The notes under the pieces: generated by a model
What the model saw: the letters and a program-made list of their open reading frames with translations, nothing else
The model's database searches: none
What the model was told of the DNA's origin: nothing
Translations under genes and position numbers: made by a program
Shown here: positions 1 to 64,000 of the stretch, one piece after another
Layout: each line of letters starts with the position of its first letter
Numbering within the stretch: the first letter of the stretch is position 1
Virus record (IMG/VR): IMGVR_UViG_3300029305_001452
Span: 75,973-139,972 of that record
Strand: one strand, 5' to 3'
DNA from: a virus
Taxonomy: Duplodnaviria > Caudoviricetes
DNA length: 64,000 nucleotides

Positions 1-104
1 TAAAGAGAAGCGTGGATATTTTGAGATCGAAGAACCGGAATGTGTAAAACATTTTGTGAATTTTGCAATTGGGTAAAGTAAAATTTTAAACGGAGGATTT
101 AAAA

Positions 105-542
105 ATGGATAAAGTAATGGAATTGCTAGAGCAGTTGGCGAACAGTTTAGGCGTAGCGGTCGAATATTTGTGGACAACATTGGTAAAGCAACAGTATGTA
201 GAAGGTGTAACAAATCTTACAATGGCTGCTATTGGAATTATTGCAACAATTGCACTGTTGATTTGCGTTCCTAGAGCTACAAAGTTCTTCATCAATCAAC
301 ATAAAGAGTTGGCAGAAGACAGAAGAAAAAATGGAACTGGATGGCATGGGAGTTATAGTGTGTCTAGTATGAGAGAAGATTTTTGTAATTCTATGAAGTT
401 TGTAGTTCCAATTGTTGGTTTTGTGGTTATTTTTGTTATTATTATTTGCGTTGTAAGCAATGTTAAATTTGGAATCCAGCAGTTACTTAACCCAGATTAC
501 TTTGCACTTAAAGAAGTGTTAGACACAATTAGTGGTTCGTAA
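105..542 (+). CDS. Hypothetical membrane protein
   Basis: ORF with GGAGG RBS and two hydrophobic segments. Confidence 0.75.
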   Translation: MDKVMELLEQLANSLGVAVEYLWTTLVKQQYVEGVTNLTMAAIGIIATIALLICVPRATKFFINQHKELAEDRRKNGTGWHGSYSVSSMREDFCNSMKFVVPIVGFVVIFVIIICVVSNVKFGIQQLLNPDYFALKEVLDTISGS

Positions 543-579
543 AGTAACGATTAAAAGTAAAGTTTTAAGTGGTGATTAT

Positions 580-876
580 ATGAGCTATTATTGTACAAAA
601 GAAATGAAAGCTTGCGAGTTTGCAAATGTATACGGGCATTGCAATGTAACAGCTTGTACAAAAATCAATAGAAATAATATGCAGTTTCTAGACACTTCTA
701 TATCTTACAACAAAACTTTTGAAGAAGAACTAGAAGAAAAAAGAAAAGTTGCGATTGCAGAGGGATATTTGGAAGGTTTGGGTGTAAAAATTAAAACGGA
801 TATGTATGGATATTATAGAAATACATGGGATATTCTACTGGATTTAGGAGAATATCTTTCTAAGAATAACACATAA
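580..876 (+). CDS. Hypothetical protein, Cys-rich N-terminus
   Basis: ATG at 580 after GGTGA RBS; the ORF track start at 532 overlaps the upstream gene. Confidence 0.65.
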   Translation: MSYYCTKEMKACEFANVYGHCNVTACTKINRNNMQFLDTSISYNKTFEEELEEKRKVAIAEGYLEGLGVKIKTDMYGYYRNTWDILLDLGEYLSKNNT

Positions 877-894
877 AAGCAGAGTTTTAAGGGG

Positions 895-1188
895 TTGTAT
901 GATATGAAGAATAAATTAATTGTATTATTAACAATATTTATTTTGATATTTTCATTGGTTGGATGTGCAACAACATATCAAGAAGCAACTGGTAAAAATG
1001 ATGAAGAAGATTTTTGTAATGGATACTTCACAGTTATTACTAAGTGGGATGATGATGCTGGGACATATAGAATTGTGTATGCAAATGATACAAAAGTAAA
1101 GTATATAACAATTAGTAGTGGATATAAATTTGGTATTAGTCCACTCTATAATACAGATGGAACATTACAAATTTATTATGGCGAATAA
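895..1188 (+). CDS. Putative lipoprotein
   Basis: Signal peptide ending in lipobox-like LVGC; true start may be ATG 904. Confidence 0.7.
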   Translation: MYDMKNKLIVLLTIFILIFSLVGCATTYQEATGKNDEEDFCNGYFTVITKWDDDAGTYRIVYANDTKVKYITISSGYKFGISPLYNTDGTLQIYYGE

Positions 1189-1220
1189 GCATATAAAAGA
1201 AGATTTTTAAGAGGTAACTT

Positions 1221-1595
1221 ATGAGTGTTCGTATTGATGGAAGATATTATTATTCTCCGTGTGATGAATGTAAGACTGAATGGTGCTTTTCGTGCACGCT
1301 GTCAAAGTATAAAGAAGATTTACGAAAAGAACAAGAAAGAAGAGCCTTTGCTGAATCTCGTATTGAAAGAGAACTAGAACCTCGCCTTAAAGCAGAATAT
1401 AGTGCATATGATCGTTATGTTTTAACTGATCGTTCTTTAGAATGGTGTGATACGTTTGATTGCCGTGTAAACGAATTGGTTGAAATGTTTGAGGAAGATT
1501 TTGATTGGTCTCAGTTCGATTTTGACGGTGATGATATTACCAGTAAAGTCGCAAAACTAATATATGAAACAGTAAAGGATGAAAATAATGATTAA
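1221..1595 (+). CDS. Hypothetical protein with N-terminal Cys cluster
   Basis: GAGGT RBS; CxxC...CxxC. Confidence 0.7.
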   Translation: MSVRIDGRYYYSPCDECKTEWCFSCTLSKYKEDLRKEQERRAFAESRIERELEPRLKAEYSAYDRYVLTDRSLEWCDTFDCRVNELVEMFEEDFDWSQFDFDGDDITSKVAKLIYETVKDENND

Positions 1596-1911
1596 TTCAA
1601 TTATAGAACATATCTACGAGGCATATAGAGAGGCTATACGCCTTGGCATCGAGGTCAATACAGTAGCCATTAATGATAGGTTGTATTATACTAAGTTGTC
1701 CAGTGATTGTGGTGATATTCCTATGGTATGTGGTCTAAAATGTGTATATACCAACGAACTCCCAGATGATACTATGTTTGCGGTATTTAAGGCTGATCGT
1801 ACAGTACGAACTAAAGATGAAATGATTGCAGACTTGCAAGATAGAAACAGAGAGCTTGTAAATGAGCTTAATAGAGTTTATGAAATTATCGGAAATATGA
1901 TAGATGGGTGA
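1579..1911 (+). CDS. Hypothetical protein
   Basis: Coupled ORF in a + strand run. Confidence 0.65.
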   Translation: MKIMINSIIEHIYEAYREAIRLGIEVNTVAINDRLYYTKLSSDCGDIPMVCGLKCVYTNELPDDTMFAVFKADRTVRTKDEMIADLQDRNRELVNELNRVYEIIGNMIDG

Positions 1912-2240
1912 TATATATGGCACGGTGCTATCAAAATTGTAAACATAATTGGTGTAATGTGGTTTGTAGAAAGTACGATGAATCCATATTAACTTCTCGC
2001 CATCCTTTACATTACGGTTTACTTCTTCATCCACTTGAATATTTGTCCATATATTATGATTATAGAAAGAAAGATATTCAACACCTAATTGACATTGTAG
2101 ATAAATTTTCAGATGATGATGCTTCAAAAAACATTGTCAAGAAGTATAAACAAAATGGCTATATTTCTTTTAAGCAAAGAAAGTTATTGATATATAGGTT
2201 ATTAAATTGTTGTTATGAGGGCAAAGAACATGGATGGTAA
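1908..2240 (+). CDS. Hypothetical protein
   Basis: Coupled ORF. Confidence 0.6.
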   Translation: MIYMARCYQNCKHNWCNVVCRKYDESILTSRHPLHYGLLLHPLEYLSIYYDYRKKDIQHLIDIVDKFSDDDASKNIVKKYKQNGYISFKQRKLLIYRLLNCCYEGKEHGW

Positions 2241-2355
2241 GATTAATAAATTAATTGAAATTATTGAGTTTATTGTTGATGTTGATCATGGAATCAAACA
2301 AGAACATGCCAATATGATTTATAAAATGCTAAATGAATTAAAGGAGTATGACTAA
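2230..2355 (+). CDS. Small hypothetical protein (41 aa, MDGKINKLIE...)
   Basis: Read by hand; fills the gap and overlaps both neighbours. Confidence 0.5.
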   Translation: MDGKINKLIEIIEFIVDVDHGIKQEHANMIYKMLNELKEYD

Positions 2356-2750
2356 TGGGACTTGACAATGGCTTAGTATGTTATAACATTAAAAGAGAAG
2401 ATATCCCATTTTGGGTAAAACTACCGTTGGATTGGAATGAAAATTTTAATAATTTTAAATTAATATACTTTCGTAAACATTGGGGTATTCGTGGCGAAAT
2501 CTTAGCAAAGTTGCATTGTGCAGATAATAATGATAGTCGTACGCCTATTGATGCCGAAGATATTATTCCTATTGTAAAAATCCTTATGAAATATCTAGAT
2601 AAGGAATATTACGAATATAATGCAGATTCTATTTGGGAATATAATGAAGCATATGATAATATTCAGCAGAGTATTATTAACTTAATGTGGCTAAAAATAC
2701 ATATGGAATCAAATCCTAATGTAAAGTGCTATTTTTACGATTCTTGGTGA
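2355..2750 (+). CDS. Conserved phage protein (MGLD...YYDSW type)
   Basis: MGLD N-terminus, YFRK motif and YFYDSW C-terminus recur in phage hypothetical proteins; AGGAG RBS. Confidence 0.75.
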   Translation: MGLDNGLVCYNIKREDIPFWVKLPLDWNENFNNFKLIYFRKHWGIRGEILAKLHCADNNDSRTPIDAEDIIPIVKILMKYLDKEYYEYNADSIWEYNEAYDNIQQSIINLMWLKIHMESNPNVKCYFYDSW

Positions 2751-2759
2751 GGTGATTAT

Positions 2760-3005
2760 ATGAATCGGCACATTTTTGAGGTTAATGCAGTTCAACGTCT
2801 CGGAGATCAAATTGGATATGGACATCTTATGTGGTTGGCCTCTGCTTTATGGCGTAGAAAGCTTGTAAAGGACTGGGGAGAAGGTCACGAAAAGGGAGCG
2901 TTCTTGCCAACGGTTAGTGTTTTGTTAAATGAAGAGGGATTGGATATTTTTCAGCAGCAAATTGGTATTTATGATGAAATTGTTGCAGATGTGTTAGATA
3001 AGTGA
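2760..3005 (+). CDS. Hypothetical protein
   Basis: GAGGTG RBS. Confidence 0.7.
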   Translation: MNRHIFEVNAVQRLGDQIGYGHLMWLASALWRRKLVKDWGEGHEKGAFLPTVSVLLNEEGLDIFQQQIGIYDEIVADVLDK

Positions 3006-3022
3006 AGTTTTAAGAGGTAAAT

Positions 3023-3334
3023 ATGTTTATTAGCAAAGATGAATATTATGATCTTCTTGATTGTAAAGAAATTAATACAAAGCTAGAAGAAGAAATCAAA
3101 AGATTAGAATATATGTTAAACACAAGAGATAAGAGTTGTAAGGTTGGTCCATGGTGTAAAAATTGTGGTCATTGGGTTGAAGATGAATCTGTAATTACAA
3201 GTAGCATTATTAATGAATATACCTTAGAAGACGCATATTATGGAGTACCGATTCCAAAGAAAATTGGTGGTAAAGTAGGATATTGTAATAAATATATTCA
3301 TACTTTATGCCCTGATTTTACATTAAAAGTTTAG
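3023..3334 (+). CDS. Hypothetical protein
   Basis: GAGGT RBS. Confidence 0.7.
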   Translation: MFISKDEYYDLLDCKEINTKLEEEIKRLEYMLNTRDKSCKVGPWCKNCGHWVEDESVITSSIINEYTLEDAYYGVPIPKKIGGKVGYCNKYIHTLCPDFTLKV

Positions 3335-3342
3335 TTTTAGAG

Positions 3343-3891
3343 GTGAAAATAGTGGCTGATGTTAACGTAGAAATGTTAAAGGAGAAGCTTTATAAGGTTG
3401 CTAGTGCATTGTTTCGTATTAGTGAAACTTGTGTAGAAGTGAGTAAACAGCACATAAGTGAAAAAGATGCTTTAAATAAGATCCGTGGATATTTAAATGA
3501 TTCCGATATGTGGTCTAAGTTGAAAGTAGATAAACTAATTGGCGAGTGTATGGAGCCACAGATTTATAATACTTTTGAAGAGTATCAAGATGAATGGTTA
3601 AAAAAATCTTTGGGTAAATGGGTTGGACTAGAACCTCTGGAAATTAATTACCCAGATTGTTGTGATGAATGTTCAAACAACCCTAAGAACGGTGGTTCTG
3701 GAATTTGTAATTGCACATTGCCGTATATGCAGAACCCTACTATGTATAGCAACGGAGATTCTTGTATGGCAAATAATATTAACGGCAATGTTTATTTTGT
3801 AAAAGATTTAGATACTCTGAAAGAACATAAAGCAAGTTCTGATAGAATTGCAGAAGCCGTTGAGAGAACTAAGAAATATGAGAGGAAATAA
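3343..3891 (+). CDS. Hypothetical protein with Cys motif (CxxCSNNPKNGGSGICNC)
   Basis: ORF in the operon. Confidence 0.65.
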   Translation: MKIVADVNVEMLKEKLYKVASALFRISETCVEVSKQHISEKDALNKIRGYLNDSDMWSKLKVDKLIGECMEPQIYNTFEEYQDEWLKKSLGKWVGLEPLEINYPDCCDECSNNPKNGGSGICNCTLPYMQNPTMYSNGDSCMANNINGNVYFVKDLDTLKEHKASSDRIAEAVERTKKYERK

Positions 3892-3893
3892 CT

Positions 3894-4148
3894 ATGATTA
3901 ACACTTGTGTATATTGTGGAGACATTATTCCAAAAGGAATGGAAACATGTCCTATATGCTTTAATCGTGGAGTAGTATGTCCTAAGTGTGGCGATACATT
4001 GGAAGTTATGGATACTTCTAATTGTATCATCGATGATAAACTTACTTTATGTACCCTATATCATTGTAATAGCTGCCATTTAGATTGGGAACGAGAAGCT
4101 AATTATATTGGCGAGCCTGTAAAGTTTACTAGAAAGTTTTGGGGATAA
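3894..4148 (+). CDS. Double zinc-ribbon protein
   Basis: Four CxxC pairs. Confidence 0.7.
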   Translation: MINTCVYCGDIIPKGMETCPICFNRGVVCPKCGDTLEVMDTSNCIIDDKLTLCTLYHCNSCHLDWEREANYIGEPVKFTRKFWG

Positions 4149-4160
4149 GGAGGTGTAGGT

Positions 4161-4946
4161 ATGCCTAAGTTATTTTGTGTATCTGATATACACGGATTTT
4201 ATGACGAAACGAAAACGGCACTTGATAATGCCGGATTTGACCCAAATAATGAAGATCATTGGCTTATTGTGTGTGGTGATGTATGGGATCGTGGTAGTCA
4301 GCCAGTAGAAATTATGAGATATTTACAGAGTTTGCCTAGAAAGGTACTTGTAAAGGGTAATCACGAAAGTTTGTTGCAAGATTTGTGTGATAGAGGATAT
4401 CCAGGCTCTCATGACTATTCTAACGGCACTTTTGATACAGTATGTGAGTTTGGTAATGCAGCAGAGGGCAATAGCTTTGACGAGTGTTGTCTAATTGCAT
4501 ATCAAAGAACCAAGAATTTTATCGATGGTATGGTAAATTATTTTGAAACCAAGAATTATATCTTTGTACATGGTTGGATTCCGGTGGTAAGTAAGGACGG
4601 GCTACCTATGTATTATAGGAATAACAGAAAGTTTGAGTTCTATCCTAGTTGGCGTTATGCTCATGCTGGTGAGTGGGATCAGGCTAGATGGTTAAATGGC
4701 ATGGATATGGCTAGAAAAGGCTTTGTAGAGCCCGGGAAGACTATTGTGTGTGGGCACTGGCATTGTAGCTATGGACATATGCTGGATTCTATTAAGACAG
4801 ATAATTGGATTGAGGAGTTTGGAGAAACTGCTATTTGGGAGCCATATTATGCCGATGGCGTGATTGCTATTGACAGATGCACTGCTTATACTGGAAGGGT
4901 CAATGTTCTTGTTTTAGAAGACGATTTTCTTGAAAATACCCCTTGA
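4161..4946 (+). CDS. Calcineurin-like metallophosphoesterase
   Basis: Motifs SDIHG, GDVWDRG, GNHE, HG, GHWH. Confidence 0.9.
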   Translation: MPKLFCVSDIHGFYDETKTALDNAGFDPNNEDHWLIVCGDVWDRGSQPVEIMRYLQSLPRKVLVKGNHESLLQDLCDRGYPGSHDYSNGTFDTVCEFGNAAEGNSFDECCLIAYQRTKNFIDGMVNYFETKNYIFVHGWIPVVSKDGLPMYYRNNRKFEFYPSWRYAHAGEWDQARWLNGMDMARKGFVEPGKTIVCGHWHCSYGHMLDSIKTDNWIEEFGETAIWEPYYADGVIAIDRCTAYTGRVNVLVLEDDFLENTP

Positions 4947-4971
4947 CAAAATAGAAATAATATGCTATAAT
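4943..4971 (+). promoter_or_regulatory. SigmaA promoter with extended -10
   Basis: TTGACA-N17-TATAAT with TG. Confidence 0.85.
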
Positions 4972-5018
4972 ACCCACAGTTCAAAAAGAACACAACAAAA
5001 TTAATTAAGGAGTTAATT

Positions 5019-5345
5019 ATGAGTAGGAACTATTTCGCAATCGAGTGTAATCAGCAGTATTGGGAACATGTAGTACTCAAGGACAAAGATGGCAACGTTA
5101 AGTTCGAGGATTATCTGAATAAGACTTATAATGAAATGAAGTCCAGTGAGGATCTTGAAGAGTTTGTAGTTGCTATTATGAATGCTGCAAATGGCGATGA
5201 AAACAACAATGCTATTATTACCCTTGTTGGCGAAGATGGTGTTTTTATTTGGGGAATCATCATTGGCCCCGGAGAAGAAGATAGCGTTAGATATGTACTT
5301 GTAGATTGGAAAAAAGATGGCAAGAATTATCGATATGAATCTTGA
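5019..5345 (+). CDS. Hypothetical protein
   Basis: AAGGAG RBS downstream of the promoter. Confidence 0.75.
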   Translation: MSRNYFAIECNQQYWEHVVLKDKDGNVKFEDYLNKTYNEMKSSEDLEEFVVAIMNAANGDENNNAIITLVGEDGVFIWGIIIGPGEEDSVRYVLVDWKKDGKNYRYES

Positions 5346-5350
5346 GGGGC

Positions 5351-5379
5351 TTGACAAATTGAAAAAAGTATGATATAAT
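5351..5379 (+). promoter_or_regulatory. SigmaA promoter
   Basis: TTGACA-N17-TATAAT with TG. Confidence 0.85.
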
Positions 5380-5757
5380 ATGCACATAATAAACGATACA
5401 AAATTAATGAAAGGAACAAAAAAGATGATTAAGTATTTCGTGAATAAGGATGAGCGGAAGGTCGTTGCTGTACTAGAAAACACCAGATGGGATGCTTTTA
5501 ATAAGATCTGTAAGATGACCAGAGACACTGACTTCTGTGTTGTACCTAAGGACAAGTACATGATGCACAATGCATATCGAGCCGTAGTTACATGTGATGA
5601 GAGAGATGAGTTCAATGAAGAGGTCGGCAAGAGATATGCAAGAGAACGTGTACTGGAGCATTATTATGCAGCGCTTGATAAGCGTGTAGATGAGTTTAGA
5701 GCTTCTGTTTTGGTGATGAATGGCAAGGTTTTTGAGACACCTGAAATTGTTGAATAA
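5380..5757 (+). CDS. Hypothetical phage protein (true start probably at MIKYF)
   Basis: ORF; the track start overlaps the promoter. Confidence 0.7.
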   Translation: MHIINDTKLMKGTKKMIKYFVNKDERKVVAVLENTRWDAFNKICKMTRDTDFCVVPKDKYMMHNAYRAVVTCDERDEFNEEVGKRYARERVLEHYYAALDKRVDEFRASVLVMNGKVFETPEIVE

Positions 5758-5762
5758 GGTAC

Positions 5763-5791
5763 TTGACAAATCAAAAGTTTTGTGATATAAT
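5763..5791 (+). promoter_or_regulatory. SigmaA promoter of the tRNA array
   Basis: TTGACA-N17-TATAAT with TG. Confidence 0.85.
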
Positions 5792-5876
5792 CCTAACAGT
5801 TCAAAATTAATGGAAAGCAACATTGTTTGAGGGTTGCTGAAGTCGGCAAGTGAGGTTCTGTGTTGACAAATAATTT

Positions 5877-5971
5877 CCACGTATAGCTCAATTGGTAGAG
5901 CGACGGATTTATGCTCCGTTTGGCACCAGATTAGTGCGAGGTTCTGGGTTCGACTCCTAGTACGTGGACCA
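5877..5971 (+). tRNA. tRNA-Ile(UAU) with long variable arm
   Basis: Acceptor CCACGTA/TACGTGG; anticodon arm ACGGA-TTTATGC-TCCGT; variable hairpin GCAC...GTGC; TTCGA; ACCA. Confidence 0.8.
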
Positions 5972-5974
5972 AAT

Positions 5975-6051
5975 GGTTCCATAGTTCAGTTGGTTAGAAC
6001 CCCCGGCTCATAACCGGGTTGTCCTCTGTTCGAGTCAGAGTGGAACCACCA
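5975..6051 (+). tRNA. tRNA(CAU), Ile2/lysidine type or Met
   Basis: Cloverleaf; CCCGG-CTCATAA-CCGGG resembles Bacillota Ile2. Confidence 0.85.
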
Positions 6052-6056
6052 AATAT

Positions 6057-6132
6057 GATCCGTTAGCTCAGTTGGTAGAGCACCAGACTTTTAATCTGGG
6101 TGTCTTGGGTTCAAATCCCAAACGGGTCACCA
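6057..6132 (+). tRNA. tRNA-Lys(UUU)
   Basis: CCAGA-CTTTTAA-TCTGG; CCA end. Confidence 0.95.
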
Positions 6133-6138
6133 TGATAT

Positions 6139-6214
6139 GCCTCCTTAGCTCAGTTGGTAGAGCAACGGACTGTTAATCCGTGTGTCGCAGGTTCGAGACC
6201 TGCAGGAGGCGCCA
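6139..6214 (+). tRNA. tRNA-Asn(GUU)
   Basis: ACGGA-CTGTTAA-TCCGT; GCCA end. Confidence 0.95.
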
Positions 6215-6290
6215 ACTCCGTTCGATTAATCGGAAAAGTCAACATCGTCCGAAGATGTAGAAATCGGATCATAACCGATACGGAGTTCCA
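6215..6290 (+). tRNA. Atypical tRNA-like RNA, anticodon CCG (Arg?)
   Basis: 76 nt; ACTCCGT/ACGGAGT acceptor; ACATC-GTCCGAA-GATGT; ATCGG-ATCATAA-CCGAT; TCCA end; non-consensus loops. Confidence 0.6.
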
Positions 6291-6452
6291 GTTAAGTTAG
6301 TTATCTGCGCAGATATGACACCTCCCAGGTTATGGCGGCTGACCTTATTTAAAAAATAAAAGCCACTCAATAGACGGTGATAATGCTTGCTAGCGGCAAA
6401 ACAACCGTCTAACATATCTTCCAGTAGCTCAGTTGAATAGAGCAACGGTCTT

Positions 6453-7070
6453 TGAAGTAAAAGGAGCTTTCTATGTGGAATATTCAAAAGATTGTGAGCA
6501 AAGGTGATTATAATTACGCTGTTGTACCAGAACATCCAAATCGTACAAAAAATAACTATGTTTTGGAACATAGAGTCGTAATGGAAAATTACCTTGGTAG
6601 ACTTTTGAATAATGATGAGGTTGTGCATCATATAAACGGCAATAAAAAAGATAACAGAATTGAAAATTTAGAGGTATTTTCTAACGAAGAACATGCAAAA
6701 CTACATGGTGCTAGAGTTGGTCATAAAATGGTAATGCTAAAATGTCCTTGGTGTCAGAAAGTATTTTCAATTGAAAAAAGACAATCTTTTTTAGATAAGC
6801 ATAATAAATATCAATGCAACTGCTGTTCTAATGAATGTCGTGGTAAATTATATAGCAGCATACAACATCATGGATTAACCGTAGATTTGCAGGAAGCTAT
6901 ATCGGAAAATCTCTTAGCGGAATATATTGAATATATTGACGAAGACAATTCCGAGGAAACCCTCTCACAATGGGGATCCGTAGAGACTATACGCTTCCCA
7001 TCTGAAATGATGATGATATAGTCCAGACTACAACATATAAATTATGGCTATGGAAACATAGAGTAGTAAG
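6453..7070 (+). mobile_element. Group I intron in the tRNA-Arg anticodon
   Basis: Follows an exon U and ends in G; core elements GTAGAGACTATA (R) and GATATAGTCC (S) form P7. Confidence 0.88.
6473..7021 (+). CDS. Intron-encoded HNH homing endonuclease
   Basis: EHRVVME...VHHINGNKKDNRIENL motif plus Zn finger; AAGGAG RBS. Confidence 0.9.
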   Translation: MWNIQKIVSKGDYNYAVVPEHPNRTKNNYVLEHRVVMENYLGRLLNNDEVVHHINGNKKDNRIENLEVFSNEEHAKLHGARVGHKMVMLKCPWCQKVFSIEKRQSFLDKHNKYQCNCCSNECRGKLYSSIQHHGLTVDLQEAISENLLAEYIEYIDEDNSEETLSQWGSVETIRFPSEMMMI

Positions 7071-7116
7071 CTAAACCGTAGGTCACAGGTTTGAGTCCTG
7101 TCTGGAAGACCAATAT

Positions 7117-7194
7117 GGCCCAGTAGACAAGTTGGATACAGTCACCAGCCTTTCACGCTGGAATTCGAGGGTTCAAATCCCTCCTGGGTCACCA
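7117..7194 (+). tRNA. tRNA-Glu(UUC)
   Basis: CCAGC-CTTTCAC-GCTGG; CCA end. Confidence 0.92.
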
Positions 7195-7199
7195 AATAT

Positions 7200-7276
7200 G
7201 GCTCCGTAGTTCAGATGGTTAGAATGCCAGCCTGTCACGCTGGAGGTCGTCGGTTCGAAACCGATCGGAGTCGCCA
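7200..7276 (+). tRNA. tRNA-Asp(GUC)
   Basis: CCAGC-CTGTCAC-GCTGG; GCCA end. Confidence 0.95.
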
Positions 7277-7293
7277 AGTAAGTGATACTTAAA

Positions 7294-7384
7294 TACTGCC
7301 TCAAAGGATTAGCCTTTCAGGAGACGGTGCCTGCACCGACTCTGTTTACTGGTGTAGATGCCGAAGTACAAGGTGCAGTAGCCA
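7294..7384 (+). ncRNA. Cloverleaf-like RNA with GCCA end
   Basis: TACTGC/GCAGTA closing stem around three hairpins. Confidence 0.45.
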
Positions 7385-7394
7385 GCAATAATAT

Positions 7395-7470
7395 GCGGTA
7401 GTAGTTCAATTGGTGGAGCCCCAGATTTCCAATCTGGCTGCTGCGAGTTCGAGTCTCGTCTACCGCTCCA
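7395..7470 (+). tRNA. tRNA-Gly(UCC)
   Basis: CCAGA-TTTCCAA-TCTGG; TCCA end. Confidence 0.92.
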
Positions 7471-7647
7471 GTAGAGAGAGTCTACTTAAAAGGTCAGCAA
7501 CAAGATTGTCTGACGCAACGTTGAAACAAATAGTCCGGGCCAACTTCGGTTATTTGTGGAGTTCATTGAGGGTTTGATGCCATCCACAAGTTGGCTAGAC
7601 AAAAGTCGAAAGAAAAGCATCAGTCTACGAAACGGAGGATATTGCCT

Positions 7648-7695
7648 ATGATTGAATGCGTAAAATCCAGCAAGGAGGAAACTCCTCCAGCATAG
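7648..7695 (+). CDS. Putative 15-aa micropeptide MIECVKSSKEETPPA
   Basis: GGAGG RBS; paralog at 10864. Confidence 0.4.
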   Translation: MIECVKSSKEETPPA

Positions 7696-7737
7696 TAGCG
7701 GGTTTCGCCGTTCCCACCAAAAACGGCGAGTTAATAT

Positions 7738-7826
7738 GGCGGGTTAATTCGGACGGCTCCGAACCTTGTCTTGAAAACAAGTGGTACCAGGGATGGTATG
7801 GGGATCGACACCTCAGCCCGTCGCCA
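7738..7826 (+). tRNA. 8/4 allo-tRNA-like tRNA-Ser(UGA)
   Basis: 8-bp acceptor; 6-bp D stem with 4-nt loop; CTTGT-CTTGAAA-ACAAG; long V arm; 4-bp T stem; GCCA. Confidence 0.8.
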
Positions 7827-7831
7827 TATAT

Positions 7832-7921
7832 GGAGAGTTACCCAAGTGGTCAAGGGGGCAGTTTGCTAAACTGCTAGGGGTTTAAAAGCCCGCGAGAGTT
7901 CGACCCTCTCACTCTCCGCCA
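7832..7921 (+). tRNA. tRNA-Ser(GCU)
   Basis: GCAGT-TTGCTAA-ACTGC; long V arm; GCCA. Confidence 0.92.
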
Positions 7922-8035
7922 TACCCCGTACATACCTGGGGTTGCATCGTGTATAAGTCTCGCATAACACTACTTATCTTGTGATGAGTTGACTGAATAA
8001 AGGTGTTATTTATCTTAAAGAAAGGAAAATATAAA

Positions 8036-8275
8036 ATGAGACTAAAGAGCATTAATGAAGTTAATGATTTTCTAGCAGTAGTTGACTCTTGCAACGGTGA
8101 TGTTTGGCTAGAATCTCAGTATGGTGATAGATTTAATCTAAAGTCAAAACTGTCACAGTATGTTGCTATTGGCGCACTACTAAGTGATAGTCAGGAAGAA
8201 CTAGAATTGTTCTGCTCTAAGGAAGACGAAGATAAGTTCTTTTCTTATTTTAGAGAGCATCCTGGTGTGAATTAA
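8036..8275 (+). CDS. HPr-fold-like small protein
   Basis: F..VVDSCNGDVWL...GDRFNLKS pattern of HPr-like proteins; canonical His15 absent. Confidence 0.6.
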   Translation: MRLKSINEVNDFLAVVDSCNGDVWLESQYGDRFNLKSKLSQYVAIGALLSDSQEELELFCSKEDEDKFFSYFREHPGVN

Positions 8276-8289
8276 GTAACACCATATAT

Positions 8290-8364
8290 AGCCCCGTGGC
8301 CAAGCGGCAAGGCGAAGGACTTTGACTCCTTTATTCACTGGTTCGAATCCAGTCGGGGCTGCCA
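8290..8364 (+). tRNA. tRNA-Gln(UUG)
   Basis: AAGGA-CTTTGAC-TCCTT; GCCA. Confidence 0.93.
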
Positions 8365-8368
8365 TAAC

Positions 8369-8442
8369 GGAGGATGTGGTGTAATGGTAGCACGCGAGTC
8401 TTGGGGTCTTGAAGCGCAGTTCGAATCTGACATCTTCCACCA
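8369..8442 (+). tRNA. tRNA-Pro(UGG), atypical (8-bp acceptor, short T stem)
   Basis: GGAGGATG/CATCTTCC; loop CTTGGGG; TTCGAAT; ACCA. Confidence 0.7.
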
Positions 8443-8465
8443 CAAAAAATAATTTGTCAAACCTC

Positions 8466-8494
8466 TTGACAAATCGCAAAATATATGATATAAT
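8466..8494 (+). promoter_or_regulatory. SigmaA promoter
   Basis: TTGACA-N17-TATAAT with TG. Confidence 0.85.
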
Positions 8495-8553
8495 CCAGAC
8501 ACTTAAAAGAAAACAACACAAAATTAATGGATGAATGAACGAGGTGATGAAGC

Positions 8554-9357
8554 TTGATGGAATATTATACAAGCTCATCTGAACAAATTCGACAAGATAC
8601 ATGTGATGAGGTAGAATATGTAGAAATTAAAAATCCATTTGGTTTTATTTATATTACAACTAATTTGATAAATGGTAAAAGATATATTGGACAAAGAAAG
8701 TTTTCTGATGGGTGGACAACATATCTTGGAAGTGGAAAGAGATTTAAAACGGCTCTGAAAAAATATGGTAGAAAAAATTTTGTTAGATTAATAGTTGATA
8801 TAGGCTATTCTCGTGAAGAACTAAATGATAAAGAAATTAGTATAATAAAATTTTTAAATGCCGTTGATAGCAGAAATTTTTATAATATATCAGAAGGCGG
8901 AGAGATAAAAGGCAAAAGTGGAAAAGATGCATACTGGTATAATAAAAAAATTCCACAAGAAAGCATAGAAAAGGCAAATTTAAAAAGATATAAACCTGTT
9001 TACCAGTTCGACTTAAATGGTAATTTTATTAAGCGTTATGAGTCCGTAACACATGCTGCAAAAGAAAATAATCTTAGCAAACAAGGAATAAGTAAGTCGT
9101 GTAATGATGATAGTAAAACATGCGGTGGTTATTTTTGGTCATACAGTGACAATATTGGCTTAAGAAAATATGATCCTACCAAAAATCATAAACCAGATGA
9201 AGTATATCAATATGATTATGATGGTAAGAAATTAATTAATATTTATATATCTGCAAAAGAGGCAAGCGAAAAAACTGGAATAGCTACATACAATATATAT
9301 GCTTGTCTTTCTGGTAAGAGAAAACATGCTGGAAATTTTACTTGGAAAAAGGAGTAA
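8554..9357 (+). CDS. Free-standing GIY-YIG homing endonuclease with two NUMOD1-like repeats
   Basis: GFIYITTNLINGKRYIG, YLGSG; two VYQ[FY]DxxG repeats. Confidence 0.9.
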   Translation: MMEYYTSSSEQIRQDTCDEVEYVEIKNPFGFIYITTNLINGKRYIGQRKFSDGWTTYLGSGKRFKTALKKYGRKNFVRLIVDIGYSREELNDKEISIIKFLNAVDSRNFYNISEGGEIKGKSGKDAYWYNKKIPQESIEKANLKRYKPVYQFDLNGNFIKRYESVTHAAKENNLSKQGISKSCNDDSKTCGGYFWSYSDNIGLRKYDPTKNHKPDEVYQYDYDGKKLINIYISAKEASEKTGIATYNIYACLSGKRKHAGNFTWKKE

Positions 9358-9364
9358 TTAAATT

Positions 9365-10021
9365 ATGAGTACAAAAGAAACATGCACTATCCACAAGGCA
9401 CTTTCCGAACTGAAGACTATTGATGACCGTATCATCAAGGCCATCCGTAGTAACACCTATGTACTAGCTGTTAAGCATTCAGCAGAGAAGATTAACGGTG
9501 TGAAGGTTGACACCTGCAAGGAGAATATGAAGAGTGGCTATCAGAAGGTTACCGACCTAATAGCTCGTCGTGTTGCAATGAAGAGAGCAGTTGTTCTTTC
9601 CAATGCAACCACTAAGGTTAAGGTTGGCAATAACGAATACACCGTGGCCGAGGCAATTGAGATGAAGAATCACGGTATGGAGTTCAAGAAGACTCTACTA
9701 CAGTATCTATATACTGCATATGGTTCTGCTCAGAACGAGTTCAATAAGAACAACGATGAGGCACTTGAAAAGAAGGCAGAGCAGTATGTTCTCGCAGTGA
9801 TTGCTGCACAGCCCAAGGACTCTAAGATGTCTGTTGATAGCGAAGCAATGAAGGCACTTCGTAAGACATACATCGAGAACAACACTTATGATTTGCTTGA
9901 TCCTCTGAATGTAGCTAAGATCATGGAAGAACTTGATTCTGAAATCAACGAGTTTGAAGCTGAAATTGATGCAGCACTGTCTGTTTCCAACGCACTAACT
10001 GTGATTGAGTTCGAGTATTAA
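9365..10021 (+). CDS. Coiled-coil protein (DIP1984/DUF6847-like by pattern)
   Basis: AAGGAG RBS; IHKALSELK...RI and EIDAALSVSNA.T.I; family assignment from memory. Confidence 0.7.
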   Translation: MSTKETCTIHKALSELKTIDDRIIKAIRSNTYVLAVKHSAEKINGVKVDTCKENMKSGYQKVTDLIARRVAMKRAVVLSNATTKVKVGNNEYTVAEAIEMKNHGMEFKKTLLQYLYTAYGSAQNEFNKNNDEALEKKAEQYVLAVIAAQPKDSKMSVDSEAMKALRKTYIENNTYDLLDPLNVAKIMEELDSEINEFEAEIDAALSVSNALTVIEFEY

Positions 10022-10028
10022 TTAATCT

Positions 10029-10446
10029 GCTTGCTGCTTTTCGAAAACCTTAAACGACTACTTATCTCTTCTTTTTTAATCATTTAGAGTGATATTAATA
10101 AGTTAAATAAAATGATTACTAAACAACTTTATGTACTTGAAATACATAAAACTCTTTGCCTAAGGGTTATAAATAATAAAAGATATGATAAATTAAGATG
10201 ATCATATAATTATTAATTAATTGTAACTGTAAAGCTTAAAGTTAAAAATTCAAGACTTAAGGTTCAAGGATCAAAGTTTTATTTTGGTCAAAGGTCGTTT
10301 ATTAAAGTAGTAAAGAGGGCTAAGAAGTTATAAATAATTGAATATTATGCGGAGCCCACAAAGTTTTACAAAATCCACGGTTAAAGGTTTGGGTGAGTGG
10401 TCAAGGCCCAAAGGTGAGCCTCGTGGCTGGAAAGTAGCAAGCACCA
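10029..10446 (+). ncRNA. ~418-nt structured RNA with tRNA-like ACCA end and heptamer array
   Basis: 14-bp terminal stem GCTTGCTGCTTTTC/GGAAAGTAGCAAGC plus ACCA; several internal helices. Confidence 0.65.
10230..10278 (+). repeat. Seven tandem degenerate 7-mers
   Basis: TAAAGCT TAAAGTT AAAAATT CAAGACT TAAGGTT CAAGGAT CAAAGTT. Confidence 0.75.
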
Positions 10447-10577
10447 GATAAAAATAATAAATGTTGAGTAGTGAGTATAAAGCCATATTGAGTATGCCAC
10501 AACGTACAAACTCAAGAAAACAGTGAAGAGCTGGATAACCTTCTGTACAAAGGTTGAATTGAGAGTGGCAGAGTTTA

Positions 10578-10653
10578 GTCCAAAGATGGTGTAAGGGTAG
10601 CACACAGAAGGGTAGGCCGGCGAGGTACTGTTCGAATCAGTTGAGGGCGACCA
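10578..10653 (+). pseudogene. Degenerate tRNA-like element
   Basis: D arm GTGT..GCAC, T arm ACTG-TTCGAAT-CAGT and ACCA are present; no anticodon stem; poor acceptor. Confidence 0.55.
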
Positions 10654-10863
10654 AAAAGAAAACTCTTAAAAGTACAGAGATATGAAAAAACGATGTAACA
10701 AATGAGAACTTGGTCGGTAGAGATTAATGATTAAAGATAGACCGTTGGTGAGTCATGCGCAGACAAATCCAACCATCGTTCCCATAGATGAAATTTCTAT
10801 GGCTCAATGAATTACAAATAACATACGAAAGTGTGTTAAATAATCCAAAGGAGGACTTTGCCT

Positions 10864-10911
10864 ATGATTGCATTCGCTAAATCCACCTCGGAGGATACTC
10901 CAATCGGCTGA
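10864..10911 (+). CDS. Putative 15-aa micropeptide MIAFAKSTSEDTPIG
   Basis: AAAGGAGG RBS; paralog at 7648. Confidence 0.4.
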   Translation: MIAFAKSTSEDTPIG

Positions 10912-10950
10912 TTGGGTTCCTGGGGCAAGAACTGAAACTGCCCCTCATAT

Positions 10951-11028
10951 TGCGGAGTAGACAAGAGGTCTAAGTCGCCAGCCTCATAAGCTGGAAATCG
11001 TTGGTTCGAATCCAACCTCACGCAACCA
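10951..11028 (+). tRNA. tRNA-Met(CAU), initiator-like, bulged acceptor
   Basis: CCAGC-CTCATAA-GCTGG; ACCA. Confidence 0.8.
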
Positions 11029-11031
11029 CAT

Positions 11032-11121
11032 GCCGCAGTGGTGGAATAGGTAGACACCCGGGACTTAAAATCCCGTGAGGCTAAACCCCTCGTACCGGTT
11101 CGACCCCGGTCTGCGGCACCA
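11032..11121 (+). tRNA. tRNA-Leu(UAA)
   Basis: CGGGA-CTTAAAA-TCCCG; long V arm; ACCA. Confidence 0.95.
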
Positions 11122-11175
11122 CCTGAACAAATGGCATCGTGTTATGTGTGGCTGACCAACCTTAAGGTCATATAT

Positions 11176-11251
11176 GCCCCAGTAGCTCAACTGGCAGAGT
11201 ACTTGATTTGTAATCAAGATGTTGCAGGTTCAACTCCTGTCTGGGGCTCCA
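11176..11251 (+). tRNA. tRNA-Thr(UGU)
   Basis: CTTGA-TTTGTAA-TCAAG; TCCA. Confidence 0.93.
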
Positions 11252-11377
11252 TACTAAAAACAAATCCTGTCGGCAACACTAGAATTATAAATAAGCTAAA
11301 GTGCAAGGTTCATGCCCTAGAAAATTAAATATAGCTACTAGACAGCATGCCACATCCCGTGCTTCTGTCACTATAAG

Positions 11378-11407
11378 GCACCGGGCAAAACTCGGTGCTA
11401 TTTTTTT
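11378..11407 (+). terminator. Intrinsic terminator ending the tRNA array
   Basis: GCACCGGG-CAAAA-CTCGGTGC plus T tract. Confidence 0.8.
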
Positions 11408-11419
11408 ACAATTTAGGCC

Positions 11420-11448
11420 TTGACAAACTTAAATTAATGCGTTATATT
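11420..11448 (+). promoter_or_regulatory. SigmaA promoter of the methyltransferase operon
   Basis: TTGACA-N17-TATATT. Confidence 0.7.
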
Positions 11449-11489
11449 AACAGTACAAAATTAATATTAAATAAAGGAGACATAATTAA

Positions 11490-13922
11490 ATGACAGAAAA
11501 GATTACAATGATAGAACTCTTCTCTGGTGTTGGAGCACAGGAAAGAGCACTACGGCAACTTAACATTCCATATGAGGTGACTCATACTTGTGATCTAGAC
11601 AAAGATGCGGTTCTTAGTTATGCTGCAATGAGAACCGACTTTGAAAATGAATTTAACTCTTATAATTTCCCATCCGTAGAAGATATGATTTCAGAATTGC
11701 AGAGTAAAAATGTTGGCTATGACTTTATGAAGGGCAAGCACACCATTACAACTCGTACATCTGTTAACAAGTTGAAGCAATATTATCTTGCGGATAAATT
11801 ATCCAAAAATCTTGGAGATATCGGAAAGATTGAAAGACTTCCTTATGCTGATATGGTTACTTACTCTTTCCCTTGTACTGATTTATCCGTGGCTGGCAAG
11901 GGTGAGGGTATGCAGAACAAGTGTGAATCTTGTGGTCATTCTTGGCCTATTGACTTTAGTAGTTCCGAAGAGGTACTAGTCTGCCCTAATTGTGGTGAAA
12001 ATGTGTCTTCTAGCACTCGTTCTGGTTTGCTAGGGCAGGTTCAGAGACTTCTATCTGTTGCTTATGAGAATAACGAATTGCCTAAGTATCTTCTTCTTGA
12101 GAATGTAAAGAATCTTGTTGGCAAGAAATTTGTTAATCAGTTCGATGCTTGGGTTAAGTGGCTTGACGGCATTGGTTATAATACATATTATCAAGTACTT
12201 AATGCGAAGCACTACGGTATCCCTCAGAATCGTGAGCGTATCTTTGCACTTTCTATTCGTAAGGACATTGATAATGGTGAATTTAAGTTCCCAAATAAAA
12301 TTCCTCTTAATATTCGCTTAAAGAATATTCTGGAAAAGAATGTTGATGAGAAGTATTATTTACCAGATGAGCGTATTGATAAAATTCTAAACTCAACATT
12401 TATTCAAGAAAAGAAACGTATTCAAATGAAGGATGTGTGCGATACACTTCTTGCACGAGACTGGAAAGATCCTAAGTGCGTACAGGTGGAAGGCGATACA
12501 AGTCCTATTAGGTTAGGTAATATTTATGATGAGAAGTTTGGCACCGGTTATGCTGGAAATGTATGGGATAAAAATGGCATATCTCCAACTCTTCAGACGG
12601 CACAAGGCGGCAATAGACAGCCGTTGGTTATTGACGAAGTCAAAGTAGAGCCGTTCATCGTAGCTTCTCGTGGTAGAAATCCAGACAATCCTTCTGATAG
12701 AACTACTGGAGCGCCCACAGAGCAAAGACTTGAGCCGAATTTTAGTGGTTGCACAAATACTCTTACATCCGTGCAAAAGGATAATTATGTTGCAGAACCT
12801 CAGGTGCTTCGTGCTGAAAGAACTGAATACGGTAAGGCCATTCGTAAGCAATATGAATCTGGAGAAGTCTATGAAAAGATTAGCAATATGAGAGAATTGA
12901 CTCCTCGGACAGATGGTGTTAGTAATACTATTACCACCTTATTAAAGGACAACTATGTTTATGAGCCTCAAGTTAAGAATGTAGGTAATATTTATCCGTC
13001 TAATGGTCAGAATGGTAATATTTATGATATTGACGGTATTAGCCCAACTATCAATGCGGGTACTGGTGTTAAGGGTTGTGGCATTGGTAGCAATAATGCT
13101 CCTAAGGTCATCGTGCCAGAATTATTAAATGGCAATTGTGCATATGAGCCACAGATGGTTATTGGAAGTATGCAAGCAAATTCATATATTGGTGATTGTA
13201 GCATTAGTCCATCTCTTACAGCTGCCATGGGAATGGGTGGCGGTCAGATACCTATGGTTGGTTATGTTACAAAAGATCCTATTATATACGATGATTATAA
13301 TAGTCGTATTAGTTCTGACCAGGATGCTATCAACACACTTACTACCAACTGCGGTGCATCTGCTGAAAGAAATGGCGTTAAGATTATTGAACCGATTGTT
13401 TGTGAAGAGCGTAGGGATGAGGGTATCCGTTTCTTTAAGGACGATTGTGTTGGCACACTAAGAACTATTGATGCATGTGGTGACAAAAGAGTTCTTGAGC
13501 CTGAGCCTCAACTAGAGTTTGTTGGTGGATTGGGTGAAAAGGATTGGGTTAAAGACGGTAAAATGTTAAGTCGTAACTACCCTCAAGGCTCCAGTGTTTA
13601 TTCCTCTGATGGAATCGCCTCTGCGTTAACTGCACAAGGTGTTGGTGGAGCTGGTGGTTATAGTGGATTATATACGGTAGAGGAAGAGCCTAAAAATATT
13701 AAGTGGCGCATTCGTAAGCTTACCCCTAAGGAGTGTTGGCGTTTAATGGGCTTTACAGATGAAGACCACGATAGAGCGTCAAAATATGTAAGTGCCTCTT
13801 CTCTATATAAGCAAGCTGGTAATTCTATTTGTACTTGTTGCCTAATTGCAATTTTTAATGCGCTATTCCTACACGATTACAGTACTTCTTATTGTGATAA
13901 GCTAGTAGATTATAATTCTTAA
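11490..13922 (+). CDS. DNA (cytosine-5)-methyltransferase with expanded, repeated variable region
   Basis: ELFSGVG, FPCTDLS, LLENVKNL, PQNRER, RKLTPKECWRLMGF, QAGNSI. Confidence 0.92.
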   Translation: MTEKITMIELFSGVGAQERALRQLNIPYEVTHTCDLDKDAVLSYAAMRTDFENEFNSYNFPSVEDMISELQSKNVGYDFMKGKHTITTRTSVNKLKQYYLADKLSKNLGDIGKIERLPYADMVTYSFPCTDLSVAGKGEGMQNKCESCGHSWPIDFSSSEEVLVCPNCGENVSSSTRSGLLGQVQRLLSVAYENNELPKYLLLENVKNLVGKKFVNQFDAWVKWLDGIGYNTYYQVLNAKHYGIPQNRERIFALSIRKDIDNGEFKFPNKIPLNIRLKNILEKNVDEKYYLPDERIDKILNSTFIQEKKRIQMKDVCDTLLARDWKDPKCVQVEGDTSPIRLGNIYDEKFGTGYAGNVWDKNGISPTLQTAQGGNRQPLVIDEVKVEPFIVASRGRNPDNPSDRTTGAPTEQRLEPNFSGCTNTLTSVQKDNYVAEPQVLRAERTEYGKAIRKQYESGEVYEKISNMRELTPRTDGVSNTITTLLKDNYVYEPQVKNVGNIYPSNGQNGNIYDIDGISPTINAGTGVKGCGIGSNNAPKVIVPELLNGNCAYEPQMVIGSMQANSYIGDCSISPSLTAAMGMGGGQIPMVGYVTKDPIIYDDYNSRISSDQDAINTLTTNCGASAERNGVKIIEPIVCEERRDEGIRFFKDDCVGTLRTIDACGDKRVLEPEPQLEFVGGLGEKDWVKDGKMLSRNYPQGSSVYSSDGIASALTAQGVGGAGGYSGLYTVEEEPKNIKWRIRKLTPKECWRLMGFTDEDHDRASKYVSASSLYKQAGNSICTCCLIAIFNALFLHDYSTSYCDKLVDYNS

Positions 13923-13946
13923 CAATACAAAATTAATGGAGGACTA

Positions 13947-14807
13947 ATGAAAATTTTAAGTTTATGTGACGGGATATCTTGTTGTCATATTGCACTTGAT
14001 AGAGCGGGCATTACTGTAAAAGAATACTATGCAGCAGAAATCAAAGAAATTGGAATTAGAGTAACAAAAGATAATTATCCTGACACTATCCATATTGGTG
14101 ATGTGAATAAAATTAGTTATAGAGACGGTGTGTTATACACAGAGAATGGCAATTATAATGTTGGTCATATTGACCTTGTCGCTTTCGGAAGTCCATGTCA
14201 GAGCTTCTCACAGGCTATGAAGACTCATATGAGAGTTGGTCTAGAAGATAAAACGCGGTCTGGTCTGTTCCTAGAGTGCTACAGAATTCTCAAGGAAGTC
14301 AATCCTACATATTTCTTAATGGAAAATGTGGCAAGCATGAAGCAAGAAGATAAAGATTTTATTTCTAAGCTTATGGGTGTTGAGCCTATTCGTATTAATA
14401 GTAAGCTTGTTGGACCAGCGCTTAGAGATAGATTGTATTGGACAAACATTCCTAATGTAACTCAGCCCAAGGATAAGAAAATTACTCTACAAAGTATTCT
14501 TACTAGTGGTTATACAGACAGAGAAAAGGCGCGAGCGTTGCTTGTTAGTGATAGCCGTCCGTTGACAGATAAGAAAAGAATGATGCACAGATACCGTGAT
14601 ACTGGCTTTACAACCATTATTTGGGAAGAAAAGGGTAACGACGATTCTATTCGGTATATGAATCAGATAGAGCTTGAGAGATGTCAAAATGTCCCTGAAG
14701 GCTATACAAAATGTCTAACAAGAAATGAGGCGGCAAATGTTCTTGGTGATGGTTGGAGTGTCGATGTAATCGCGCATATTTTTAAAAATTTAACAACACA
14801 AAATTAA
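13947..14807 (+). CDS. DNA (cytosine-5)-methyltransferase
   Basis: LSLCDG, GSPCQSFS, FLMENV, RxRLYW, LGDGW. Confidence 0.88.
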   Translation: MKILSLCDGISCCHIALDRAGITVKEYYAAEIKEIGIRVTKDNYPDTIHIGDVNKISYRDGVLYTENGNYNVGHIDLVAFGSPCQSFSQAMKTHMRVGLEDKTRSGLFLECYRILKEVNPTYFLMENVASMKQEDKDFISKLMGVEPIRINSKLVGPALRDRLYWTNIPNVTQPKDKKITLQSILTSGYTDREKARALLVSDSRPLTDKKRMMHRYRDTGFTTIIWEEKGNDDSIRYMNQIELERCQNVPEGYTKCLTRNEAANVLGDGWSVDVIAHIFKNLTTQN

Positions 14808-14822
14808 TGAGGAGAAATAACA

Positions 14823-15851
14823 ATGAAGTATTTTAGTAATGAAATCGTGTTTAGAGGACATCCCGATAAGGTTTGTGATCAGATTAGTGCGGCAATTCTA
14901 GCAGAATGTGTAAAGCAAGATCGAAACACTAGAGCAGGTATTGAAGTAGCTGGTGGCAAGGGTAAAATCTTTGTCACAGGAGAAGTAACCACTAAGGCTA
15001 AGTTTAATACAGAAGAGATTGTAAAGAAAGTGCTTCGTGATGTTGGATACAGTGACAACTATGAGGTCATTGATAATATTGGCAAGCAGTCCGCAGATAT
15101 TGCTCTTGGTGTTGATGTTGGTGGTGCCGGTGACCAGGGCATGATGTTCGGCTATGCTTGTAATGATACTCCTCAGATGCTACCTACAGCAATGGTAATT
15201 CTACAGGAGTTTGCAAAGTTCTATGATAAGCTATGCCATAAGGATAAGAGATTCCTACCCGATGGTAAAGCACAGATTACTGGTCTTTATGATAACAGTT
15301 TTAAGCTTGTAAAGATTAAGGATTTCACAATTTCTTATCAGAACACTGAAGAAGATAGAGATTATACCGACGCCATCCTAGAGGGCGCTGCAAGATTTAT
15401 TTGTATTTCTAATGGTGTTACTGATATTGATAGATTCCTTATCAACCCTACTGGCAAGTTCCTAATTGGTGGCTTTGATGGCGATGCTGGTCTAACTGGC
15501 AGAAAGATTGTAGTTGATGCCTATCAGTCTTTCGCCAATGTTGGTGGTGGTTGTCAGAATGGCAAGGATGCCACTAAGGTTGATTTTTCTGCCTCTCATA
15601 TGGCACGTAAGATTGCGTGTGAATATCTAAAGAAGCACGATTTAAAGTGGTGTGAGGTGCAGCTATCTTATGCAATTGGTGTAGCAGAGCCTCTTGCAAT
15701 TTATATTGATAGTAATATTGGTAACATCGTTCCTGATGAATCTCTGTATCCTAGATGTACACCTAAGAATATTATTGACGAACTTCATCTACTAGATATT
15801 GATTATGAAAAGTTGGCAATGTTTGGTCATTATGTGGAAGCAGAGGTGTAA
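14823..15851 (+). CDS. metK: S-adenosylmethionine synthetase
   Basis: GHPDKVCDQIS, GAGDQGMMFGYA, DAGLTGRKIVVD. Confidence 0.95.
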   Translation: MKYFSNEIVFRGHPDKVCDQISAAILAECVKQDRNTRAGIEVAGGKGKIFVTGEVTTKAKFNTEEIVKKVLRDVGYSDNYEVIDNIGKQSADIALGVDVGGAGDQGMMFGYACNDTPQMLPTAMVILQEFAKFYDKLCHKDKRFLPDGKAQITGLYDNSFKLVKIKDFTISYQNTEEDRDYTDAILEGAARFICISNGVTDIDRFLINPTGKFLIGGFDGDAGLTGRKIVVDAYQSFANVGGGCQNGKDATKVDFSASHMARKIACEYLKKHDLKWCEVQLSYAIGVAEPLAIYIDSNIGNIVPDESLYPRCTPKNIIDELHLLDIDYEKLAMFGHYVEAEV

Positions 15852-15853
15852 TT

Positions 15854-16519
15854 ATGCCAAAGATGCTTGATTTATTTTGTGGAACTAAATCTATGGCAAA
15901 AGCTTTTGCAAGAGCTGGGTGGGAAACATATACAGTAGACTGGAGTGAAGAATTTGAACCAACATTGTGTTGTGATGTCAACACTCTAACAGTTGATAAG
16001 ATTATTGAGCTTTGTGGCGGAGTCCCCGACTTCGTCCACATGAGCCCAGATTGTACATCTTATTCTGTTGCCGCAATTTCTCGTCATAGAAAACAAAACA
16101 AAGAAACTGGTGAGCTTGAAGCTATTTCTAATTATGCTAAATTTTGCGACAGTACCAATTCGTATATCATTGATTTAGTTGTCAATCAGTTAAAACCCAC
16201 TTTCTATACAATTGAAAATCCTCGTTCTGCAATGAGGAAAATGTTCTTTGTTAGAGAGCTTCCTAGATATACAACTACATATTGCCAATGGGGAGACACA
16301 CGAATGAAGCCTACTGACATCTGGACGAATCTTCCTAATCCTAATTTTCCTTGTTGTAAAAATGGTGATCCTTGCCACGAGAAAGCTCCTCGTGGTAGTA
16401 GAACTGGCACACAAGGAATTAAGGGGGCAAAGGATAGATCTCGTATCCCAGATAAGTTGTGTGAATATATTGTGAAGCTATGTGAAAGTGGACTAAGCAA
16501 CATGGACGGTGATAATTGA
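15854..16519 (+). CDS. Small C5 DNA methyltransferase-like protein
   Basis: LDLFCG, SPDC, IENP, YCQWG, KPTDIW. Confidence 0.8.
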   Translation: MPKMLDLFCGTKSMAKAFARAGWETYTVDWSEEFEPTLCCDVNTLTVDKIIELCGGVPDFVHMSPDCTSYSVAAISRHRKQNKETGELEAISNYAKFCDSTNSYIIDLVVNQLKPTFYTIENPRSAMRKMFFVRELPRYTTTYCQWGDTRMKPTDIWTNLPNPNFPCCKNGDPCHEKAPRGSRTGTQGIKGAKDRSRIPDKLCEYIVKLCESGLSNMDGDN

Positions 16520-17595
16520 TGATTTATCTAGACCATGCGGCTACAACTCCAATATGTGAAGTTGCGAAAGAAGTTATAAGAGAACATCTTGATGATTTTG
16601 GAAATCCAAGCTCCGGACACGAACTTGGTAGGCAAGCAAGAGTGTTAATTGAAGATGCAAGAGAGCGAATTGCTAGATGTATTAATGCAGAGCCTAATGA
16701 AATATATTTTACTAGTGGTGGATCTGAAGCTAATACTTGGGCATTAAATCAATTTGGTACAATTGCCACAGAACTTGAACATCATTCTATTAATGCTGCA
16801 CGATATATGCCTGTTAATCCAAGCGGTATTGTAAATGTAGAAGCATATAAAAATATGACATATTGGATAGGTGATGCAGTATCTTGTATGTATGTCAATA
16901 ACGAACTTGGAACAATTCAGCCCATTAAAGACGTTGCTGAAATATCTCACGATAAAAAGAAGTGGTTTCATACTGACGCAGTACAGGCAGTAGGCCATAT
17001 TCCTATTGATGTAAAAGATATTAATTGCGATATGCTTTCTGCGTCTGGGCATAAATTTGGAGCGCCTAAGGGTGTTGGGTTTCTTTATATAAAAAATGAT
17101 TATCCAGACCTTGATCCTTTAATTTATGGCGGCAAACAAGAACAAGGTATACGTGGCGGCACAGAAAATGTACTTGGCATTATCTCTATGGCGGCAGCAC
17201 TTGAAGATGCCGTGGAACATATGGAAGAGCACAACGCCCATATTAAGCATCTAAGAGATAAAATGTTAGATAAACTACTTCAAATTCCCGGTTCGCACCT
17301 TAATGGTTCATTAGAAAGCCGTGTCTCTAGTAATATAAACATTCGATTTTCTGGGGTTTCTGGAGCAAGATTAGTTACATTGTGTAGTTTGTATGGTATT
17401 TATATTTCCTCTGGATCAGCATGTAATGAGGGTGTTTCTGAGCCAAGTCATGCATTAAAAGCTATTGGTCTAACAGACGAAGAAGCGTTGAGTAGTATTC
17501 GTATTACCATAGGACATGAAAATACAGAAGAAGAAATTGACCAAGCAGCAAATATTATTACAAAGTTAGTTGAAAGGATGCGTAATGAAGATTAA
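16516..17595 (+). CDS. iscS: Cysteine desulfurase (IscS/NifS class)
   Basis: YLDHAATTP, FTSGGSE, HTDAVQ, SGHKFGAPKG, SSGSAC. Confidence 0.92.
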   Translation: MMIYLDHAATTPICEVAKEVIREHLDDFGNPSSGHELGRQARVLIEDARERIARCINAEPNEIYFTSGGSEANTWALNQFGTIATELEHHSINAARYMPVNPSGIVNVEAYKNMTYWIGDAVSCMYVNNELGTIQPIKDVAEISHDKKKWFHTDAVQAVGHIPIDVKDINCDMLSASGHKFGAPKGVGFLYIKNDYPDLDPLIYGGKQEQGIRGGTENVLGIISMAAALEDAVEHMEEHNAHIKHLRDKMLDKLLQIPGSHLNGSLESRVSSNINIRFSGVSGARLVTLCSLYGIYISSGSACNEGVSEPSHALKAIGLTDEEALSSIRITIGHENTEEEIDQAANIITKLVERMRNED

Positions 17596-18184
17596 TTATA
17601 AGACCAGTATTTTTATTATTGTGGTCGTTGCATTAATTATTACTATTGCCTGTGCAAGATATTTAGCAACAGAAAACAATAGAATTAATAACGAACTTAT
17701 AACAGCACAAAATGAATTAACCATTACAAAAGAAGAATTAATTTCAACGCAAGAAAGTTTGGCAGAAGAAATTAAAATATCTACTAATCTAAATAAGCTT
17801 ATTGAAAATACAAATATAGAACTTGAAAGTTTAAACACGACAATTGGACATCTAAAGAACGAAGAATATGAATTTGTATATATGGGTGATTTTAAATACA
17901 CATATTATTGTGATGAGAGATATCCTCATATTTGTGGATATGGTGTTGGTTTAACTGCAAGTGGCAAACCCACAGAAGTTGGTTGGACAGTAGCAGCGGA
18001 CACTTCGGTTCTTCCTATGGGTTCAATTATTTATGTTGAGGGTTTAGGTTTTAGAGAAGTTATGGACCGTGGTGGTGGAGTAAATGGCAATCACATTGAT
18101 ATTCTGATGACAACCCATAATGAATGTTTTCAGCAAACTTTAATTAATGGTGGAATTTGGGTTTTAGTTCAGAAAGGGTCTTGA
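17570..18184 (+). CDS. Membrane-anchored coiled-coil protein with 3D domain
   Basis: N-terminal TM; TASG...VAAD..VLPMGS...DRGG....HIDI. Confidence 0.85.
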   Translation: MKGCVMKINYKTSIFIIVVVALIITIACARYLATENNRINNELITAQNELTITKEELISTQESLAEEIKISTNLNKLIENTNIELESLNTTIGHLKNEEYEFVYMGDFKYTYYCDERYPHICGYGVGLTASGKPTEVGWTVAADTSVLPMGSIIYVEGLGFREVMDRGGGVNGNHIDILMTTHNECFQQTLINGGIWVLVQKGS

Positions 18185-18209
18185 CAATACAAAATTAATG
18201 TGGTATAAT
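18181..18209 (+). promoter_or_regulatory. SigmaA promoter containing ACAAAATTAAT in its spacer
   Basis: TTGACA-N17-TATAAT with TG. Confidence 0.85.
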
Positions 18210-18231
18210 ATCATCACAAACGGTACTAAGT

Positions 18232-18267
18232 AGGCTAATATAGGAGAAATCTTATGTTAGCCTTTTT
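18232..18267 (+). terminator. Terminator/attenuator just downstream of the promoter
   Basis: AGGCTAATATAGGA-GAAA-TCTTATGTTAGCCT plus T run. Confidence 0.65.
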
Positions 18268-18273
18268 GCAAAG

Positions 18274-18477
18274 GTGGTGTATATTATGATTAAAGTGGAA
18301 AATGAGTGCGTAGATTGTGGATTGCCGTGCCTATATTCATCTTGTCCATATTGGGCTGTTAAAAGATTTTATTGCGACGAATGTCATGACGAGGCAAAAC
18401 TTTATTGGTATGATAATGAACAGTTGTGCTTAGATTGTATTGAGAAAAGATTAGAAAAGGTTGAGTGTGATGACTGA
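18274..18477 (+). CDS. Cys-rich small protein
   Basis: CVDC..PC....C, CDEC, CLDC. Confidence 0.7.
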   Translation: MVYIMIKVENECVDCGLPCLYSSCPYWAVKRFYCDECHDEAKLYWYDNEQLCLDCIEKRLEKVECDD

Positions 18478-18610
18478 AAAGAATAAGAAAAAGGAAGAAG
18501 CTAAAAAGCAAAGAAACCTATGGCCATTTAGCCCCGTGACTAGAACGGTTGAAAGTAAAAAGAAGTATAGTCGTAGAAAGGATCGCAAAGACAAGAGATT
18601 ATATGATTAA
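18470..18610 (+). CDS. Small basic protein (46 aa)
   Basis: Read by hand: MTEKNKKKEEAKKQRNLWPFSPVTRTVESKKKYSRRK... Confidence 0.55.
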   Translation: MTEKNKKKEEAKKQRNLWPFSPVTRTVESKKKYSRRKDRKDKRLYD

Positions 18611-18621
18611 GGAGAATTATT

Positions 18622-19038
18622 GTGCAATTAACAAAGAAAGATAAAACATACTTTAATATTGCAAAAGAAGTGTCAAAGCTTTCTGATTTTCCTAGGGTGC
18701 AAATTGGTGCATGTGCCGTTTATAAGCATAAAGTAATTAGCACCGGATGTAATTCTCAGCGTACTAGTCCGCTACAGAAAAAATATAATCAATATAGATT
18801 TACGGTGGAAACACCTCATACATGCCACGCAGAAATCAGTTGTCTGAAACCTCTAATTGGACGTAGAGATATTGATTTTAAAAATGTAGAATTATATATT
18901 TACAGAGAATATAGAAATAATGAATTAGCATTATCTCGTCCGTGTACAAGTTGTATGAAATTAATTTCAGATCTTGGAATCAAACACATCTATTACACCA
19001 ATTCTGGTGGTTTTTCACATGAAGAAATTTTAATTTAA
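18622..19038 (+). CDS. Zn-dependent cytidine/dCMP deaminase-fold protein
   Basis: HAE...SRPCTSC. Confidence 0.85.
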   Translation: MQLTKKDKTYFNIAKEVSKLSDFPRVQIGACAVYKHKVISTGCNSQRTSPLQKKYNQYRFTVETPHTCHAEISCLKPLIGRRDIDFKNVELYIYREYRNNELALSRPCTSCMKLISDLGIKHIYYTNSGGFSHEEILI

Positions 19039-19050
19039 AGGAGAAATAAT

Positions 19051-19632
19051 ATGATTCAAATTAGAAGCAGTGTATTTGAAACCAACTCTAGTTCTATGCA
19101 TAGTATTGCAATCCCTAGAAATTGCAAGGCGGTTAGTAGTGTGCATTTTAGCATTGGTGAGTTTGGTTGGGAGTGGGATGAAGTTGATGCTGCGAATTAT
19201 TTGTATACTGCAATTTGCATAAATTCTGAAAGTGAATCCGAAGTAAAAGAAAAGATTGAAAAGTTGGAAAATATTTTGAATAATCATGGTATTTCCTGTA
19301 GCTTTGGACGAATTGAAAATCATGTTTGGCATGATGATTATGACAATACAGATTATTTCTGTCTTGATAATGGATATATTGACCATGGTTATGAGTTGAA
19401 AGAATTTGTTGACGAGCTTTTCAATGATGAAGATAAGCTTGTAAGATTTGTTAGTGGTGGTCTTGTGTTTACCGGCAATGACAATTCCGATATGGAAGAT
19501 TGGTGTTATATCAGAAGAAATCATGAATATTTAGATAAATATGATTGGCGGACTAAGACAAGTACTCAGTTTAAGAATCCGTATTATATGAGTAATCACG
19601 CAGATTATGAATGGTATGACAAGGGTAACTAA
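19051..19632 (+). CDS. FETNSSS-leader protein 1
   Basis: N-terminus MIQIRSSVFETNSSSMHSI. Confidence 0.8.
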   Translation: MIQIRSSVFETNSSSMHSIAIPRNCKAVSSVHFSIGEFGWEWDEVDAANYLYTAICINSESESEVKEKIEKLENILNNHGISCSFGRIENHVWHDDYDNTDYFCLDNGYIDHGYELKEFVDELFNDEDKLVRFVSGGLVFTGNDNSDMEDWCYIRRNHEYLDKYDWRTKTSTQFKNPYYMSNHADYEWYDKGN

Positions 19633-19644
19633 GGAGGCAAGATT

Positions 19645-20022
19645 ATGAAGCAGATTAGACGTGGAGTTTTTGAAACAAATAGCAGCAGCACACATTCTCT
19701 TACAATGATGATGAAGAATGATTATGAGAGATGGCATAATGAAAAGCTTTATCTGTATGAAGGTGGTTATGGTTGGGAATTTAGTAAGCCTATTAAAAAT
19801 TCTCTTTATACAAAGGAAGAAGTTCTTAAATTTGCAAAGAATAATAGATATTGGCATGATTATGTAGAAGATGAATATAAAGAATATGAAATGCTGAGAG
19901 ATATGGGTTTCATTGCTTGGGATGACGAGGGTAGTGAGTACCTTGAATGTTTCTATAAAGAGTTTACAACTCCTTCTGGTGAAACGATTGTTGCCTTTGG
20001 CGAGTATGGTTATGATGGTTAA
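19645..20022 (+). CDS. FETNSSS-leader protein 2
   Basis: N-terminus MKQIRRGVFETNSSSTHSL. Confidence 0.8.
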   Translation: MKQIRRGVFETNSSSTHSLTMMMKNDYERWHNEKLYLYEGGYGWEFSKPIKNSLYTKEEVLKFAKNNRYWHDYVEDEYKEYEMLRDMGFIAWDDEGSEYLECFYKEFTTPSGETIVAFGEYGYDG

Positions 20023-20031
20023 GGAGATTAT

Positions 20032-20550
20032 ATGATTCAAATTCGTAATAATGTATTTGAGACAAATAGTAGTAGTACTCATTCACTTTCTATGACAAAC
20101 GAACATATTAGCGATACAGAATTGAATGACCTGGCATTTGAAAACACCTACATTATCAAGCCATTTAAATCTGATGAGGTTGACGACATTATGGAATTAC
20201 ATAGTGTTAAGGACAAACTAAGATATTTTCTTACATTATACTATCAATCTTGGGACGATACACCAGGTTCGTGCAAGAACGAATTTATGAAGCTGCTTAA
20301 AAAGATTTTTCCTAATACAATATTTAGTTTAGAGATTGGACACCAATATATTTTTGAAGATGGAGAATATTTTTTTGACAGCTACTTTGACAAAGCAGAA
20401 TGCACTAAGCTAATGGACGAACATATACTCAAAAAGTTTATACTCTATGGAACAATTAATTTTGGAGATAGAGATAGAGAAGAATATTATGACAAAGTAA
20501 ACCATATTCGATACAATAAAGACCTGTGGAGTGTTGATTGGTCTGGCTGA
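20032..20550 (+). CDS. FETNSSS-leader protein 3
   Basis: N-terminus MIQIRNNVFETNSSSTHSL. Confidence 0.8.
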   Translation: MIQIRNNVFETNSSSTHSLSMTNEHISDTELNDLAFENTYIIKPFKSDEVDDIMELHSVKDKLRYFLTLYYQSWDDTPGSCKNEFMKLLKKIFPNTIFSLEIGHQYIFEDGEYFFDSYFDKAECTKLMDEHILKKFILYGTINFGDRDREEYYDKVNHIRYNKDLWSVDWSG

Positions 20551-20568
20551 TTAAAAAGGAGATTTAAT

Positions 20569-21459
20569 ATGAATATTCTTGGTGAATATAAAAACGGTAA
20601 CTATAATGTCCGTATTTATGAAGATGGCACAAAAGTAAGATTTAACGATCTTGACAACTTTAATCCTACATTTGCAGAAAACTGTGATGTTAAAATTACC
20701 GACAAGTGTGATGGTGGATGTCCTTTCTGTTACGAGGGATGTACTCCCAATGGCAGACACGGTGATATTTTGAATCCTAAGTTCCTAGGCACTCTGCATC
20801 CTTATACAGAGCTTGCTATTAATGGCAATGACTTGTCTCATCCTGACTTGGGTGCTTTTATGATTAAAATGAAGGAGAAGAGGGTCATTTTGAATATGAC
20901 TGTTAACCAGATTCATTTTGAAAAGCATTTTGATTATATTAGGAGTTTGGTGCAGGATGGTTACATTTATGGTCTTGGTGTGTCGCTGAAAGAGCCTACT
21001 GATGAGTTTATTAAAATGATTAAGCAGTTTCCCAATGCAGTGATTCATGTGATTAACGGCGTTGTATCCGTACATGACTTGGCTCGTCTTGCAAGTCACA
21101 ATCTTAAGGTTCTTATTCTTGGTTACAAGAACCTTCGCCGTGGAGAAAGTTACTATGAGCAGAATGATGAGATTGTGACCGCTTTGCAGGAAGACTTGGA
21201 CGCATTTTTGTTCCCAGAAATCATTAACAATGGTTGGTTTAAGGTTGTAAGCTTTGACAATCTTGCAATCAAGCAGCTTCATGTGCAGAAGCATCTGCCA
21301 GAAGAGCAGTGGGAAGAATTCTATATGGGTGATGATGGTAATTATACTTTCTATATTGATATGGTAGATGGAACTTTTGGTAAGAATTCTTTAGCTACCA
21401 AAAGATATCCTATTATGGATAATATTGACGATATGTTTAACAAAATTAAAGGAGAATGA
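20569..21459 (+). CDS. Radical SAM enzyme
   Basis: CDGGCPFC (CxxxCxxC). Confidence 0.88.
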   Translation: MNILGEYKNGNYNVRIYEDGTKVRFNDLDNFNPTFAENCDVKITDKCDGGCPFCYEGCTPNGRHGDILNPKFLGTLHPYTELAINGNDLSHPDLGAFMIKMKEKRVILNMTVNQIHFEKHFDYIRSLVQDGYIYGLGVSLKEPTDEFIKMIKQFPNAVIHVINGVVSVHDLARLASHNLKVLILGYKNLRRGESYYEQNDEIVTALQEDLDAFLFPEIINNGWFKVVSFDNLAIKQLHVQKHLPEEQWEEFYMGDDGNYTFYIDMVDGTFGKNSLATKRYPIMDNIDDMFNKIKGE

Positions 21460-21461
21460 CA

Positions 21462-21626
21462 ATGAGTCAGCAGGATTATTTTGAACAGAGCTTGTGTCGT
21501 AAGTGCTTTATTAAGCATTGCAAACCCACGAAGAAAGAAATTAAGAAGATGGTTATGAGTGAAGAACAATATGAATGTGATTGCTGTCACAAGACAGACT
21601 ATGTTGTAGAGTATTTGGAGGATTAA
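21462..21626 (+). CDS. Small zinc-binding protein (54 aa)
   Basis: Read by hand; CRKC...CDCC; GGAG RBS. Confidence 0.6.
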   Translation: MSQQDYFEQSLCRKCFIKHCKPTKKEIKKMVMSEEQYECDCCHKTDYVVEYLED

Positions 21627-21628
21627 TA

Positions 21629-22405
21629 ATGACAGACGAACAGCTAAAATTAGTACAGCCAATTTTAGATACATTTGAAAATTTAGATATTAAGGAGTTT
21701 GCAACGGTACTTTTAAATGATATTCCAAATTATATTTGGCATGTAGGAGCAAGTTCTACTGGTAAATATCATCCGGCATATAGTCTTGGTGAAGGTGGTC
21801 TAATGCGCCATCAAATTGCAGTTGTAAGATTTCTAAATTTCTTCTTTGCACTAGAACAATATAATACCAAGTTTACAAGTAGAGAACGAGACTTAATGCG
21901 ACTTGCAGGGTTAGTGCATGACGCAAGAAAGTCTGGCTCGCAAGAAGATTACGAGAAATCTAAATATACTAAGTTTAATCATCCAGTTTTAATGGCAGAT
22001 GTAATTCGTAGGTTTGATGGACAATATCTAAATCATGACGAACTCGAACTTATTGCAGACACTATTAGTAAGCATATGGGTCAATGGAATACCGATAGAA
22101 AGAGTTCTTTAGAATTGCCTAAGCCTAACGATAAATATTCAAGACTCGTACATCTGGCAGACTATCTTGCTTCTAGAAAAGATTTAACTATGGATTTTGA
22201 GGGTTATATTGCAACACCTACTTCTGTAACATTCGATCCAGAGTATAAGATTTCATTTGGCAAGCATTCTGGTAGACGTCTAATTGATGTATATAATGCT
22301 ACACCTGATTATATTGCATGGTGTGAGGAAAATATTCATCGCTCTGATTTTCTACAGATGATTAAAGCAATGAAAGAATATTTAAAGAATAGGGAGAATG
22401 CATAA
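21629..22405 (+). CDS. HD-domain phosphohydrolase with C-terminal FGKH domain
   Basis: ASSTGKYH, GGLMRH, LVHD, HMG, HLADY; GGAGG RBS before ATG 21629. Confidence 0.85.
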   Translation: MTDEQLKLVQPILDTFENLDIKEFATVLLNDIPNYIWHVGASSTGKYHPAYSLGEGGLMRHQIAVVRFLNFFFALEQYNTKFTSRERDLMRLAGLVHDARKSGSQEDYEKSKYTKFNHPVLMADVIRRFDGQYLNHDELELIADTISKHMGQWNTDRKSSLELPKPNDKYSRLVHLADYLASRKDLTMDFEGYIATPTSVTFDPEYKISFGKHSGRRLIDVYNATPDYIAWCEENIHRSDFLQMIKAMKEYLKNRENA

Positions 22406-22908
22406 TGGCAGAAATTCTAGGTGGTGGAACACTATATAAAGCATTTAGAGAACTTGGCATTGAGGCTACAAGAACATATAAGGGTAGCGACAAACCATAT
22501 TATCAGATATGGGAACTATCCAAGGATGACCTAAAGAAGCTAGAATACGTTGAGGAATGGAAAGACGAGTGGGGCTGGTGGCGTTATGCCAAGGGTTCTA
22601 ATATGGGCACACCTTTTGATTTCTTTACAGTCAATGGCAAGGAATTAATTGCTTGGGAAGATTCGTACAAAAGACAAGATCTTATGGACGAATGGGAAGA
22701 TGAGCCTGATGACGAAAAGGCTGCATATCATTATTCCTTTAGAGAATATGAAAAGGCCATGAATCCTCATACATACGATAATTTGACCACCTATATGTGT
22801 GATGAACTTGGTGCTTCTCAGCCGAGAAATGTTTGTGCTTTAGCAGTTGATCTTGCTCGTGCTAATGGTTTAACTATGGCGAAACTTTTTGAGCTTTATG
22901 AGGGATGA
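22405..22908 (+). CDS. Hypothetical protein
   Basis: Coupled ORF. Confidence 0.7.
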   Translation: MAEILGGGTLYKAFRELGIEATRTYKGSDKPYYQIWELSKDDLKKLEYVEEWKDEWGWWRYAKGSNMGTPFDFFTVNGKELIAWEDSYKRQDLMDEWEDEPDDEKAAYHYSFREYEKAMNPHTYDNLTTYMCDELGASQPRNVCALAVDLARANGLTMAKLFELYEG

Positions 22909-23465
22909 TTATGGGTAAACAATTTTATATTGCAGATTGGCATTATGACCATGCTAATTGTATCGTGTTCGACAATAGACCATTTAAGAATGTCCAAGAA
23001 ATGAACGAAGAACTTATTAAAAGATGGAATAAAGTTGTTTCGGACGACGATACTGTTTATATTCTTGGAGATATGTTTTGGTGTAATTGGAAGGATGCGC
23101 TGCCTGTTTTAGACAAACTACATGGTAAAAGGATCTTAATCAAGGGCAATCATGATAGGTGTAATGAAAGTCAATTTGTGAAGAAGTTCAGCAAAATTGT
23201 AGATTATCTTGAAATTAAAGATAATGATCGTAACGTCGTTCTTTGTCATTATCCTATTCCTTGCTTTAAGAATCACTTCTATGGTTGGTATCATCTGTAT
23301 GGTCATGTGCATACTTCATTTGAATATAATATGATGGAGCATAACAAATATTTAATGAATGAACTTTATGGTAAGCAGTGCGAAATGTTTAATGTTGGCG
23401 CTATGATGCCGTATATGGATTACACACCAAGAACACTCGATGAAATTATTGGTAATAATAAGTAA
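22905..23465 (+). CDS. Metallophosphoesterase
   Basis: ADWH, LGD, GNHD, HYP, GHVH. Confidence 0.9.
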   Translation: MIMGKQFYIADWHYDHANCIVFDNRPFKNVQEMNEELIKRWNKVVSDDDTVYILGDMFWCNWKDALPVLDKLHGKRILIKGNHDRCNESQFVKKFSKIVDYLEIKDNDRNVVLCHYPIPCFKNHFYGWYHLYGHVHTSFEYNMMEHNKYLMNELYGKQCEMFNVGAMMPYMDYTPRTLDEIIGNNK

Positions 23466-23561
23466 AAATGTACAAATGGCCGGGAGAAATCTTGGCCATT
23501 TTGCCATATTGACTTTTTTAAAATATATGATATATTAACAGTACAAAATTAATTGGGGTGA

Positions 23562-24032
23562 TTGATTATGGGTACTAACTTTTATCTTATGACTAGAAAT
23601 AAATCTATGGCACAAAAATATGCGCCTTATTCTTATAGTCTTACAGACGAGCCGTATTTTGGATATGAAATCCATATTGCAAAAACCAGTTGTGGGTGGT
23701 TGCCTCTTTTCCAAGGTCATAAAGACGGTATTAATTCCGTCCGTGAATACAAGGCTGCATATGAAACTGGTGAATTTGATATCGTAGACGAATACGGCAA
23801 TTCTTATAATTGGGAAGAATTCACAGAAAGAGTGTTAAAATTTAATGGTGGGGTTCGTGGAGTGGAGCCGCTTAAAAAGATTGAAGTAGACACAAGTTCT
23901 CAGTTTTATGACCATAGACTACCAGAATACATGCCGATTAGTCATTTTGATTATAAATATGATTATTATTATGTTAATGATTATTTTGCAGATGAAGATG
24001 GTTATGAATTTGACAAGAGGGAGTTTTCATAA
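23562..24032 (+). CDS. Hypothetical phage protein (MGTN(F/Y)Y type)
   Basis: ORF after a promoter at ~23509-23536. Confidence 0.7.
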   Translation: MIMGTNFYLMTRNKSMAQKYAPYSYSLTDEPYFGYEIHIAKTSCGWLPLFQGHKDGINSVREYKAAYETGEFDIVDEYGNSYNWEEFTERVLKFNGGVRGVEPLKKIEVDTSSQFYDHRLPEYMPISHFDYKYDYYYVNDYFADEDGYEFDKREFS

Positions 24033-25156
24033 TGTACAAGATTGAATTGAGAGATTTCGTTTTATCTCATGATAATTGGGAAGAATTACTTACAACCGAA
24101 CCTTATTATCTAAAGATTTCTCGTGATCGTGGATATATTATGTTTAAGTATAACCAGTTGTTTTCTGATTTTAACATTCCTCTAGTACGTGAGGCACGTG
24201 GTATTATTTTTAGAGAACATGACTGGAAGTGTGTTTGTGATCCGTTTCGAAAATTCGGCAATTGGGGAGAGTCATATTGCCCAGAAATTAACTGGGAAAC
24301 TGCATCTGTTCAGCAAAAAGTTGATGGATCTCTTATTAAATTTTGGTGTGATGATGGCTGGCATATTTCTACCAATGGATCTATTGATGCGTTTAAGGCA
24401 GAACTGAATAATGTAAAATATCAAAATTTTGGACAGCTTGTAATTGATGCAATCCGCAGAGTATTTCCAAATTATCACGATTTCTTTAATATGCTTAATC
24501 CTTACTGTACTTATATGTTTGAACTTGTATCTCCATATAATAGAGTGGTTATTCCTTATGAGAGAGCAAAGTTGTATTTTCTAGGTGTAAGAAATCTTGA
24601 TACTGGAGTAGAATACATGCCAGAGGAATACGAAATTTCTCAATATTTTCAAATCCCTAAGCGTTATGCGTTATCTACTCTAGAAGATGTACAAAAAGCA
24701 GCAAACGCACTCCCGTGGGATCAAGAAGGATATGTTGTATGCGATTCTAATTTTAATCGAGTTAAGATTAAAAGTCCTGCTTATGTAAATGCTCATTATG
24801 TTAGAAACAATAATATTATTACTGTAGAACGACTTGTGCAAATCGTACTTAGTGGGGAGAAAAAAGAATTTTTAATCTATGCTTCAGAGTACACTAATGA
24901 ATTACTAGACATAGAAAGTGCTATGCGTAAGATTGCTAGTAATTCCGTTGAACAAATGAAAATTCTATTTGGGGCATCATATGAATTTGCAAATCGTAAA
25001 GAATATGCTGATGTAATAGCTAAGTATCCAACGTATATGAAAGAGTTTCTTTTTAATTGTTTTGACGATAGAATTTTTTGGGACTATGCAAGAAGTTGGA
25101 ACATAGATAGATGGGTTAAAGCAATTAATGAATTTAAGGCTGGTGATAATAAATGA
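24032..25156 (+). CDS. RNA ligase, T4 Rnl1-like
   Basis: EARG, KF.N, QKVDGSLI (KxDG), FEL, EGYVV, RVKIK. Confidence 0.88.
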   Translation: MYKIELRDFVLSHDNWEELLTTEPYYLKISRDRGYIMFKYNQLFSDFNIPLVREARGIIFREHDWKCVCDPFRKFGNWGESYCPEINWETASVQQKVDGSLIKFWCDDGWHISTNGSIDAFKAELNNVKYQNFGQLVIDAIRRVFPNYHDFFNMLNPYCTYMFELVSPYNRVVIPYERAKLYFLGVRNLDTGVEYMPEEYEISQYFQIPKRYALSTLEDVQKAANALPWDQEGYVVCDSNFNRVKIKSPAYVNAHYVRNNNIITVERLVQIVLSGEKKEFLIYASEYTNELLDIESAMRKIASNSVEQMKILFGASYEFANRKEYADVIAKYPTYMKEFLFNCFDDRIFWDYARSWNIDRWVKAINEFKAGDNK

Positions 25157-25962
25157 ACTTTCATTCAGATGAATGGATTATGGATCGTGTTAGAGAGCAT
25201 TATAATGAAGCTCTTGAGCACTTCCCGGAAGATAGAATTGTAGGTATTTTTTACCAGGGGTCTGGCAACTACGGCCTAGACTACGAAGGTTCTGACGTAG
25301 ATACTAAGCTAATTGTTACACCTACATTTAAAGATATTGCAATGAACCATAAAGCTGTAAGCACAACTCATATCAGAGAGAATGAGGAACATATCGATTT
25401 TAAGGATATTAGACTTTATATCCAGACATTCAGAAAGCAGAACTTGAATTTCTTGGAAATTCTTTTTACTAAATATGCAATCATCAATTCTATGTATAAA
25501 GCTGAATGGGATAGGCTAGTGGAAGCTCGTGAAGCAATTGCACATTACTCTCCTGTACAAGCCATTAAGTCTATGAAGGGTATTGCTATGGAAAAGTACC
25601 ATGCAATGGAACATCATTACCCCGCACGAATGGCATGGATTGAAAAGTTTTCTTACGACCCTAAACAACTGCATCATCTGATACGAGTGCGAGAGTATAT
25701 TGAAAGATATATTGACGGAGAATCTTATGAAGATTGCTTAATTTCTACACAGCCAGGATATCTTCAGAGAGTAAAGGTTGGTTTTCACAATTTAGACGAT
25801 GCTCGTATTATTGCTAATAATTCTATTGAGCGTATTAATAGTATGTGCAACGAATATTTGGAAACTTGTTCTAAAGAAGTTGATAAAGATGTTGATGCTC
25901 TACTGGACGATGTACAGTACAACATTATGAAAATTGCTATTCAGAAAGAGATTGGTGATTAA
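25153..25962 (+). CDS. Pol-beta-superfamily nucleotidyltransferase
   Basis: QGSGNYGL....SDVD; NFLEILF. Confidence 0.8.
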   Translation: MNFHSDEWIMDRVREHYNEALEHFPEDRIVGIFYQGSGNYGLDYEGSDVDTKLIVTPTFKDIAMNHKAVSTTHIRENEEHIDFKDIRLYIQTFRKQNLNFLEILFTKYAIINSMYKAEWDRLVEAREAIAHYSPVQAIKSMKGIAMEKYHAMEHHYPARMAWIEKFSYDPKQLHHLIRVREYIERYIDGESYEDCLISTQPGYLQRVKVGFHNLDDARIIANNSIERINSMCNEYLETCSKEVDKDVDALLDDVQYNIMKIAIQKEIGD

Positions 25963-26847
25963 ATGTTCGGATACAGACCTAGTTTAATTTTATTAGTTGG
26001 CATTCCTGGTAGTGGAAAGACAACCTATGCAGAAAAATACCTTGAAGTATGTAGTAATACAATTCATTTATCTTCAGATAAGATTCGTGCAGAGCTTTGG
26101 GGAAGTGAGGCAACTCAGGGTGACAACAACGAAGTTTTCTCTTTGATGCAGTCTAGGGCTATTGAAGCACTAAATAACGGACTGAGTGTCTTGTATGACG
26201 CTACTAATATCACTCGTAAGGATAGATCTTACATTATTGCACTTTGTCCTAAGTTTGTTAAGATTGAATGTCATATTATATGGGCTCCAATTGAAACATG
26301 TATTGAGAGAGATGCCGCAAGAAAGCGCACTGTTGGTAAGGAAGTTATTGATAGGATGCTAAAGAGATTTCAAGCACCTTATTATGATGAAGGTATTCAC
26401 GAGATTAAGATAATTTGGAACACACCAGATGATTTTAATCAACAGACATATGTAAACAATCTTATTAATACTTCTGATATTCCACACGACAACCCTCATC
26501 ATACTCTAAATATTAAAGAACATTGCAATGAAGCATACAATTATGCCGTTAATAATCATTTTCCGTCTTATCTACTTATGGCAGCAAAATATCACGACAT
26601 TGGCAAGTCGTATGTGAAAGCATTTGTTGATAGTAAAGGAAATCCGTCAGAACATGCACACTATTATCAACACCAGTGTATTTCTGCATATATGTATTAC
26701 GGAATTGATAAACATAACTTTTTTATTGCTTGGTTAATTTCCACACACATGGAACATTTTTTTAACAGCAAGTATTATAACAAGCTCCCTACATATTTAA
26801 AGAAACAAATTGATTTGCTTCACGAAGCAGATTTGAATGCACATTAA
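25963..26847 (+). CDS. Polynucleotide kinase (P-loop) fused to an HD domain
   Basis: GIPGSGKTT, DATN; HH...H...HDIGK. Confidence 0.85.
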   Translation: MFGYRPSLILLVGIPGSGKTTYAEKYLEVCSNTIHLSSDKIRAELWGSEATQGDNNEVFSLMQSRAIEALNNGLSVLYDATNITRKDRSYIIALCPKFVKIECHIIWAPIETCIERDAARKRTVGKEVIDRMLKRFQAPYYDEGIHEIKIIWNTPDDFNQQTYVNNLINTSDIPHDNPHHTLNIKEHCNEAYNYAVNNHFPSYLLMAAKYHDIGKSYVKAFVDSKGNPSEHAHYYQHQCISAYMYYGIDKHNFFIAWLISTHMEHFFNSKYYNKLPTYLKKQIDLLHEADLNAH

Positions 26848-26858
26848 GGAGAATAAAT

Positions 26859-27683
26859 ATGAGTAATAATAAAGATTCACTAGGCGACCGTATGAAGCAG
26901 TACGAATATGTCACTAGAAACTATCTAACTAGAAAGCTTCCGGTGATTGTGCGTTTAGACGGAAAGGCCTTTCATAGTTTCACAAGAGGTTTAAAGAAAC
27001 CCTTCGATGAAATCTTCGTCAAGTCTATGCAAGACACTATGAAGTACCTCTGTGAGAACATACAAGGCTGTGTACTAGGATATACTCAGTCGGATGAGAT
27101 TACACTAGTACTAATCGATTATCAGAGCAGAGAGGCTTCTGCTTGGTTTGACAACAATATTCAGAAGATGGTAAGTGTGTCTGCGAGCATGGCAACACTA
27201 ACATTTAATAAAGCGTTTAAAACAAATTCCGAAGCAACTTTGCGTCGTATTAATGGTGTTTTTACTTGTACCGATGAAGAATTTAAGTATGCAAATACAC
27301 TTGAGAAATGTCTATCAAAAGGCGCAATGTTTGATTCTCGTGTCTTTACTGTCCCTAAAGAAGAAGTTATCAATACAATCATTTGGCGTCAGCAAGATGC
27401 AACTCGCAACTCAATCCAGTCAGTTGGACAAGCTAACTTCTCTCATAATCAGTTACACGGCAAGAATTGCAGTAATATCCAGGATATGCTAATGCTTGAG
27501 AAGAATATTAACTGGAATGATTATCCTACACATCTAAAGCGTGGTAGCTGCTGCATTAAGAAGCCTTTCGTTATAAACGAAGGAACAGAACAAGAAGCAA
27601 CTCGCAACAAGTGGGTGATTGATACCGAGATTCCTATTTTTACTCAAGATAAGGATTATGTAAATAAATTAATTTTTATTTAA
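26859..27683 (+). CDS. tRNA-His guanylyltransferase (Thg1)-like 3'-5' polymerase
   Basis: RMKQYE, RLDGKAFH, QSDEI, FDSR, WRQQD. Confidence 0.92.
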   Translation: MSNNKDSLGDRMKQYEYVTRNYLTRKLPVIVRLDGKAFHSFTRGLKKPFDEIFVKSMQDTMKYLCENIQGCVLGYTQSDEITLVLIDYQSREASAWFDNNIQKMVSVSASMATLTFNKAFKTNSEATLRRINGVFTCTDEEFKYANTLEKCLSKGAMFDSRVFTVPKEEVINTIIWRQQDATRNSIQSVGQANFSHNQLHGKNCSNIQDMLMLEKNINWNDYPTHLKRGSCCIKKPFVINEGTEQEATRNKWVIDTEIPIFTQDKDYVNKLIFI

Positions 27684-27690
27684 AACCCCC

Positions 27691-27718
27691 TTGACAAATT
27701 AAAAATTTATGATATAAT
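27691..27718 (+). promoter_or_regulatory. SigmaA promoter of the NAD operon
   Basis: TTGACA-N16-TATAAT. Confidence 0.75.
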
Positions 27719-27758
27719 ACAGACACAACAAAACAAAATTAATGGAGGCGCGAAAAAA

Positions 27759-28271
27759 ATGAAGACGCTAATTGTAATTGACATGCAGAATGATTTTATC
27801 GATGGTGCGCTTGGTACACCTGAGGCACAGGAAATTGTTACTAATGTAAAGAAGAAGATTGAGGAATATGATGCTCGTGAAGATGCGATTGTGTTTACAC
27901 GAGATACCCACTTTGAAAATTATCTTGAAACAAACGAGGGAAAGAATCTTCCCGTTAAGCACTGCATTATGGGTACACATGGCTGGCAGATTGCAGATGG
28001 TCTAGAGGTGCCTTGTGGTAGATATATTAATAAGCCTACTTTTGGATGGGTTGGTTGGAATACATTTGGATTTGAAGATGAAGATGAAATTGAAATTGTT
28101 GGTCTATGTACTGACATTTGTGTGGTTTCTAACGCTCTTATTCTAAAGGCAAGGTTCCCTGAAATTAAGATTACCGTAGACGCATCTTGCTGTGCTGGTG
28201 TTACTCCTGAAAGTCACAAGGCTGCACTACAGACTATGAAAATGTGCCAAATTAATGTAATTGGAGAATAA
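27759..28271 (+). CDS. pncA: Nicotinamidase (isochorismatase family)
   Basis: IDMQNDF, DTH, HC, K, GLCTDICV. Confidence 0.85.
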   Translation: MKTLIVIDMQNDFIDGALGTPEAQEIVTNVKKKIEEYDAREDAIVFTRDTHFENYLETNEGKNLPVKHCIMGTHGWQIADGLEVPCGRYINKPTFGWVGWNTFGFEDEDEIEIVGLCTDICVVSNALILKARFPEIKITVDASCCAGVTPESHKAALQTMKMCQINVIGE

Positions 28272-28274
28272 ATT

Positions 28275-29066
28275 ATGATTAAACTAAATGGTAAAATCAT
28301 TGAACAAAATAATTTTCCAGATGGAACATTACTAATGAAGTGCAATCCTAACAAATATGCAGTAAGCACAATTACATGGCAGTATGAATCTGACGCAGAA
28401 TTGTTTGCACTTTATAGTTTAAAGAGACATCTCAATTGTACTGTGCCTGGACGGAATAGTTATTTGTATATGCCGTATATTCCAAATGCAAGACAGGACA
28501 GGGTAAAAACGAATGAAGATATTTTCACTCTAAAATATTTTGCAGAGATTATTAATTCGTTGAATTTTCAAAAAATCTATGTTATTGATCCCCATTCTTC
28601 TGTAAGTGAAGCATTAATTAATAACATTGAAGTAGTGTCTCCAAAGGATTTTATTGAACAGACTTTAAATAATATCAACGTAGATGATATTTTGATGTTC
28701 TATCCGGATGAGGGCGCAATGAAACGTTATTCTGGGTTAGTGTCTAAGCCTTATGCGTTTGGTATTAAAAAGCGCAACTGGGAGACAGGCAAAATTGAGG
28801 GTCTGGATGTTACAGGTTCTGTAGATAAAATTGTTGGTAAGGATATTTTAATCGTTGACGACATCTGCAGTAGAGGTGGAACATTCTATCATAGCGCAAA
28901 GAAGCTAAAGGAACTTGGCGCTAATAAAATCTATCTATATGTTACACATTGTGAGAATACAATCCTTGAAGGCGAACTACTTACAAGCGGATTAATTGAA
29001 AAGGTATACACAACAAATAGTATTTTTACTAAAGAACATGAAAAAATTGAGGTGTTCGAACTATGA
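28275..29066 (+). CDS. Ribose-phosphate pyrophosphokinase-like protein (Prs/Adps-like)
   Basis: FPDG, ARQDR, DPHS, PDEGA, IVDDICSRGGT. Confidence 0.88.
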   Translation: MIKLNGKIIEQNNFPDGTLLMKCNPNKYAVSTITWQYESDAELFALYSLKRHLNCTVPGRNSYLYMPYIPNARQDRVKTNEDIFTLKYFAEIINSLNFQKIYVIDPHSSVSEALINNIEVVSPKDFIEQTLNNINVDDILMFYPDEGAMKRYSGLVSKPYAFGIKKRNWETGKIEGLDVTGSVDKIVGKDILIVDDICSRGGTFYHSAKKLKELGANKIYLYVTHCENTILEGELLTSGLIEKVYTTNSIFTKEHEKIEVFEL

Positions 29067-29641
29067 AACCTTATGATGTAGGGTTGATTTGTGGAAGATT
29101 TCAAACATTCCATAAGGGTCACGAAAAGTTAATTGAAACTGGTTTAATGTTGTGCGACAGACTTTTAATTTTAATTGGAAGCGCACAAGAATGTGGGACT
29201 GAGCGTAATCCATTAAACATTAACACCAGAACAAAAATGCTTAGGATGATTTATGGTGACAATCCAAACATTATGATTTATGGTTTACCTGATTTATCAA
29301 ACGAAAATGATATTCGTCCAGAATGGGGTAGATATTTACTTGATAATGCAGACCGATATATTTTCAAAAATCCAGATGTAATGATTTATGGAAATGATGA
29401 AAGTAGAAGCGCTTGGTTTGATAAAAAAGATTTGAAATACACAACAGAACTGATTGTTAATAGGAGCGAACTTCCTATTTCTGCTACTATGGTGCGTCAA
29501 TATATGGTTGAAGATAATCGTAAAGCTTGGATGGAATGTGTTAATCCTAAGTTACATAAAATGTATGATGAAATCCGTCGTGAATTAATGACGGTAGATT
29601 ATTATCAAAAACACTTTTTAAACAATAAAAATAATGATTGA
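29063..29641 (+). CDS. NMN/NaMN adenylyltransferase (NadM-like)
   Basis: GRFQTFHKGH, IGSAQ, RNP, ISATMVR. Confidence 0.88.
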   Translation: MKPYDVGLICGRFQTFHKGHEKLIETGLMLCDRLLILIGSAQECGTERNPLNINTRTKMLRMIYGDNPNIMIYGLPDLSNENDIRPEWGRYLLDNADRYIFKNPDVMIYGNDESRSAWFDKKDLKYTTELIVNRSELPISATMVRQYMVEDNRKAWMECVNPKLHKMYDEIRRELMTVDYYQKHFLNNKNND

Positions 29642-29653
29642 GGTATTTGAACT

Positions 29654-31123
29654 ATGACAACTGATATTATGATGATGCTTATGTCTGATACATATAAGCA
29701 TACTCATCCTCGTATGTATCCTCAGAACTTAACAAAGTTGGTCTCTTATCTAACTCCTCGTAAGAACATGTCTAAAGCATTTCCTAATATGGTATTCTTT
29801 GGCCTGCAAGCTTTTATCCTCGACTACCTTATGGATGGTTTCGATGAACAATTTTTTGATAAGCCACTACACGTAGTAGAAGATAAGTATAAACATTACA
29901 TGGGCATTCAAATTGGTGTAGAAAATACTGAGTGGCCTAAGATTAAGGCTCTACATGAACTTGGTTATTTGCCCCTAGAAATTCGTGCTCTGCCTGAGGG
30001 TACTGTAGTTAACATGGGGATTCCTGTAGTTGAGATGACTAACACTCATCCAGACTTTGCGTGGGTTGTGCAGTGGGTAGAGTGTATTCTGCAGGCTGAA
30101 CTGTGGGCTCCTTGTGCTTATGCAACTATTGGTAAAGCTTATCATGATCTTGCAGAGAAGTACTACAGTGAGACTACGGATGGTGCCGATCCTTTTATGG
30201 CAATGGCCGACTTCGGTATGCGTGGTATGTCTTGTATGGAAGATTCTATTAGAGCGTCTGCTTCTTGGCTTCTAAGTTTCGATAAGACAAGCACCATTCC
30301 AGCACTACCATATATTGATGATTATTATAATGCCAATTGTTCTGTAAATAGTATTGGTCGTGGTGCAGTATCCACAGAGCATTCCGTTATGGGTGCCAAC
30401 TTCGCTATTGACGGTGATGAAATTACATTTGTTAAGCGTTTGCTTACTGAATTGTATCCAAATACATCTTTCTCTATGGTGTCTGATACATACGACTATT
30501 GGAATATGGTTAATAACATCATTCCTGCTTGTAAGGATGAAATTATGGCTCATAATGGCAAGTTGCTAATTAGACCAGATTCCGGCGATATGGTTGATAT
30601 TTCTATTCGTACTATTGATAAGTTGTGGGAAGTATTTGGTGGCACCGTTAATGCTAGGGGCTATAAGGAACTCGACCCTCACATCGGTCTAATCTATGGT
30701 GATGGCTGCACATTAAATCGTGTACATGAGATTTATGAAATTCTGAAGCAGCGTGGCTTTGCTGCTAATAATGTAGTGTTTGGTGTTGGTGCTTTCTGTT
30801 TCCACGCTCTGTTTGACGACGATAATAATATGACCGTTATTACTAGAGATACTTTTGGTATGGCCATGAAGGCTACTTTTGGTGAATTTGGCGACAAGAA
30901 GCTATTTATTTACAAAGATCCCAAAACTGACGATGGCAATCTAAAGAAGAGTCATAAGGGATGTTGTATGGTATCTCAGAAAGATGATGGAAGTTTCGTA
31001 TGCGTTGATGAATTCGACCACTGGATTGAAGATGGGTTTACTGAACTGGAAACAGTATTTAAGGACGGCGCAATCACTAAATTCTACAACTTTACGGACA
31101 TTCGGGAGAGATTGTATGGTTAA
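29654..31123 (+). CDS. Nicotinamide/nicotinate phosphoribosyltransferase (NadV/NAMPT family)
   Basis: DTYK..H, DFGMRG, STEHSV, DTYD, IRPDSG, YGDG, KKSHKG. Confidence 0.92.
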   Translation: MTTDIMMMLMSDTYKHTHPRMYPQNLTKLVSYLTPRKNMSKAFPNMVFFGLQAFILDYLMDGFDEQFFDKPLHVVEDKYKHYMGIQIGVENTEWPKIKALHELGYLPLEIRALPEGTVVNMGIPVVEMTNTHPDFAWVVQWVECILQAELWAPCAYATIGKAYHDLAEKYYSETTDGADPFMAMADFGMRGMSCMEDSIRASASWLLSFDKTSTIPALPYIDDYYNANCSVNSIGRGAVSTEHSVMGANFAIDGDEITFVKRLLTELYPNTSFSMVSDTYDYWNMVNNIIPACKDEIMAHNGKLLIRPDSGDMVDISIRTIDKLWEVFGGTVNARGYKELDPHIGLIYGDGCTLNRVHEIYEILKQRGFAANNVVFGVGAFCFHALFDDDNNMTVITRDTFGMAMKATFGEFGDKKLFIYKDPKTDDGNLKKSHKGCCMVSQKDDGSFVCVDEFDHWIEDGFTELETVFKDGAITKFYNFTDIRERLYG

Positions 31124-31577
31124 AATTATTGACGGTAATTTATTTGACTCTAAAGCAAATATCATCTGCCATCAATGCAATTGCCAAGGTGTTATGGGTT
31201 CTGGAGTCGCAGCAGAGGTTAAAAGAAGATATCCTTATGTATTCCACAGATATAGAAAAGATTATCTTGATGGTAAACTAAAGCTAGGATATGTTTGTTT
31301 TGCATCTGCAAATGTAGACCAGGTAATTGCAAATATGTGTGGTCAAAATAACTTTGGTTACGATGGCTCTGTTTATACAAACTATGACAAGTTACAAGAA
31401 TGTCTTAATAATGTTAAAGACTATGCTATGTTTTCATATGATGTAAAACCAACCATTGCATTTCCTTGGCTAATGTCATGTTGTCGTGGTGGCGGAGATT
31501 GGAATATAGTTTATAAGATGATCGAAGATACATTTGAAGATTTTGATGTAGAAATTTGGAGGTTGCAAAATGACTAA
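31116..31577 (+). CDS. Macro domain (ADP-ribose) protein
   Basis: GNLF...HQCNCQGVMGSGVA...GGGDW. Confidence 0.88.
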   Translation: MVKIIDGNLFDSKANIICHQCNCQGVMGSGVAAEVKRRYPYVFHRYRKDYLDGKLKLGYVCFASANVDQVIANMCGQNNFGYDGSVYTNYDKLQECLNNVKDYAMFSYDVKPTIAFPWLMSCCRGGGDWNIVYKMIEDTFEDFDVEIWRLQND

Positions 31578-32307
31578 CTTTAATGCGGTACAAGTTAAAA
31601 ATGATTGTGTGGCATGGATTAGAGATTGGTTTGAATATAATGGTCCAGATTGCAATGCCGTAATTGGAATTTCCGGCGGCAAAGATTCTTCTATCGTGGC
31701 AGCACTTTGTGTTGAAGCACTTGGCAAGGATAGAGTGACTGGTGTTCTTATGCCTCAAGGCGTACAGTCTGACATTAAGGCAAGTTATGATCTTGTAAAA
31801 CATCTTGAAATTAAATACATGGAAATCAACATTAGTGAATCAGTGCAGGCAGTGCTTAAAGGTGTAAGGAACCATGTAATCACATCTAGTCAGACAAGAA
31901 TTAATCTTCCTCCGAGAATTCGTATGGCAACACTTTATGCGGTTTCTCAGAGCGTAAACGGTAGAGTTGCAAATACTTGTAATTGGTCTGAAGACTACAT
32001 TGGTTATAGCACTCGTTGGGGGGATTCCGTTGGAGACTTTGCACCTTTGGCAAATCTAACAAGTGATGAAGTTATTGCTATTGGTGAAGTATGTAATCTA
32101 CCTGATGAACTGACACATAAGACACCGGCAGATGGTCTTTGTGGTAAAACTGACGAGGATAACTTTGGGTTCACTTATGAAGTTCTAAATAAATATATTA
32201 GAACTGGGGTTTGTGAAGATGAAGAAGTAAAGGCAAAGATTGATCAAATGCATGAAAAGAACCTTTTTAAGCTTATGCCAATTCCTACTTTTAAATACGA
32301 GGTATAA
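31570..32307 (+). CDS. nadE: NH3-dependent NAD+ synthetase
   Basis: GISGGKDS, RIRMATLY, GYSTRWGD, PADGL. Confidence 0.93.
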   Translation: MTNFNAVQVKNDCVAWIRDWFEYNGPDCNAVIGISGGKDSSIVAALCVEALGKDRVTGVLMPQGVQSDIKASYDLVKHLEIKYMEINISESVQAVLKGVRNHVITSSQTRINLPPRIRMATLYAVSQSVNGRVANTCNWSEDYIGYSTRWGDSVGDFAPLANLTSDEVIAIGEVCNLPDELTHKTPADGLCGKTDEDNFGFTYEVLNKYIRTGVCEDEEVKAKIDQMHEKNLFKLMPIPTFKYEV

Positions 32308-32310
32308 CAA

Positions 32311-32601
32311 ATGACAACCAAAAAGTTTATTACTAAAACAACAATTAAAATTATTATTTACGCAATCTTATCAACAATTGCACTAAGTTTACTAAACAGT
32401 CCTATTATCACGAATGAAATCGCCCTTACTCAAATGGAGAATAATAATGAACTGTATATGTTGATGGATACTTATAATAAGGTCAGACCTTTTATTTCAA
32501 TCATTTATGGTTTTATTACTGTATTATTTGCAGGAACTACCATTCGTGATACATATAATTTTATTAAAACAAAAACAAACAAAGGAGAAAATGAATTATG
32601 A
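32311..32601 (+). CDS. Small two-TM membrane protein
   Basis: Hydrophobic segments; coupled to the SPFH gene. Confidence 0.65.
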   Translation: MTTKKFITKTTIKIIIYAILSTIALSLLNSPIITNEIALTQMENNNELYMLMDTYNKVRPFISIIYGFITVLFAGTTIRDTYNFIKTKTNKGENEL

Positions 32602-33533
32602 AGAAGATTATTGCACTTGTACTAACCCTAGTAATGGTTTGTTGCATGTTTACTGGCTGTCGTAAACCTTATGACAAGCCTGAGTTTGTAACCATCGAGG
32701 CATCTCAGACCGCATTCCTAATTCCTCTGGTTGGCGACACTACAAACCAAGCAAGCTTTGAATCCGAGGAACTTCTACTGCAAGCTAAGGTAGCAACTAA
32801 GGAAATTCAGATTCCTCATCGTTGGGTACAGACTGGTCGTAGAAATTGGATGGGTGAATATCGTGCCACTGCAACTCTAATCGTTGTTGAGCGTAAGCCT
32901 GTTTCTCGTTCTTGGGAGTCCGGTGATTCTGCGGCAACTAGCAGCAACAAGGCTATTTTCGGTGAAACTTCTGATGGTATTGGTATTTATGTTGGTATGA
33001 ACTGTTCTGCGCAGATTGAAGAAGTTGATGCAGCAAAGTTCCTATATCGTTACAACAATACTCCTCTGTCAACCATTATTGACACTGATATTAAGAAGAT
33101 GGTTGAAGACGAGTTTAATATGCATACATCTAAGTATACCAGTACCGATCTTCTAAATCACAAGGCTGAAATTATGGACGCTGTTAAGAATAATGTTACT
33201 AATTATTTTAAGGAATACGGCATCACTATTACAGTTCTTGGTCTAAAGGAGGGTATTTCTTATGAGAATCCTGCAATTCAGACTGCGATTGATAAGAAGT
33301 TTGAGTCAGAGCAGAAGCTAGTAATTCAGCAGAACGAAAATGAAGCAAATATTGCTAAGGCTGAAGCTGAAGCACAGGCTATTATTTTGAAGGCAGAGGC
33401 TGAGGCGGAGGCTAATGCAAAGTTGGCAAGCTCTCTGACTGGTACTATTCTAGAGAAGATGTACTATGATAAGTGGAATGGCGTATTACCCGAAGTTTAC
33501 GGAGCAGACAATGCGATTGTAAATATTCCTTAA
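32598..33533 (+). CDS. SPFH/band-7 family lipoprotein
   Basis: Lipobox FTGC; AEAEA coiled coil; KWNGVLP. Confidence 0.82.
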   Translation: MKKIIALVLTLVMVCCMFTGCRKPYDKPEFVTIEASQTAFLIPLVGDTTNQASFESEELLLQAKVATKEIQIPHRWVQTGRRNWMGEYRATATLIVVERKPVSRSWESGDSAATSSNKAIFGETSDGIGIYVGMNCSAQIEEVDAAKFLYRYNNTPLSTIIDTDIKKMVEDEFNMHTSKYTSTDLLNHKAEIMDAVKNNVTNYFKEYGITITVLGLKEGISYENPAIQTAIDKKFESEQKLVIQQNENEANIAKAEAEAQAIILKAEAEAEANAKLASSLTGTILEKMYYDKWNGVLPEVYGADNAIVNIP

Positions 33534-33592
33534 TTAAAAAAATATACGGGCCATGGCAAAAACCGTGGCCCATTTTTGTATATATTGCACCA

Positions 33593-33621
33593 TTGACAAT
33601 GTTAATTTAATATGCTATATT
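33593..33621 (+). promoter_or_regulatory. SigmaA promoter of the ligase gene
   Basis: TTGACA-N17-TATATT with TG. Confidence 0.75.
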
Positions 33622-33651
33622 AACAATACAAAATTAATAGGAGGTGTTGTA

Positions 33652-35622
33652 ATGAGCATTCAAAAGATTAAAGAACTAACAGAAGAACTTTTGTATCATT
33701 GTCATCTTTATTATGATTTGGATTCACCAGTTATCAGCGATGCAGAATTTGACAAAAAGTTTAATGAGTTAGAGAAGCTCGAAAATGAAGAAAATTTCTG
33801 GATTGCCAATAGCCCGACTCGTAAAGTGCAAGGTGAAGTGTTACCGTATTTGACAAAAGTTAGTCATTCTGTACCTATGTTGTCTGCTGCTAAGTCTACA
33901 AATATAGATGATGTGAAAAAATTTATAGGAGATAAATTTGTAGTAGCCTCATACAAACTTGACGGCAGCACAGTTGTTTTAAAGTATGACAATCACAAAT
34001 TTATTCAAGGATTATCTAGAGGATCAGGAACAGATGGTGAAGACATAACTCATACTGTTCGTATGATTAAAAACATTCCTATGACAATTCCATATAGCGG
34101 ATATCTTGAGATTCGTGGAGAAGCATTAATTCCATGGAAATATTATAACGAAATGAATAAAGATGGTAACATGGGACACCCAAGAAATGTTGCGTCTGGC
34201 GGTTTAAGACAGTTGGACGCAAATGAAGCAGCTAAGCGTAATATTTATTTTTATGCTTTTACTTTGGTTAATTGGAAAGAGGTTTTACCAACGATACCTT
34301 GGGTTGATGGCAGAATTGTATGGTCAAAATATGAAACTCTAAGTTTTTTAAAGCGTAACGGATTTGATGTTGTTCCGCATGTTACATTTAATGACGGTCC
34401 AGATTTTAATCTTTTAGAGAAAGAAGTTCTTCCAATGTTAAATCGTGAAACTTACGATAATCCTACGGACGGATGGGTATTCGAGTATGAAGATCTTGAA
34501 TACGGTGAAAGTCTTGGTTCAACAGAGCATCATGACAGAAGACTATATGCATTAAAGCCGGAAGTAGAAGGATACGAAACTTATTTTAGAGGTATTGAGT
34601 ACAACACTTGTAGAACTGGTATTGTTTCTATGACGGCGTTATTCGATCCTGTGGAAATTGGCAACACCATGGTTAGTAGGGCAACACTCCATAATTGTGA
34701 TTTCTTTAATGCGCTTGAACTTGGTGAAGGTGACTTAATTATGGTTACAAAGTTTAATGAAATCATTCCTGGAATTATGTCAAATGAAACCAAATCTGGA
34801 ACATATCAATTGATTGACAAATGTCCTTCGTGTGGAGAAAAACTGATTATTAAAAATACTGGAACGGCTAATGTACTATATTGTCAGAATGAAAATTGTC
34901 CATCAAGAAAACTCGCTCAATTTGAACATTTTGTTTCAAAGCATTGTATGGATATTCGAGGAATGTCTTCTGCAACGCTAGAAACTCTAATCTCACACGG
35001 ATTTCTACGGAATTTTAAGGATATTTACCACCTAAGTAACCATAGGCAACAACTTATTCAGCTAGATGGATTTGGTAAAAAATCTATTGAAAATCTACTA
35101 AAATCTATTGAAGATTCAAGAAATGTTAAATTGGAAAACTTTATTGCGGCGCTTGGTATTCCTAACATCGGGCTGTCGGCAGCAAAGACCATTTCAAAGC
35201 AATTTAACGGGGATCATTTTGATTATATTTATGCGTTATCTAACGGTTATGATTTTACTCAGCTTGAAGATTTCGGAGAAGTAATGAATCAGTCTTTACA
35301 TGATTGGTGGAACAGTAAAGATCCTATGGTTGAACTGCTTCCTATGGAAATGCACTTTATCCTCCCAGAAAAACAGAATATCACAGAAAGCCCATTCAAC
35401 GGCAAAACAATTTGTGTTACTGGTAAATTAAATCTCTTCACTAGAGAATCTATTAATGAAAAGATTATTTCGCTTGGTGCAAAAGCGGCAGGTTCTGTAA
35501 GTAAGAAGACTGACTATCTTATCACAAATGAGTCTAGTGGATCTTCAAAGTATAAGAAAGCCGTAGAGCTGAATATTCCTATTATTACTGAAAATGAATT
35601 TTTAAATATGATTGGAGAGTAA
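33652..35622 (+). CDS. ligA: NAD-dependent DNA ligase
   Basis: YY..D...SD..FD, KLDG, EIRGE, Zn finger, C-terminal BRCT; GGAGG RBS before ATG 33652. Confidence 0.95.
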   Translation: MSIQKIKELTEELLYHCHLYYDLDSPVISDAEFDKKFNELEKLENEENFWIANSPTRKVQGEVLPYLTKVSHSVPMLSAAKSTNIDDVKKFIGDKFVVASYKLDGSTVVLKYDNHKFIQGLSRGSGTDGEDITHTVRMIKNIPMTIPYSGYLEIRGEALIPWKYYNEMNKDGNMGHPRNVASGGLRQLDANEAAKRNIYFYAFTLVNWKEVLPTIPWVDGRIVWSKYETLSFLKRNGFDVVPHVTFNDGPDFNLLEKEVLPMLNRETYDNPTDGWVFEYEDLEYGESLGSTEHHDRRLYALKPEVEGYETYFRGIEYNTCRTGIVSMTALFDPVEIGNTMVSRATLHNCDFFNALELGEGDLIMVTKFNEIIPGIMSNETKSGTYQLIDKCPSCGEKLIIKNTGTANVLYCQNENCPSRKLAQFEHFVSKHCMDIRGMSSATLETLISHGFLRNFKDIYHLSNHRQQLIQLDGFGKKSIENLLKSIEDSRNVKLENFIAALGIPNIGLSAAKTISKQFNGDHFDYIYALSNGYDFTQLEDFGEVMNQSLHDWWNSKDPMVELLPMEMHFILPEKQNITESPFNGKTICVTGKLNLFTRESINEKIISLGAKAAGSVSKKTDYLITNESSGSSKYKKAVELNIPIITENEFLNMIGE

Positions 35623-35881
35623 AATTATGAATGAACTATATTTTTTAGGTATGGATATTGTAGAAGAAGTTAAGAGTATGGTTAATGTTACCATGCTTGC
35701 TTGTACTAACGGTATGACTGAAAATGAACTAAATGCATATAAACTAGGAGTACAAAACGTTCTTAGCGCTCTAGATACAGCCATATATGATACAGATCTA
35801 ATTGCTGTAAATATTAATGGTATGGATATTCCTACAGAGTTATCTGTTGATGAATTAGAAGAATTTTTTAGTGGAATTTAA
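35612..35881 (+). CDS. Hypothetical protein
   Basis: Coupled ORF. Confidence 0.6.
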   Translation: MESKIMNELYFLGMDIVEEVKSMVNVTMLACTNGMTENELNAYKLGVQNVLSALDTAIYDTDLIAVNINGMDIPTELSVDELEEFFSGI

Positions 35882-35912
35882 TGTATGGATGTAAGCTTAG
35901 AAAGTGGCCCTC

Positions 35913-35941
35913 TTGACAAAACAAAATTAATGTGATATAAT
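35913..35941 (+). promoter_or_regulatory. SigmaA promoter containing ACAAAATTAAT in its spacer
   Basis: TTGACA-N17-TATAAT with TG. Confidence 0.85.
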
Positions 35942-35955
35942 AGCAACGATAAAAA

Positions 35956-36294
35956 ATGAAAGGAGCATATCACATGGATAATACAGAACTAAACGAACAA
36001 ACTAATGTTACAGAAGATACTAAAACTAATGACGAATTGAAAGGTGCAATTGAAGAAACCCTATCTAAGATTCGTAGACAGAGCATGTTACTTGGTTTTC
36101 AGGTATCATGTCAGACGGTGCTAGATAAGATTACTGAGTTTGAAAGAAAGCCTGGTAGTAAATCTAACAACGATCATAAGAGGTTGATTAAAGATATTAA
36201 AAACTTTTGTGAAACTGGATTGTCTCGTAAAGTAAATACAGACGGAGAAACTGAACCTATCGAAAAAACCGAAGAAGAAACAGCACAAAATTAA
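35956..36294 (+). CDS. Hypothetical protein
   Basis: ORF; likely start at MDNT after AAGGAG. Confidence 0.7.
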   Translation: MKGAYHMDNTELNEQTNVTEDTKTNDELKGAIEETLSKIRRQSMLLGFQVSCQTVLDKITEFERKPGSKSNNDHKRLIKDIKNFCETGLSRKVNTDGETEPIEKTEEETAQN

Positions 36295-37022
36295 TGGAGG
36301 ACGCTTATATGAAAGTAACTATTTTAAATCCAGAAGAAACAACTAGACTTTTTGAGTATTGGGGTAAAGCAAGTTGTGTCTGTTATGACACTGTAACTAA
36401 TACTCCTGAAAAGGTTGGTAAGGGTTGTATGAACAGCGGACATTTCTCTGGTAGCCGTGGCAGATACATTCTATTTAAGGTAGAGGGCTGCCCAAGATTT
36501 ACTATCGACCAAGCTGTCAGACATGATATTGGTGTAATGAAAAATGTTCAGTCTTTTAGATATGTAAGCAAGGATTCTTTTGTATATGAAGTTCCAGTAG
36601 AAATTAAAGATAACGAAGAACTACTAGCAAAGTATCATGCACATATGATGAAGACGATGGATCTTTACACTGAAATTCAGGAATATGTTTTCAATAAGAC
36701 TGGTTCGCACGAGAGAGCAAACGAACAGGCAAGACACGTCCTTCCTATTTCTACACATGCAGACTTTGTTATCGGCATGACCGTAGAAGCTCTTATTCAT
36801 TTTGCAAATTCTAGACTATGTGTAAGAGCAGAAGATAAGATTAGAGAACTAGCATTGGCATTTAAGAATGCAACTGTGGAACTTCTTCCCGAACTAAAGG
36901 ATAAACTTGTTCCAAATTGTCAGGCATTACTATGGTGCCCCGAGGATCATGCATCTTGCGGAGCATATCCTACTAAGAAGCAGCTAAAGCAAATGATTGC
37001 AGAGGTAAGAGCAAATGAATAA
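36294..37022 (+). CDS. thyX: FAD-dependent thymidylate synthase
   Basis: QAVRH...QSFRYV, EQARHVLP, RLC..A...IR. Confidence 0.9.
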   Translation: MEDAYMKVTILNPEETTRLFEYWGKASCVCYDTVTNTPEKVGKGCMNSGHFSGSRGRYILFKVEGCPRFTIDQAVRHDIGVMKNVQSFRYVSKDSFVYEVPVEIKDNEELLAKYHAHMMKTMDLYTEIQEYVFNKTGSHERANEQARHVLPISTHADFVIGMTVEALIHFANSRLCVRAEDKIRELALAFKNATVELLPELKDKLVPNCQALLWCPEDHASCGAYPTKKQLKQMIAEVRANE

Positions 37023-37599
37023 ACCACTATTCTTATTCGTTGGTCGCTCTGCGTCTGGTAAAACAACAATTGCAAATATGCTAGAAGAACAATATGATTA
37101 TAAACAAGTATATTCATATACTACAAGACCACCTAGATATGAAAATGAACCTGGGCACATTTTTGTACATGAAGATGAATTCAACAAACTGGGAGATCTC
37201 GCAGCATATACTTTTTATAATAATTATCATTATGGCACAACATTTGAACAACTTAATAAGTGTGATATCTATGTTGTTGACATTCCTGGTGTAGAGTCTT
37301 TGTTGAAAAAATTAAAGGATAATAACAGGCCAATTTGTATTATTTATTTTGATGCATCTGTATACAATCGCATCCATCGTATGATTGATAGGGGCGATGG
37401 AGATATGATGATTATTTCTAGACTATTACAGGATGAAAAAGATGATTGGCGTAGACAGTTAGATTCATTGGTGTGGCAATATGCAAATATTATTGGTAAG
37501 GATGTTCAGCTGTATAATATTAATGCTAATAATGATTTAAAGCAAGTATTGGAATTGGTATTATATTATATGAAAGGATGTGTGGAGGGGCAAATATGA
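37015..37599 (+). CDS. Guanylate kinase-like protein
   Basis: GRSASGKTT, SYTTRPPR, YGT. Confidence 0.88.
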   Translation: MNKPLFLFVGRSASGKTTIANMLEEQYDYKQVYSYTTRPPRYENEPGHIFVHEDEFNKLGDLAAYTFYNNYHYGTTFEQLNKCDIYVVDIPGVESLLKKLKDNNRPICIIYFDASVYNRIHRMIDRGDGDMMIISRLLQDEKDDWRRQLDSLVWQYANIIGKDVQLYNINANNDLKQVLELVLYYMKGCVEGQI

Positions 37600-38144
37600 T
37601 TATCGCTGTTGATATGGATAATGTACTATGTAACTTACAAGAGGTTGTTGTTGATTTATTTAATAAACGCAATGGCACAAATTATACATTAGAAAACTTC
37701 ACAGATTATGATGTGGCACAGATTTTACCTAAAAATGAGGCTATTTTGATGAAAAATATGTATGGAGAGGATAATCTATATAATAATGTTAAGCCTCTTG
37801 CATATGCACAAAATGCGATAGAAAAACTAATAAATGCAGGCCATCAGGTATATATTGTCAGTGATATAATCCCAAAAACTTATGCGGAGAAAACTGAATG
37901 GATTAAGTTTTATTTTCAACAAATAGACGAAGCACATATTGTCGCAATGAAACATAAACATTTATTTAAGTGTGATGTTCTTATTGAAGATAATTTACAG
38001 AACCTATTAGCGGGTCATTATTATGAGCGTATTTGTTTTGACTATCCTTGGAATCGTAATGTGAGCGATTATGCATATGGCATCCATAGAGTTTCAAATT
38101 GGAACGAAGCATTAAATATTATAAATAAATTAGACTGGGAGTGA
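37596..38144 (+). CDS. 5'(3')-deoxyribonucleotidase (HAD)
   Basis: IAVDMDNVL, K..W, DVLIEDN, PWN. Confidence 0.88.
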   Translation: MIIAVDMDNVLCNLQEVVVDLFNKRNGTNYTLENFTDYDVAQILPKNEAILMKNMYGEDNLYNNVKPLAYAQNAIEKLINAGHQVYIVSDIIPKTYAEKTEWIKFYFQQIDEAHIVAMKHKHLFKCDVLIEDNLQNLLAGHYYERICFDYPWNRNVSDYAYGIHRVSNWNEALNIINKLDWE

Positions 38145-38150
38145 TGAATA

Positions 38151-40412
38151 TTGGATGTTAAAGAATGGCTAGGAGAAGATAACCAACTTGGAATTGATAT
38201 TTGGGTAAAAAAGTATCAATATGAAGATGAGACATTTGAAGAATGGCTTGACAGAGTTAGCGGTGGAAATAAATCAATCCGAGAATTAATCAAGGATAAA
38301 AAATTCTTATTTGGTGGTAGAATTCTTGCCAATAGAAATATTCCAGGGAATAAGACATATAGTAACTGTTATGTCATTGAGCCACCTAGAGACAATCTAG
38401 AAAGTATTTTTGATACTGCAAAGAAATTAGCAAGAACATTTTCTTATGGTGGTGGATGCGGTATCGACATTGGAAAACTGTGTCCAAAAGACGCAAAGGT
38501 GAATAATACAGCAAAGAAGTCGTCTGGTGCTGTAAGCTTTATGGATCTGTATAATTTGACTACTGGTTTGATTGGCCAAAATGGACGTAGAGGTGCACTG
38601 ATGCTTTCAATGCCCGTCAATCATCCAGACATTGAAGATTTTATTAATATCAAATCAGATCTTAATAAGATTACTAATGCTAATATTTCTGTTCGTGTAG
38701 ACGATGAGTTTATGGAGGCAGTCAAAAATAATAGCGACTATGAGCTAACATTTACTCGTCCAGAAAGCGGTCAAATTATTTCCAAAACAGTAAACGCAAA
38801 AGAATTATTTCATAAAATTTGTGAAATGAATTGGAACTATGCTGAGCCAGGAGTACTATTTTGGGATAGAATTACTAATCATAATTTATTAGTTTATGAC
38901 AATAATTTTGAATATGCTGGTACTAATCCGTGTGCAGAAGAACCGCTACCTGCTGGTGGATCGTGCCTACTCGGCGCACTAAACCTTGCCGCATTTGTAA
39001 AAAATCCTTTTACTAAGGATGCATATTTTGCCATTAACGATTTTGCAGAAGCAGTAGTTGATGCGGTATATGCATTAAATGAAGTTCTAGATGAGGGTCT
39101 TGAGTTGCATCCGTTAGAAGAACAAAGAACTTCTGTAAGAGACTGGAGACAAATTGGTCTTGGAATGATGGGACTGGCAGATTGTTTAATTAAACTAGGA
39201 ATTGTGTATGGTTCAGATGAAGCAAACGAATTGTGCAACAATATAGCAAAGACAATGTTTGAGATTTCTGTTAAGGCATCTGAAGCAATAAGTCGTGATT
39301 GCGGAAATTATCCAATGTTTAATAAAGATGCGGTCAACACATCACCTATGATGGGGGCAATTGACTATTGTGTTGATGGACTGAACAATTCTCAGCTACT
39401 TACAATTGCACCAACTGGTAGTATTTCTACTATGCTTGGCATTAGTGGTGGTATTGAGCCGATTTTTGCAAACTCTTATACAAGAAGAACACAATCTCTA
39501 CACGGCAAAGAAGAAGATGTGGTTTATAAAGTATATACTCCAATTGTTAAAGAGTATATGCAAACCCACAATATCACAGACGACTCTAAGTTGCCTAAAG
39601 AATTTGTTGTAGCCGCAGATATTTCTCCAGAAGACAGAATTAATTGTCAAGCTACATGGCAAAAATGGATTGATGCAAGCATTTCTTCAACTATTAATCT
39701 ACCTAATAGTGCAACAGTAGAAGATGTAGAAAATATTTATATGTATGCTTGGGAGCGTGGATTAAAGGGTGTGACGGTTTATCGTGCCGGATGTGCGAGA
39801 GAAGGAATTCTAGTGACAGACGAAACGAAAGAAAGCGTAGATAAAGACACCAGTAATGTATGTAGCTCCATTGACGATCTTCCTAGAGGATATATTGTTG
39901 ATACAAGCGATGACTTGATTGGCTATAAGCGTAAATTAAATACTGGATGTGGCTCTGTACACATGGAAGTTTATTTTGATGATATCTCTGGAGATCCACA
40001 AGAAACATTTATCAACATTGGTAGCGGTGGTGGATGTGAAAGAAATTATCAATTTATTTCTAGATTGATTTCGCTTGCATTAAGAGCGGGCGTTTCAATT
40101 AATGACATTATCGACCAAGCAAATAGTATTAGACCGTGTACCGCATATGTTAATAGAACAAAGTCAAAACGCGACACATCTCCTGGCACATCATGTCCGT
40201 CTGCTATTGGCAAGGCATTACAAGATTTATGTGTAAAGATGCAAGATAAATATTTTGTTGATGAAGAAGACGATAATGTAGAGGGAGCAGCATATATAAA
40301 GACCAACATAGAATTATGCAAAGATTCTTTATGTCCAGAGTGTGGTTATAAGCTACAGCAAGAAGGTGGATGTAATATTTGCAAAAACTGTGGATGGACC
40401 AAATGTGATTAA
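38151..40412 (+). CDS. nrdJ: Class II (B12) ribonucleotide reductase with TSCPD-like C-terminus
   Basis: SNCY, RRGA, TNPCAEEPL, IAPTGS, TSCP, C-terminal Zn ribbon; no beta subunit nearby. Confidence 0.92.
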   Translation: MDVKEWLGEDNQLGIDIWVKKYQYEDETFEEWLDRVSGGNKSIRELIKDKKFLFGGRILANRNIPGNKTYSNCYVIEPPRDNLESIFDTAKKLARTFSYGGGCGIDIGKLCPKDAKVNNTAKKSSGAVSFMDLYNLTTGLIGQNGRRGALMLSMPVNHPDIEDFINIKSDLNKITNANISVRVDDEFMEAVKNNSDYELTFTRPESGQIISKTVNAKELFHKICEMNWNYAEPGVLFWDRITNHNLLVYDNNFEYAGTNPCAEEPLPAGGSCLLGALNLAAFVKNPFTKDAYFAINDFAEAVVDAVYALNEVLDEGLELHPLEEQRTSVRDWRQIGLGMMGLADCLIKLGIVYGSDEANELCNNIAKTMFEISVKASEAISRDCGNYPMFNKDAVNTSPMMGAIDYCVDGLNNSQLLTIAPTGSISTMLGISGGIEPIFANSYTRRTQSLHGKEEDVVYKVYTPIVKEYMQTHNITDDSKLPKEFVVAADISPEDRINCQATWQKWIDASISSTINLPNSATVEDVENIYMYAWERGLKGVTVYRAGCAREGILVTDETKESVDKDTSNVCSSIDDLPRGYIVDTSDDLIGYKRKLNTGCGSVHMEVYFDDISGDPQETFINIGSGGGCERNYQFISRLISLALRAGVSINDIIDQANSIRPCTAYVNRTKSKRDTSPGTSCPSAIGKALQDLCVKMQDKYFVDEEDDNVEGAAYIKTNIELCKDSLCPECGYKLQQEGGCNICKNCGWTKCD

Positions 40413-40433
40413 CAATACAAAATTAATATAGGA

Positions 40434-40760
40434 GTGATAAACATGGAAAAAAAGAATATTTATTGCAAATTTACATACAAATGTGGCATTTGTGGAAAAG
40501 AACACGATTCTGTTTTGGATAGAGCACAGTGTGAAATCTCATGCATTGAAAAAGCAGAAGAAGAGGCAAAAAGAGCGGCCGAGGCAAAGAAGAGAGAAGA
40601 GCAGACTATGCGTAAAGAGGCTGTGGATGAAGCATTTGAAAATCTACATAGACTCATTACTGAATATGTAAAAGATTATGGCTACTATGAATATAGTGAC
40701 GGTGGTGAAGATACTAATTTTCATTGGCCCAGTAGACTATGGCACGGTTTTTGGGGTTAA
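40434..40760 (+). CDS. Hypothetical protein (Zn finger plus coiled coil)
   Basis: CGIC...C; GGAG RBS. Confidence 0.7.
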   Translation: MINMEKKNIYCKFTYKCGICGKEHDSVLDRAQCEISCIEKAEEEAKRAAEAKKREEQTMRKEAVDEAFENLHRLITEYVKDYGYYEYSDGGEDTNFHWPSRLWHGFWG

Positions 40761-40775
40761 TTAGGAGGTATTTTT

Positions 40776-41282
40776 ATGAGGGTTAACATTAAGTTTGCAA
40801 AGACTCATCCAGACGCTAAAATCCCTACAAAGAGACGTGAAGATGCGGGTTGGGATTTATACCCATGCTTTGATGAGGACTGGATTAAAATCCCGGCTTT
40901 TGATAATAGGTTGGTGCCTATTGGTATTGCATCAGCTCTTGATGAAGAGTGGGGCTTTATCTTCCGTGAGAGAGGAAGTACTGGAACTAAGAATATTAAG
41001 GTTTCTGCAGGTGTTATAGATTCTGGTTTTAATGGGTCTTGGTTTGTTGATATTTACAATGGTAATAAAGTGCCTCTATTCATTTCTAAGATTGGAGAAA
41101 CTGGCGAACAGTCTCCTCTGACCGAACATCCAGATGCAATTCTATATCCTTATGATAAGGCAATTGCCCAGGCTCTACTAATATATGTGCCTGATACAAA
41201 CGAAGAAGTTGTTGATTATGAGGAAATTAAGAATCGTGAAACAGAGCGTGGCATGGGGCAGCTTGGAAGTACTAACAACTAA
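40776..41282 (+). CDS. dut: Trimeric dUTPase
   Basis: DAGWD, ERGSTG, GVIDSG, AQ, RGMGQLGST. Confidence 0.92.
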   Translation: MRVNIKFAKTHPDAKIPTKRREDAGWDLYPCFDEDWIKIPAFDNRLVPIGIASALDEEWGFIFRERGSTGTKNIKVSAGVIDSGFNGSWFVDIYNGNKVPLFISKIGETGEQSPLTEHPDAILYPYDKAIAQALLIYVPDTNEEVVDYEEIKNRETERGMGQLGSTNN

Positions 41283-41289
41283 ATAAAAA

Positions 41290-41338
41290 TTACGGAGTAC
41301 TGGAATGAATCAAAAACCAGTACTCCGTAAAATTTTTT
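41290..41338 (+). terminator. Intrinsic terminator
   Basis: 14-bp perfect stem TTACGGAGTACTGG/CCAGTACTCCGTAA plus T run. Confidence 0.85.
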
Positions 41339-41422
41339 GTGTGAAGATATACGGCGAGGTATATCAATATTAAATATGCCCACATATATATAAAATATAC
41401 ATTAATTAAATTGGAGATTTAT

Positions 41423-41587
41423 ATGGACAAAGATGTGATTATAAAATATTTACCGTATGGGACAACTCAAGATGAATTAAAACAAATAAGAAATGAATTT
41501 AAAGATAAGGATATAACTCTTATTTTAATTGTATCAGGGCAAGATAAACTATTGGATAATCTACAATCTCTTGTGAATATTGACTGA
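41423..41587 (+). CDS. Small hypothetical protein (54 aa) upstream of the integrase
   Basis: Read by hand: MDKDVIIKYLPYGTT...; GGAG RBS. Confidence 0.55.
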   Translation: MDKDVIIKYLPYGTTQDELKQIRNEFKDKDITLILIVSGQDKLLDNLQSLVNID

Positions 41588-41642
41588 TTTTACTTTTAGA
41601 GTTACAATAAGGTATATAGAAAGTAACAATGAGGTGAATGCT

Positions 41643-43628
41643 ATGAACAAGAAAAAAATAGACGTTTTAATACAACAAGAATTAATAGAAGCTGTTGGTT
41701 ATTTGCGTTTATCTAAAGACGATGGAGATGACGAGAGTACTTCAATAACAAATCAAAGAGCCATTATAGCAGATTGGGCTGCACAAAATGGATTTATAAT
41801 TACTGACTGGTATGTTGACGATGGATACAGTGGATACAAGATGAACAGACCTGATTTTAATAGACTTAAAAACGATTTAAATATGGGTAAAGTTAAAGTT
41901 GTTATAGCAAAACATCTATCTCGTATAGGAAGAAGAGGATCTGAAGTAAATTTATTTTTAGAAAATATGCAAGAAGATGGTAACAGAGTAATTACTATAA
42001 GTGATGGATATGACACATTTGATGAACGTACACATGATACTGTTGGAATTAACACTTGGGTAAATGAAAAATATGTTAGAGATACGAGTAAAAATGTAAG
42101 GGCGGCAATAGACAGAATGCAAAAGGAAGGTAGATTCATTTGTCAAGTACCATATGGGTATGAATTAGATCCATTTATTAAAGGAAAATATTATATAGAT
42201 AAAACATGTGCTATTCATGTTCAGGAAATATTCGATATGTATTTAAACGGTTACGGTAGTAAAGCAATAGCAAAAATATTAACAGAACGAAAAATACCTA
42301 CTTATTGGCAAAATGTTAAAACAAGAATGGAAAGACGTGGACAAGTTTATCGCGGAAGAGATTTTGAAGGAATATGGACACCAAATACAATATTAAAGAT
42401 ATTAAGAAACGATTTTTATATCGGTGTATTAACACTTGGTAAAAGCAAAAGAAGATCTATCAATGGGAAGAAAGTTATGCAAAAAGATGAAGACTTAATA
42501 AGGTTTGAGGACGCTCATGAGCCATTAATTGATAAACAAACATTCAAACTTGCACAAGAAATTATGGCAGAAAGAACACACTCCAATTATAGAAGCTCAG
42601 AAAAAGGGCCAACAATTTTTTCAGGAAAATTATATTGCGCTGATTGCGGAACTAGATTAACTCCTAGCACAAGTGCAAAAACACAAAGATATGTTTGTCG
42701 TAAATATCATCTAGCTGGAACGGATTATTGTACTAGCCATTCAACAAACGATAGAAATCTAACCGCAGCATTAATATACTTCCTTGAACATTGTAGGGAC
42801 AATTTAGCAGAAGCAATATCTGACTTAAAAATAGAATCCAGAAATAAAATGAAAGATTACCAAAAAGATAGTTTTGCAGTTTTACAAAAAGATAAAGAAA
42901 GAGTAGAAAAAGAAATTGAAGTTCTAATAGAACAAAAGATGCGTGAAACTATCGCCAATCCAACGATGAAAGAATTCATAGATAAAACCTATGCCAATAT
43001 GATTAATACAAAATATGCAGAATTACAATCAGCAACTGCAAGAATTGATGAAATAGAAGAAGAGACATCTCAAAATGTAGATATGAAAAAAGAGCTGACA
43101 TCTGTATTAGATATATTTGACGATATTATTTCAAGTAAAACATTAAGCCGTCGTCAAATTGAAACCATAGTTGAAAAAATTATAGTTCACGAAGACGGTG
43201 GCATGGATATATTCCTTAAAGGAGACTTACATGAATTGTGTACGAATTATATCCAATTCAAAAGCTCAAGCAAAGAAGCAATTGTTGAAAATATGATTAA
43301 ATATATGGAAATGCATGTGGACGAGCTAATCATTAAAAAGAAATGTGAAAAATATGTTAGAGCGCAAGGGGTTAGATTTGATACAAATATATTCTCTAAG
43401 CTATATCACAATATGCTAGATTGCGGATATCTTGAGCCGGTATATCATGCAACAGGTGGTCGTAAAGGTAGCCGTGTAGTAGATGTAAACAAGTTAAAAC
43501 AAGCACTGAAAGATGACACGGTTATGTCATACTCCCCAGGGTGTGAGAGAAGAAGTGTCACTATTCAGTTCTTACATAAAGTATATAAATGGTATATCGA
43601 GACAAAGCCAAAATATAAGAGGTACTAA
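41643..43628 (+). CDS. Large serine recombinase (integrase)
   Basis: YLRLS, SITNQR, DDGYSG..RP.F, SRIGR, recombinase domain, CADC Zn ribbon, coiled coil; GAGGTG RBS. Confidence 0.92.
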   Translation: MNKKKIDVLIQQELIEAVGYLRLSKDDGDDESTSITNQRAIIADWAAQNGFIITDWYVDDGYSGYKMNRPDFNRLKNDLNMGKVKVVIAKHLSRIGRRGSEVNLFLENMQEDGNRVITISDGYDTFDERTHDTVGINTWVNEKYVRDTSKNVRAAIDRMQKEGRFICQVPYGYELDPFIKGKYYIDKTCAIHVQEIFDMYLNGYGSKAIAKILTERKIPTYWQNVKTRMERRGQVYRGRDFEGIWTPNTILKILRNDFYIGVLTLGKSKRRSINGKKVMQKDEDLIRFEDAHEPLIDKQTFKLAQEIMAERTHSNYRSSEKGPTIFSGKLYCADCGTRLTPSTSAKTQRYVCRKYHLAGTDYCTSHSTNDRNLTAALIYFLEHCRDNLAEAISDLKIESRNKMKDYQKDSFAVLQKDKERVEKEIEVLIEQKMRETIANPTMKEFIDKTYANMINTKYAELQSATARIDEIEEETSQNVDMKKELTSVLDIFDDIISSKTLSRRQIETIVEKIIVHEDGGMDIFLKGDLHELCTNYIQFKSSSKEAIVENMIKYMEMHVDELIIKKKCEKYVRAQGVRFDTNIFSKLYHNMLDCGYLEPVYHATGGRKGSRVVDVNKLKQALKDDTVMSYSPGCERRSVTIQFLHKVYKWYIETKPKYKRY

Positions 43629-43734
43629 ACCACTCCCCTATCGGGTTTTGCACTGCATTTGACGAAATCGGTTAGATTCTGACTTCAATTATGGTGCAAA
43701 GCGTGATATAATAACAACGAAGGAGTTGGTAAAT

Positions 43735-43890
43735 ATGAACGAAAAGAGTGTTAATTTTACTTTGCGCATGACACCAGAATTAAGATTTCAATTAGAGCGT
43801 ATAGCACACAATGAAGATCGCACACTTACAAATTTAATTAATATGGCGCTAAAAAGATATGTTGATATGTATGGCGACGTAAAAAAATAG
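43735..43890 (+). CDS. Ribbon-helix-helix (Arc-like) DNA-binding protein
   Basis: Read by hand: MNEKSVNFTLRMTPELRFQLERIAHNEDRTLTNLINMALKRYV; AAGGAG RBS. Confidence 0.8.
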   Translation: MNEKSVNFTLRMTPELRFQLERIAHNEDRTLTNLINMALKRYVDMYGDVKK

Positions 43891-43925
43891 GGTAGTACAA
43901 TTAAGTACTACCCTTATTATTTTTT
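43881..43925. terminator. Bidirectional terminator between the convergent arms
   Basis: AGGGTAGTAC-AATTAA-GTACTACCCT flanked by A and T runs. Confidence 0.75.
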
Positions 43926-45703
43926 AAATTTTCAATTTCTAACCTTAATTCATTTAACTCCTGCTGTAATGATTGACACTTTTTTGTTAACAACGGAATA
44001 AATTCAGTATATGTTAAAACATATTCTTGTCTATTATTGTTATTTATTTGTCCAATAATTCCAATCAAGTCGGCATTAAGTCCAGCATCAGATAATATAC
44101 TTTCAACTTCTTGGGCAACAAAACCGTAGTGTGTTTTTCCATTAGTATCTTGTATTAACTCATATTGTATAGGTCTCAAACTATCCACGATGTCTATATC
44201 AATATCCTGAATGTTTTTCTTAACACGCTCATCAGATGACGTACTAAATCCAGATGGTCCAGTTGCGGTGCCATAAAATTTTGCATCCCATCTACACTCA
44301 AATAAATTATTTTGTGCAGCCATTTTACCAATTGCAAAACCAGTACCGTCTTTTGTGATATTTAAAGCTCTAGACTCACCAAGCACAGATATATAAGACG
44401 AAGTTGCCGTGCCACCATATGAATCTACAACCGTAATGTAAACTTTATAATCAAGTTTTTTATCTCCCTCATTAAGATTAATAAGGACACCGCTACTATA
44501 TCCGTCTTTGGTGCTAGAATTATAATGTGCTGTTACCTGATAATTATTTGTATTATTTACGGAGGCGTGGTCTATACTGTATGTACATTTTAAATATGCT
44601 CCATTTACATCAGGGTTTTGTTCAGCATCTGTTCTATACGCCTTAAATGATTTAATCTTAGGTGTATAATATTCATAACATGTTATAGATGCTGTGTCGG
44701 AATTTGTACGTCCTCTGTTATCTGTAACAGTTACGGTATATTTCAATGTTCCACTATTAGATATTGGACCACCACGTGTTGACGTGCTTGTTGTAGTAGT
44801 TGAAATACCTGGACCAGAAAAGGTATATGATTTTATACTACTTCCAGTTCCAGCAGAACAGCCAGATACGCTAACAGCTATTTTATTTTTTCCTTGAACT
44901 AATATGTTTCTACTTGTACCATCTTTTGTAGCAATATCAACAGGATTTAATGTTATTGCACCAACCCTAGGCACTATATCAGGTGGAACATTAACCGTAA
45001 AAGATTTTTGCACAGAGCTTCCAATTTGCGTAGAGTCGTTATGTGTTGTAATTCTACAATACGCAGTACAACTTACTGATGATGGCATTGCAGAATACCA
45101 ACTGTCTTCTATTTTATAAGATTGTGATGTTCCAACACCTGTATACTTTTTGTAATAAGTATTATTAATATAAAACTCAACAGTATGTGTAAAACTACTA
45201 CTATGACTAGTAATATTTGCCGTAATTGTTCCACCAACATTTACACTTGATGTAGATAGTGATAATGATGATCCTCTTGGAATAGTAGACAGAGTAATTT
45301 TTTGTGTTGCATCAATAACACCACCATTATAGCTGTTTGTATCATTTGTAAACTTAATATATATTTGTATTGTACTTGATCCAGTTCCATCAGAATTATG
45401 AGATATACTATTTGATTCCCATGGAAAACCTGGTTTTTCGTCTACTATCATATCTGACCACGTGTCTTTGTTTGACCATGGCATTTGGTAATGGGCATAC
45501 GTAGATGATTCATCTGCTACTGTTTTACCACCAACTACAACTTTTATGGTAAGATATGAAACATATCCACCACTTGCTGTATTTTTTAATTGAATATTCT
45601 TAATTCGTAATTTCGAAGTATTAGATGCAGCATCAATATCAAATTCTTCATAAGTAACGAGAGCCTTAAAAGATTTACTACCTGTTAATTCAAAAGTTGC
45701 CAT
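43901..45703 (-). CDS. Tail fibre/minor tail protein with C-terminal S74-type intramolecular chaperone
   Basis: Beta-rich body; SDERVKKNI...GFVAQEV plus coiled coil. Confidence 0.85.
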   Translation of the reverse strand: MATFELTGSKSFKALVTYEEFDIDAASNTSKLRIKNIQLKNTASGGYVSYLTIKVVVGGKTVADESSTYAHYQMPWSNKDTWSDMIVDEKPGFPWESNSISHNSDGTGSSTIQIYIKFTNDTNSYNGGVIDATQKITLSTIPRGSSLSLSTSSVNVGGTITANITSHSSSFTHTVEFYINNTYYKKYTGVGTSQSYKIEDSWYSAMPSSVSCTAYCRITTHNDSTQIGSSVQKSFTVNVPPDIVPRVGAITLNPVDIATKDGTSRNILVQGKNKIAVSVSGCSAGTGSSIKSYTFSGPGISTTTTSTSTRGGPISNSGTLKYTVTVTDNRGRTNSDTASITCYEYYTPKIKSFKAYRTDAEQNPDVNGAYLKCTYSIDHASVNNTNNYQVTAHYNSSTKDGYSSGVLINLNEGDKKLDYKVYITVVDSYGGTATSSYISVLGESRALNITKDGTGFAIGKMAAQNNLFECRWDAKFYGTATGPSGFSTSSDERVKKNIQDIDIDIVDSLRPIQYELIQDTNGKTHYGFVAQEVESILSDAGLNADLIGIIGQINNNNRQEYVLTYTEFIPLLTKKCQSLQQELNELRLEIENLKNNKGST

Positions 45704-45720
45704 ATTATTTCACCTCAATT

Positions 45721-48700
45721 CTATGTAGAAACAGCAAGTGACAAACTACCATCTTGCTCTATTTTCCAAACAAAACCAGTGGTTGTGCCTTGTTCATACA
45801 TATTAATTTGTTGTTCAAATGTTGCGTTATTTTCAAATTTTGTACCTCTTTCACCTTGGAATGTCGCATTTTGAATCGTAGCAGAATTATTGCCAATATG
45901 AACAACCTCAACATCGCTTATTTCTTGGCCACTCTGATTATAATCAACACTATGAAATCCCATTCTTGTTGAGTCGATATGAACATAAAATGGATTTGTT
46001 ATATTACCATTTTCATGCGTGACCTTTTTCATAACCTTAATACCAGAGTCATCCCATTTAAAGCTTTCATTAACATTTATAATGGTATCAGTGATTGAGG
46101 ATACTGCATCGACCCAGTTTAAATTTTCGTCCGCCTTTAATATACTTCCTGCGCCGTATGAGCCATATATTTCACCGTCTGAAAGAATCCATATGTCACC
46201 CATAGAATATTCGCTTGGCATTGATGTATAAATTTTGCATCCATTTTGTTGGTCAAAATAAACCCATTCGTCATTATTGTACACCTTTAATACGTATGGC
46301 TCGATAGATGTATCTAACCACATTTGACCGTCGCTTGCGCTAGATGGCTCAACGCTACTTATAATAGTAGAGGAATCTTTTATCTCTTCTATGTCTTTAT
46401 TAACATTACCTATTTGGCTGTCAACATAATCCTCTCTGGCATATCCGTTAATACTACTGCCGCCGCCCATAGTTACAGAGCCGTCTTCATGCACTTCAAA
46501 TGCATAACTTCCATCGTCTTGCAATCCTATTTTGATTGTACCGCCGACAATATCTGAACCCTCAATATATCCAGACAAAACCGCCTCTGCAATGAGTCCG
46601 TACATTTCTCGCTCGTCTATAATAAATTGTCCAAGACCAGCACGGGATGTTTTCCAACCATCATCAGTCATCAAAATCATATTATTAACTAAACGTGTTT
46701 GATGCCGGTCTGGAGAACCATCATCATTAAGCTTTTGCAATAGTATTCCATACTTATCAATAACAACGCCTTGTGTACCATCTATAGATTTGATTTGTGT
46801 CGTTGCGTCTAAAAGTCCCTGCTGTATTTTTAAATCAGTTGCAGTTGCCTTATCAGAGCCTCTTGTCCAATAGCTTGAATTTGTCGCAACAGATTTACCA
46901 GCGCTTATAGCCTGAGATAATAAGTCTGCATGAATATCTGACTGAGTTCTTAAACTTGTTAATTCACCAAACTCACATGAGAAATCTGAAAAGTCATCAA
47001 AATTAATACTTGCTTCCAACAATCTTGATTGTTTAATGTAGTCTGATCGCAATCCAACTTTAATTACCTTGCCAAGCTGGAATTGATGAATAATAGGTTC
47101 AAATTCTTGCAAAGCATAAATATTTGCCATGGTCATAGAAAATTGCAACTGTGGCTGACATAATTTCTGCAATTCAATTCTACCGCTTTCCATAGCGTCT
47201 TGTTTGACTTTAAAAGAACTAGATAAATTATCTTGACTTGTTTCGATAATATCATCAAGATGCAATTCATCCTCACGTAAGAATGCACCAAGTCTAATTA
47301 ATTGTCCTTCCGTGAAATTATTACTCATTAAAAGACCATTGCTAATATCAGAGTTTGCCTTTTGAAAAGTATCTCTTTGTTTCTTATAGCCGGAAATAAC
47401 CTTGTCTCTCTTAGCAATGGCAGAATTGATGGAATTAATAAATAATACAACGGGATCATAATACCCATCATTTTCACTACTCTTTATAGACCAACCTGCT
47501 TCTATATTGGTTTCTTGAATAGTTTTATATGAAGCAAGATATAGCGTTGTTAATGGTGTTCTACCAACTTCATTCCACATTTCTCCTAAGAAATTATAAA
47601 TAGCAGATTCTCTATCATTATCAGATGTAGCATTTTGAAGACCGTTAACAAGATATGATATTTTATATGTTTCCATAAATTTAAAACTATCAGATAATCC
47701 ATTAATTTCATCTAATGCATTTTTAATTTTTTCATCTTGATTATGAAAATATGCGTAGTAATAATTCTTTAAAGCGTAATATAAATCGCTAACCTTTTCT
47801 TCATTTAGATTAGTGGTTGAATTTGAATAATAATCTACGCCAACCCTATATTCGCTTGGCAAAGAAACCTCTGTATAATAGTAACTGCCATCAGAATTTT
47901 CTTGTCTAGTATAATATGTGCCCACCGTTCCACTATGAACACTACTCACTAAAGAATATTCGAGTGATAATCTATTTTCTTCATAAGAAATATAATCATT
48001 AAGCTTTAAAATTTCTTGTGAATTATTAGTGTATTCAGACTGAGCCAAATTTGATTTTTGCAAATATTTTGTATATGCATCATAAAGATCTTGTCCCATC
48101 CAATCCACCGTATAATAATATGACAAGTCGGTTAAATATGGGAGCCCTAAATTAACCTCACGAATATCATAATCGTCTCCGTAAGTAACAGTAAGAACCG
48201 TTTTAATCGCGTCAGCGTCATAATTAATATTAACCTCTTGCGCAAGATTATCAAAAGTTACAAACACATCTGTTTCCCATTCTGTTAACGCTCCGTCAAT
48301 AACCTCAATACGGGCTCCGGATTCAGGAATATCTTCTAAAATTAACGAACCGGTTGATGAATTATATTTCCATCTTGTAGTCTTATATCCGTCAATGGAC
48401 ACGGTATTAATTTGTTCAAATGGTGGAGAAATTGTATATGTATTAGTTTTACCATCAGCTATAAATTTTGCAGTTAATGACTCGGCGTAAATATTAATAG
48501 TGTTATTAATGGTATCGAATACAATATAACAATTAAATTTTTCACAAACTTCATTCATTAAGAAGTCATAAACCGATTCCCTATCAACTTCGAATTGACG
48601 GCTAAGTGATTGTAGTTGTTTGTCTACATGGCCTATTTTCCATCCATAAACTTTTTCTAATGCAAGATGCAACAAACTTAAATTTTTATTATTAGGGTTA

Positions 48701-49146
48701 TATAAAGTAATGGGTATAATTTCCTTTTCAGATGGTGCATTAATTACTTCTATAGAGTCTGCCGTACCCCTATTTACATAAAAATTTTCAAGATATTTTT
48801 GTGACAATGTATATTCTAAACTATATGCCTTGCAAGACTTTTTTTCTTCAATTCCATTTGAAATTAGTTCTGGTCCTTGCAACTCAAAATAACCAAAATT
48901 TTCTAGTTCGATTAATCTTATTGCTTCTATTTTATCATAAAATTTATTAACTTTTGTTTCTCCTTTTATAAGGTCGTTATAAGTTCTACCTACATCAAAA
49001 GATAATTCGCTATAAGAATTAAACTTAAACGATCCACTCATATTACTTGTTTCTAATCTACATATTCTTTCTTTGTCTACTTCGCATAAATAGCAATTTG
49101 GTTTTGTATAAATTTCAGGTACAAGTAAGTTTTTTGGAAATCTCAT
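45721..49146 (-). CDS. Baseplate hub / tail-associated (Tal-like) protein
   Basis: Position after Dit; size and composition. Confidence 0.75.
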   Translation of the reverse strand: MRFPKNLLVPEIYTKPNCYLCEVDKERICRLETSNMSGSFKFNSYSELSFDVGRTYNDLIKGETKVNKFYDKIEAIRLIELENFGYFELQGPELISNGIEEKKSCKAYSLEYTLSQKYLENFYVNRGTADSIEVINAPSEKEIIPITLYNPNNKNLSLLHLALEKVYGWKIGHVDKQLQSLSRQFEVDRESVYDFLMNEVCEKFNCYIVFDTINNTINIYAESLTAKFIADGKTNTYTISPPFEQINTVSIDGYKTTRWKYNSSTGSLILEDIPESGARIEVIDGALTEWETDVFVTFDNLAQEVNINYDADAIKTVLTVTYGDDYDIREVNLGLPYLTDLSYYYTVDWMGQDLYDAYTKYLQKSNLAQSEYTNNSQEILKLNDYISYEENRLSLEYSLVSSVHSGTVGTYYTRQENSDGSYYYTEVSLPSEYRVGVDYYSNSTTNLNEEKVSDLYYALKNYYYAYFHNQDEKIKNALDEINGLSDSFKFMETYKISYLVNGLQNATSDNDRESAIYNFLGEMWNEVGRTPLTTLYLASYKTIQETNIEAGWSIKSSENDGYYDPVVLFINSINSAIAKRDKVISGYKKQRDTFQKANSDISNGLLMSNNFTEGQLIRLGAFLREDELHLDDIIETSQDNLSSSFKVKQDAMESGRIELQKLCQPQLQFSMTMANIYALQEFEPIIHQFQLGKVIKVGLRSDYIKQSRLLEASINFDDFSDFSCEFGELTSLRTQSDIHADLLSQAISAGKSVATNSSYWTRGSDKATATDLKIQQGLLDATTQIKSIDGTQGVVIDKYGILLQKLNDDGSPDRHQTRLVNNMILMTDDGWKTSRAGLGQFIIDEREMYGLIAEAVLSGYIEGSDIVGGTIKIGLQDDGSYAFEVHEDGSVTMGGGSSINGYAREDYVDSQIGNVNKDIEEIKDSSTIISSVEPSSASDGQMWLDTSIEPYVLKVYNNDEWVYFDQQNGCKIYTSMPSEYSMGDIWILSDGEIYGSYGAGSILKADENLNWVDAVSSITDTIINVNESFKWDDSGIKVMKKVTHENGNITNPFYVHIDSTRMGFHSVDYNQSGQEISDVEVVHIGNNSATIQNATFQGERGTKFENNATFEQQINMYEQGTTTGFVWKIEQDGSLSLAVST

Positions 49147-49177
49147 AAATCAACCTCCTCTCTTAATCTTATTTTCT

Positions 49178-50230
49178 TTATATTTTATTCCAAAGCACTG
49201 TCTGCAACATTTCGCTCAACTTATCTTTATCAACAGAACAAACAATCTCGCAAACTGTGTTGTCAATAAATTCTTCAATTTCCATTGCGCAATCTCCAAT
49301 TTTAATTGGATATCTATAAGAAAAACTAATAAGACCCTTTCCAGATCCGTCAATAACAAGTTCGTTAATGCCAGGAGCCAACTTTGGCCATACAAAGTTA
49401 AAGCTATTACCAAAAATTTTATTTGGCACATCTGATATAATAAACTGTTCTGAGCTAAGTGTAATTAGTTCATTTTTTACCATACCTTTAATAATTGTTT
49501 CTTCATTTATTGTTTTATTTTTAATAGAAAGATAATCACTATTATCATTTTGGAAAACAGTGTCTAAATAAATTGGTGTGTATAAATCATCTGTTTGATT
49601 ATCAATTTTCAAAACAGTAGAATTTTCAATACATATAGTACCGTCGTTAGCTATCTGAAATAGACCTGCACCGCCATCTGTTCCATTATATAAAACACCA
49701 CTTTCTGTAATGTCAAGTAATGCATCATCTTCTCCCTTGCTTAATAAACCATTTTCATTTACTGATAATGCCTGACCAAATGAGCAGTTAAAAGTTTGTA
49801 TGGACGAATACGCCCAAGGACTAACAGATGTAAATTCTATTGATAAACCAATTGTTCTGGCATCTAGTTTATGTTGATAAACATTTGTAACACGGCCAAG
49901 AAATGAATATGCAGGATTGTGCTCAAGAACTAAATCTAAATACGAAATATTACGAACGCCAGTTGTCCATCTTAAAAAATCACGCACATCTGACAATGAA
50001 AAATCTTTACCACTTTCTTTTATTACTGTTATTTTAATAACCGATACAGAATTAAATTTTGCACCATAATCAAATCTACGTGTTCCATCATATTTTTCTG
50101 TGTAAATTGGGTCCATTCCTAAAAAAGTATCCATTTCTCCGTCGTCTGCATCAAAAGACGCAACGATAAGGTGTTTGTCAATTAGGCTATTAAACCCCAT
50201 ATAATTAAAACTAGGATAATAAGATGACAT
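49178..50230 (-). CDS. Distal tail protein (Dit)
   Basis: Follows the TMP; F.YMG.NS start, SPWAYS, WPKLAPGINEL. Confidence 0.8.
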   Translation of the reverse strand: MSSYYPSFNYMGFNSLIDKHLIVASFDADDGEMDTFLGMDPIYTEKYDGTRRFDYGAKFNSVSVIKITVIKESGKDFSLSDVRDFLRWTTGVRNISYLDLVLEHNPAYSFLGRVTNVYQHKLDARTIGLSIEFTSVSPWAYSSIQTFNCSFGQALSVNENGLLSKGEDDALLDITESGVLYNGTDGGAGLFQIANDGTICIENSTVLKIDNQTDDLYTPIYLDTVFQNDNSDYLSIKNKTINEETIIKGMVKNELITLSSEQFIISDVPNKIFGNSFNFVWPKLAPGINELVIDGSGKGLISFSYRYPIKIGDCAMEIEEFIDNTVCEIVCSVDKDKLSEMLQTVLWNKI

Positions 50231-50259
50231 TAGGTCACCTCCTTATAAACTACTACATT

Positions 50260-50291
50260 AAAATAGGAGAGAGCCTTTCGACTCTCTCCAT
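50260..50291 (-). terminator. Hairpin after the tape-measure gene
   Basis: GGAGAGAGTC-GAAA-GGCTCTCTCC plus T run on the - strand. Confidence 0.65.
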
Positions 50292-50299
50292 AAACCTAT

Positions 50300-53200
50300 T
50301 TATCGAACCTTCGCTTTAATAGCATTATTAAGCTGAGCCATATAATTGTCCATTTGCTTTTTAACAGCCTTAGTCAAATCTGGAATAGTGTCATTATTTA
50401 CAGAATCAATATGTACTACCTCGGCAATACTCATATTAATTTCCGTAGTATTATTAACAACACTTGGATTCATACCGATTTGTGGCGTACTACGATTTAA
50501 AACTTCTGACGGATCTAGTTTGCCAAGAGCCATTAGATTTTCAGAAATATCGTTAGGAATTACGGCCGTGCCTTTGGTTAAATACTGCAATCTGCCATTT
50601 GGACCAGCGTGCATAACAAGTTCTTCGCCCAATTCATCAATCAATGCTAACTCGTTACTCTTTGTACCAAACGTACCCTTTGCATATGCTTTTACGTCGG
50701 ACTTCTTAAACCAGCCAGTTGCGCCAGACTTTAGCTTATGATGACGTACTAGTAGATATCCGTTTTTCTCTTGTAAAACAGTATATATTGGATCTGATGA
50801 GAAATACTGTTTACCACCACCGGTACCACTAGAGGTTGCATAAATTCTAGCACTGCCAGCATTAATTTTACCACCAACAACGATTTGTTTTTCTTTTGGT
50901 TTTGTCTTATTGGTTGTCGTACTTGTTGTGGGTTTAGCAGAAGCAGGTTCTTTCTTAGCAGCGGCTGCATAACTTGCGTTTTCTTTGTTAATATTATTTA
51001 AGTTTATATTAGCAGTCTCAGCCATCTTATCAATTACTTCTTGCCACTTGTTCTTTAGCGCCTCTAATTGATCCATGGTTGAACTCATAGCTGTATCAAA
51101 TTTAGTTTGGTAGTCACTTACTGCAATTGATCCATCTTGCCATGGAGTCATAATCGCATCAGAAAGAGTTAAGTCATACTCCTGTGCTTTTGCGTTAAGA
51201 GTATCATAAATACCTAACGCATTTGCCTGTACGGTAGTAAGGCTATCAGCAACAACTAACTCTACATTTGTGAGATATTCTTCCCACTTTGTAAGCTCTG
51301 CATCTTTTTCTGCATTGAAATCTTCCAGTTCTTTATCTAGAGCAGTTTTCTTATCCTCAATTGAACGATTGTAATATGTGTCTTGTAATTCATACTGGGC
51401 TTCTGCGAGTTCAGCTTCTAATTGTTTACGCTTTGCAGCTGCTGATAAAGAATTATCATTTGCCAAAGCAGCCAATTGACGCTCAATATCAGAAATATTC
51501 TTTTGTTGTTCCATTGTGGATTTTTGGAAGTCATAAAGGTCTTTTTCTGCATCTAGCTCTTCCTTCTTCTTCTCAATCAACTCTTCGTAAGCTTCAATTT
51601 CTTTTTCTATGCCGTTTTTAATTGAATCAATACGAGCTTCATTAAGTTCGACAATGGCGTCTTGAGCCTCATAGTATGCCTCAATATTTTCACACTGTGC
51701 TTCTTTTAGTTCGTTTAACTTTTCGGCATATTCATTTTCACTATATAGACCCTTATTGAAATCAGCAGTTAAATCATCAATAGCTTCGGCATACTGTCTT
51801 GCGGTGTATTCCGCAATCTCCATTTGCTGTGCATGAAGACCAAGAGATGCCAATCCTTCATCTGTCCAATCCACATCATCAGCAGTCCAATATTCAACCG
51901 TTCCGCCCTTATATTTTCTCTTTTGTGGATCAGTAATTAAATCATCACTATCCATAAGATCAATTAGGCTTTGAGTTTCATCCTTTAGATAATCAAGACG
52001 ACTAATTAGCTGATCAAAGTTCTCCCAATAAATATCATTAATTGCATTCTGGAACTCTTCTAGTTCTTTTGTTGCTTCAGCAATCTCGGCGTCAACCTGA
52101 TATAACTGATCGATCATTTCATACCATTCGTTTGAACCATTTTCAATTTGACCAGCTTCAACCGCTTCATTTAATACTTTTTGCATTTCTTTGTATGTAT
52201 CGGTTAAATATTCAATCTTCTTATAAGAGTTCTCGAACATACCAGTAGAGCCGTCTGCTTTTCCGTTATTGATACCATAGTATACAGAAGAAGCAATTTC
52301 GCCCATCTCTTCAAGTAGGTCAACCTGATTTTGCAATTTTTCAGTTTGACTGTTTTCTACTGTAGTTCTAACGTCACCAGCTTCATAGACATTATCGAAC
52401 TTCTGTATTGCTAAGTCTCTGATTTCTGTCTTGACTTCCTCTAGTTGTTGTTTTAAATCAGCGACCTTTTGCGCCCACTCACGATAGTTGTTGATTGCTT
52501 CGAGAGTAGCTTCATCTGCCTCGCCTGCAAATTGAGTAATTGCTATTGCGCCATCTTGTGCCGCTTCTTTGTATTTTTCTGGAACTTTTGTAAGAAGTTT
52601 TGCAGCATATTCGGCATATTCTTCAATACCAGCCGATAGGTTTTTCATTTTTGTTTCGTTTATTCCAATTATTTTATCTATGATATTATTTTTTCCCGAA
52701 TAACTTGCCGCATTTTCTATTTGCGCCGTTAAAAGACTTATTGCTTCATTTAGCTCCTCAATACGCACTTCAATCCAGTCGAAGACTTCTTTAAATTCAT
52801 CTGCTGCATCAGAAATAGAATCAGCTGCGTTAGACAGAGAATCGGCAGCGTCTGAAAGATTTGTATATGGATCCATCCAATTTTCTGAACCATTCTCAAA
52901 TACATCATTATCTCCTACATAAGCATCAAATGTTCTATAATAAGCCGTGCCACTAGCAAATGCTCCACCGGTCATTTTGCCACGACTGGTTACATATCCT
53001 TTAGATAATAAGTCTTCTGTCTGCTTATGGTTGAATATAATATCGCCCTTTTTAACCTGGGTAAATTCAGCTCCATGATCGCCAACAGTAAACCACCTAT
53101 TACCTCTTACAATCATTTCTGGACCAAGCTCTCCAGTCAAAGCAACTTCAGTTTTTGGAGCACCCCAATCACCATTTGCATTCGCGGTTCCATAGGCATG

Positions 53201-56200
53201 TGCAGTGCCATTTGCCTCAGATTCCCATGATTGTGTTGAAGAATTCCATTTTTTAGTTTGCTTATAAGTTGTTTCATTTACAGAGATATCAATGGTTTTA
53301 TCTTTTAATTTATCTAACTCATCAAATACCGAATCTATTGCAGATATTGCAACAGGAACACCCTGAATGAGAATTTTTGGCTCTTTATCATCGACAGTTA
53401 GAGCATTTGCGTCTTGAACTGCTTGTTGTAGCTGCTCTGTATCACCAGAAATGTTAATACTTAAGCCATTAGTTTCCCATGTTGTTAATTTTTCAAGAGT
53501 GCCAGCGCTTTGTTCAGCAGTGGTAGCAGTAATATTATAATTTAACGATATTGTTTGCTGTTCTGCCGTTAATTCAGCAATTTTTGAATCAACATCATTC
53601 TGGTTTGAAAAACCAAGGTTTATTGCTATCTCAGATTCTAGACCCTTCTCTTGTAACTCAGCTATCTGGGCATCAATAGCATCATAACGAAGTTGCATAT
53701 CCATAACAGTAGGATTAGATGTAATTCCGTCCGCCTGTTCTTTTAATTGCTTCAGCTGCTCTTCGGTCATATGAATTGTGCCGTCATCATCGACTTGTAC
53801 TGTTACATTACCATTTTCGTCAACAAAGCCTAAAGACCTAAATAAGCTATCGGCGGCATCTTTTGTTAATTTAATTTCGCCAGCTAATGCAGCGTATGCG
53901 GTCTCAATTTGGTTGTATTGCTGTGCGTTTAATGCTGCTGCATTAGTTGCATCATCTAATGCTTTTTGTGCAGAATTAACATTATCAACCAACGTCTTGT
54001 ATTCGTCGCTATTTAAATCTCCACCACTTCTTATAAATTCTTCCTGTGCGATTAAGGCGTCGTCAAGAGCGTCCGTTGCATTGACAATTTCTTTATCTAA
54101 CTCAGTTGTAGTTAAGTCGGAAATAATATTGCCCCAGCTTGCATCATATTTTTCTAATTCTGTAAGCATTGCTAGTGCAACTGCTTCGGTAACACCCAAT
54201 TCTGTCGCAAATGCTTCTAAGGAAGTTGCCTTATCTGTTAAGAAAAAGTCTCCAGAACTATCCTCTGTAAATAATCCAGCTCCAAAAGCATCATCAATAA
54301 AGTTATTAATGTTGTCTAACGTAATTGAAAATTGACCATCTTCAATAGTAAACCAATCAGCAAACAAAGGATTTTTGTCAATATAGTCATGAATGGCAAT
54401 CATTCTGGCTTCTATGTCATCAATATTTTCATAAGCTTCTGGTGGAACTAGTGCTTCAACAGCAAATTGGAATGCCTCTGTACCAACTTGTCCAGTCTTA
54501 AATCCCTCATTAATTGTTTGAAGCATTTCAATCATTGAATCGCCATAAGTTAATTGTGCGTCTCTTTCTTTAGCTGCCTCAAACTCTCTGTAGGCATTTG
54601 CAGCATCAGACAACTGTAGCTCAAGTAAAGCATACTGTTGAATAGTTTGCTTTAATGTAGTTAATTGAGAACGTAAAACATCGATTGTATTTAATGTGGC
54701 GTCAGACACAACACCTGTGGCTTTAACCTCTAAGGCCATTGCTTTAATGACTTGCTGTAACTGTTGAACGGTATTCTTATATTGCAACTGATTATATGCC
54801 TTTACTCCGTTAATAGTTTCTTTTTGTTCTTGTTTCTTTTGTGCGACAAGCTTCCTTATTAATGCTGTGTTTTTAACAACATAACCATTTGTTTTATCTA
54901 TGCAACTAGCAAAATCTTCTTCAAATCCAATAAGCTCTTTTAATGTATTATATTGATCTTCGGATAACTCTACATTATCATATATGGATTCATTTAAAAC
55001 TGTGTTGGCATTTGTATATTTTTCAACATTAGAAGATAATGCAGAATACGATTCACCTATTGCACTAATAGAACTTACACTATCTAACGGACGACCAGCT
55101 ATTACGCCAACTGTTACAAGCATATCAATTAAATCTTCAATACTTATTCCAACAGCATCTGCTTCGTCTTGTAGTTGTGCCAGAGCACTAACTTGCCAAC
55201 CAGTATATCCAGAAACACCAGCGTATTTACTACCACCATATTTATATGCATAGTTTGTTATTGTTGGATTATTTAATCCCCTTCTAATCATATCCTTTAT
55301 CTGATTGCTATCTAATGCAGATAAACCATTTTCACCAGCAGATTTAACTATGTCTTCAATATTAGTTCTTATTTCACTATCATCTGTTTTAAGTTTAAGC
55401 TCAAATTCTTGTGTTTCAAACTGATTGTGCATATCGGCAAAGAAGTCTTGCATATGGGCTTGAGTAGACTCTTCATCAATTATCCAAGTACCATCTTCTC
55501 CAATTGTACCTCCGGCCTCTTTAAAAGCGTCGGCTACACTTTGGTTATATGCTTCGAGCGCTACTAATTTATCACCGTCTGTTGATGCTTGATAGAATTC
55601 CTCTTGTGCATTTAGGATTGCACCATACTCATTAGCGTAATAAGCATACGCTTCATTTTGACGACCAAGATCATATAATGCTCTTGCATCCTTATAATCT
55701 TCATTAACATATTTACTTCTTAGCTTTTGAACTTCTGAAATTTCTGAACTCAAATCGATATTCTCATCGTGTGCAAACTGACCCATAAATGTTTGCATAT
55801 CTTCAAAAATAACATCTAACTCTTCTATTGTCTTGTCTCCAAAAGACGCTCTCCAATATGTGGTATATTCATCGTCGCCATAATCACTAGCCCGTGTAAA
55901 TGTTTGTGGGCTTACAACACCACCAACACCCTCAATTATTCTTTTAAGACCGTCAATATACGCCTTTTGTATTTGCGGATCAGAAGATATATTTTTTAAA
56001 TCTGCGGTCTTATTGTATTCTGTTGTTACTTCACCAGTGTTAGGATCAGTCGTTTTAGCAACGGTACCAATTTCAGATTTTAATATAAAATCAGAATTGT
56101 CGTGTGTTTTATTCAATATGTCTATTGCGTTCTGATATGCTTCTTGCTTTTCTTTATACCACTCTTCTGCAGACTTTTGTTGTAGTCTATTAATTGCATC

Positions 56201-57601
56201 TATTTGGTCTTCAATTGCACCAGTAACTAAATTAATACCTTCCGCTTCTTTTCCGAATTTATCAATTAGTTGATCTTGTATATCAATTAGCTGCGCACGT
56301 GCATCATATGATTCTTGTTCAGTAGTAGTATTGTCGGCTAATTTTTCTCTTAGCTCAACAATTGAATTTTTATAATCATCCGTACTTTCTCTTACGTCAT
56401 TCAACTTTTCTGCGGAGTCTACTGCAGAGTCTGTCAATTCACTCATACGCTCTGCTGCTTTTTTAGAATTATTTATGAGAGCGCTTATTGCTGCGGTGAC
56501 AGCGGTGATTGCTATTCCTATTACTATATTTTTAGCCATAGACTTTAACGCCATCAAAGTCTTTGTTGCTACTATATTAGCTTTTGTTGCAATAGTGTTT
56601 GCATTTATTGATTTATTCTCGGCGTCTTGTGTTATTTTGTTTTTTATATTGTTAATGCTTTCTTGTTCGTCTGCATCGGATGCAAAAAGACTCATTTTCC
56701 CCTCAAGTTCGTTTGCCATAGCCGCTTCGTTTGATGCCTCTGCGCTGCTCTTTTTTGCATCTACGGATTTGTCTATAGAACTAGTTAATACATCTACTTC
56801 ATTAGCAGCATCTTTAGCTTTTTTGCCAAAAATCTGAAAAGCGTTATCTGCCGTAACGCCATCCCAAGAAGCTTTTATATCATTAAGCGCACCCTTTAAT
56901 GGCAATAAAGTTCCTGCAAGAGATGGTAATAAACCCACCGAGTCAACCATCTTAATAATTGCCGTACCAATATCGACAATATTCTTTGCGACATCAGAGT
57001 CAATAAAGTTCATCCACATAGTCTGTAAAGAATTGGTAAAGAGATCAATACGACCTTGAATTGAATCTAAATATGTATCCAATTCATGCATTGCGGATCC
57101 AGAAGCCTTACTTGCAGAAGTATAAGCATCTTCTAAAACATCTCCATTTTGGAACAAGGCTGCAACTACGCTACCACGAGTTTTACCAGCTACTAATTCC
57201 AATAACGCTGCCTGAGATGTATCGTCCATTTCTTTCCAAACTTTAGAGATGGCAAGTAAAATATCATATGTTGATTTAAATTCGCCAGACTCTGTTAAAA
57301 TATTAATGCCACCTTTGCCATCAATATTAGTAAGAGCCATAATTTTTTCTTGTAATTTTGCGGTATTTGTAACCATTCCTTCTGTGTCTTCGCCAGCTTC
57401 TTCTAGTTCTGTTTTTACACCACGAATACGCATAGACACAACTTTTAGTGCATTACCAACGGCTTCAGGATCTTGAATCGTAGTATTGGCTGCGGTGGTC
57501 ATAGCAATAGACTGCTCTAATGAGTTATTTGCAGCAACTAGAGCAGCAGAAGAACGTGTTAAACTTTCCGCCAAGTCACTTGTACTTATCGCATAGTTGT
57601 T
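50300..57601 (-). CDS. Tape measure protein, exon 3
   Basis: NNYAIST..LAESL...GNALKVVSMRIRG TMP core; long coiled coil; ELGPE motifs; SH3-like domain near the C-terminus. Confidence 0.9.
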   Translation of the reverse strand, partial: NNYAISTSDLAESLTRSSAALVAANNSLEQSIAMTTAANTTIQDPEAVGNALKVVSMRIRGVKTELEEAGEDTEGMVTNTAKLQEKIMALTNIDGKGGINILTESGEFKSTYDILLAISKVWKEMDDTSQAALLELVAGKTRGSVVAALFQNGDVLEDAYTSASKASGSAMHELDTYLDSIQGRIDLFTNSLQTMWMNFIDSDVAKNIVDIGTAIIKMVDSVGLLPSLAGTLLPLKGALNDIKASWDGVTADNAFQIFGKKAKDAANEVDVLTSSIDKSVDAKKSSAEASNEAAMANELEGKMSLFASDADEQESINNIKNKITQDAENKSINANTIATKANIVATKTLMALKSMAKNIVIGIAITAVTAAISALINNSKKAAERMSELTDSAVDSAEKLNDVRESTDDYKNSIVELREKLADNTTTEQESYDARAQLIDIQDQLIDKFGKEAEGINLVTGAIEDQIDAINRLQQKSAEEWYKEKQEAYQNAIDILNKTHDNSDFILKSEIGTVAKTTDPNTGEVTTEYNKTADLKNISSDPQIQKAYIDGLKRIIEGVGGVVSPQTFTRASDYGDDEYTTYWRASFGDKTIEELDVIFEDMQTFMGQFAHDENIDLSSEISEVQKLRSKYVNEDYKDARALYDLGRQNEAYAYYANEYGAILNAQEEFYQASTDGDKLVALEAYNQSVADAFKEAGGTIGEDGTWIIDEESTQAHMQDFFADMHNQFETQEFELKLKTDDSEIRTNIEDIVKSAGENGLSALDSNQIKDMIRRGLNNPTITNYAYKYGGSKYAGVSGYTGWQVSALAQLQDEADAVGISIEDLIDMLVTVGVIAGRPLDSVSSISAIGESYSALSSNVEKYTNANTVLNESIYDNVELSEDQYNTLKELIGFEEDFASCIDKTNGYVVKNTALIRKLVAQKKQEQKETINGVKAYNQLQYKNTVQQLQQVIKAMALEVKATGVVSDATLNTIDVLRSQLTTLKQTIQQYALLELQLSDAANAYREFEAAKERDAQLTYGDSMIEMLQTINEGFKTGQVGTEAFQFAVEALVPPEAYENIDDIEARMIAIHDYIDKNPLFADWFTIEDGQFSITLDNINNFIDDAFGAGLFTEDSSGDFFLTDKATSLEAFATELGVTEAVALAMLTELEKYDASWGNIISDLTTTELDKEIVNATDALDDALIAQEEFIRSGGDLNSDEYKTLVDNVNSAQKALDDATNAAALNAQQYNQIETAYAALAGEIKLTKDAADSLFRSLGFVDENGNVTVQVDDDGTIHMTEEQLKQLKEQADGITSNPTVMDMQLRYDAIDAQIAELQEKGLESEIAINLGFSNQNDVDSKIAELTAEQQTISLNYNITATTAEQSAGTLEKLTTWETNGLSINISGDTEQLQQAVQDANALTVDDKEPKILIQGVPVAISAIDSVFDELDKLKDKTIDISVNETTYKQTKKWNSSTQSWESEANGTAHAYGTANANGDWGAPKTEVALTGELGPEMIVRGNRWFTVGDHGAEFTQVKKGDIIFNHKQTEDLLSKGYVTSRGKMTGGAFASGTAYYRTFDAYVGDNDVFENGSENWMDPYTNLSDAADSLSNAADSISDAADEFKEVFDWIEVRIEELNEAISLLTAQIENAASYSGKNNIIDKIIGINETKMKNLSAGIEEYAEYAAKLLTKVPEKYKEAAQDGAIAITQFAGEADEATLEAINNYREWAQKVADLKQQLEEVKTEIRDLAIQKFDNVYEAGDVRTTVENSQTEKLQNQVDLLEEMGEIASSVYYGINNGKADGSTGMFENSYKKIEYLTDTYKEMQKVLNEAVEAGQIENGSNEWYEMIDQLYQVDAEIAEATKELEEFQNAINDIYWENFDQLISRLDYLKDETQSLIDLMDSDDLITDPQKRKYKGGTVEYWTADDVDWTDEGLASLGLHAQQMEIAEYTARQYAEAIDDLTADFNKGLYSENEYAEKLNELKEAQCENIEAYYEAQDAIVELNEARIDSIKNGIEKEIEAYEELIEKKKEELDAEKDLYDFQKSTMEQQKNISDIERQLAALANDNSLSAAAKRKQLEAELAEAQYELQDTYYNRSIEDKKTALDKELEDFNAEKDAELTKWEEYLTNVELVVADSLTTVQANALGIYDTLNAKAQEYDLTLSDAIMTPWQDGSIAVSDYQTKFDTAMSSTMDQLEALKNKWQEVIDKMAETANINLNNINKENASYAAAAKKEPASAKPTTSTTTNKTKPKEKQIVVGGKINAGSARIYATSSGTGGGKQYFSSDPIYTVLQEKNGYLLVRHHKLKSGATGWFKKSDVKAYAKGTFGTKSNELALIDELGEELVMHAGPNGRLQYLTKGTAVIPNDISENLMALGKLDPSEVLNRSTPQIGMNPSVVNNTTEINMSIAEVVHIDSVNNDTIPDLTKAVKKQMDNYMAQLNNAIKAKVR

Positions 57602-59008
57602 CAATCTGTTACTTTCGGCAACAAAGCCTACTGACCATATTAAATATGGCGGCTAGTCATTTCTGGCTAACTCTCACGTTTCATATTATTGGATCATAGC
57701 GTGAGTTCTGACTGTATATTACATCTACGAGAGATGGACAACTTCAGCAATATTGTTACCAATATCACCCTGCAGTCGATAGGGATTCTGTGTTATAAAA
57801 AATGGATAAATAATGTTATTATTTAATACAAGATTGTTGTTTTTAATATGATAATTAAAACTGTGATAATTATATAGCCCACCATTATTACATATATATG
57901 AGTCAATTAACGCCCAACATAAGTCAATATTATTTATTATATCAGACTCCCATAAATATAATATTTCACAATTATAATATTTTTTTATATATGTATGCTT
58001 TGCTTTATCACGAATTATGTCCTTTTTTTGTATGTCGGACAAATTATCATATAAATATTTTAACGGAGACGCATGCCAATAATCACCCATAATTTCTATC
58101 ATTAAATTATAATTCGTAAGATAAATATCAATTGAATAATATTTGCACGGATATTCATTTTCATGGGTTATATGATGATTATTTAAAAGATTACTGATAA
58201 TTTCGTGAGGTTTAGTAAATGTATGTGTAATTTCTCCATTTTTAATTCTATTAATCATTCTTTCTCTGACTGTTTCTCTTTGTTCTTCAGAAAATCGATG
58301 ATTATACATAGGATGCATATCTTTAACATAATGTTTGCTACGATATTGATAATAACATTCTTGTGAACAAAAATTATTATTTTCCCCAAAGGAATTCGTT
58401 TTATTAAAATCAAATGGAATAACAGATATTTCTTTTCCGCAATTATTGCAGGTAGTACTAATACGTTTATAAAATTTACTATTTTCTCCAGAAAAATTTT
58501 CTACTTTATATTTATCCCTACACGATATACTGCAATATACTCTGTCTTTAAAATAATGCTTTAATGGCCTAACTATTTTTTCTCCACAACTAAAACATTG
58601 CAACTCAACTCTATTTTTTGCAGTACCCTTAATTGGCATATCAAATTCTAATAAATTTACCAAGTCAAACAAGGTTTTATTTGGTAAAAGCTGAAGAAGA
58701 TCATTTACTACATCATAATTACTATATAATATATTATAAATAACAATATCTAGCTCATCTTCGCACCAAAGTCCACATGATATAACTTTTAAAATTTTAT
58801 CTTTATTTCTCTTTTTATAACTACATACTTTACATTCTCCACGATAGGATTCTTCTCTTTTACCACAAATTCTACACAACATTATAATACACCTCCTTTT
58901 ATATATTCTTATAACACAGTCTTTCCACGGTCTCTTGTGTCCCCACACTTTGACCGTTATAGTTGTCTACTTAGTTGTATGTCACCACACAACTTGGGCA
59001 ATTATTTT
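57602..59008 (-). mobile_element. Group I intron 2 in the TMP gene
   Basis: P1 GGGT/GCCC with U.G pair; P7 GACTG/CAGTC; terminal G; splicing restores EVG|NNY. Confidence 0.9.
57725..58882 (-). CDS. Intron-encoded endonuclease (Zn fingers plus Vsr/DUF559-like nuclease)
   Basis: GGAGGTG RBS before ATG 58882; CxxC repeats; IDIYL...IEIMGDYWH. Confidence 0.82.
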   Translation of the reverse strand: MLCRICGKREESYRGECKVCSYKKRNKDKILKVISCGLWCEDELDIVIYNILYSNYDVVNDLLQLLPNKTLFDLVNLLEFDMPIKGTAKNRVELQCFSCGEKIVRPLKHYFKDRVYCSISCRDKYKVENFSGENSKFYKRISTTCNNCGKEISVIPFDFNKTNSFGENNNFCSQECYYQYRSKHYVKDMHPMYNHRFSEEQRETVRERMINRIKNGEITHTFTKPHEIISNLLNNHHITHENEYPCKYYSIDIYLTNYNLMIEIMGDYWHASPLKYLYDNLSDIQKKDIIRDKAKHTYIKKYYNCEILYLWESDIINNIDLCWALIDSYICNNGGLYNYHSFNYHIKNNNLVLNNNIIYPFFITQNPYRLQGDIGNNIAEVVHLS

Positions 59009-59195
59009 ACCCACTTCGTTATATTTATCGATAATTTCCATACTGAAAGTACCGACATCTTGTCCTTCTTTTTTGAATGCTTGTAAGGACGAAATTAATG
59101 TATCTGTAGCTTTACTAACATCATCAAACTCAGATACGTTCATTAAAATTGAAGTATTTTTGGCAAGCTCTCCGGCTTGTTCCATGGTGTATCCA
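59009..59195 (-). CDS. Tape measure protein, exon 2 (187 nt)
   Basis: GYTMEQAGELAKNTSILMNV...IIDKYNEVG is in frame with both neighbours after splicing. Confidence 0.88.
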
Positions 59196-60235
59196 CATTT
59201 TGTTACTCTTTCTTTTAGAGAAAGGGATAGGTCATTTCTGCCTATCTCTGCAATTTCATTATTAGATTATATTTGCAGATCAGATCATACCTTCATCTCG
59301 TTTAGAGATGCCCACCATACGCCTAATTGTTACCAATCAAGCTGTGATCGTTACGGGACTTAAAATATTTAATATTTCATTTTCAATATCTTTTTTTGAA
59401 AGTGTATATGGCAAACGTAGTAGTGTTATATTATGATTTTTACAATATTCATTTTTAATCTTATCATTTTCTTGATTAATAATAAATTTCTCATATCCTC
59501 CCCACATTTCTATGGGATAGAAGTGATGTTCACCATCATACTCTATACAAACATTATAATCCGATAGATAAAAATCAAATGGAAGCATATCAGATTGCCT
59601 TTGATTTCTGCAATCATTAAAACGTTTTTGTGGTTGAAAATTAATATTTAAAGAGGTTAAAAAATCGTTGATAAACATTTCCCGCTTACTTTGATGTCTA
59701 CAACCACAGGATAATGTGTGTCCTCGTGTTAGTTGTCCTGTTGCTACCTCTGTAAAATTACCACAATCACATTTACATAACCAGATAACTGATCCATTAG
59801 AGGCTCTTTTATTTGTTGGTTTAATTGCTGTCAACAATCCAAATCTCATGCCAGATATATCTGTTGGTTTTCCGGTCTTTCCGGCACCTTTCATGCTTTT
59901 TGTTGCTCCAGATTGCAATGCGTCTGCTCGCACAATAACTTCGTCTCCGTCTTGTGAACAACATCTACAATATGTTCTTGGTTTACCACTACTTAATCGA
60001 TATTTATATAACATCTCTATCACAGTCAACTCTCCATAAACATTTCCAGTTAAATCTAATCTTTTTGCCATAACTAATCACCTCCTATAAATAAAATAAA
60101 ACTTCATTATAAAACAAAGCTTTTAAAAGAAATATTAAAATTTTACATTACCCACGGAGTTGCCCTTCTCAGGATTTTCTCCGTTTTGAGATGGGAGTTT
60201 ACCTATATGTCACCATATAGGGGGCCTAAACATTA
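59196..60235 (-). mobile_element. Group I intron 1 in the TMP gene
   Basis: P1 GGCT|TAA/TTAGGCC with U.G pair; P7 GATCA/TGATC; terminal G; splicing restores WARL-GY. Confidence 0.9.
59337..60071 (-). CDS. Intron-encoded endonuclease (repeated DLTG..FG.LT domains plus Vsr-like nuclease)
   Basis: WLCKCDCG, SCGC, LPFDFYL...IEYDGEHH. Confidence 0.85.
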   Translation of the reverse strand: MAKRLDLTGNVYGELTVIEMLYKYRLSSGKPRTYCRCCSQDGDEVIVRADALQSGATKSMKGAGKTGKPTDISGMRFGLLTAIKPTNKRASNGSVIWLCKCDCGNFTEVATGQLTRGHTLSCGCRHQSKREMFINDFLTSLNINFQPQKRFNDCRNQRQSDMLPFDFYLSDYNVCIEYDGEHHFYPIEMWGGYEKFIINQENDKIKNEYCKNHNITLLRLPYTLSKKDIENEILNILSPVTITA

Positions 60236-63200
60236 AGCCTTGCCCAGTCAGCTGCTGAGCTCGTTAAGTCCTTAATTGTAGCACCGATAACGGCACCAGT
60301 CTTAGACATATCTTGCAAGAAGTTTTTATAGCTTGCATCAGTTTCATCTGTAACTTTCTTCAACTCGGTAAGAGCGCTATCAATATCTCTCACATGTTGG
60401 AAGCCTTCACGTATATATCTAAAGAAATCTTGGATACTTGTAATACTTGCAATATACTGAACGATAGACGCAAACTTGCCCTTTAGACCAGACCAGAATC
60501 TATCCCATCCAGTCGAAACAGTTTTTAAAGCGCCTTCCTGAATTGTAATCTCTTTAGTTAACGGATTCAGTGAAGCCGTCATTTCTTGCACTTCACGTTT
60601 TCCAGTACGCAAACTATAAGCTAATTTATAAGAAACTACTTCACCATATTTATTGGTAACAGTTTCTAAATCACCAAATTGTTCTATTGTATTACCGCTT
60701 TGTGACAACATATCCTGCATAGATTGCTTGATGTCACTAGCAGAAGAACTCATCAAATCTCCATCGAAGAACTCGAAGTGTTCACCAACATTATTTCTAG
60801 ATATAGCATCTAATAGCAGTGTAACTTCTTTACGGAAGTTTTGAGTTCTAAGTGTTAATTCACTTAATCTTTGTTGTACAGATGGATCAAATAAATCCTC
60901 AGAAGATAAACTATTCTTATATTGCTGTAGTTCCGCCAAGCTAGTTAAGTACTTAGTAATAGCAGCATTTGAAGAACCAACGCTACCATCAGCACCAACA
61001 GATATTGCACCACTTTCATGTAGACGAGACATCATATTGTCAACGGTCTGTAGTTCTTTAACGGCAGCCTTAGCACCAATGGCTAGGTTTTGTAAATTAG
61101 ACTTCTCTGTAATATTCTTACCGTTCGCACTAATACTAATAGTAATTATTTCTTGCTCTTTCAATAGAGCATTTAACCTAGCCTGTGCATCAATACACTC
61201 TTGTGTATTTGCTTCGCCATTAGCTATATACTGATTAATACTAGCCTGTAAGTCTTTAGCTTCTTGAAGATCTCTATTCTTTGGTAAAGATATATCAGCA
61301 GAATAGCCCATCATGTTTTGTCTAACCTTATCTGGGTTAACATTGATATTTGGATATTTAGCACCAACATATTTGGCTATCATATTATAAGCTTCAGAGC
61401 TAGTTATACTCTTAATATCTTCGGCTTTCTTTTCAGTAGACTTTCTATCACTAGACTTCTTTTCGCTAGAAGTAGTCTTAATACCCTTAGATAATAGAGC
61501 TGCAATACTGCTTAAAGTTTCTTCGGTAGCAATTCTACTTAAGATACCTAAGATGCCACCTTGTGTATTTCCACTCTCAGGAGGTGTTATACCACTAGAA
61601 CTTGGCTGTGTTTTGTTTGTAACTTTTGCCTTTTTCTTGGTTTCTGTCGTCTTTTGTTCGGCATTAGCACGCTCTTGTACGGCAGTCGTTGTCTTTTCTT
61701 CTTTTTGAGCCGCCTCAGTAGCTAGTTGATTTTGTTCTTTCTTTTCTTGTGTAATTTTTTGTTCTGCAGCTGCTCTCTCCTCAGCTTGTTGTTTTGTCGT
61801 TCCATCAAAATAAACAGATGCACTTGAAAGAACTTTATCACCCTTCATAATTTGTGGCTCAGCAATAGCACTAATAGTTCTGCCAATCTTTTTCTTTTTG
61901 TCTTTCTTGTTTGCATTTTTAAATAAATCCTTATTGGCCTCATCTAATACTGTTCCAACAAGTTCATCACTCTTTACGGTTACATCATACTTATCAAGCA
62001 CAGCTTTGGCTTCTTGAATAGCATCATTAATAACCTTTCTAGTGTTTTCATCTAGCTTTTCAAATACAGCATGATTAACGGTCTGTTGTAGCCTGTAGTA
62101 TCCCTCAGCAATAGATTTTAAATCTTTATCTGATAGTTCTTCTTTACCTTTATTTAAAACACCATAAACCTGGTCAATACCAGTACTTGCACGATAAGCA
62201 CCTGAGACTCGCTTACCATCCTCTGTCTTTAGTTTAGACAGATAATCTTTAGCTTCAGTAATTGCTTTAGATTGTTGATCCTTGGCAGAAAGCCTAGAAG
62301 AATTAGCTCCTAATACAGAAGAAATCTGTCCACGAAGATTATTTAAGAAATCAATGGTTTCTTGGTCTAAGTGTTGAATAATTTCTTCCTTAAATGCATT
62401 CTCTAACTGACTATAAGCTTTTGTAAGTTTAGTTAAGTCGCCATCTGTTAAAGCATCTTTTGTTAGTCTGTCACCAACATTATAAAGAGCCTGGTCAATT
62501 TTACTTGCACCCTTAATAGGATAAACAGGCTTGCCAGTTTCGGCATTTTTACCCTTAAACTTTTCTTGGAATGCTGTTTGCTGTGCTTTGATGTCTTCTT
62601 TGGTAAATGCATTAGAAGCCTCAACAGCAGCCTGTGCACCAGCATCAACGACACTTTCAGCAACCTTTGTAGTAGCTTGTTGAATCTTAGGAGCCCAGTT
62701 TCCCACACTTTCTGGAGTTAACTTAAATACAGCATCACCATAACCAAATTCAGTAAATGCCTGAGAAATGGCGTCAAACATTTTCTGACTAGCTTGATTT
62801 AATAACTCCTTATTATCAACTACATCTTTTAAAATACCAAGCTTGCCTGCGTCATCAAACGCAAAGAAGTCTGGATTGTTTTGCACCAACTCATGATACA
62901 ATTCAATACATCTATTACGAATTGTATTTGCAATACCTTGATTTATACCACTAAAGTCAATGGCAACACCAGCATCCGATCCTTGACCAACTGTACCAAG
63001 AAGTTTAATTGCATCATTAGTAATAAATTGACCAAGACTATATGCACGATCCATAAATGTGCTTAAGTCTGCTTCGGACGGAGCCCAGTCTCCATTTTGG
63101 TGACTATGGAAATCCATGGCAACCCTAGATTTTCTAGAAGCTTCATTTAGAGCATTCATCCATGTTGTCATAGGAATACGGTTGTTTTCGCCATCAACTA

Positions 63201-64000
63201 TACTTAGTAATCTACCAAGATTATCAGCAAATACTTGCATTTCAACATTATTTTCTGTTTGACGAGATAGTTGTGTGAGAATGCCTCTCATATTTTTAAT
63301 AAATGCTTCACCCTCAACAACATCAGAAGAACGAGAAACGTCTTTATTCTCGTTGCCTCCCCAACCACCTTCAGGTGGACCACCATTTAGTAGTGCATAG
63401 ATACCACGTAAGGTAGATTCCTGAGCTAAATGAGATGTATCAATGGCACCAAGTAAGCCAATTCCTTGTCCTCCAGATTTACCAGCACCTGGTGTAACGG
63501 CATTACTTTCTTGTCTAGTTTCTTCTGTTAGTGCCTGACTTGCAGCGGTTTGCTGTCTAGCTGCATTAAGCATCTCTTGAGTGATGCCGTAGCGTTCCAT
63601 ATAATTTTTCTTTTGCTTCTCAAGCTCTGCTTTATGTTCTGCTTCTGTCTTAGACTGCTCACCCTTATATTCACTAGCAGTAGCATGCTTTTCAGCCATT
63701 AATTCTGCATCACTTTTACCAATTACAGATTGAATAATTTTCTTAATTTTTTCTCTAGCATTATTCTCTACGGTAGCTATCATGGCACTGACTTCTTCAT
63801 CAGAAACAACGCCAGACGTGTCAATAGATGCCATAGCTTGTTTTGCCTGCTCTGCAGCACTTCTATACATTTCGTCAACAATATTTTTAATAGCAGTCTT
63901 AAGTTCATCCATAGAATTAACATGAATTCCCTTATCCGCCATATCTTCGTTGAACATACGAATAGACTTTGCCTCAGATTCTTCTGTTTCCTGCCTGGAT
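60236..64000 (-). CDS. Tape measure protein, exon 1 (5' end beyond the window) with a JAB/MPN-like motif
   Basis: Frame open to the window edge; ends DSALTELKKVTD...AADWAR; contains ENNVE...FHSH...PSEAD. Confidence 0.85.

What the first reader, a model, noticed from the sequence alone, without database searches (positions are those of the whole stretch)
6418..7112. HNH-encoding group I intron in the anticodon of a phage tRNA-Arg(UCU)
Seen: two tRNA halves flank a 618-nt insert that follows U34 and ends in G. The insert has P7 elements AGACTA/TAGTC and an HNH ORF that runs into the ribozyme core. Established: bacterial tRNA group I introns are known mainly in Leu(UAA), fMet/Ile(CAU) and Arg(CCU), and most lack an ORF. 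Inference: an unusual, probably still mobile intron at a little-described site. It could home into intron-free Arg(UCU) genes of related phages or the host. The P1 pairing is weak, so the exact 5' splice site rests on restoring the 7-nt loop.
Basis: partly seen in the sequence, partly recalled or inferred. Interest (0 to 1): 0.7.

Follow-up and report, generated by a model that had tools for sequence, protein, structure and literature searches.

The report
Mobile self-splicing intron splitting phage tRNA-Arg
The only AGA-reading arginine tRNA gene of this large phage is split by a genuine group I intron that carries its own HNH homing nuclease; the kind is known, but its compact layout, with RNA and protein signals sharing the same bases, is neat.

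Summary
Window 6418-7112 is a tRNA-Arg(UCU) gene split after U34 by a 618-nt insert (6453-7070) that ends in G. Joining the halves gives a clean 77-nt tRNA.

The insert is a real group I intron. Rfam scores it 35.4 bits, below the cut-off of 50, but relatives reach 50.0. I found 15 more split tRNA genes with this intron type in metagenomes and one MAG. On ten of them my P1-P9 model pairs 92.6% of cells, against 35-44% for slid controls, and 27 pairs change on both sides.

The 182-aa ORF (6473-7021) is an HNH_3 nuclease. Its catalytic residues are invariant, pN/pS is 0.17 against a 92%-identical relative, and its best structural match is I-HmuI.

The layout is tight. The internal guide GGAG is also the ORF's Shine-Dalgarno. 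The start codon lies in P2. The last third of the ORF is encoded by P2'-P8, and the stop codon TAG is part of P7'.

Related introns at the same site are ORF-less, carry a decayed HNH, or carry an unrelated PD-(D/E)XK gene in P6.

The site class (Arg.3Ug) is already in Williams 2020, and this scan met the same family before on other DNA. This is a new member of a known kind. Splicing and cleavage remain untested.

The parts
6418..6452 (+). 5' exon of tRNA-Arg(UCU): acceptor, D arm, anticodon stem ACGGT, and loop C32 U33 U34
   Evidence: In-silico splice gives ARAGORN tRNA-Arg(tct), 77 nt. The anticodon stem covaries across relatives (helix 1).
6453..7070 (+). Group I intron, 618 nt, IC3-like architecture, ending in omega-G at 7070
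   Evidence: Intron_gpI 35.4 bits, E 3.6e-7. On A2 the structure pairs 92.6% of cells, 27 pairs change on both sides, and 0 of 500 shuffles reach this.
7071..7112 (+). 3' exon: CUAA, anticodon stem ACCGT, variable loop, T arm, acceptor, encoded CCA
6450..6466 (+). P1: C6450-U6453 with G6463-G6466, U6452.G6464 at the splice site. The guide AAGGAG (6461-6466) is also the Shine-Dalgarno, 6 nt before the ATG.
   Evidence: The pairs are kept in the HNH-type relatives and covary in L148 and L149. The spacing of 5-6 nt to the start codon is kept in all HNH-type members.
6473..7021 (+). HNH homing-endonuclease ORF, 182 aa: I-HmuI-like N-terminal part (1-82), four-Cys ribbon (91-122), helical part to about 155, disordered tail 156-182
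   Evidence: Pfam HNH_3 50.7 bits. pN/pS 0.17 against L151. Invariant H52 H53 N61 N65 H74 H78 and Cys. Model pLDDT 82. I-HmuI 1u3e Z 7.3.
6470..6475 (+). P2 5' strand UCUAUG, which contains the start codon 6473-6475
   Evidence: Pairs with 6880-6885. Three of the six pairs change on both sides across relatives (helix 3). Strands are listed.
6880..6885 (+). P2 3' strand CGUAGA (also codons 136-138). It closes a 404-nt loop that holds most of the ORF.
6892..6998 (+). P3 (6892-6897 with 6993-6998), enclosing P4-P6 and the 5' strand of P7
   Evidence: GGAAGC/GCTTCC in the window, against GTTGGC/GCCAAC, CATCGC/GCGATG and TCACCC/GGGTGA in relatives.
6902..6979 (+). P4-P6 domain: P4 6902-07/6949-54, P5 6912-14/6943-45, P5a 6921-27/6931-37, P6 6955-56/6978-79, P6a 6960-62/6973-75
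   Evidence: P5a and P6a are the weakest helices (about 70% of cells paired).
6983..7024 (+). P7 (G6983, bulged A6984, GACUA 6985-89 with UAGUC 7019-23 and C7024), holding P3', P8 (6999-7002/7009-12) and J8/7 AUGAUA. The ORF's stop TAG 7019-7021 lies in P7'.
   Evidence: GACUA/UAGUC in the window, against GACUG/CAGUC (L003) and GACUU/AAGUC (L148, L149, L157). In P8, three of the four pairs change on both sides.
7027..7067 (+). P9 (7027-31/7063-67) with inner hairpin P9a (7048-52/7057-61) capped by a GAAA tetraloop
   Evidence: ACUAC/GUAGU in the window, against ACCAC/GUGGU, CCCAC/GUGGG and CCAGC/GCUGG in relatives. All 5 pairs of P9a change on both sides.

Best explanation
This is a group I intron of the bacterial tRNA type (IC3-like). 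It sits between U34 and C35 of the phage's only tRNA-Arg(UCU) gene and carries an I-HmuI-like HNH homing endonuclease.

Inferred working:
- The tRNA array is transcribed.
- The intron folds: P1 is CUU|U with GGAG, the P3-P7 pseudoknot forms, and P4-P6, P8 and P9 (GAAA loop) complete the core.
- The intron splices itself out with guanosine and joins CUU to CUAA, giving the tRNA for AGA, the phage's commonest Arg codon.
- The ORF occupies the P2 loop and then reads on through P2', P3, P4-P6, P7, P3' and P8, stopping at a TAG that is part of P7'.
- Its Shine-Dalgarno is the internal guide sequence and its AUG lies in P2. A ribosome and the folded ribozyme therefore cannot use the same molecule at once. 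Most likely the nuclease is made from unfolded precursor or from the excised intron, where the guide is no longer held by the 5' exon.
- The nuclease then cuts or nicks intron-less tRNA-Arg(UCU) genes of co-infecting phages, and repair copies the intron in, with flanking exon sequence.

Shown here: intron anatomy, covariation, ORF conservation and the variety of ORF states. Inferred: splicing, the translation switch, cleavage and homing.
For: Exons and junction:
- The joined exons give a clean tRNA-Arg(UCU).
- The junction 24-mer is common as an intron-less allele.

Intron:
- Rfam Intron_gpI scores 35.4 bits, E 3.6e-7. Relatives score 50.0, 49.7 and 45.2 bits.
- The same intron type is found in tRNA-Arg(UCU) at the same site in 14 other loci, plus L149, which has an Arg-type 3' exon but a tRNA-Leu(UAA)-like 5' half.
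- The structure count on A2 gives 92.6% paired, against 35-44% when slid. 27 pairs change on both sides, and 0 of 500 shuffles match.

ORF:
- HNH_3 scores above the Pfam cut-off.
- pN/pS is 0.17. The synonymous rate drops from 0.34 to 0.07 where the ORF overlaps the ribozyme.
- Catalytic His/Asn residues and four Cys are invariant in 31 homologues.
- I-HmuI is the best structural match: Z 7.3, 2.9 A, 76 residues.
- Seven of eight sampled homologues at 55-84% identity sit in the same split tRNA.

Signs of the homing cycle:
- ORF-less forms: L003 and L148.
- An internally deleted HNH: L164.
- An unrelated PDDEXK_5 gene in P6: L150.
- A free-standing copy: L159.

Need for the tRNA:
- There is no second tRNA-Arg(UCU) in the 140-kb record, and AGA is 56% of Arg codons.
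- A19 and U56 covary in the window's tRNA.
Against: No splicing, translation or cleavage was observed; all of it is sequence inference.
- The window's own Rfam score is under the gathering cut-off.
- P10 is only 2 bp here (C7071:G6463, U7072:A6462).
- P5a and P6a are poorly supported, at about 70% of cells paired.
- No near-isogenic phage with an empty site was found, so recent mobility of this very copy is not shown.
- The last 27 residues of the protein are predicted disordered. They may be mere read-through, so the length of the overlap need not be adaptive.
Confidence: 0.82

Rival explanations
1. The intron is real, but this copy no longer splices, so the tRNA-Arg(UCU) gene is a dead gene carried along with the selfish element.
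For: The Rfam score is below the gathering cut-off. P10 is weak, and P5a and P6a are weakly supported. One relative, L151, has a mismatched acceptor stem, so damaged copies exist.
Against: All core helices are intact in the window. Differences from the 91%-identical L151 within helices are compensatory (P8 A:U to G:C) or wobble. The tRNA stems are perfect and the tertiary pair 19:56 covaries. It is the only tRNA for the phage's main Arg codon.
Confidence: 0.08
2. The intron splices, but the HNH ORF is a decaying remnant that is no longer translated or active, so the element is immobile.
For: The Shine-Dalgarno and the AUG are both sequestered in ribozyme helices. The C-terminal 27 residues are disordered. 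Decayed and ORF-less relatives exist.
Against: pN/pS is 0.17 overall and 0.10 in the HNH part. Catalytic and Cys residues are invariant in 31 homologues. The frame is full-length, with a canonical AAGGAG-N6-ATG start.
Confidence: 0.12
3. The nuclease serves mainly as a weapon against co-infecting phages or the host, cutting their intron-less tRNA-Arg(UCU) genes while the intron protects the phage's own copy. Spreading the intron is secondary.
For: The target 24-mer is shared by more than 120 unrelated viral contigs, so many competitors would be sensitive. The phage carries further intron and free-standing nucleases.
Against: Nothing here separates this from ordinary homing; the two are not exclusive. 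No host sequence was identified.
Confidence: 0.2

Closest known systems
Bacterial tRNA group I introns of setting 'Arg.3Ug' (Williams 2020, bioRxiv 10.1101/2020.01.27.920355; seed sequence Rba190.Arg.3Ug)
   Same: Same tRNA setting (Arg, position 3, after U34). Same P1 (CUU|C ... GGAG). Same J6/7-P7 motif GUAGAGACUA, and AGUCCAG in P7'.
   Different: That seed is a short, ORF-less intron from a bacterial assembly. Here the intron sits in a phage tRNA array and carries an HNH gene in P2 that overlaps the core. The paper's table is an image, so I could not read how many Arg.3Ug cases it counts or whether any carry ORFs.
Cyanobacterial and plastid tRNA-Leu(UAA) intron ('Leu.3Ug', IC3)
   Same: Same position in the anticodon loop and the same 5' exon triplet CUU, hence the same guide GAG. 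Compact core without P7.1/P7.2. One relative (L149) even has a tRNA-Leu(UAA)-like 5' half.
   Different: Different tRNA. The classical Leu intron has no ORF.
Synechocystis PCC 6803 tRNA-fMet intron with I-Ssp6803I (named from my own knowledge; the tRNA-fMet intron is cited in PMC8450103)
   Same: A bacterial-type tRNA intron that carries a homing endonuclease. The relative L150 carries a Pfam PDDEXK_5 nuclease; from my own knowledge this is the family of I-Ssp6803I, which I did not check.
   Different: The window's ORF is an HNH, not PD-(D/E)XK. It lies in P2 and overlaps the core. The tRNA and the insertion site also differ (fMet.2Ug).
I-HmuI / I-HmuII introns of Bacillus phages SPO1 and SP82 (structure 1U3E)
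   Same: A phage group I intron encoding an HNH_3-type nuclease. The N-terminal 82 residues superpose on I-HmuI (Z 7.3, rmsd 2.9 A, 76 residues).
   Different: Those introns interrupt a protein gene (DNA polymerase) and, from my own knowledge, belong to another intron subgroup. C-terminal to the HNH module the window's protein has a four-Cys ribbon, for which no I-HmuI match was found. Sequence search against the PDB finds nothing.

Membership tests
Group I intron (Rfam RF00028 Intron_gpI) | Score at or above the curated gathering threshold (50 bits) | tested here: not met
   The window scores 35.4 bits, E 3.6e-7. Homologous introns at the same site score 50.0 (L158), 49.7 (L160) and 45.2 (L163). 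The Rfam seed holds no bacterial sequences, according to Williams 2020.
Group I intron (Rfam RF00028 Intron_gpI) | U at -1 forming a U.G wobble in P1, and G as the last intron base | tested here: met
   U6452.G6464 and omega-G 7070. All ten aligned relatives have it (the tool counts 9 of 10 because of one misaligned row). All 16 introns end in G.
Group I intron (Rfam RF00028 Intron_gpI) | Conserved core: P3-P7 pseudoknot, P4-P6 domain, P8, and P7 with a bulged A and a G:C pair at the guanosine site | tested here: met
   92.6% of cells pair, against 35-44% when slid. 27 pairs change on both sides, and 0 of 500 shuffles match. G-A(bulge)-GACUN with NAGUC-C is present in all members.
Group I intron (Rfam RF00028 Intron_gpI) | Self-splicing with guanosine | not testable with these tools
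   Needs in vitro transcription and splicing.
Bacterial tRNA introns, subgroup IC3, setting Arg.3Ug | Insertion between loop positions 3 and 4 (after U34) of a tRNA-Arg, restoring a 7-nt loop CUUCUAA | tested here: met
   The setting is named in the seed alignment of Williams 2020.
Bacterial tRNA introns, subgroup IC3, setting Arg.3Ug | IC3 architecture: P2 present, no P5abc, no P7.1/P7.2, L9 GNRA loop | tested here: inconclusive
   The helices I mapped fit: P3' abuts P8, and L9a is GAAA. No subgroup classifier or IC3 reference model was on hand. The assignment rests on likeness to the seed rows read.
HNH_3 / I-HmuI-like homing endonucleases | Pfam PF13392 above cut-off, with the His/Asn catalytic residues present | tested here: met
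   50.7 bits against a cut-off of 24.8. H52, H53, N61, N65, H74 and H78 are invariant in 31 homologues.
HNH_3 / I-HmuI-like homing endonucleases | Fold of the N-terminal DNA-binding sheet plus the beta-beta-alpha-metal module | tested here: met
   1u3e is the top hit: Z 7.3, rmsd 2.9 A, 76 residues, 21% identity. The next is I-PpoI at Z 5.2. Foldseek alone is weak, at E 0.046.
HNH_3 / I-HmuI-like homing endonucleases | Site-specific nicking or cleavage of the intron-less allele | not testable with these tools
   Needs protein expression and a cleavage assay.

The most novel reading that the evidence does not exclude
The shared use of bases is a working switch rather than an accident. The internal guide sequence is the ribosome-binding site and the start codon is locked in P2. 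The nuclease would then be translated only from RNA that has not folded, or from the excised intron, whose guide has been freed by loss of the 5' exon. This would tie nuclease production to splicing of an essential tRNA. The anticodon loop CUUCUAA dictates a guide UAGGAG-like sequence, and this may be why a nuclease gene could settle exactly there.
Probability: 0.35. Interest if true: 0.6.

Novelty: new member of a known kind. Interest (0 to 1): 0.42.

Why it matters
The case shows three things:
- The classical bacterial tRNA introns also live in the tRNA arrays of large phages, and tRNA finders miss them. ARAGORN reports no tRNA-Arg(UCU) here, so the phage's tRNA set and codon coverage are under-called.
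- The family offers a natural series for studying how homing nucleases invade and leave an intron: empty, HNH in P2, decayed HNH, PD-(D/E)XK in P6, and free-standing HNH.
- It gives a compact model of about 140 bases that serve both as ribozyme core and as coding sequence, with translation signals built from P1 and P2.

None of this changes what is known about group I introns in kind.

Tried and rejected
- ARAGORN with intron search on the unspliced region found nothing.
- An alternative junction, CTTT|...C|TAA, gives tRNA-Lys(UUU). I rejected it: the intron would then end in C, a tRNA-Lys(UUU) already exists at 6057-6132, and relatives and intron-less alleles fix the junction at CTT|CTAA.
- My first candidate for P2' (TTATATAG, 6848-6855) was dropped. 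CGTAGA at 6880-6885 lies where the relatives have their P2', and it covaries.
- AGAGAC at 6982-6987 could pair with the 5' exon, but it is J6/7-P7, so I rejected it as a guide.
- Megablast against phage records found no match. The distant blastn search found only short HNH-domain hits.
- The PDB sequence search found nothing significant.
- A scan of GTDB representative genomes with the 3' junction pattern gave 0 hits. A profile scan with the HNH alignment found only N-terminal-domain relatives, plus one true intron in an Anaerolineae MAG, L164.
- I looked for a near-isogenic intron-less phage and found none. BLAST of the spliced window region against 120 intron-less loci matched only the tRNA itself. 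An A19-type empty-site pattern gave 0 hits.
- I looked for a complete copy of the hybrid L149 in viral contigs and got 0 hits.
- Global MAFFT alignment of the window against L003 was uninformative in the middle.
- Table 1 of Williams 2020 is an image, so the count of Arg.3Ug introns could not be read.

Full report
**What is there**

The window is bases 75973-139972 of a 139,972-bp IMG/VR virus record. ARAGORN finds 14 tRNA genes, all in an array at window 5877-11251, and none for Arg(UCU).

Between tRNA-Arg(CCG) and tRNA-Glu lie two tRNA halves:
- 6418-6452 ends in ...ACGGTCTT.
- 7071-7112 begins with CTAAACCGT and ends in CCA.
- They are separated by 618 nt, 6453-7070, reading TGAAG...GTAAG.

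Joined in silico, the halves give a 77-nt tRNA-Arg(UCU) with perfect stems. Shifting the junction by one base gives tRNA-Lys(UUU). That would make the intron end in C, and relatives contradict it. The joined 24-mer AGCAACGGTCTTCTAAACCGTAGG occurs uninterrupted in more than 120 viral contigs.

**It is a group I intron**

Rfam's Intron_gpI matches 6820-7047 at 35.4 bits, E 3.6e-7, below the gathering score of 50. Comparison decides the matter.

A complete 160-kb phage (L003) has a 458-nt ORF-less intron at the same site. A metagenome scan with the 3' junction and look-ups of ORF homologues gave 15 more members:
- L151, L153 and L156-L158, L160-L163 are HNH-type.
- L150 carries a different ORF.
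- L148/L155 (193 nt) and L149 (201 nt) are short.
- L164 comes from an Anaerolineae MAG.

Three of them score 50.0, 49.7 and 45.2 bits with Rfam.

I mapped P1-P9 on the window and projected the model onto a MAFFT alignment of ten HNH-type introns (A2). The count was:
- 92.6% of 609 cells pair, against 35-44% when the partners are slid.
- 27 of 62 pairs change on both sides.
- No shuffle out of 500 reaches the observed values.

P2, P3, P8, P9 and P9a carry most of the covariation. P7 occurs as GACUA/UAGUC, GACUG/CAGUC and GACUU/AAGUC. P5a and P6a are weak. Some counts are lowered by MAFFT misplacing single bases (L157 in P3', L163 in P1).

**Splice sites**

P1 is C6450-U6453 with G6463-G6466, and U6452.G6464 lies at the cleavage site.
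- The pairing is constant in the HNH-type members.
- It covaries in the short ones: CCU|C with GGGG in L148, and CUU|A with UGAG in L149.
- Every intron ends in G.

P10 is 3 bp (CUA with UAG) in many members but only 2 bp in the window. The core motifs (AAAUUCGGGG, GGUGUAGAGACU, AGUCCAGACCAC) and the P1 match the IC3 tRNA introns in the seed alignment of Williams 2020. That alignment includes 'Rba190.Arg.3Ug'. The site class is therefore already catalogued for bacteria.

**The ORF**

The ORF 6473-7021 encodes 182 aa with Pfam HNH_3 (50.7 bits).

Conservation:
- Its homologue in L151 is 92% identical, and pN/pS is 0.17 (0.10 in the HNH part).
- The synonymous rate falls from 0.34 to 0.07 over the stretch that also encodes ribozyme helices. 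This is the mark of a double constraint.
- In 31 homologues the HNH histidines and asparagines and four cysteines are invariant.

Structure:
- An AlphaFold model has pLDDT 82, with residues 156-182 disordered.
- I-HmuI (1u3e) is the best solved match: Z 7.3, 2.9 A over 76 residues. Foldseek alone gives only E 0.046.

Spread:
- The protein search returned 738 proteins at E <= 1e-10, and the best 120 are at least 54% identical.
- Of eight homologues fetched with their DNA, seven lie in a tRNA-Arg(UCU) split at the same point. Their anticodon stems differ and covary.
- The eighth (L159) is free-standing in a tRNA array.

**Layout**

- The guide AAGGAG (6461-6466) lies 6 nt before the ATG. This spacing is 5-6 nt in all HNH-type members.
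- The start codon lies in the 5' strand of P2 (UCUAUG 6470-6475 with CGUAGA 6880-6885). P2 covaries strongly and uses ATG, GTG or TTG in different members.
- The 404-nt P2 loop holds codons 2-135.
- Codons 136-182 are encoded by P2', P3, P4-P6, P7, P3' and P8.
- The stop TAG (7019-7021) is part of P7'.
- In about half of the homologues a stop in the P6a loop ends the protein near residue 165.
- The conserved protein motifs AISEN and DNSEE coincide with P3-P4 and P4'-P6. Their conservation may therefore be owed to the RNA.

I infer that ribosome loading and ribozyme folding exclude each other on one molecule. I also infer that the excised intron, with its guide freed, is a likely messenger. Neither inference was tested.

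**Signs of a homing cycle**

At one and the same site the family shows five ORF states:
- no ORF (L003, L148);
- an intact HNH in P2;
- an internally deleted HNH (L164);
- an unrelated PDDEXK_5 nuclease in P6 (L150, E 1e-32);
- a free-standing HNH (L159).

L151 looks like a recombinant:
- It is 91% identical to the window from the upstream tRNA through the intron, to about 28 nt into the 3' exon.
- After that point it follows an L156-like sequence.
- The result is a mismatched acceptor stem and an A19/C56 clash.

This is what a co-conversion tract would leave. A chimeric assembly of this 1.3-kb contig cannot be excluded.

**Need for the tRNA**

The record has no second tRNA-Arg(UCU), and AGA makes up 56% of Arg codons in 96 long ORFs. 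The window's tRNA keeps the tertiary pair 19:56 as A:U, where the relatives have G:C. Both facts speak for a working gene.

**Standing**

- Earlier notes of this scan describe the same family on other DNA: e1-5665742 in a rumen phage, e1-5773150 on the guide doubling as ribosome-binding site, and e1-5632255.
- I found no paper on phage tRNA-Arg introns in the searchable library.
- Verdict: a real and probably active mobile intron. It is a new member of a known kind, with a neat overlap of RNA and protein signals.

Noticed in passing
L151 (whole 1314-bp contig): This close relative is a mosaic. It is window-like from the upstream tRNA-Arg(CCG) to about 28 nt into the 3' exon, and L156-like after that. 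The result is two acceptor-stem mismatches and A19 opposite C56. It is either a co-conversion footprint of homing or an assembly chimera.
   Followed up: partly
L149:1360-1612: A 201-nt intron of the same family has a tRNA-Leu(UAA)-like 5' half (...CAAGACUU|) but an Arg-type 3' exon (CUAAACCGUAGGU), and the contig ends there. It could mark a jump between tRNAs that share C32-U33-U34, or it could be a misassembly.
   Followed up: partly
L148:7120-7400 (same element in L155): A 193-nt ORF-less member sits in a tRNA-Arg(UCU) whose loop reads CCU|CUAA. That puts C at the nearly universal U33, and the guide is changed to GGGG to match.
   Followed up: no
window 6291-6417: A 127-nt spacer lies between tRNA-Arg(CCG) and the split tRNA. 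It is about 90% conserved in L151 and holds a hairpin, GACGGT...ACCGTC. It has no Rfam match.
   Followed up: no
window 8554-9357: A free-standing homing-endonuclease-like ORF (PHROG 314, E 2e-28) lies just after tRNA-Pro in the same tRNA array.
   Followed up: no
G000:C1:6752-7071 (-) and 25143-25348 (-), outside the window: The same phage record has two more Intron_gpI matches, at 74.9 and 22.3 bits.
   Followed up: no
window 7516-7625: A drum RNA (RF02958, 69 bits) lies inside the tRNA array. Others in this scan have already followed it up.
   Followed up: no
L159:520-1100: A 73%-identical HNH homologue is free-standing between tRNA genes, with no ribozyme around it and its own AAGGAG-N6-ATG start.
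   Followed up: no

Follow-up and report, generated by a model that had tools for sequence, protein, structure and literature searches.

Two places in the tRNA cluster of a gut phage carry a unit of about 110 nt, in which a strong ribosome-binding site is followed by a frame of 15 codons and, shortly 3' of the stop codon, by a compact pseudoknot. The question raised by these paralogous cassettes is whether selection maintains a peptide, a structured RNA or the position of a ribosome. The initial annotation of the locus had offered either a family of phage micropeptides or a new non-coding RNA motif that sequesters an RNA-binding protein or ribosomes; of the two, an RNA structure with ribosome engagement appears to fit better, while a functional micropeptide family is not well supported because the constraint on the peptide is weak. 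The paralogous blocks lie at 7634-7729 (copy 1, type A) and 10850-10944 (copy 2, type B) of the window, by which we mean the whole analysed stretch of 64,000 nt within the 139,972-nt phage record, and all features described here are on the plus strand. A 52-nt degenerate consensus matches the window exactly twice, at copies 1 and 2, and matched none of 100 shuffles of the window; no other copy occurs in the complete record.

The leader of cassette A (7629-7647) holds the Shine-Dalgarno (SD) sequence GGAGGA (7634-7639) with the ATG 8 nt further on and is invariant in all six type-A members, whose conservation starts at ..ATCTACGAAAC. Micro-ORF A (7648-7695) runs from the ATG at 7648 through 15 codons (MIECVKSSKEETPPA) to the stop TAG at 7693-7695, and a second in-frame TAG follows at 7696-7698. 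The leader of cassette B (10845-10863) has an extended SD, AAAGGAGGA, with GGAGGA at 10850-10855; type-B conservation begins exactly at AAATAATCCAAAGGAGGA, and the flanks upstream fall into three unrelated groups. Micro-ORF B (10864-10911) has its ATG at 10864, 15 codons (MIAFAKSTSEDTPIG) and the stop TGA at 10909-10911. Re-reading of the letters bore out the sequences, coordinates and features first reported for both copies: GGAGG stands at the same distance from the ATG, both frames encode exactly 15 amino acids and stop at codon 16, and GGAG-GA(A/T)A-CTCC and GGGTT are present in each.

The GC-rich hairpin that had been noted after each frame exists as a stem, yet it is only one stem of what is, on the covariation of both stems, an H-type pseudoknot, in which GGGTT provides the 5' strand of the other stem. 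In pseudoknot A (7700-7729), S1 pairs GGG (7700-7702) with CCC (7713-7715), S2 pairs UCGCCGUU (7705-7712) with AACGGCGA (7722-7729), and loop 3 is A-rich; S1 covaries from GGG/CCC to GAG/CUC, and a C-G pair of S2 is replaced by G-C or U-A. In pseudoknot B (10916-10944), S1 pairs GUUC (10916-10919) with GAAC (10929-10932) and S2 pairs GGGGCA (10922-10927) with UGCCCC (10939-10944), loop 1 being CU and loop 3 UGAAAC. Two-sided changes affect four of the four S1 pairs and three of the six S2 pairs of knot B, with 95% and 93% of cells paired, respectively. Further helices lie within or across the frames. Hairpin P2 of cassette A (7673-7686; AGGAG, a GAAA loop and CUCCU) is built on an internal SD-like GGAGGA, and two of its pairs change on both sides among type-A members (A-U / U-A / C-G and A-U / G-C). 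P2 of cassette B (10890-10901; GGAG, GAUA, CUCC) is paired in most type-B members and is without covariation because its columns are almost invariant. Hairpin P3 (10900-10915; CCAAUC / GAUUGG) has the stop codon in its loop and a 3' arm adjoining the knot, and it shows two-sided changes in four of six pairs across 16 type-B members; P2 and P3 of cassette B share two C residues and therefore cannot both form at full length. A helix P1 between the GGA of the SD and codon 7 (UCC) is paired in 81-96% of cells. RNAalifold also proposes an alternative helix between the internal AGGA and a UCCU of the knot, which lacks covariation because both strands are invariant.

The cassette forms a family that recurs in about twenty contigs of related phages. 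Searches of viral and metagenome contigs gave 22 distinct and complete members, six resembling copy 1 (type A) and 16 resembling copy 2 (type B), and both types occur together on at least six contigs. Every member keeps GGAGGA, ATG ATT G and an open frame, including those found with a leader probe that did not depend on the ATG and that also have the SD, the ATG and the frame. The scan patterns TCTACGAAAN{1,2}GGAGGA and AATAATCCAAAGGAGGA were too permissive and returned mostly chance matches, which were sorted by nhmmer. In blastn against known phages the cassette was unmatched, and only the tRNA-Sec-like neighbour of copy 1 found counterparts, in Lak and Pseudomonas phages. With the cassettes alone, Rfam gave matches to HIV or FIV frameshift sites and to CRISPR-DR47, all at chance level, besides a weak and partial one to wcaG. 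Neither the micro-ORF pattern nor the knot-B pattern occurred among 401 sampled Clostridia genomes, so no host prophage was identified there, and searching the literature for the knot sequence brought up nothing beyond primers and unrelated text.

The initial annotation had proposed weighing conservation of the frame against covariation, with frameshifts or loss of the ATG counting against a peptide; both the conserved frame and covariation were found among the 22 members. No frameshift and no lost ATG turned up, the ATG-independent probe included, and covariation is present for P3 (type B) and for both knot stems. Frame 0 is without an internal stop in 22/22 members, a state reached by 71 of 5000 column shuffles (1.4%). 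Codon 16 is a stop in 17 of the 22, with TAG, TGA and TAA all in use; in the five longer frames, four (19-21 codons) stop within the knot, and the fifth (16 codons) stops one codon later, ahead of the knot. Indels immediately flank the frame on either side, with none inside its 45 nt, and the spacing from SD to AUG is 8 nt except in one member with 9 and one with 7. The amino acid sequence is another matter. The ratio pN/pS is about 0.6 in frame (0.57-0.65), a value that is not significant since 16% of shuffles are as low or lower, and the frame-wise values of 0.57 (frame 0), 1.21 (frame 1) and 0.90 (frame 2) do not differ significantly. The case for coding thus rests on the openness of the frame, the position of the stop and the pattern of indels, because pN/pS is not significantly low. 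Residues do recur (M-I-V at 1-3, S7, E10, D/E11 and P13), whereas positions 4, 5, 8, 9, 12, 14 and 15 hold chemically unrelated residues across members. Much of this conservation can plausibly be explained at the RNA level: third positions are invariant in ATG ATT G, a sign that constraint on the RNA extends to the very start of the frame, and codon 9 ends in G in 21/22 members while its amino acid varies. These patterns suggest that selection keeps the loading and stopping of a ribosome beside the knot, and not the peptide.

The neighbours of the two copies differ. Directly 5' of cassette A lies a drum RNA (Rfam RF02958; 7516-7625) with 69 bits against a gathering score of 43, and intervals 7625-7740 and 10895-10955, scanned alone, gave no drum match. 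A tRNA gene had been named as the next element in both cases; this is so for copy 2, where tRNA-Met(CAU) (10951-11023) begins 6 nt 3' of the pseudoknot, while copy 1 is followed by a tRNA-Sec-like element (7738-7822) and only later by tRNA-Ser (7832). The tRNA-Sec-like element scores 40.9 bits with the Rfam tRNA-Sec model, below the cut-off of 47, is uncalled by ARAGORN, and is approximately 82% identical to a stretch of Lak megaphages. Most type-B members have tRNA-Met and tRNA-Leu(UAA) as the genes that come next. A drum RNA directly precedes the type-A cassette in copy 1 and at loci L004 and L031; the cassette directly follows a tRNA, with no drum, at L011 and L005, and drum is likewise absent upstream of cassette B and of several type-A members. 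A divergent drum upstream of cassette B, suspected by eye, was rejected, as Rfam gave no match at E up to 1 and the flanks there form three unrelated groups. According to Weinberg et al. (2017, PMC5737381), a Rho-independent terminator comes after drum. In agreement, a terminator-like hairpin and a T-run directly follow drum in the 70 bacterial matches, with no SD-ATG micro-ORF; of 65 distinct loci whose flank was long enough, 53 have the T-run 20-80 nt downstream. The cassette that follows drum in the phage sits where the bacterial terminator would be. It is not part of drum, given that the 70 bacterial matches lack it and that it also occurs without drum. Bacterial drum is followed by a gene for a PBECR4 (Barnase-EndoU-ColicinE5/D-RelE-like) nuclease (PF18813, E 1.8e-34), by a crude motif count near about 32 of the 65 loci; in the phage drum is present and PBECR4 was not found. 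Our literature search found no paper on the function of drum.

Both knot types also exist alone, in many unrelated phages. Knot B alone is present in more than 118 viral contigs, and its inner S1 pair, which the search pattern left free, is formed at 111 of 111 unrelated phage sites. It usually follows an ordinary gene, at a distance from the stop codon that peaks at 5-7 nt and is never below 5; in the cassettes this spacer is shorter (2-4 nt). At 25 of the 111 sites no ORF lies upstream, so a terminating ribosome is not a general requirement. Knot A follows ordinary genes at 14 further phage contig loci, which make up 12 distinct sites and in which S1 covaries. Neither knot matches a family in Rfam 15. 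An intrinsic (Rho-independent) terminator was considered and rejected, as no U-tract follows knot A (next letters GUUAAUAUG) or knot B (next letters UCAUAUUG), and TTTT within 12 nt 3' of knot B occurs at just 6/54 sites, so that knot B does not qualify as such a terminator. An SD-like 'clamp' 7-24 nt 5' of the stop as a general partner of knot B was not seen in these 54 sites, where the last sense codons vary and tandem stops occur in 11. By inspection, helix order or loop content does not fit knot B to the HDV-like (theta), pistol or twister ribozymes, or to the preQ1-I or guanidine-III riboswitches. The initial annotation had missed the pseudoknot, the neighbouring drum RNA and the independent, widespread knots of other phages.

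From these observations we infer that the cassette is a mini-cistron whose translation places a terminating ribosome against the pseudoknot, and that it serves as an RNA stabiliser or insulator, a tentative reading to which we give a probability of roughly 40%. The cassette would be transcribed within the precursor of the tRNA array, where the very strong SD and the AUG would load a ribosome and the 15-codon frame would be translated. The last third of the frame is predicted to be folded, into P2 and, in type B, also into P3 with the stop codon in its loop. The ribosome would then terminate at a fixed distance from the H-type knot, 2-4 nt further on, and it is this loading and termination, not the peptide, that selection would keep. 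The cassette would thereby copy, within a gene-free tRNA array, the stop-codon-then-knot layout seen after ordinary phage genes. The most likely role is that ribosome and knot together form a boundary that resists exonucleases and ribosomes, stabilising the spacer RNA left after processing, which for copy 1 is the drum RNA, here without its usual terminator, and insulating the adjacent pre-tRNA while transcription would not be stopped. Against a role as insulator, a tRNA is already stable and excised and has no clear need of it; against the reading as a whole stand the shorter spacer of the cassettes, the knots without an ORF upstream, the pN/pS that is not significantly low, the third-position invariance of ATG ATT G, and the internal SD-like GGAGGA, which is not a general feature 5' of knot B.

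Two other readings divide the same evidence differently. A purely non-coding structured RNA, in which the SD-like sequence and the AUG have a structural role or are bound by a partner that is not an initiating ribosome, the open frame being incidental, would account for nucleotide invariance that extends to third positions (ATGATTG, GGAGGA, UCC), for P1, for the strong covariation of P3 and of both knot stems, for the non-significant pN/pS and for the company of non-coding RNAs (drum, tRNAs and the tRNA-like element). We consider it rather unlikely, since it leaves to chance a frame that stays open in just 1.4% of column shuffles, a codon 16 that is a stop in most members, in all three spellings and in otherwise variable loops, the exclusion of indels from 45 nt that indels adjoin, and a fixed SD-AUG spacing. 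If instead the 15-residue peptide were the functional product, as an inhibitor, a signal or a ribosome-arresting chain, with the RNA structures as the usual 3' boundary of a phage gene, then the open frame, its fixed length, the strong ribosome-binding site, the recurrent residues (with P-P at 13-14 in 12/22 members) and a pN/pS lower in frame 0 than in frames 1 and 2 would follow; the same knots stand after the stops of ordinary genes, and the micro-ORF could therefore be simply a very small gene. This too is unlikely in our view. Codon positions 2 and 3 are about equally variable (column entropy 0.60, 0.92 and 0.99 at positions 1, 2 and 3), the difference in pN/pS is not significant, E10-D11 is encoded by the invariant GGAGGA, which in the type-A member of L004 is out of frame by 2 nt, and both the final G of codon 9 and residue 14 of type B (P, I or K), which tracks the covarying arm of P3, point to constraint on the RNA.

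More specific roles for the ribosome are less probable still. Classical leader peptides are of similar length, pheL having 15 codons, and the cassette could be an attenuator or switch in which the progress of the ribosome senses the supply of phage tRNAs, selects a fold (P2 versus P3, or AGGA-UCCU) and controls processing of, or read-through into, the downstream tRNAs. The two C residues shared by P2 and P3, the alternative helix from RNAalifold, the length of the frame and the position directly 5' of tRNA genes agree with such a leader. It is nonetheless improbable, given that the frames contain no run of codons for one amino acid, that codons cognate to the phage's 14 tRNAs number 8/15 (A) and 5/15 (B) against 47% genome-wide and are therefore not enriched, that the knots have no U-tract and are not terminators, and that the alternative helix does not covary. 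A counter-defence decoy, in which an abundant ribosome-at-stop complex, acting with the orphan drum RNA, would titrate a ribosome-dependent RNase of the RelE/BECR type, draws on the PBECR4 gene after bacterial drum, on the phage drum without it, on cassette A following drum directly and on the setting of the whole region as a tRNA array. This support is association alone, drum is missing upstream of cassette B and of several type-A members, and we hold the idea to be very improbable.

Returning to the mini-cistron that parks a ribosome, its wider implication would be that post-stop knots are a general, undescribed punctuation of phage transcripts, in which knot and terminating ribosome set the ends and lifetimes of RNAs by blocking RNase J-like exonucleases, the tRNA-array cassette being a portable form with a dummy 15-codon gene; so broad a claim is speculative, and we think it quite unlikely. 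The hosts of the phages bearing this putative punctuation are apparently not Proteobacteria. A bolder version would make the parked ribosome and the orphan drum the decoy for a RelE/BECR-type defence nuclease. If the ribosome-parking reading holds, phage tRNA arrays also contain mini-cistrons that are translated in order to position a ribosome and not to make a protein, and two small knot classes that are not in Rfam would signal where genes end in the phages of Actinobacteria, of Firmicutes and of cyanobacteria. Such knots would be a new feature in the architecture of phage mRNAs, perhaps the bacterial counterpart to viral exonuclease-resistant RNAs, and the reading would give a context to the uncharacterised drum RNA, whose phage copy has a cassette in place of the terminator and no companion nuclease gene.

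Several known systems share parts of this design. In Firmicutes, RNA further downstream is shielded from RNase J1 by a ribosome that sits on a strong SD or stalls within a leader ORF, as in cryIIIA STAB-SD and the ermC leader. A very strong SD (AAAGGAGG), with or without a short leader ORF, and a peptide sequence that is largely irrelevant are common to these elements and the cassette; they sit at the 5' ends of protein-coding mRNAs, whereas the cassette lies between tRNAs and is joined to a pseudoknot, and we know of no stalling signal or drug dependence in the cassette. The lambda bar minigenes, and other minigenes of two to a few codons, are likewise tiny phage frames with a good ribosome-binding site that act via ribosome or tRNA engagement and not via a product, but the 15 codons of the cassette are far above the length prone to drop-off of peptidyl-tRNA, and the cassette has a conserved length and a knot after it. 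Compact recoding pseudoknots are known from the -1 frameshift sites of luteoviruses (BWYV) and the UAG read-through site of MuLV. With these the cassette knots share the H-type fold, a loop 1 of 1-2 nt starting with C, a single junction nucleotide, an A-rich loop 3 and a location 5-8 nt past the A-site codon; unlike them, they have no slippery heptamer before the stop and no conserved extended frame after it. The frames end in GCA TAG TAG (cassette A) and GGC TGA (cassette B). Since slippery heptamers and extended frames are missing and tandem stops are common, recoding is unlikely, and programmed -1 frameshifting and read-through of a leaky stop, whose signals would be expected 5-9 nt before the knot, were rejected.

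Knot B also resembles coremin, an exonuclease-resistant RNA (xrRNA) of plant viruses (BNYVV, cucumoviruses) that halts a 5'-3' exonuclease and ribosomes alike, favours frameshifting (Dilweg et al., 2019, PMC6546385; 2023, PMC10321173) and thus acts as a mechanical roadblock. The two have GUC..GACGUUAAACU in common, as seen by setting (C)GUC-CUGGGCAU-GACG-UUAAAC-UGCCC of knot B against CGUC-CGAA-GACG-UUAAACUAC of coremin, and both have a C-G closed first stem of 3-5 bp, a spacer that is alike in part (UUAAAC(U)), and a loop that pairs with this spacer into a small pseudoknot. The first hairpin of coremin has 3-5 bp, closed by a pyrimidine-purine pair (PMC6546385); S1 of knot B agrees, with 4 bp and a closing C-G. 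The YGAD tetraloop of coremin is absent from knot B, where a loop of 8-9 nt (CUGGGCAU or CUGGGGCAA) forms a second stem of 5-6 Watson-Crick pairs. Of the conserved 10-nt spacer of coremin (UUAAACUAC..), knot B carries NNAAACU, mostly UUAAACU, in a search whose pattern itself fixed AAACTGCCC, and the remainder of the spacer differs from coremin in pairing as the 3' strand of S2. No second hairpin (hp2, needed in coremin for resistance to Xrn1) is conserved after knot B, the sequence there being variable. Knot B has a bacterial host, in which the analogous enzyme would be RNase J, and knot A has no sequence likeness to coremin. A tmRNA was rejected, as ARAGORN (window and genome) and Rfam report none and the frame has a canonical SD and AUG, whereas that of a tmRNA is entered at a resume codon with neither. 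Membership in the wcaG RNA family (RF01761) was rejected as well, at 15.6 bits against a gathering score of 42 and with the remainder of wcaG absent; the likeness lies in its 3' hairpin, where knot A (GGGUUUC-stem-UUCCC..CAAAAA-stem) aligns to model positions 55-84.

The two paralogous blocks of ribosome-binding site and 15-codon micro-ORF described in the initial annotation were recovered with the positions and features first given. Copy 1 carries the Shine–Dalgarno (SD) sequence GGAGGA at 7634–7639, an ATG at 7648 and, after 15 codons, a TAG at 7693–7695; in copy 2, the GGAGGA lies at 10850–10855, the ATG at 10864 and, again after 15 codons, a TGA at 10909–10911. They were the only matches in the window to a 52-nt degenerate consensus, which matched in 0 of 100 shuffles of the window, and the whole 139,972-nt IMG/VR phage record holds these two cassettes only. 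Pattern scans of IMG/VR and metagenome contigs, sorted by an nhmmer profile, yielded 22 distinct complete members in two types: type A (leader ..AUCUACGAAAC, pseudoknot termed knot A) resembles copy 1, and type B (leader AAAUAAUCCAAA, knot B) resembles copy 2. The two types share a contig at least six times (in the window and in the contig loci L004, L011/L030, L017, L020+L031 and L015+L033) and are therefore long-standing paralogues. Between unrelated flanks, conservation extends from a dozen bases 5' of the SD to the end of the knot, thus delimiting a discrete cassette of ~110 nt. Upstream of it lies the drum RNA in the window, L004 and L031, a tRNA only 8–25 nt away in L005 and L011, and other sequence elsewhere; the downstream neighbour is usually a tRNA gene (tRNA-Met and tRNA-Leu(UAA) for type B, tRNA-Ser for type A). 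In the L150 member, the micro-ORF has 20 codons with a TAA stop inside the knot, and a tRNA with anticodon CUA (amber suppressor; ARAGORN label 'Pyl') lies ~80 nt upstream.

The GC-rich hairpin noticed after each ORF turned out to be the second stem (S2) of an H-type pseudoknot. Knot B (10916–10944) consists of S1 GUUC/GAAC, loop 1 CU, S2 GGGGCA/UGCCCC, a one-base junction and loop 3 UGAAAC. Across 16 type-B members, two-sided changes affect 4/4 S1 pairs and 3/6 S2 pairs, with 95% and 93% of cells paired, respectively; no shuffle reached the covariation score, and slid registers pair at 30–42%. Knot A (7700–7729) has the same topology, with S1 GGG/CCC and an S2 of 8 bp, and covaries as well, S1 changing to GAG/CUC in L031 and an S2 C-G pair to G-C or U-A. 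Type B also carries a hairpin (P3, 10900–10915) that holds the stop codon in its loop, abuts S1 and covaries at 4/6 pairs. The proposed GGAG-loop-CUCC hairpin inside the ORF (P2), which has two C residues in common with P3, covaries at two pairs in type A but is invariant, without covariation, in type B. A helix between the SD GGA and the UCC of codon 7 is possible, its changes being G-C to G-U only, and RNAalifold offers an alternative in which an internal AGGA pairs with the knot's UCCU, again with no covariation.

The initial annotation had proposed weighing frame conservation against covariation, and the homologues returned a divided answer: the frame is open and free of internal indels, and the knot stems and P3 covary, but the peptide is barely constrained. 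GGAGGA, ATG ATT G and the open frame are kept in 22/22 members, with an SD–ATG spacing of 8 nt (one member 9, one 7), and the ATG and open frame are also kept in members retrieved by a probe lacking the ATG. No member has a frame-0 stop, a state that column shuffling of codons 3–15 preserved in only 71 of 5000 trials, and indels fall in the SD–ATG spacer and after codon 15, none within the 45-nt frame. The stop (TAG, TGA or TAA) is at codon 16 in 17 of the 22; among the five longer frames, the four of 19–21 codons stop within the knot, and the 16-codon one stops one codon later, before the knot. This pattern argues that the micro-ORF is probably translated, and a purely non-coding RNA, to which the covarying stems would be congenial, is unlikely. 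A functional micropeptide as the product is doubtful too. Frame-0 pN/pS on a minimum spanning tree is 0.57 (other frames 1.21 and 0.90), a value not unusual in that 16% of shuffles are as low, and the column entropies at codon positions 1, 2 and 3 (0.60, 0.92 and 0.99) count against a conserved peptide. Codon 9 ends in G in 21/22 members regardless of the amino acid, completing an invariant GGAGGA; the internal GGAGG of the L004 type-A member is displaced by 2 nt and hence lies in another reading frame; and type-B residue 14 (P, I or K) tracks the covarying 5' arm of P3. Judged from these alignments, several 'conserved residues' of the peptide reflect nucleotide constraints, and in our reading translation of the frame would be selected and the peptide barely so. 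A leader that senses tRNAs is improbable, and the codon test for it was negative.

The knots also occur as separate phage modules. A type-B knot pattern with 18 specified bases, scanned against IMG/VR and 401 sampled Clostridia genomes, matched at least 118 IMG/VR contigs and 0/401 of the genomes, forward or control. At the 111 distinct sites among the matches listed, unselected for a micro-ORF, the S1 inner pair, which the pattern leaves unconstrained, is formed in 111/111 with six pair types and the outer pair in 80/111, against 31 and 22 in misregistered controls. At 86 of these listed sites, an ORF of 50 codons or more ends in the 60 nt before the knot, and the distance between stop codon and S1 has a sharp peak at 5–7 nt (15 sites with 5 nt, 19 with 6 and 10 with 7), with no value below 5 among the matches listed; the 25 remaining listed sites adjoin tRNAs, lie close to other RNA or are arranged in tandem. 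Knot A likewise follows ordinary gene stops at 14 other loci on phage contigs, representing 12 distinct sites, where its S1 covaries (GGG/CCC, GAG/CUC, GAUGGG/CCCAUC, CGAG/CUCG, GGAG/CUCC). Comparison of unrelated phages shows both predicted knots at a fixed position, 5–7 nt after ordinary stop codons. In GenBank, knot B is unannotated and is present in phages that infect Gordonia (immediately upstream of tRNA-Asn, within a tRNA array), Corynebacterium, Microbacterium, Cellulosimicrobium and Moorella, in a deep-sea thermophile phage (D6E), and in phages of Streptococcus, Lactobacillus, Nostoc and Synechococcus, the weaker matches of this search being near chance level; no Proteobacteria phage was among the matches, though these dominate the collection. 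A role for knot B as an intrinsic terminator was rejected because a T-run follows it in only 6/54 sites. Among loci L160–L274, knot B stands in tandem at L244:7255–7325 (two copies 42 nt apart) and flanks a tRNA on both sides at L237:1483–1660; a short SD-ATG frame in L237 (MRSPKPQSWA) enters knot B and stops at the knot's UGA, like the 21-codon L015 member.

The alignments show a discrete conserved cassette of predicted strong ribosome-binding site, fixed-length frame, stop-codon hairpin (type B) and pseudoknot. We tentatively propose, at a probability of about 0.4 for the whole, that the frame is translated and that, at termination, the knot lies at the entry channel of the ribosome, where the stop-to-knot spacer of 2–4 nt means that S1 may be partly opened. 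Ribosome and knot together would form a roadblock, which could stabilise the excised spacer RNA and insulate the adjacent pre-tRNA without ending transcription. Ribosome-dependent 5' stabilisers are known in Firmicutes (STAB-SD, the ermC leader). Roadblocks of the coremin type, a plant-virus exonuclease-resistant RNA, offer another precedent (PMC6546385; PMC10321173); coremin resembles knot B in S1 and perhaps in the UUAAACU spacer, whereas its tetraloop and second hairpin are without counterpart in knot B. Knot A is weakly similar to the wcaG motif's 3' hairpin. Neither the two knots nor the cassette are matched by any Rfam 15 family, and a literature search found no paper describing them. 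Taken separately, H-type knots and short leader frames are both familiar; what is new is their conserved union inside tRNA arrays, together with the stop-anchored knot classes.

The drum RNA (RF02958, 7516–7625; Rfam 69 bits, cut-off 43) ends 8 nt before copy 1. In 70 bacterial matches (L418–L487), mostly from gut Clostridia, the drum core runs directly into a terminator-like hairpin and T-run, the T-run lying 20–80 nt past the drum in 53/65 distinct loci with enough flank, and none of the 70 has a micro-ORF. The cassette therefore occupies the terminator's place in the phage, where a terminator would cut off the downstream tRNAs. A gene for PBECR4, a Barnase-EndoU-ColicinE5/D-RelE-like nuclease (PF18813, E 1.8e-34), follows the drum in about half of the bacterial loci by a crude motif count. 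The phage genome holds one orphan drum and no PBECR4. Drum may thus act with this nuclease as its RNA partner or its antitoxin, and the phage drum may be a mimic. As an account of the cassette, a decoy against host defence that involves drum and PBECR4 is very improbable.

The source phage is an uncultured gut virus whose NAD-dependent ligase shares 38% identity with the Clostridium phage c-st enzyme and with human faecal phage fragments. All 14 tRNA genes of its 139,972-nt genome lie within one array, interrupted by homing endonuclease genes, an HNH_3 ORF (6473–7021) and a GIY-YIG/SegE-like ORF with NUMOD domains (8554–9357). Just 3' of copy 1, a tRNA-Sec-like element (7738–7822) scores 40.9 bits against Rfam tRNA-Sec, below the cut-off of 47, and receives no ARAGORN call; judged by inspection, its acceptor stem is long and its anticodon is UGA. 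Prevotella Lak megaphages contain a stretch with ~82% identity to it, and Pseudomonas phages Milchi and Astolliot match it at ~74%, there within the annotation of a hypothetical protein. In L004, L011 and L018 (e.g. L011:3575–3700, minus strand), an unannotated element of ~100–130 nt, starting GAAGCAGUAUCCAAGUG.., lies between knot A and tRNA-Ser(UGA) and looks like a class II tRNA, with no call from ARAGORN or Rfam. A tRNA-Met gene starts 6 nt past copy 2. Upstream of that cassette, a tRNA-like 3' half (..GGUACUGUUCGAAUCAGUUGAGGGCGACCA) at 10578–10643, called by neither ARAGORN nor Rfam, is conserved in metagenome locus L373. A sub-threshold RAGATH-27-like match (10030–10118; 45.5 bits, cut-off 76.1) opens a long gene-free stretch (~10030–10450) behind a 218-aa ORF (9365–10021). 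Just 5' of cassette B in L004, L011, L020 and L148 lies a ~110-nt conserved sequence (..GCGGAGCCCACAAAGUUUUACAAAAUCCAC..GGUGAGUGGUC..GUAGCAAG), probably another uncatalogued phage RNA, and similar words were seen by eye in the window near 10350–10400.

What the first reader, a model, noticed from the sequence alone, without database searches (positions are those of the whole stretch)
9365..10446. Coiled-coil protein gene followed by a ~418-nt structured RNA with a tRNA-like ACCA end and a 7x7-nt repeat array
Seen: 7 nt after the stop of the 218-aa helical protein, GCTTGCTGCTTTTC (10029-10042) pairs with GGAAAGTAGCAAGC (10429-10442), followed by ACCA like a tRNA acceptor end. Inside, AAACCTT (10045) pairs with AAGGTTT (10384) and crosses CCACG (10375)/CGTGG (10422), giving a pseudoknot. 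TAAACGACT (10051) pairs with GGTCGTTTA (10293), and TGTAAAGCTT (10228) pairs with AAGTTTTACA (10361). There are several local hairpins and seven in-phase heptamers at 10230-10278. No credible + strand ORF covers it. Inference: a protein-RNA module in which the RNA is cut out by tRNA-processing nucleases and the heptamers are repeated binding sites for an oligomer or filament of the upstream protein, or act as a decoy or template. It does not match tmRNA, RNase P or SRP features I can recognise.
Basis: partly seen in the sequence, partly recalled or inferred. Interest (0 to 1): 0.85.

Follow-up and report, generated by a model that had tools for sequence, protein, structure and literature searches.

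The report
Knotted heptad-repeat phage RNA with partner gene
Directly behind a small helical-protein gene in this gut phage's tRNA cluster lies a real, doubly knotted non-coding RNA of about 412 bases with seven evenly spaced 7-base units. The same gene-plus-RNA pair recurs in phages from T5 relatives to Bacillus and Lactococcus phages, only its first 86 bases are catalogued, and its function is unknown.

Summary
Window 10030-10441 (+) encodes a conserved structured RNA closed by a 14-bp terminal stem, with a 7x7-nt array at 10230-10278.

On 35 diverse homologs, my structure of 57 pairs has 93% of cells paired, against 37-43% when the 3' partners are slid. 44 pairs show compensatory changes.

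- The ACCA tail is not conserved.
- The pairing 10051/10293 is wrong.
- Only the first 4 bp of the 10045/10384 pairing hold.

The real knot is 10056-10062 with 10396-10402, plus 10048-10050 with 10412-10414.

Rfam holds only the 5' 86 nt, as the orphan motif RAGATH-27. The window copy scores below its threshold, but relatives score above it.

The 218-aa gene and the RNA go together in every complete locus I examined: 43/43 found by protein, 55/55 found by RNA, and 35/35 in bacterial assemblies. They also co-occur in three cultured phages, one of them T5-like.

The protein is a helical bundle with no Pfam family. It resembles DIP1984 weakly and is modelled as a symmetric dimer.

Best reading: a processed RNA that forms a particle with the upstream protein, which binds the heptads. 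This is inferred, not shown. Earlier notes of this scan describe the same module on other DNA.

The parts
9365..10021 (+). Partner gene: 218-aa helical protein (phrog_1491, named 'tail fiber protein' there without evident basis)
   Evidence: ORF. PHROG E 3e-53. No Pfam or NCBIfam family. AF2 model with pLDDT 89, all long helices plus short strands. Top fold match 3kdq, E 0.017. Homodimer model 0.67 against controls 0.00.
10030..10441 (+). The structured RNA, from the first to the last base of the closing stem P1
   Evidence: Homologs of 327-475 nt have the same ends. Structure statistics.
10030..10043 (+). P1, 5' strand; pairs with 10428-10441
   Evidence: 14 pairs, 99.2% of cells paired, 10 pairs with changes on both sides.
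10428..10441 (+). P1, 3' strand
10030..10118 (+). Stretch matching Rfam RAGATH-27 (RF03100), below threshold
   Evidence: 45.5 bits against a gathering score of 76.1, E 1e-4. Homologs in L061, L062, L115 and L124 score 87-97 bits at the same place.
10044..10062 (+). Conserved joining strand that threads into the 3' domain. 10048-10050 pairs with 10412-10414. 10052-10054 may pair with 10388-10390. 10056-10062 pairs with 10396-10402.
   Evidence: Helix 4: 7 of 7 pairs covary, 98.4% paired. Helix 2: 3 of 3 covary, 91% paired. Helix 3: invariant, so untestable.
10063..10117 (+). H-type pseudoknot. S1 is 10063-10070 with 10087-10094. S2 is 10078-10084 with 10111-10117. A U-rich first loop and an A-rich last loop.
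   Evidence: S1: 7 of 7 pairs covary, 90.6% paired. S2: 7 of 7 covary, but only 68% paired in this alignment, because the hairpin varies in length.
10118..10225 (+). Variable region of local hairpins. In other clades it carries a tRNA-shaped insert.
   Evidence: Poorly alignable. ARAGORN calls tRNA-like genes inside the RNAs of L114, L120 and L059.
10230..10278 (+). Array of seven 7-nt units, consensus Y-A-A-R-G-N-U
   Evidence: Present in register in all 35 representatives. Positions 2, 3 and 7 are 91-94% conserved. No covarying partner found.
10279..10316 (+). Linker with three more AAAG-type units, slightly out of phase
   Evidence: Conserved blocks.
10317..10357 (+). Optional hairpin, 10317-10320 with 10354-10357. 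Present in this clade only.
   Evidence: 94% paired where present, absent in 18-19 of 35.
10358..10427 (+). Conserved 3' domain. Pa is 10375-10379 with 10422-10426. Pb is 10385-10387 with 10419-10421. Pc is 10391-10394 with 10406-10409. The loop of Pc forms the knot.
   Evidence: Pa 100%, Pb 98%, Pc 92% paired, each with covarying pairs.
10443..10446 (+). ACCA after P1. Not a conserved feature.
   Evidence: Only the window and L020 have it.

Best explanation
Shown:
- 10030-10441 encodes a member of a widespread phage RNA family of 327-475 nt.
- A 14-bp stem joins its two ends.
- The strand just after the 5' half of that stem pairs into the loop and a bulge of the 3' hairpin domain. Together with a separate H-type pseudoknot, this gives a doubly knotted core.
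- A run of seven Y-A-A-R-G-N-U units has no conserved pairing partner.
- The RNA always lies downstream of, and on the same strand as, a homolog of the 218-aa gene.

Inferred:
- Gene and RNA are made as one transcript. Only 8 nt separate the stop codon from P1, and no promoter-like site lies between the gene and the RNA.
- The RNA is then trimmed out. In many relatives RNase P, cutting the tRNA that follows directly, would do this.
- The folded core holds the heptad tract out as a single strand.
- The upstream protein, which is modelled as a symmetric dimer, binds that tract unit by unit and forms a discrete protein-RNA particle.
- Its place in tRNA clusters, and the tRNA-shaped insert in other clades, suggest that the particle acts on or beside tRNA metabolism during infection. 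The activity itself is unknown.
For: Structure:
- 93.1% of cells paired against 37-43% when slid, 44 of 57 pairs with compensatory changes, 0 of 500 shuffles as high.
- The covariation scan found the knot on its own.

Coupling of gene and RNA:
- All 43 loci found by the protein carry the RNA, 41 of them directly after the stop codon. L038 and L039 carry it 280 nt on, behind an inserted small ORF.
- 55 of 55 loci found by an RNA-only motif have the protein gene 7-40 nt upstream.
- 35 of 35 complete loci in bacterial assemblies have the RNA.
- Three cultured phages, DT57C (T5-like), JBP901 and AM1, have an unannotated gap of 440-500 nt holding it.

Array: conserved in register in all clades.

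Protein self-association: ipSAE 0.67 against a best control of 0.00. Runs agree in at least 97% of contacts and the partner's pLDDT is at least 88. This mark was reached by 20 of 30 proteins solved as pairs of one chain and by 1 of 23 solved as single chains. The model supports pairing but does not show it.

tRNA link: tRNAs abut the RNA in many relatives.
Against: - No binding between the protein and the RNA was tested or can be tested with these tools.
- The protein has no recognisable RNA-binding domain.
- The strongly conserved unpaired bases of the knotted core look more like a ribozyme or ligand pocket than a passive scaffold.
- Gene adjacency could reflect co-expression alone.
- Transcription is not shown. 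RNA-library contigs of relatives cover the region, but they may hold DNA.
- In Lactococcus phage AM1 the unit reads Y-A-U-A-G-N-U, so the recognised bases are not fixed across the family.
Confidence: 0.5

Rival explanations
1. The RNA is the active part: a ribozyme, or an RNA-only assembly in the manner of ROOL or GOLLD. The protein would be a folding helper or cofactor, as in RNase P, rather than a partner that reads the heptads.
For: - A highly conserved, doubly knotted core with invariant unpaired bases.
- Its place beside tRNAs, as for ROOL and GOLLD (own knowledge; the cryo-EM preprint 10.1101/2024.12.08.627333 is listed but I did not read it).
- The Rfam name marks the neighbouring gene family as one found near twister and hammerhead ribozymes (reading of the acronym from my own knowledge).
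Against: - No match to any ribozyme family in Rfam.
- Strict pairing with one protein family is unusual for self-cleaving ribozymes.
- No cleavage or assembly data.
Confidence: 0.2
2. A decoy or sponge. The heptad tract, and the tRNA-shaped insert in other clades, would soak up a host factor such as a tRNA-targeting defence nuclease or another RNA-binding protein. The upstream protein would protect or load the RNA.
For: - The RNA sits in phage tRNA arrays, and in T5-like phages.
- tRNA-like inserts occur inside the RNA.
- Repeated short units are typical of sponge RNAs such as CsrB (own knowledge).
Against: - No candidate host target is identified.
- The units differ between clades (A-A-R against A-U-A).
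- The elaborate conserved core is not needed for a sponge.
Confidence: 0.12
3. A cis-acting 3' UTR element that stabilises or regulates the mRNA of the upstream gene, with no life of its own.
For: - Same strand, 7-40 nt after the stop codon, with no promoter-like site in the gap.
- One RNA-library contig spans gene and RNA.
Against: - About 410 nt with two pseudoknots and a closing stem is far beyond any known 3' stabiliser.
- The RNA is kept intact when another ORF separates it from the gene (L038, L039, L168).
- tRNAs downstream imply that the transcript is cut apart there.
Confidence: 0.1
4. Not an RNA at all: a DNA-level feature such as protein-binding iterons or an origin, or chance structure.
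For: Short A-rich repeats can be DNA binding sites.
Against: - Compensatory changes keep G-U pairs, which work on one strand only (for example 28 of 35 G-U at one P1 pair).
- The orientation relative to the gene is fixed.
Confidence: 0.02

Closest known systems
RAGATH-27 RNA motif (Rfam RF03100; orphan candidate sRNA of 86 positions, function unknown)
   Same: The first 89 nt of the window RNA align to the whole model. True members above threshold sit at the same place in homologous RNAs behind the same gene.
   Different: The Rfam model holds one hairpin and treats the 5' 47 nt as unpaired. Here those bases form P1, two long-range knots and S1, and the RNA runs on for over 300 nt more, including the heptad array. 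The window copy itself scores 45.5 bits, below the 76.1 threshold.
ROOL and GOLLD RNAs (Rfam RF03087, RF01998): large ornate RNAs of phages and bacteria, often beside tRNAs
   Same: Large size, complex conserved folds, phage and tRNA-cluster context, unknown function.
   Different: No sequence or structure match. Those RNAs are described as RNA-only assemblies without an obligate protein gene (title and abstract listed). This RNA has an invariable partner gene and a 7-nt array.
Ring or oligomer proteins that read spaced triplets on single-stranded RNA: TRAP (11 triplets, 2-3 nt spacers) and HutP (UAG every 7 nt)
   Same: Evenly spaced short conserved units (A-A-R plus U, period 7) on an apparently unpaired tract. 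This is a working analogy for how the array could be read (own knowledge).
   Different: No homology of the protein to TRAP or HutP. Those RNAs are mRNA leaders that control termination, not closed knotted RNAs.
DIP1984 protein of Corynebacterium diphtheriae (PDB 3kdq, function unknown; Pfam DUF6847 as a lead)
   Same: Best structural match of the partner protein (Foldseek probability 1.0, E 0.017). A nearby Atlas cluster carries DUF6847 in 15% of its members.
   Different: TM-scores of only 0.37/0.50. No Pfam hit by sequence. 153 aa against 218 aa. No function is known, so the match explains nothing.

Membership tests
RAGATH-27 (RF03100) | Score at or above the curated gathering score of 76.1 bits | tested here: not met
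   45.5 bits, E 1e-4, full-length match 1-86 at 10030-10118.
RAGATH-27 (RF03100) | Homology to bona fide members: same position, same flanking gene, alignable | tested here: met
   Members at 87-97 bits form the 5' end of RNAs that align with the window RNA end to end and follow the same gene.
tRNA-like or tmRNA | Acceptor stem with conserved CCA end, T-arm, and a tag reading frame for tmRNA | tested here: not met
   ARAGORN and Rfam find none at 10029-10446. ACCA is not conserved.
RNase P RNA | P4 pseudoknot with the conserved regions CR-I and CR-V; match to an Rfam RNase P model | tested here: not met
   No RNase P match up to E 10. The stretch that looks like CR-V is instead a covarying local hairpin, 10375-10379 with 10422-10426.
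ROOL / GOLLD | Match to RF03087 or RF01998 | tested here: not met
   No match up to E 10.
Self-cleaving ribozymes (twister, hammerhead, pistol, hatchet) | Match to the family model; cleavage in vitro | tested here: not met
   No Rfam match. Cleavage cannot be tested with these tools.
Protein-RNA particle with the upstream protein | Direct, specific binding of the 218-aa protein to the RNA | not testable with these tools
   Only indirect evidence: the gene pair is kept in all complete loci, and there is a homodimer model.
DIP1984 / DUF6847 protein family | Pfam hit above threshold | tested here: not met
   0 of 25 members hit it. Only a weak fold match to 3kdq.

The most novel reading that the evidence does not exclude
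The RNA may be joined head to tail into a circle in the cell, and the circular knotted RNA with its partner protein may be a new kind of phage particle acting in the conflict over tRNAs.

The hint is one contig in one bovine-gut RNA library. It runs from 10441, the last base of P1, through 18 other letters straight into 10030, the first base of P1, at depth 56. That head-to-tail order was not found as DNA in about 100 loci, in 2.9 million viral contigs, or in 241 million metagenome records.
Probability: 0.1. Interest if true: 0.9.

Novelty: new variant of a known kind. Interest (0 to 1): 0.7.

Why it matters
A large, intricately knotted RNA with an obligate protein partner is present in hundreds of phage genomes. 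These include relatives of the classic phage T5, Bacillus and Lactococcus phages, and many gut bacterial assemblies. It has gone unannotated apart from an 86-nt fragment.

If it forms a particle, it would join the short list of phage ribonucleoproteins. It would also give a handle on why phages carry tRNA clusters. Because cultured, tractable phages have it, the function can be tested directly by deletion and pull-down.

For annotation, it shows that the Rfam family RAGATH-27 should be extended to the full RNA.

Tried and rejected
- Tandem Repeats Finder reports no array. The units are too degenerate for it, and a position-specific count shows them.
- An RNase P-like reading of the 3' motif: rejected, because the two halves pair locally with covariation.
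- Heptads as complements of the tRNA-Lys anticodon loop (A-A-R read as Lys codons). This is my own idea. It does not fit: position 6 is rarely G, and AM1 has A-U-A units.
- Pfam and NCBIfam on 25 family members: no consistent family.
- Foldseek against the PDB: nothing at E of 0.001 or better.
- Literature searches for RAGATH-27, DIP1984, the T5 gene names and T5 non-coding RNA found nothing on this RNA. The 2017 survey's main text does not mention RAGATH, and its supplements are not held.
- Searches used a wrongly spaced pattern and count for nothing. The corrected scans found no head-to-tail DNA copy.
- No RtcB, Rnl2-type or T4 Rnl1-type ligase in the phage record, which is 87% complete. The control for PF09511 rang nowhere, so that search is uninformative.
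- The look-up of encoding contigs on P0005 returned no DNA.
- RNA-library contigs: all shares were small (0.04-0.08), the contigs come from relatives that are 85-95% alike, and they may contain DNA. So they do not show transcription, strand or ends.
- Blastn of the whole region found only one weak phage match, and 10447-10840 found none.

Full report
CONTEXT

The window is the right-hand 64 kb of a 140-kb viral record. The finding lies in a cluster of 14 tRNA genes, at 5877-8442 and 10951-11251. The cluster is interrupted by an HNH homing endonuclease (6473-7021), a GIY-YIG homing endonuclease (8554-9357) and a drum RNA (7516-7625).

The 218-aa ORF at 9365-10021 starts 8 nt after the GIY-YIG gene. 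About 930 nt with no + strand ORF of 40 aa or more follow it, up to tRNA-Met at 10951.

THE OBSERVATION

- The minimum-energy fold of 10029-10446 keeps the 14-bp terminal stem. It is more stable than all 100 shuffles (z = -4.1).
- Rfam at its curated thresholds finds nothing there.
- With permissive thresholds, the only real signal is a full-length but sub-threshold match of 10030-10118 to RAGATH-27: 45.5 bits against 76.1, E 1e-4.

HOMOLOGS AND STRUCTURE

A protein-based scan of IMG/VR gave 43 loci with 47-78% identical proteins.
- In 41 of them the same 5' motif starts within a few bases of the stop codon. A perfectly complementary 3' strand lies 334-458 nt further on.
- The other two, L038 and L039, have the RNA 280 nt downstream, behind an inserted small ORF.

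A second scan was independent of the protein. It used a 16-base pattern from the conserved 3' domain and, after filtering with nhmmer, brought in about 60 more RNAs from more distant clades.
- Their closing stems are 13 of 13 paired although the sequences differ widely.
- Lengths range from 327 to 475 nt.

I reduced the set to 35 representatives under 93% identity and scanned all column pairs for stacked, covarying pairs. This recovered P1 and the local hairpins.

On the tool's own alignment of the 35 sequences (A3), my structure of 57 pairs scored as follows:
- 93.1% of cells paired, against 37-43% when the 3' partners are slid by 1-3 columns.
- 44 pairs with changes on both sides.
- A covariation score of 0.588 against 0.214 in shuffles (0 of 500 as high).
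- The 7-bp knot is 98.4% paired with all seven pairs covarying.

The RNA therefore has the following parts:
- a closing stem P1;
- a conserved joining strand that threads into the loop and bulge of a three-helix 3' domain;
- a separate H-type pseudoknot (S1 and S2) with a U-rich first loop and an A-rich last loop;
- a variable hairpin region;
- the heptad tract;
- in this clade only, an extra hairpin.

- 10051/10293 fails, at 51% paired.
- 10045/10384 keeps only four invariant pairs. Its extension competes with the covarying local helix 10385-10387 with 10419-10421.
- 10228/10361 is 85% paired but has no compensatory change, so it stays possible.
- ACCA after P1 is seen only in the window and in L020, so a tRNA-like end is not a feature of the family.

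THE HEPTADS

All 35 representatives carry the tract in the same place and register.
- The consensus is Y-A-A-R-G-N-U. Positions 2, 3 and 7 are 94%, 93% and 91% conserved.
- The best in-phase score averages 19.4 of 21, against 13.0 in shuffled sequences.
- No column of the tract covaries with any other column, apart from the possible pairing of the first unit noted above. The tract is most simply read as a single strand displayed by the folded core.
- Three or four further AAAG-type units follow it slightly out of phase.

RELATION TO RFAM

In L061, L062, L115 and L124 the first 84-87 nt of the homologous RNA are bona fide RAGATH-27 matches at 87-97 bits. The Rfam family is therefore the 5' fragment of this larger RNA. 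The part that the model treats as unpaired is what forms P1, the knots and S1.

I found no paper describing the full RNA.

THE GENE PAIR

- Every RNA found by the RNA-only pattern has a homolog of the 218-aa protein ending 7-40 nt upstream on the same strand: 55 of 55, with phmmer E from 1e-13 (truncated ORFs) to 1e-103.
- Every locus found by the protein has the RNA.
- In GTDB species genomes, 36 loci encode the protein. These are mostly Clostridia such as Lachnospiraceae, Oscillospiraceae, Ruminococcus, Flavonifractor and Flintibacter, plus some Bacteroidota and others. The 35 loci that are not cut off all have the RNA just downstream.
- 13 of the 20 loci checked have tRNA genes nearby, often starting 8-10 nt after the RNA.
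- The protein is encoded in 741 cultured phage records.
- In three cultured phages that I opened, an unannotated gap of 440-500 nt follows the gene. These are the T5-like DT57C (homolog of T5.085), Bacillus phage JBP901 and Lactococcus phage AM1.
- Each gap holds a closing stem and the same 3' domain. DT57C and AM1 also show in-phase units: 18 of 21 in DT57C, and 15 of 21 in AM1, with the variant unit Y-A-U-A-G-N-U. The scripted count found no clear array in JBP901 (12 of 21), where A-A-A-G-type units can be read by eye. In DT57C the 7-bp knot can also be read directly.

This agrees with earlier notes of this scan on other DNA, which I used as leads and re-tested here.

THE PROTEIN

- No Pfam or NCBIfam family fits it. 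The PHROG label 'tail fiber protein' has no visible basis.
- AlphaFold2 on 25 homologs gives a confident model (pLDDT 89) of long helices with short strands at both ends.
- The best solved match is the uncharacterised DIP1984 protein, 3kdq. The match is weak: E 0.017, TM 0.37/0.50.
- A two-copy model gives a large symmetric interface. ipSAE is 0.67 against a best control of 0.00, runs agree in at least 97% of contacts, and the partner's pLDDT is at least 88.
- That mark was reached by 20 of 30 proteins solved as pairs of one chain and by 1 of 23 solved as single chains. The model supports pairing but does not show it.

EXPRESSION

Nine RNA-library runs and two runs of guessed kind, from four studies, hold small shares of the region. 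Contigs laid from four of those runs, from relatives 85-95% alike, cover the gene and the RNA. One 2090-nt contig spans both. Contigs cannot show strand, ends or level, and RNA libraries can contain DNA. Transcription is therefore plausible but not shown.

One item stands out. A contig in one run goes from 10441 through 18 unrelated letters back to 10030, which are exactly the two ends of P1, at depth 56 (table 5c). No tandem copy exists among my loci. With a corrected pattern, no head-to-tail DNA arrangement was found in IMG/VR or in the JGI metagenome records. This could mean a circular RNA, an unseen tandem copy, or a reverse-transcription or assembly artefact at ends held together by P1. 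I treat it as an unexplained hint.

HOW IT MOST LIKELY WORKS

Shown: a conserved, doubly knotted RNA with a displayed heptad tract, tied to one protein family.

Inferred:
- The RNA is co-transcribed with the gene.
- It is released by processing. Where a tRNA follows directly, RNase P would set the 3' end.
- It is bound by the dimer-forming upstream protein along the heptads, giving a defined particle.

The tRNA-cluster context, and the tRNA-shaped inserts inside the RNA in other clades, point to a role linked to tRNAs. That role is not known.

The main rival is that the RNA itself is the active part and the protein a cofactor. A sponge or a cis-acting 3' UTR element is less likely. A DNA-level reading is excluded by strand-specific G-U pairs.

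VERDICT

It is a much larger and protein-linked form of an orphan Rfam motif. It is already noted several times by this scan on other genomes, and it is absent from the literature I could search.

Noticed in passing
window 10447-10835: About 390 nt between the RNA and a conserved block starting near 10838 are absent in close relatives (L149, L141, L057), where that block follows the RNA directly. The insert has no ORF, no Rfam match and no phage blastn match. It holds a T-arm-like hairpin followed by an acceptor-like strand and ACCA (about 10615-10651). An RNA-library contig joins 10808 back to 10452.
   Followed up: partly
window 7516-7625: A drum RNA (RF02958, 69 bits against 43) lies inside the upstream tRNA array. 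It is another orphan structured RNA of phage tRNA clusters.
   Followed up: no
window 6473-7021 and 8554-9357: Two homing endonuclease genes (HNH; GIY-YIG with NUMOD domains) are interleaved with the tRNA genes. The GIY-YIG gene ends 8 nt before the partner gene.
   Followed up: no
L114 1793-1866, L120 2511-2585, L059 395-467 (all minus strand): In a distant clade the variable region of the homologous RNA contains a tRNA-shaped element that ARAGORN calls as a tRNA (Gly-GCC, Tyr-AUA, or undetermined). If RNase P and RNase Z cut it, the RNA would be split into two pieces held together by P1 and the knots.
   Followed up: partly
window 10838-10950: A conserved block with a Shine-Dalgarno-like run and an ATG opens a 15-codon ORF just before tRNA-Met. 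It is conserved in relatives right after their RNA. It could be a small peptide or an RNA element.
   Followed up: no
window 11490-13922: An 810-aa protein with a C-5 cytosine DNA methyltransferase domain follows the second tRNA group and a strong promoter-like site (11420-11448).
   Followed up: no
L038 3650-3900: A small ORF with a lipoprotein-like signal sequence is inserted between the partner gene and the RNA in two loci. This shows that the RNA does not need to touch the stop codon.
   Followed up: partly

Follow-up and report, generated by a model that had tools for sequence, protein, structure and literature searches.

Locus organisation

The window analysed here, a stretch of 64,000 nucleotides from the Caudoviricetes virus record IMGVR_UViG_3300029305_001452, holds four consecutive genes on the + strand. 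Three of these encode small proteins with a common N-terminal segment, which we call the tag, and the fourth encodes a predicted radical SAM enzyme:

19051..19632, + strand: ORF with Shine-Dalgarno (SD) site; pA, long-type tagged protein, 193 aa
19051..19107, + strand: tag-coding segment, residues 1-19 of pA
19645..20022, + strand: ORF with SD site; pB, short-type tagged protein, 125 aa
19645-19701, + strand: equivalent tag-coding segment of pB
20032..20550, + strand: ORF with SD site; pC, third paralog, 172 aa
20032-20088, + strand: equivalent tag-coding segment of pC
20569..21459, + strand: ORF with SD site; predicted divergent, single-cluster radical SAM enzyme, 296 aa

In all four genes the sequence AAGGAG sits 6-9 nt 5' of the ATG. 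The ORF coordinates and N-termini agree with a preliminary description of this DNA, which had reported three adjacent ORFs of 193, 125 and 172 aa starting with MxQIRxxVFETNSSSxHS and, downstream of them, a gene for a CxxxCxxC protein. In this 296-aa protein the motif reads C47-x3-C51-x2-C54. The deaminase gene reported just upstream was likewise recovered, and encodes a dCMP/cytidine deaminase (Pfam, 6e-14).

The same description pointed to genes for MetK and a cysteine desulfurase in the vicinity. Both were found, as MetK at 14823 and an Aminotran_5/NifS-like gene at 16516, but neither is a conserved neighbour. We rejected both as parts of the system: MetK adjoins two C5 DNA methyltransferases, and a NifS-like gene occurs near the module in only 7 of 72 enzyme lineages (less than 75% identical to each other). 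MetK and the NifS-like gene may nevertheless aid radical SAM chemistry generally. A small Cys-rich ORF at 21456-21626 was also rejected as a third component, since a comparable ORF lies 3' of the enzyme in 4 of the 72 lineages. Nucleotide and RNA-repair genes surround the module here, including a dCMP deaminase, an HD protein, an RNA ligase, a kinase-HD protein and Thg1. The module genes belong to a + strand block of enzyme genes, away from the large and putatively structural genes on the - strand (43.9-64 kb). A DNA search against deposited phages did not find a near relative.

The small proteins are diverged paralogs

The three ORFs had been described as sharing only their leader. Profile comparisons contradict this and place them as diverged paralogs of one superfamily. 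The pA and pC families aligned over 134 columns (hhalign probability 99.6), and removing the first 24 residues still left an alignment of 86 columns with unchanged register (probability 87.7, E-value 3.4e-6). Residues 1-105 of pB align with a long-type member (L063:6001-6507, BLASTP 1e-13), and hhalign aligned pB with the pA family across residues 1-56. Judged from these alignments, pB is a truncated version of the predicted pA fold. All tagged ORFs from the 72 enzyme lineages group into one BLAST cluster when coverage of at least 50% is required; a set of 180 tagged proteins measured 92-318 aa, with a median of 167.

Beyond the tag, pA carries the motifs GEFGWE, YLYTA, GYIDH and TGNDN and ends in KGN, pB carries GYGWE, LYT and WDDEG and ends in YDG, and pC carries DKLRY, FPN, FEDGEY and FGDRD and ends in WSG. 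The preliminary description had seen aromatic tails with a terminal or subterminal Gly in all three. This is not a general feature of the family, as a C-terminal Gly or Asn is subfamily-specific among the 180 proteins, where KGN (48), YDG (14) and GHD (11) are found among the endings. We identified 2437 homologs of pA, full-length in their homology and falling into 816 clusters at 50% identity, compared with 1547 of pB and 70 of pC. pA matches phrog_28997 (1.9e-16). pC is present in only part of the phage group, and the relative L004 has pA, pB and the enzyme without pC.

AlphaFold2 modelled both pA (pLDDT 94) and pC (pLDDT 87) as alpha/beta proteins. No convincing structural neighbour of either model was found with Foldseek against the PDB, with VIA-align 2 (48,161 PDB chains compared with both models), in the ESM Atlas or in BFVD. 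Pfam and NCBIfam searches with the three small proteins gave nothing above noise, and a PDB sequence search with pA or with the enzyme returned no match. A candidate assignment of pC as a BilS flavodoxin was rejected, because its score of 16 bits is far below the cut-off (155) and the pA and pC models had no flavodoxin-like structural match. The preliminary description had set its reading against the case that the three are full-length paralogs of one known fold; paralogs they are, but without a PDB match to make the fold a known one. The models thus suggest a previously unseen fold.

The N-terminal tag is invariant and fixed in position

The tag motif occurs exactly three times in the six reading frames of the window, and the 140-kb virus record as a whole contains no further copy, so it is not a chance occurrence. 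The codons of its serine run differ between the copies (TCT AGT TCT, AGC AGC AGC and AGT AGT AGT). This indicates that the tag is conserved at the protein level and not through recent DNA duplication.

We next derived the general form of the tag from 180 tagged proteins in the 72 lineages. It is an 18-residue segment, M-x-x-[IV]-R-x-x-[VT]-F-E-T-N-S-S-S-x-H-[SA], whose distance from Met1 is fixed. R5, F9, N12, S13-15 and H17 are invariant; R5 and F9 lay outside the search pattern, whereas N, S-S-S and H were partly demanded by it. The Glu is residue 10 in 119 of the proteins and residue 11 in 51. Outside the tag no column exceeds 74% conservation in these paralogs, which are otherwise 25-40% identical or less. 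Such invariance in proteins that have otherwise diverged fits a single shared reader enzyme.

In the models, residues 1-10 form a loose tail (pLDDT 60 in pA and 39 in pC), while residues 11-20 lead into strand beta1 (pLDDT 84 and 81, respectively). Because residues 1-10 have low confidence in otherwise confident models, the invariance of R5 and F9 is not accounted for by packing within the protein.

A probable divergent radical SAM enzyme

In an alignment of 35 diverse homologs of the 296-aa protein, C47 and C54 are invariant and C51 nearly so, and there is no further conserved cysteine. The protein itself reached 14.9 bits against the Pfam Radical_SAM model, below the cut-off of 29.5, but 26 of the 35 family members match this model (best 4e-12) and 10 match Fer4_12. 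It also matches phrog_16999 (8e-38). Profile searches of the PDB gave weak matches only, the best of them to radical SAM enzymes. An NGND/GGGNPLxHPD motif occupies the position of the GGE motif; in these weak matches, ELAI-(N/G)G(N/G)(D/N)-L-x-HPD aligns with GGEP of 7tol and GGNP of 5tgs. The N-terminal segment (YKNGNY...DGTKIR) is also conserved. From these sequence features, the protein is probably a divergent radical SAM enzyme with a predicted single [4Fe-4S] cluster.

Below threshold, the family matches the NCBIfam models W_rSAM_matur (29/35), MoaA (21/35), NrdG2 (19/35) and HxsC (17/35). As these are mostly maturase or activase models, we counted them in favour of a maturase function, although the enzyme belongs to no activase model above cut-off. 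Assignment as NrdG was rejected: a search of the virus record, which is 87% complete, did not find NrdD, and the enzyme instead tracks the tagged proteins.

Two relatives have longer enzyme ORFs. The one in L213 contains an intein, and the upstream extension in L207 appears homing-endonuclease-like from its sequence motifs. Neither is joined to a tagged domain, and both were rejected as extra fusions. Intein invasion hits conserved motifs of the enzyme.

Tagged proteins and enzyme form a dedicated pair

The preliminary description proposed testing whether the leader and this radical SAM clade co-occur across phages. The association is near-perfect in both directions. Among 80 IMG/VR phage loci found with pA, 77 have the enzyme adjoining, mostly directly downstream of 1-5 tagged ORFs. 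Conversely, all 79 loci found with the enzyme contain tagged genes (1-3, on the same strand). In 70 more diverse MAG loci the enzyme lies within the flanks of 55, and for four of five apparent exceptions it was located in another part of the record or genome bin concerned. Deposited phages show the same pattern: the 24 of 50,697 records with pA are the same 24 that have a separate enzyme, and comprise 15 Lak megaphages and 9 Microcystis phages.

Across the 72 enzyme lineages, the tagged family (189 ORFs) is the sole universal neighbour; the next most common, a kinase-HD protein, is found in 15. One long and one short paralog are present at 70 of the 79 loci, and the number of tagged copies per locus or genome varies from 1 to 9 against a single enzyme. 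More than 500 IMG/VR loci contain the enzyme, and the phages with the module infect widely different hosts: they include a Salmonella phage, Microcystis cyanophages, Lak megaphages of Prevotella and phages associated with gut MAGs. It is a widespread, self-contained and phage-specific module of two families. Literature searches on the motif and on phage radical SAM terms turned up nothing relevant, as far as they reached.

The homologs of Microcystis phage Ma-LMM01 (gp128 and gp130) and of the Lak megaphages are true homologs of the module described here, annotated merely as hypothetical protein or Fe-S oxidoreductase. Ma-LMM01 gp130 has the tag followed by GEFG, YLYTG, GYMDH and TGNDN and ends in KGN, as pA does, and gp128 ("Fe-S oxidoreductase") shares 36% identity with the enzyme. 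In Ma-LMM01 only one gene is tagged, and an unrelated ORF lies between it and the enzyme gene, whereas three tagged genes are found here.

The Salmonella phage Arash joins the two families naturally. Its gp146c, a single chain of 476 aa, consists of a pA-like domain (hhalign probability 96.4, E-value 1.4e-9) followed by the enzyme (probability 99.4, E-value 1e-21). The fusion keeps the tag at its free N-terminus, with Ala replacing the tag Glu. Together, the co-occurrence and this fusion bear out the idea that tagged proteins and enzyme are a dedicated pair.

We also predicted a complex of the enzyme, 4Fe-4S and SAM with pA. The median score was 0.35, against 0.00 for the best of three controls, and lies in a range (0.60 or lower) where the pass mark was met by just 7 of 80 solved complexes and by both of the mismatched pairs that passed; no interface was returned. 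Over all scores, 58 of the 80 solved complexes passed, compared with 2 of the 110 mismatched pairs. In the complex runs at least 25% of contacts agreed, and the partner had a pLDDT of at least 70. The prediction weakly suggests that pA may bind the enzyme directly.

Comparison with known systems

Glycyl-radical activases (PflA/PFL, NrdG/NrdD and the spare-part GrcA/YfiD) resemble the enzyme in several respects. They are small radical SAM proteins with a cluster motif near the N-terminus and no auxiliary clusters, they are dedicated to folded clients encoded adjacently, and the enzyme family weakly matches NrdG models (19/35) and Fer4_12 (10/35). Their clients, however, have an RVxG[FWY] glycine loop in a ten-stranded barrel, whereas the proteins here have neither, and their shared element is N-terminal and Ser-rich; the Gly or Asn conserved at the C-terminus of certain subfamilies sits right at the chain end. 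As the RVxG[FWY] motif was not found in the alignments of the small-protein families and no NrdD was found in the 87%-complete record, a glycyl-radical pair was ruled out.

Anaerobic sulfatase maturases (anSME) resemble the arrangement here in that one maturase serves many paralogous clients, which are folded enzymes, and its target is a Ser or Cys within a short, invariant motif close to their N-terminus. They have a C-terminal SPASM domain, and the likeness to sulfatase maturases proposed earlier fails at this point, since the 35-sequence alignment shows no SPASM cysteines and no conserved cysteine beyond CxxxCxxC. The client motifs also differ: (C/S)xPxR, or more broadly (C/S)-x-(P/A)-x-R, in sulfatases, and F-E-T-N-S-S-S-x-H with no Pro or Arg after the Ser run in the tag. 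Finally, sulfatases have the alkaline-phosphatase/sulfatase fold, while the models of pA and pC matched no solved fold.

RiPP maturases (PqqE, SkfB, sactisynthases and HxsB/C) share with the module a single enzyme and several genes with a common N-terminal segment, and the enzyme profile weakly matches PqqE, SkfB and HxsC. Their substrates are short peptides whose cores are hypervariable and unstructured, but here they would be folded, homologous domains. Unlike RiPP radical SAM systems, the module also has no RRE, protease, exporter, SPASM or twitch domain.

A possible maturase for tagged client proteins

The conserved N-terminal segment is the obvious coupling point between the tagged proteins and the enzyme. 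Our preferred reading, to which we give slightly less than an even chance, is that the enzyme is a dedicated maturase or activase with 1-9 paralogs as clients and their N-terminal tag as its target. The loose tail, which spans residues 1-10 and includes R5 and F9, would dock onto the enzyme. A 5'-deoxyadenosyl radical generated by the enzyme would then alter one residue of TNSSSxH, where strand beta1 begins. The modification would mature a site formed by the tag together with semi-conserved acidic and His residues of the domain, for which D111/H112 and D144/N145 in pA and E109/D110 in pC are candidates. Several paralogs would thus share one maturase, much as protein clients depend on PFL-activase or on sulfatase maturases. 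More specifically, the enzyme may equip the T-N-S-S-S-x-H of a new-fold enzyme family with a post-translational modification, or a cofactor derived from the protein, of a kind not described before; this is a family whose 1-9 paralogs per genome would have diversified for different targets; we regard this version as rather doubtful.

The maturase reading draws on the tight pairing without a conserved third partner, the natural fusion in Arash, the invariance of the tag, the predicted flexibility of its first ten residues, the variable number of tagged copies against a single enzyme, and, weakly, the complex prediction (0.35 versus 0.00). Several observations stand against it. A covalent fusion is more typical of subunits or domains than of an enzyme and its substrate, and the fused protein has Ala in place of the tag Glu. 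The usual long and short pair (70/79 loci) could mean a fixed heteromeric complex, and the semi-conserved Y50, D111 and D144 fit a small enzyme with the tag as catalytic loop. Many radical SAM enzymes that modify proteins or peptides use auxiliary-cluster cysteines, and the absence of such cysteines here also counts against a maturase.

Some of these observations fit the less probable case that the radical SAM enzyme is heteromeric and the tagged proteins are its obligate subunits, in a specificity, scaffold or co-catalytic role. The tag would then dock or add residues to a joint active site, and the true substrate would be a nucleotide, nucleic acid or other small molecule, with the paralogs setting specificity. 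The single chain of Arash gp146c and the weak signal for binding in silico are both consistent with this. The recurrent trio of long protein, short protein and enzyme lends some support to it and to the related alternative in the preliminary description, that the leader is an assembly motif of a heteromeric complex. The nucleotide and RNA-repair genes around the locus and the kinase-HD neighbour in 15 of the 72 lineages would fit such a substrate, but with only two families conserved, gene context indicates no pathway. Moreover, 1-9 copies would be odd for fixed subunits, and a docking element requires neither nine invariant positions nor a fixed distance from Met1.

We consider it improbable that the small proteins are autonomous hydrolases or metal enzymes, acting unmodified in the same pathway as the enzyme. 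In that case TNSSSxH would be a catalytic loop, for instance as part of a Ser/His/Asp or metal site that also includes D111/H112 and D144/N145. Polar residues are indeed conserved in tag and domain alike, and residues 11-20 are modelled with fair confidence. The domain residues nevertheless differ by subfamily (DH and TGNDN in pA, ED and FGDRD in pC), R5 and F9 are invariant in a tail that is unpacked in the models, and direct coupling is favoured by the fusion and by the lack of further pathway genes.

The internal proteins of phage T4 have a 10-residue capsid-targeting sequence that is cleaved after [LI]-x-E. By analogy, the first 10 residues might be a targeting or pro-sequence cut after Glu10, exposing Thr11 or the Ser run. 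A Glu at residue 10 or 11, after [VT]-F, in 170 of the 180 proteins and the predicted flexibility of the tail agree with this, but we think it very unlikely: it leaves the link to the radical SAM enzyme unexplained, the invariance does not stop where the cut would fall, Glu is replaced by Ala in the Arash fusion, and the genes lie in the + strand enzyme block, apart from the putative structural genes of the - strand. A classical RiPP system, in which a leader on unrelated cores is modified and cleaved to release small peptides, was suggested earlier from the shared N-terminal segment, the several "precursors" and the one radical SAM enzyme, but is hardly credible, because the "cores" are homologous domains of 125-193 aa with confident folds for the two modelled, the conserved part reaches into strand beta1, and no protease, transporter or PqqD-like recognition domain (RRE) is conserved with the module in the 72 lineages.

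Significance

Both the small-protein and the enzyme families are without a Pfam or NCBIfam model or a solved structure, yet they are common. An invariant signature of nine residues at a fixed position, a dedicated enzyme and the invasion of that enzyme by inteins all indicate that the function is important and chemically specific. Two cultured phages offer direct access to experiment: Salmonella phage Arash through its gp146c fusion, and Ma-LMM01 through gp128/gp130. If the small proteins are subunits, they would represent a new radical SAM enzyme architecture. If the enzyme modifies the tag, both the protein-maturation chemistry and the enzyme class would be new. Should the maturation reading be true, phages ranging from those of the gut and the Lak megaphages to cyanophages would possess their own class of radical-SAM-activated enzymes.

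Three paralogous proteins share an N-terminal segment

The window is the final 64 kb of a 139,972-bp IMG/VR virus record (87% complete). It contains three adjacent genes for small proteins, pA, pB and pC, that begin with a common TNSSSxH-containing segment (the tag), directly followed by the gene for a predicted radical SAM enzyme.

19051-19632, + strand: pA, ORF of 193 aa with tag and Shine-Dalgarno site
19645-20022, + strand: pB, ORF of 125 aa with tag and Shine-Dalgarno site
20032-20550, + strand: pC, ORF of 172 aa with tag and Shine-Dalgarno site
20569-21459, + strand: putative radical SAM enzyme, ORF of 296 aa with C47-x3-C51-x2-C54 and Shine-Dalgarno site

These genes lie within a densely packed run on the + strand, with intergenic gaps of 9-18 nt and an AAGGAG Shine-Dalgarno site 6-9 nt 5' of every ATG. 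The preliminary description of this locus reported a shared leader on unrelated cores. The leader is indeed present in all three ORFs, whose N-termini read M-[IK]-Q-I-R-x-x-V-F-E-T-N-S-S-S-[MT]-H-S, and no further copies were found in six frames of the window or in the remainder of the record. The three Ser runs use differing codons, drawn from both Ser codon boxes, and conservation of the tag was therefore selected at the protein level. Among 180 tagged proteins, the R at -5 and F at -1 from the Glu, both left free in our search pattern, are invariant. The N, S-S-S and H are invariant as well, and Thr never occupies the Ser positions, though the pattern permitted it. The Glu is residue 10 in 119 of these proteins and residue 11 in 51.

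Conversely to the preliminary description, the cores are related. Comparison of the family profiles of pA and pC gave an alignment of 134 columns (prob 99.6); without the first 24 residues of each, 86 columns still align in the same register (prob 87.7, E 3.4e-6). Residues 1-56 of pB align to the pA profile, GWE and LYT included, and residues 1-105 align to a long-type (pA-like) member, with WDDEG of pB opposite GYIDHG; pB is thus a shortened form of the same domain. Orthologous families in related phages comprise 2437 matches for pA (full-length, 816 clusters at 50% identity), 1547 for pB and 70 for pC. Outside the tag, moderate conservation in the 180-protein alignment is limited to the columns Y50 (74%), D111 (64%) and an Asp near 144-147 (57%), and C-termini are kept within subfamilies only (KGN in 48 proteins, YDG in 14, GHD in 11). 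Of the 180 proteins, 122 end in N, G or D; the background frequencies of G and N are 4% and 7%. That pA, pB and pC are paralogs of one family, with an apparently new fold, is well supported.

The following gene encodes a putative divergent radical SAM enzyme

Family-wide comparisons support the radical SAM identity first proposed for the gene after pC, whose product is a predicted, divergent member. The window enzyme scores 14.9 bits against Pfam, under the cut-off, and of 35 diverse homologs 26 match Radical_SAM (best 4e-12) and 10 match Fer4_12. Searches of the family profile against the PDB gave weak matches only, the top ones being radical SAM proteins (tetraether lipid synthase 7tol, QueE, SkfB and PqqE), while NCBIfam matches were sub-threshold and spread over maturase/activase models and MoaA. 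In the alignment, C47 and C54 are invariant and C51 almost so, a GGGNPLxHPD-type motif replaces GGE, and the N-terminal segment is conserved (Y7, N9, G10, G20, T21, K22, R24). No other conserved Cys occurs in the alignment, and the enzyme is therefore predicted to hold a single cluster.

Several homologous genes are broken at their most conserved motifs. One carries an intein at the CxxxCxxC site (L015:3116-5557; Pfam Intein_splicing), after which the extein continues ...HN/CHENS, and another a LAGLIDADG-type intein within the ELA/GGGNPL motif (L213:3593-5701). In a third record, which holds locus L034, the gene is in two parts about 1.36 kb apart, broken near residues 51-61 (G002:C1:75010-77283). 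The window phage also encodes another radical SAM protein, of canonical type (297 aa, 71 bits to Pfam Radical_SAM; G000:C1:44346-45239, equal to L237:2847-3740), which lies outside the window in an unrelated genomic context where tagged genes are absent close by.

Tagged proteins and enzyme occur together

The co-occurrence check suggested in the preliminary description gave a consistent result. The enzyme is present in 77 of 80 IMG/VR loci found via pA, mostly directly 3' of one to five tagged ORFs, and same-strand tagged ORFs are present in 79 of 79 loci found via the enzyme, with precisely one long and one short ORF in 70 of the 79. Among 70 more diverse MAG and genome loci, the enzyme lay inside the fetched flanks in 55; many of the remaining loci are on truncated contigs. 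Five exceptions had full flanks, and in four of them another part of the record or genome bin contained the enzyme. Among 50,697 deposited phage genomes, pA relatives occur in 24 records (15 from Lak megaphages and 9 from Microcystis phages), and the separate enzyme occurs in precisely these 24. Ma-LMM01 encodes a typical long-type member, gp130, located two genes away from gp128 (annotated 'Fe-S oxidoreductase'). When loci were collapsed to 72 enzyme lineages (<75% identity), the sole universal neighbour was the tagged family (189 ORFs, 2.6 per locus); the second commonest, a kinase-HD protein, occurred in 15. Tagged gene copy number ranges from 1 to 9. The largest expansion, nine paralogs in 12.5 kb with the enzyme at the locus edge, was seen in rumen MAG contigs (L216, L217).

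In Salmonella phage Arash, both parts form one chain of 476 aa, gp146c, annotated 'methyltransferase'. The first 140 residues align with the pA profile (prob 96.4), GYIDH and GGNDN included, the rest of the chain aligns with the enzyme profile (prob 99.4), and the tag is kept at the free N-terminus. Functional coupling of the tagged family to a dedicated radical SAM enzyme is well supported.

Complex modelling, also suggested earlier, was run for pA and the enzyme with 4Fe-4S and SAM. The median score was 0.35 compared to 0.00 for the best of three controls. Of 80 solved complexes, 58 reached the pass mark, as did 2 of 110 mismatches; at scores of 0.60 or under it was reached by only 7 of the 80 and by both passing mismatches. 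The prediction weakly favours enzyme-pA binding, and the run returned no interface.

Genomic neighbourhood in the window phage

Located 5' of the tagged genes are a dCMP/cytidine deaminase, a 3D-domain protein, an Aminotran_5 (NifS-like) protein and MetK. A link to nucleotide or RNA metabolism is hinted at by this setting, which includes the deaminase, an HD protein, RNA ligase, kinase-HD and Thg1 and is not kept across lineages. An RNA-repair-like block (24032-27683) encodes a 374-aa protein whose ortholog in a close relative phage (L004) has RNA_lig_T4_1, an AAA_33 kinase fused to an HD domain, a Thg1-family 3'-5' nucleotidyltransferase, and a 269-aa protein with no match to Pfam. An NAD+ salvage/synthesis block (27759-32307 and 33553-35622) contains isochorismatase/nicotinamidase, PRPP-synthetase-like, NMNAT-like cytidylyltransferase, NAMPT and NAD synthase genes, then an NAD-dependent DNA ligase, and is similar to the NAD-reconstitution pathways with which phages counter NAD-depleting defences.

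In the region 11490-16519, two C5 methyltransferases are encoded immediately 5' of MetK: a multi-domain C5 cytosine DNA methyltransferase of 810 aa and a second enzyme of 286 aa. A simpler explanation of MetK is that it supplies SAM for DNA methylation; the 221-aa protein after MetK had no match to Pfam. Two small Cys-rich ORFs with zinc-ribbon-like CxxC pairs, of 67 aa (18274-18477) and 56 aa (21456-21626), border the deaminase-to-enzyme block and are both retained in L004. Of 72 lineages, only 4 have an ORF comparable to the latter after the enzyme. The gene at 8554-9357 encodes a SegE-like homing endonuclease of the GIY-YIG type, which contains NUMOD1 domains.

Possible roles of the tagged proteins

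It is very probable that the invariant N-terminal segment takes part in the coupling. Sequence drift affects the whole domain except the tag, a pattern more consistent with recognition of the segment by a single shared partner than with a purely internal structural element. The first ten residues, unpacked in confident models, fit the same reading; pLDDT is lowest there in the models of pA and pC (60 and 39), and TNSSSxHS runs into predicted strand beta1 (residues 15-22).

We tentatively favour a maturase/client relation, in which a single enzyme would modify several paralogous clients in their TNSSSxH stretch. In the strongest competing reading, possible if somewhat less probable, the enzyme would have the small proteins as its subunits or specificity factors; both the Arash fusion and the regular long and short pairing suit this reading well. 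That they are independent small enzymes of one pathway seems improbable, and cleavage of an N-terminal propeptide after Glu10 more improbable still. A classical RiPP system is very improbable. Membership tests excluded RiPP clusters and likewise anSME/SPASM enzymes, removing both the RiPP and sulfatase-maturase classes put forward initially, and glycyl-radical pairs were excluded in the same way. Though a member of neither family, the tagged module may work in a manner similar to anSME/SPASM and glycyl-radical systems.
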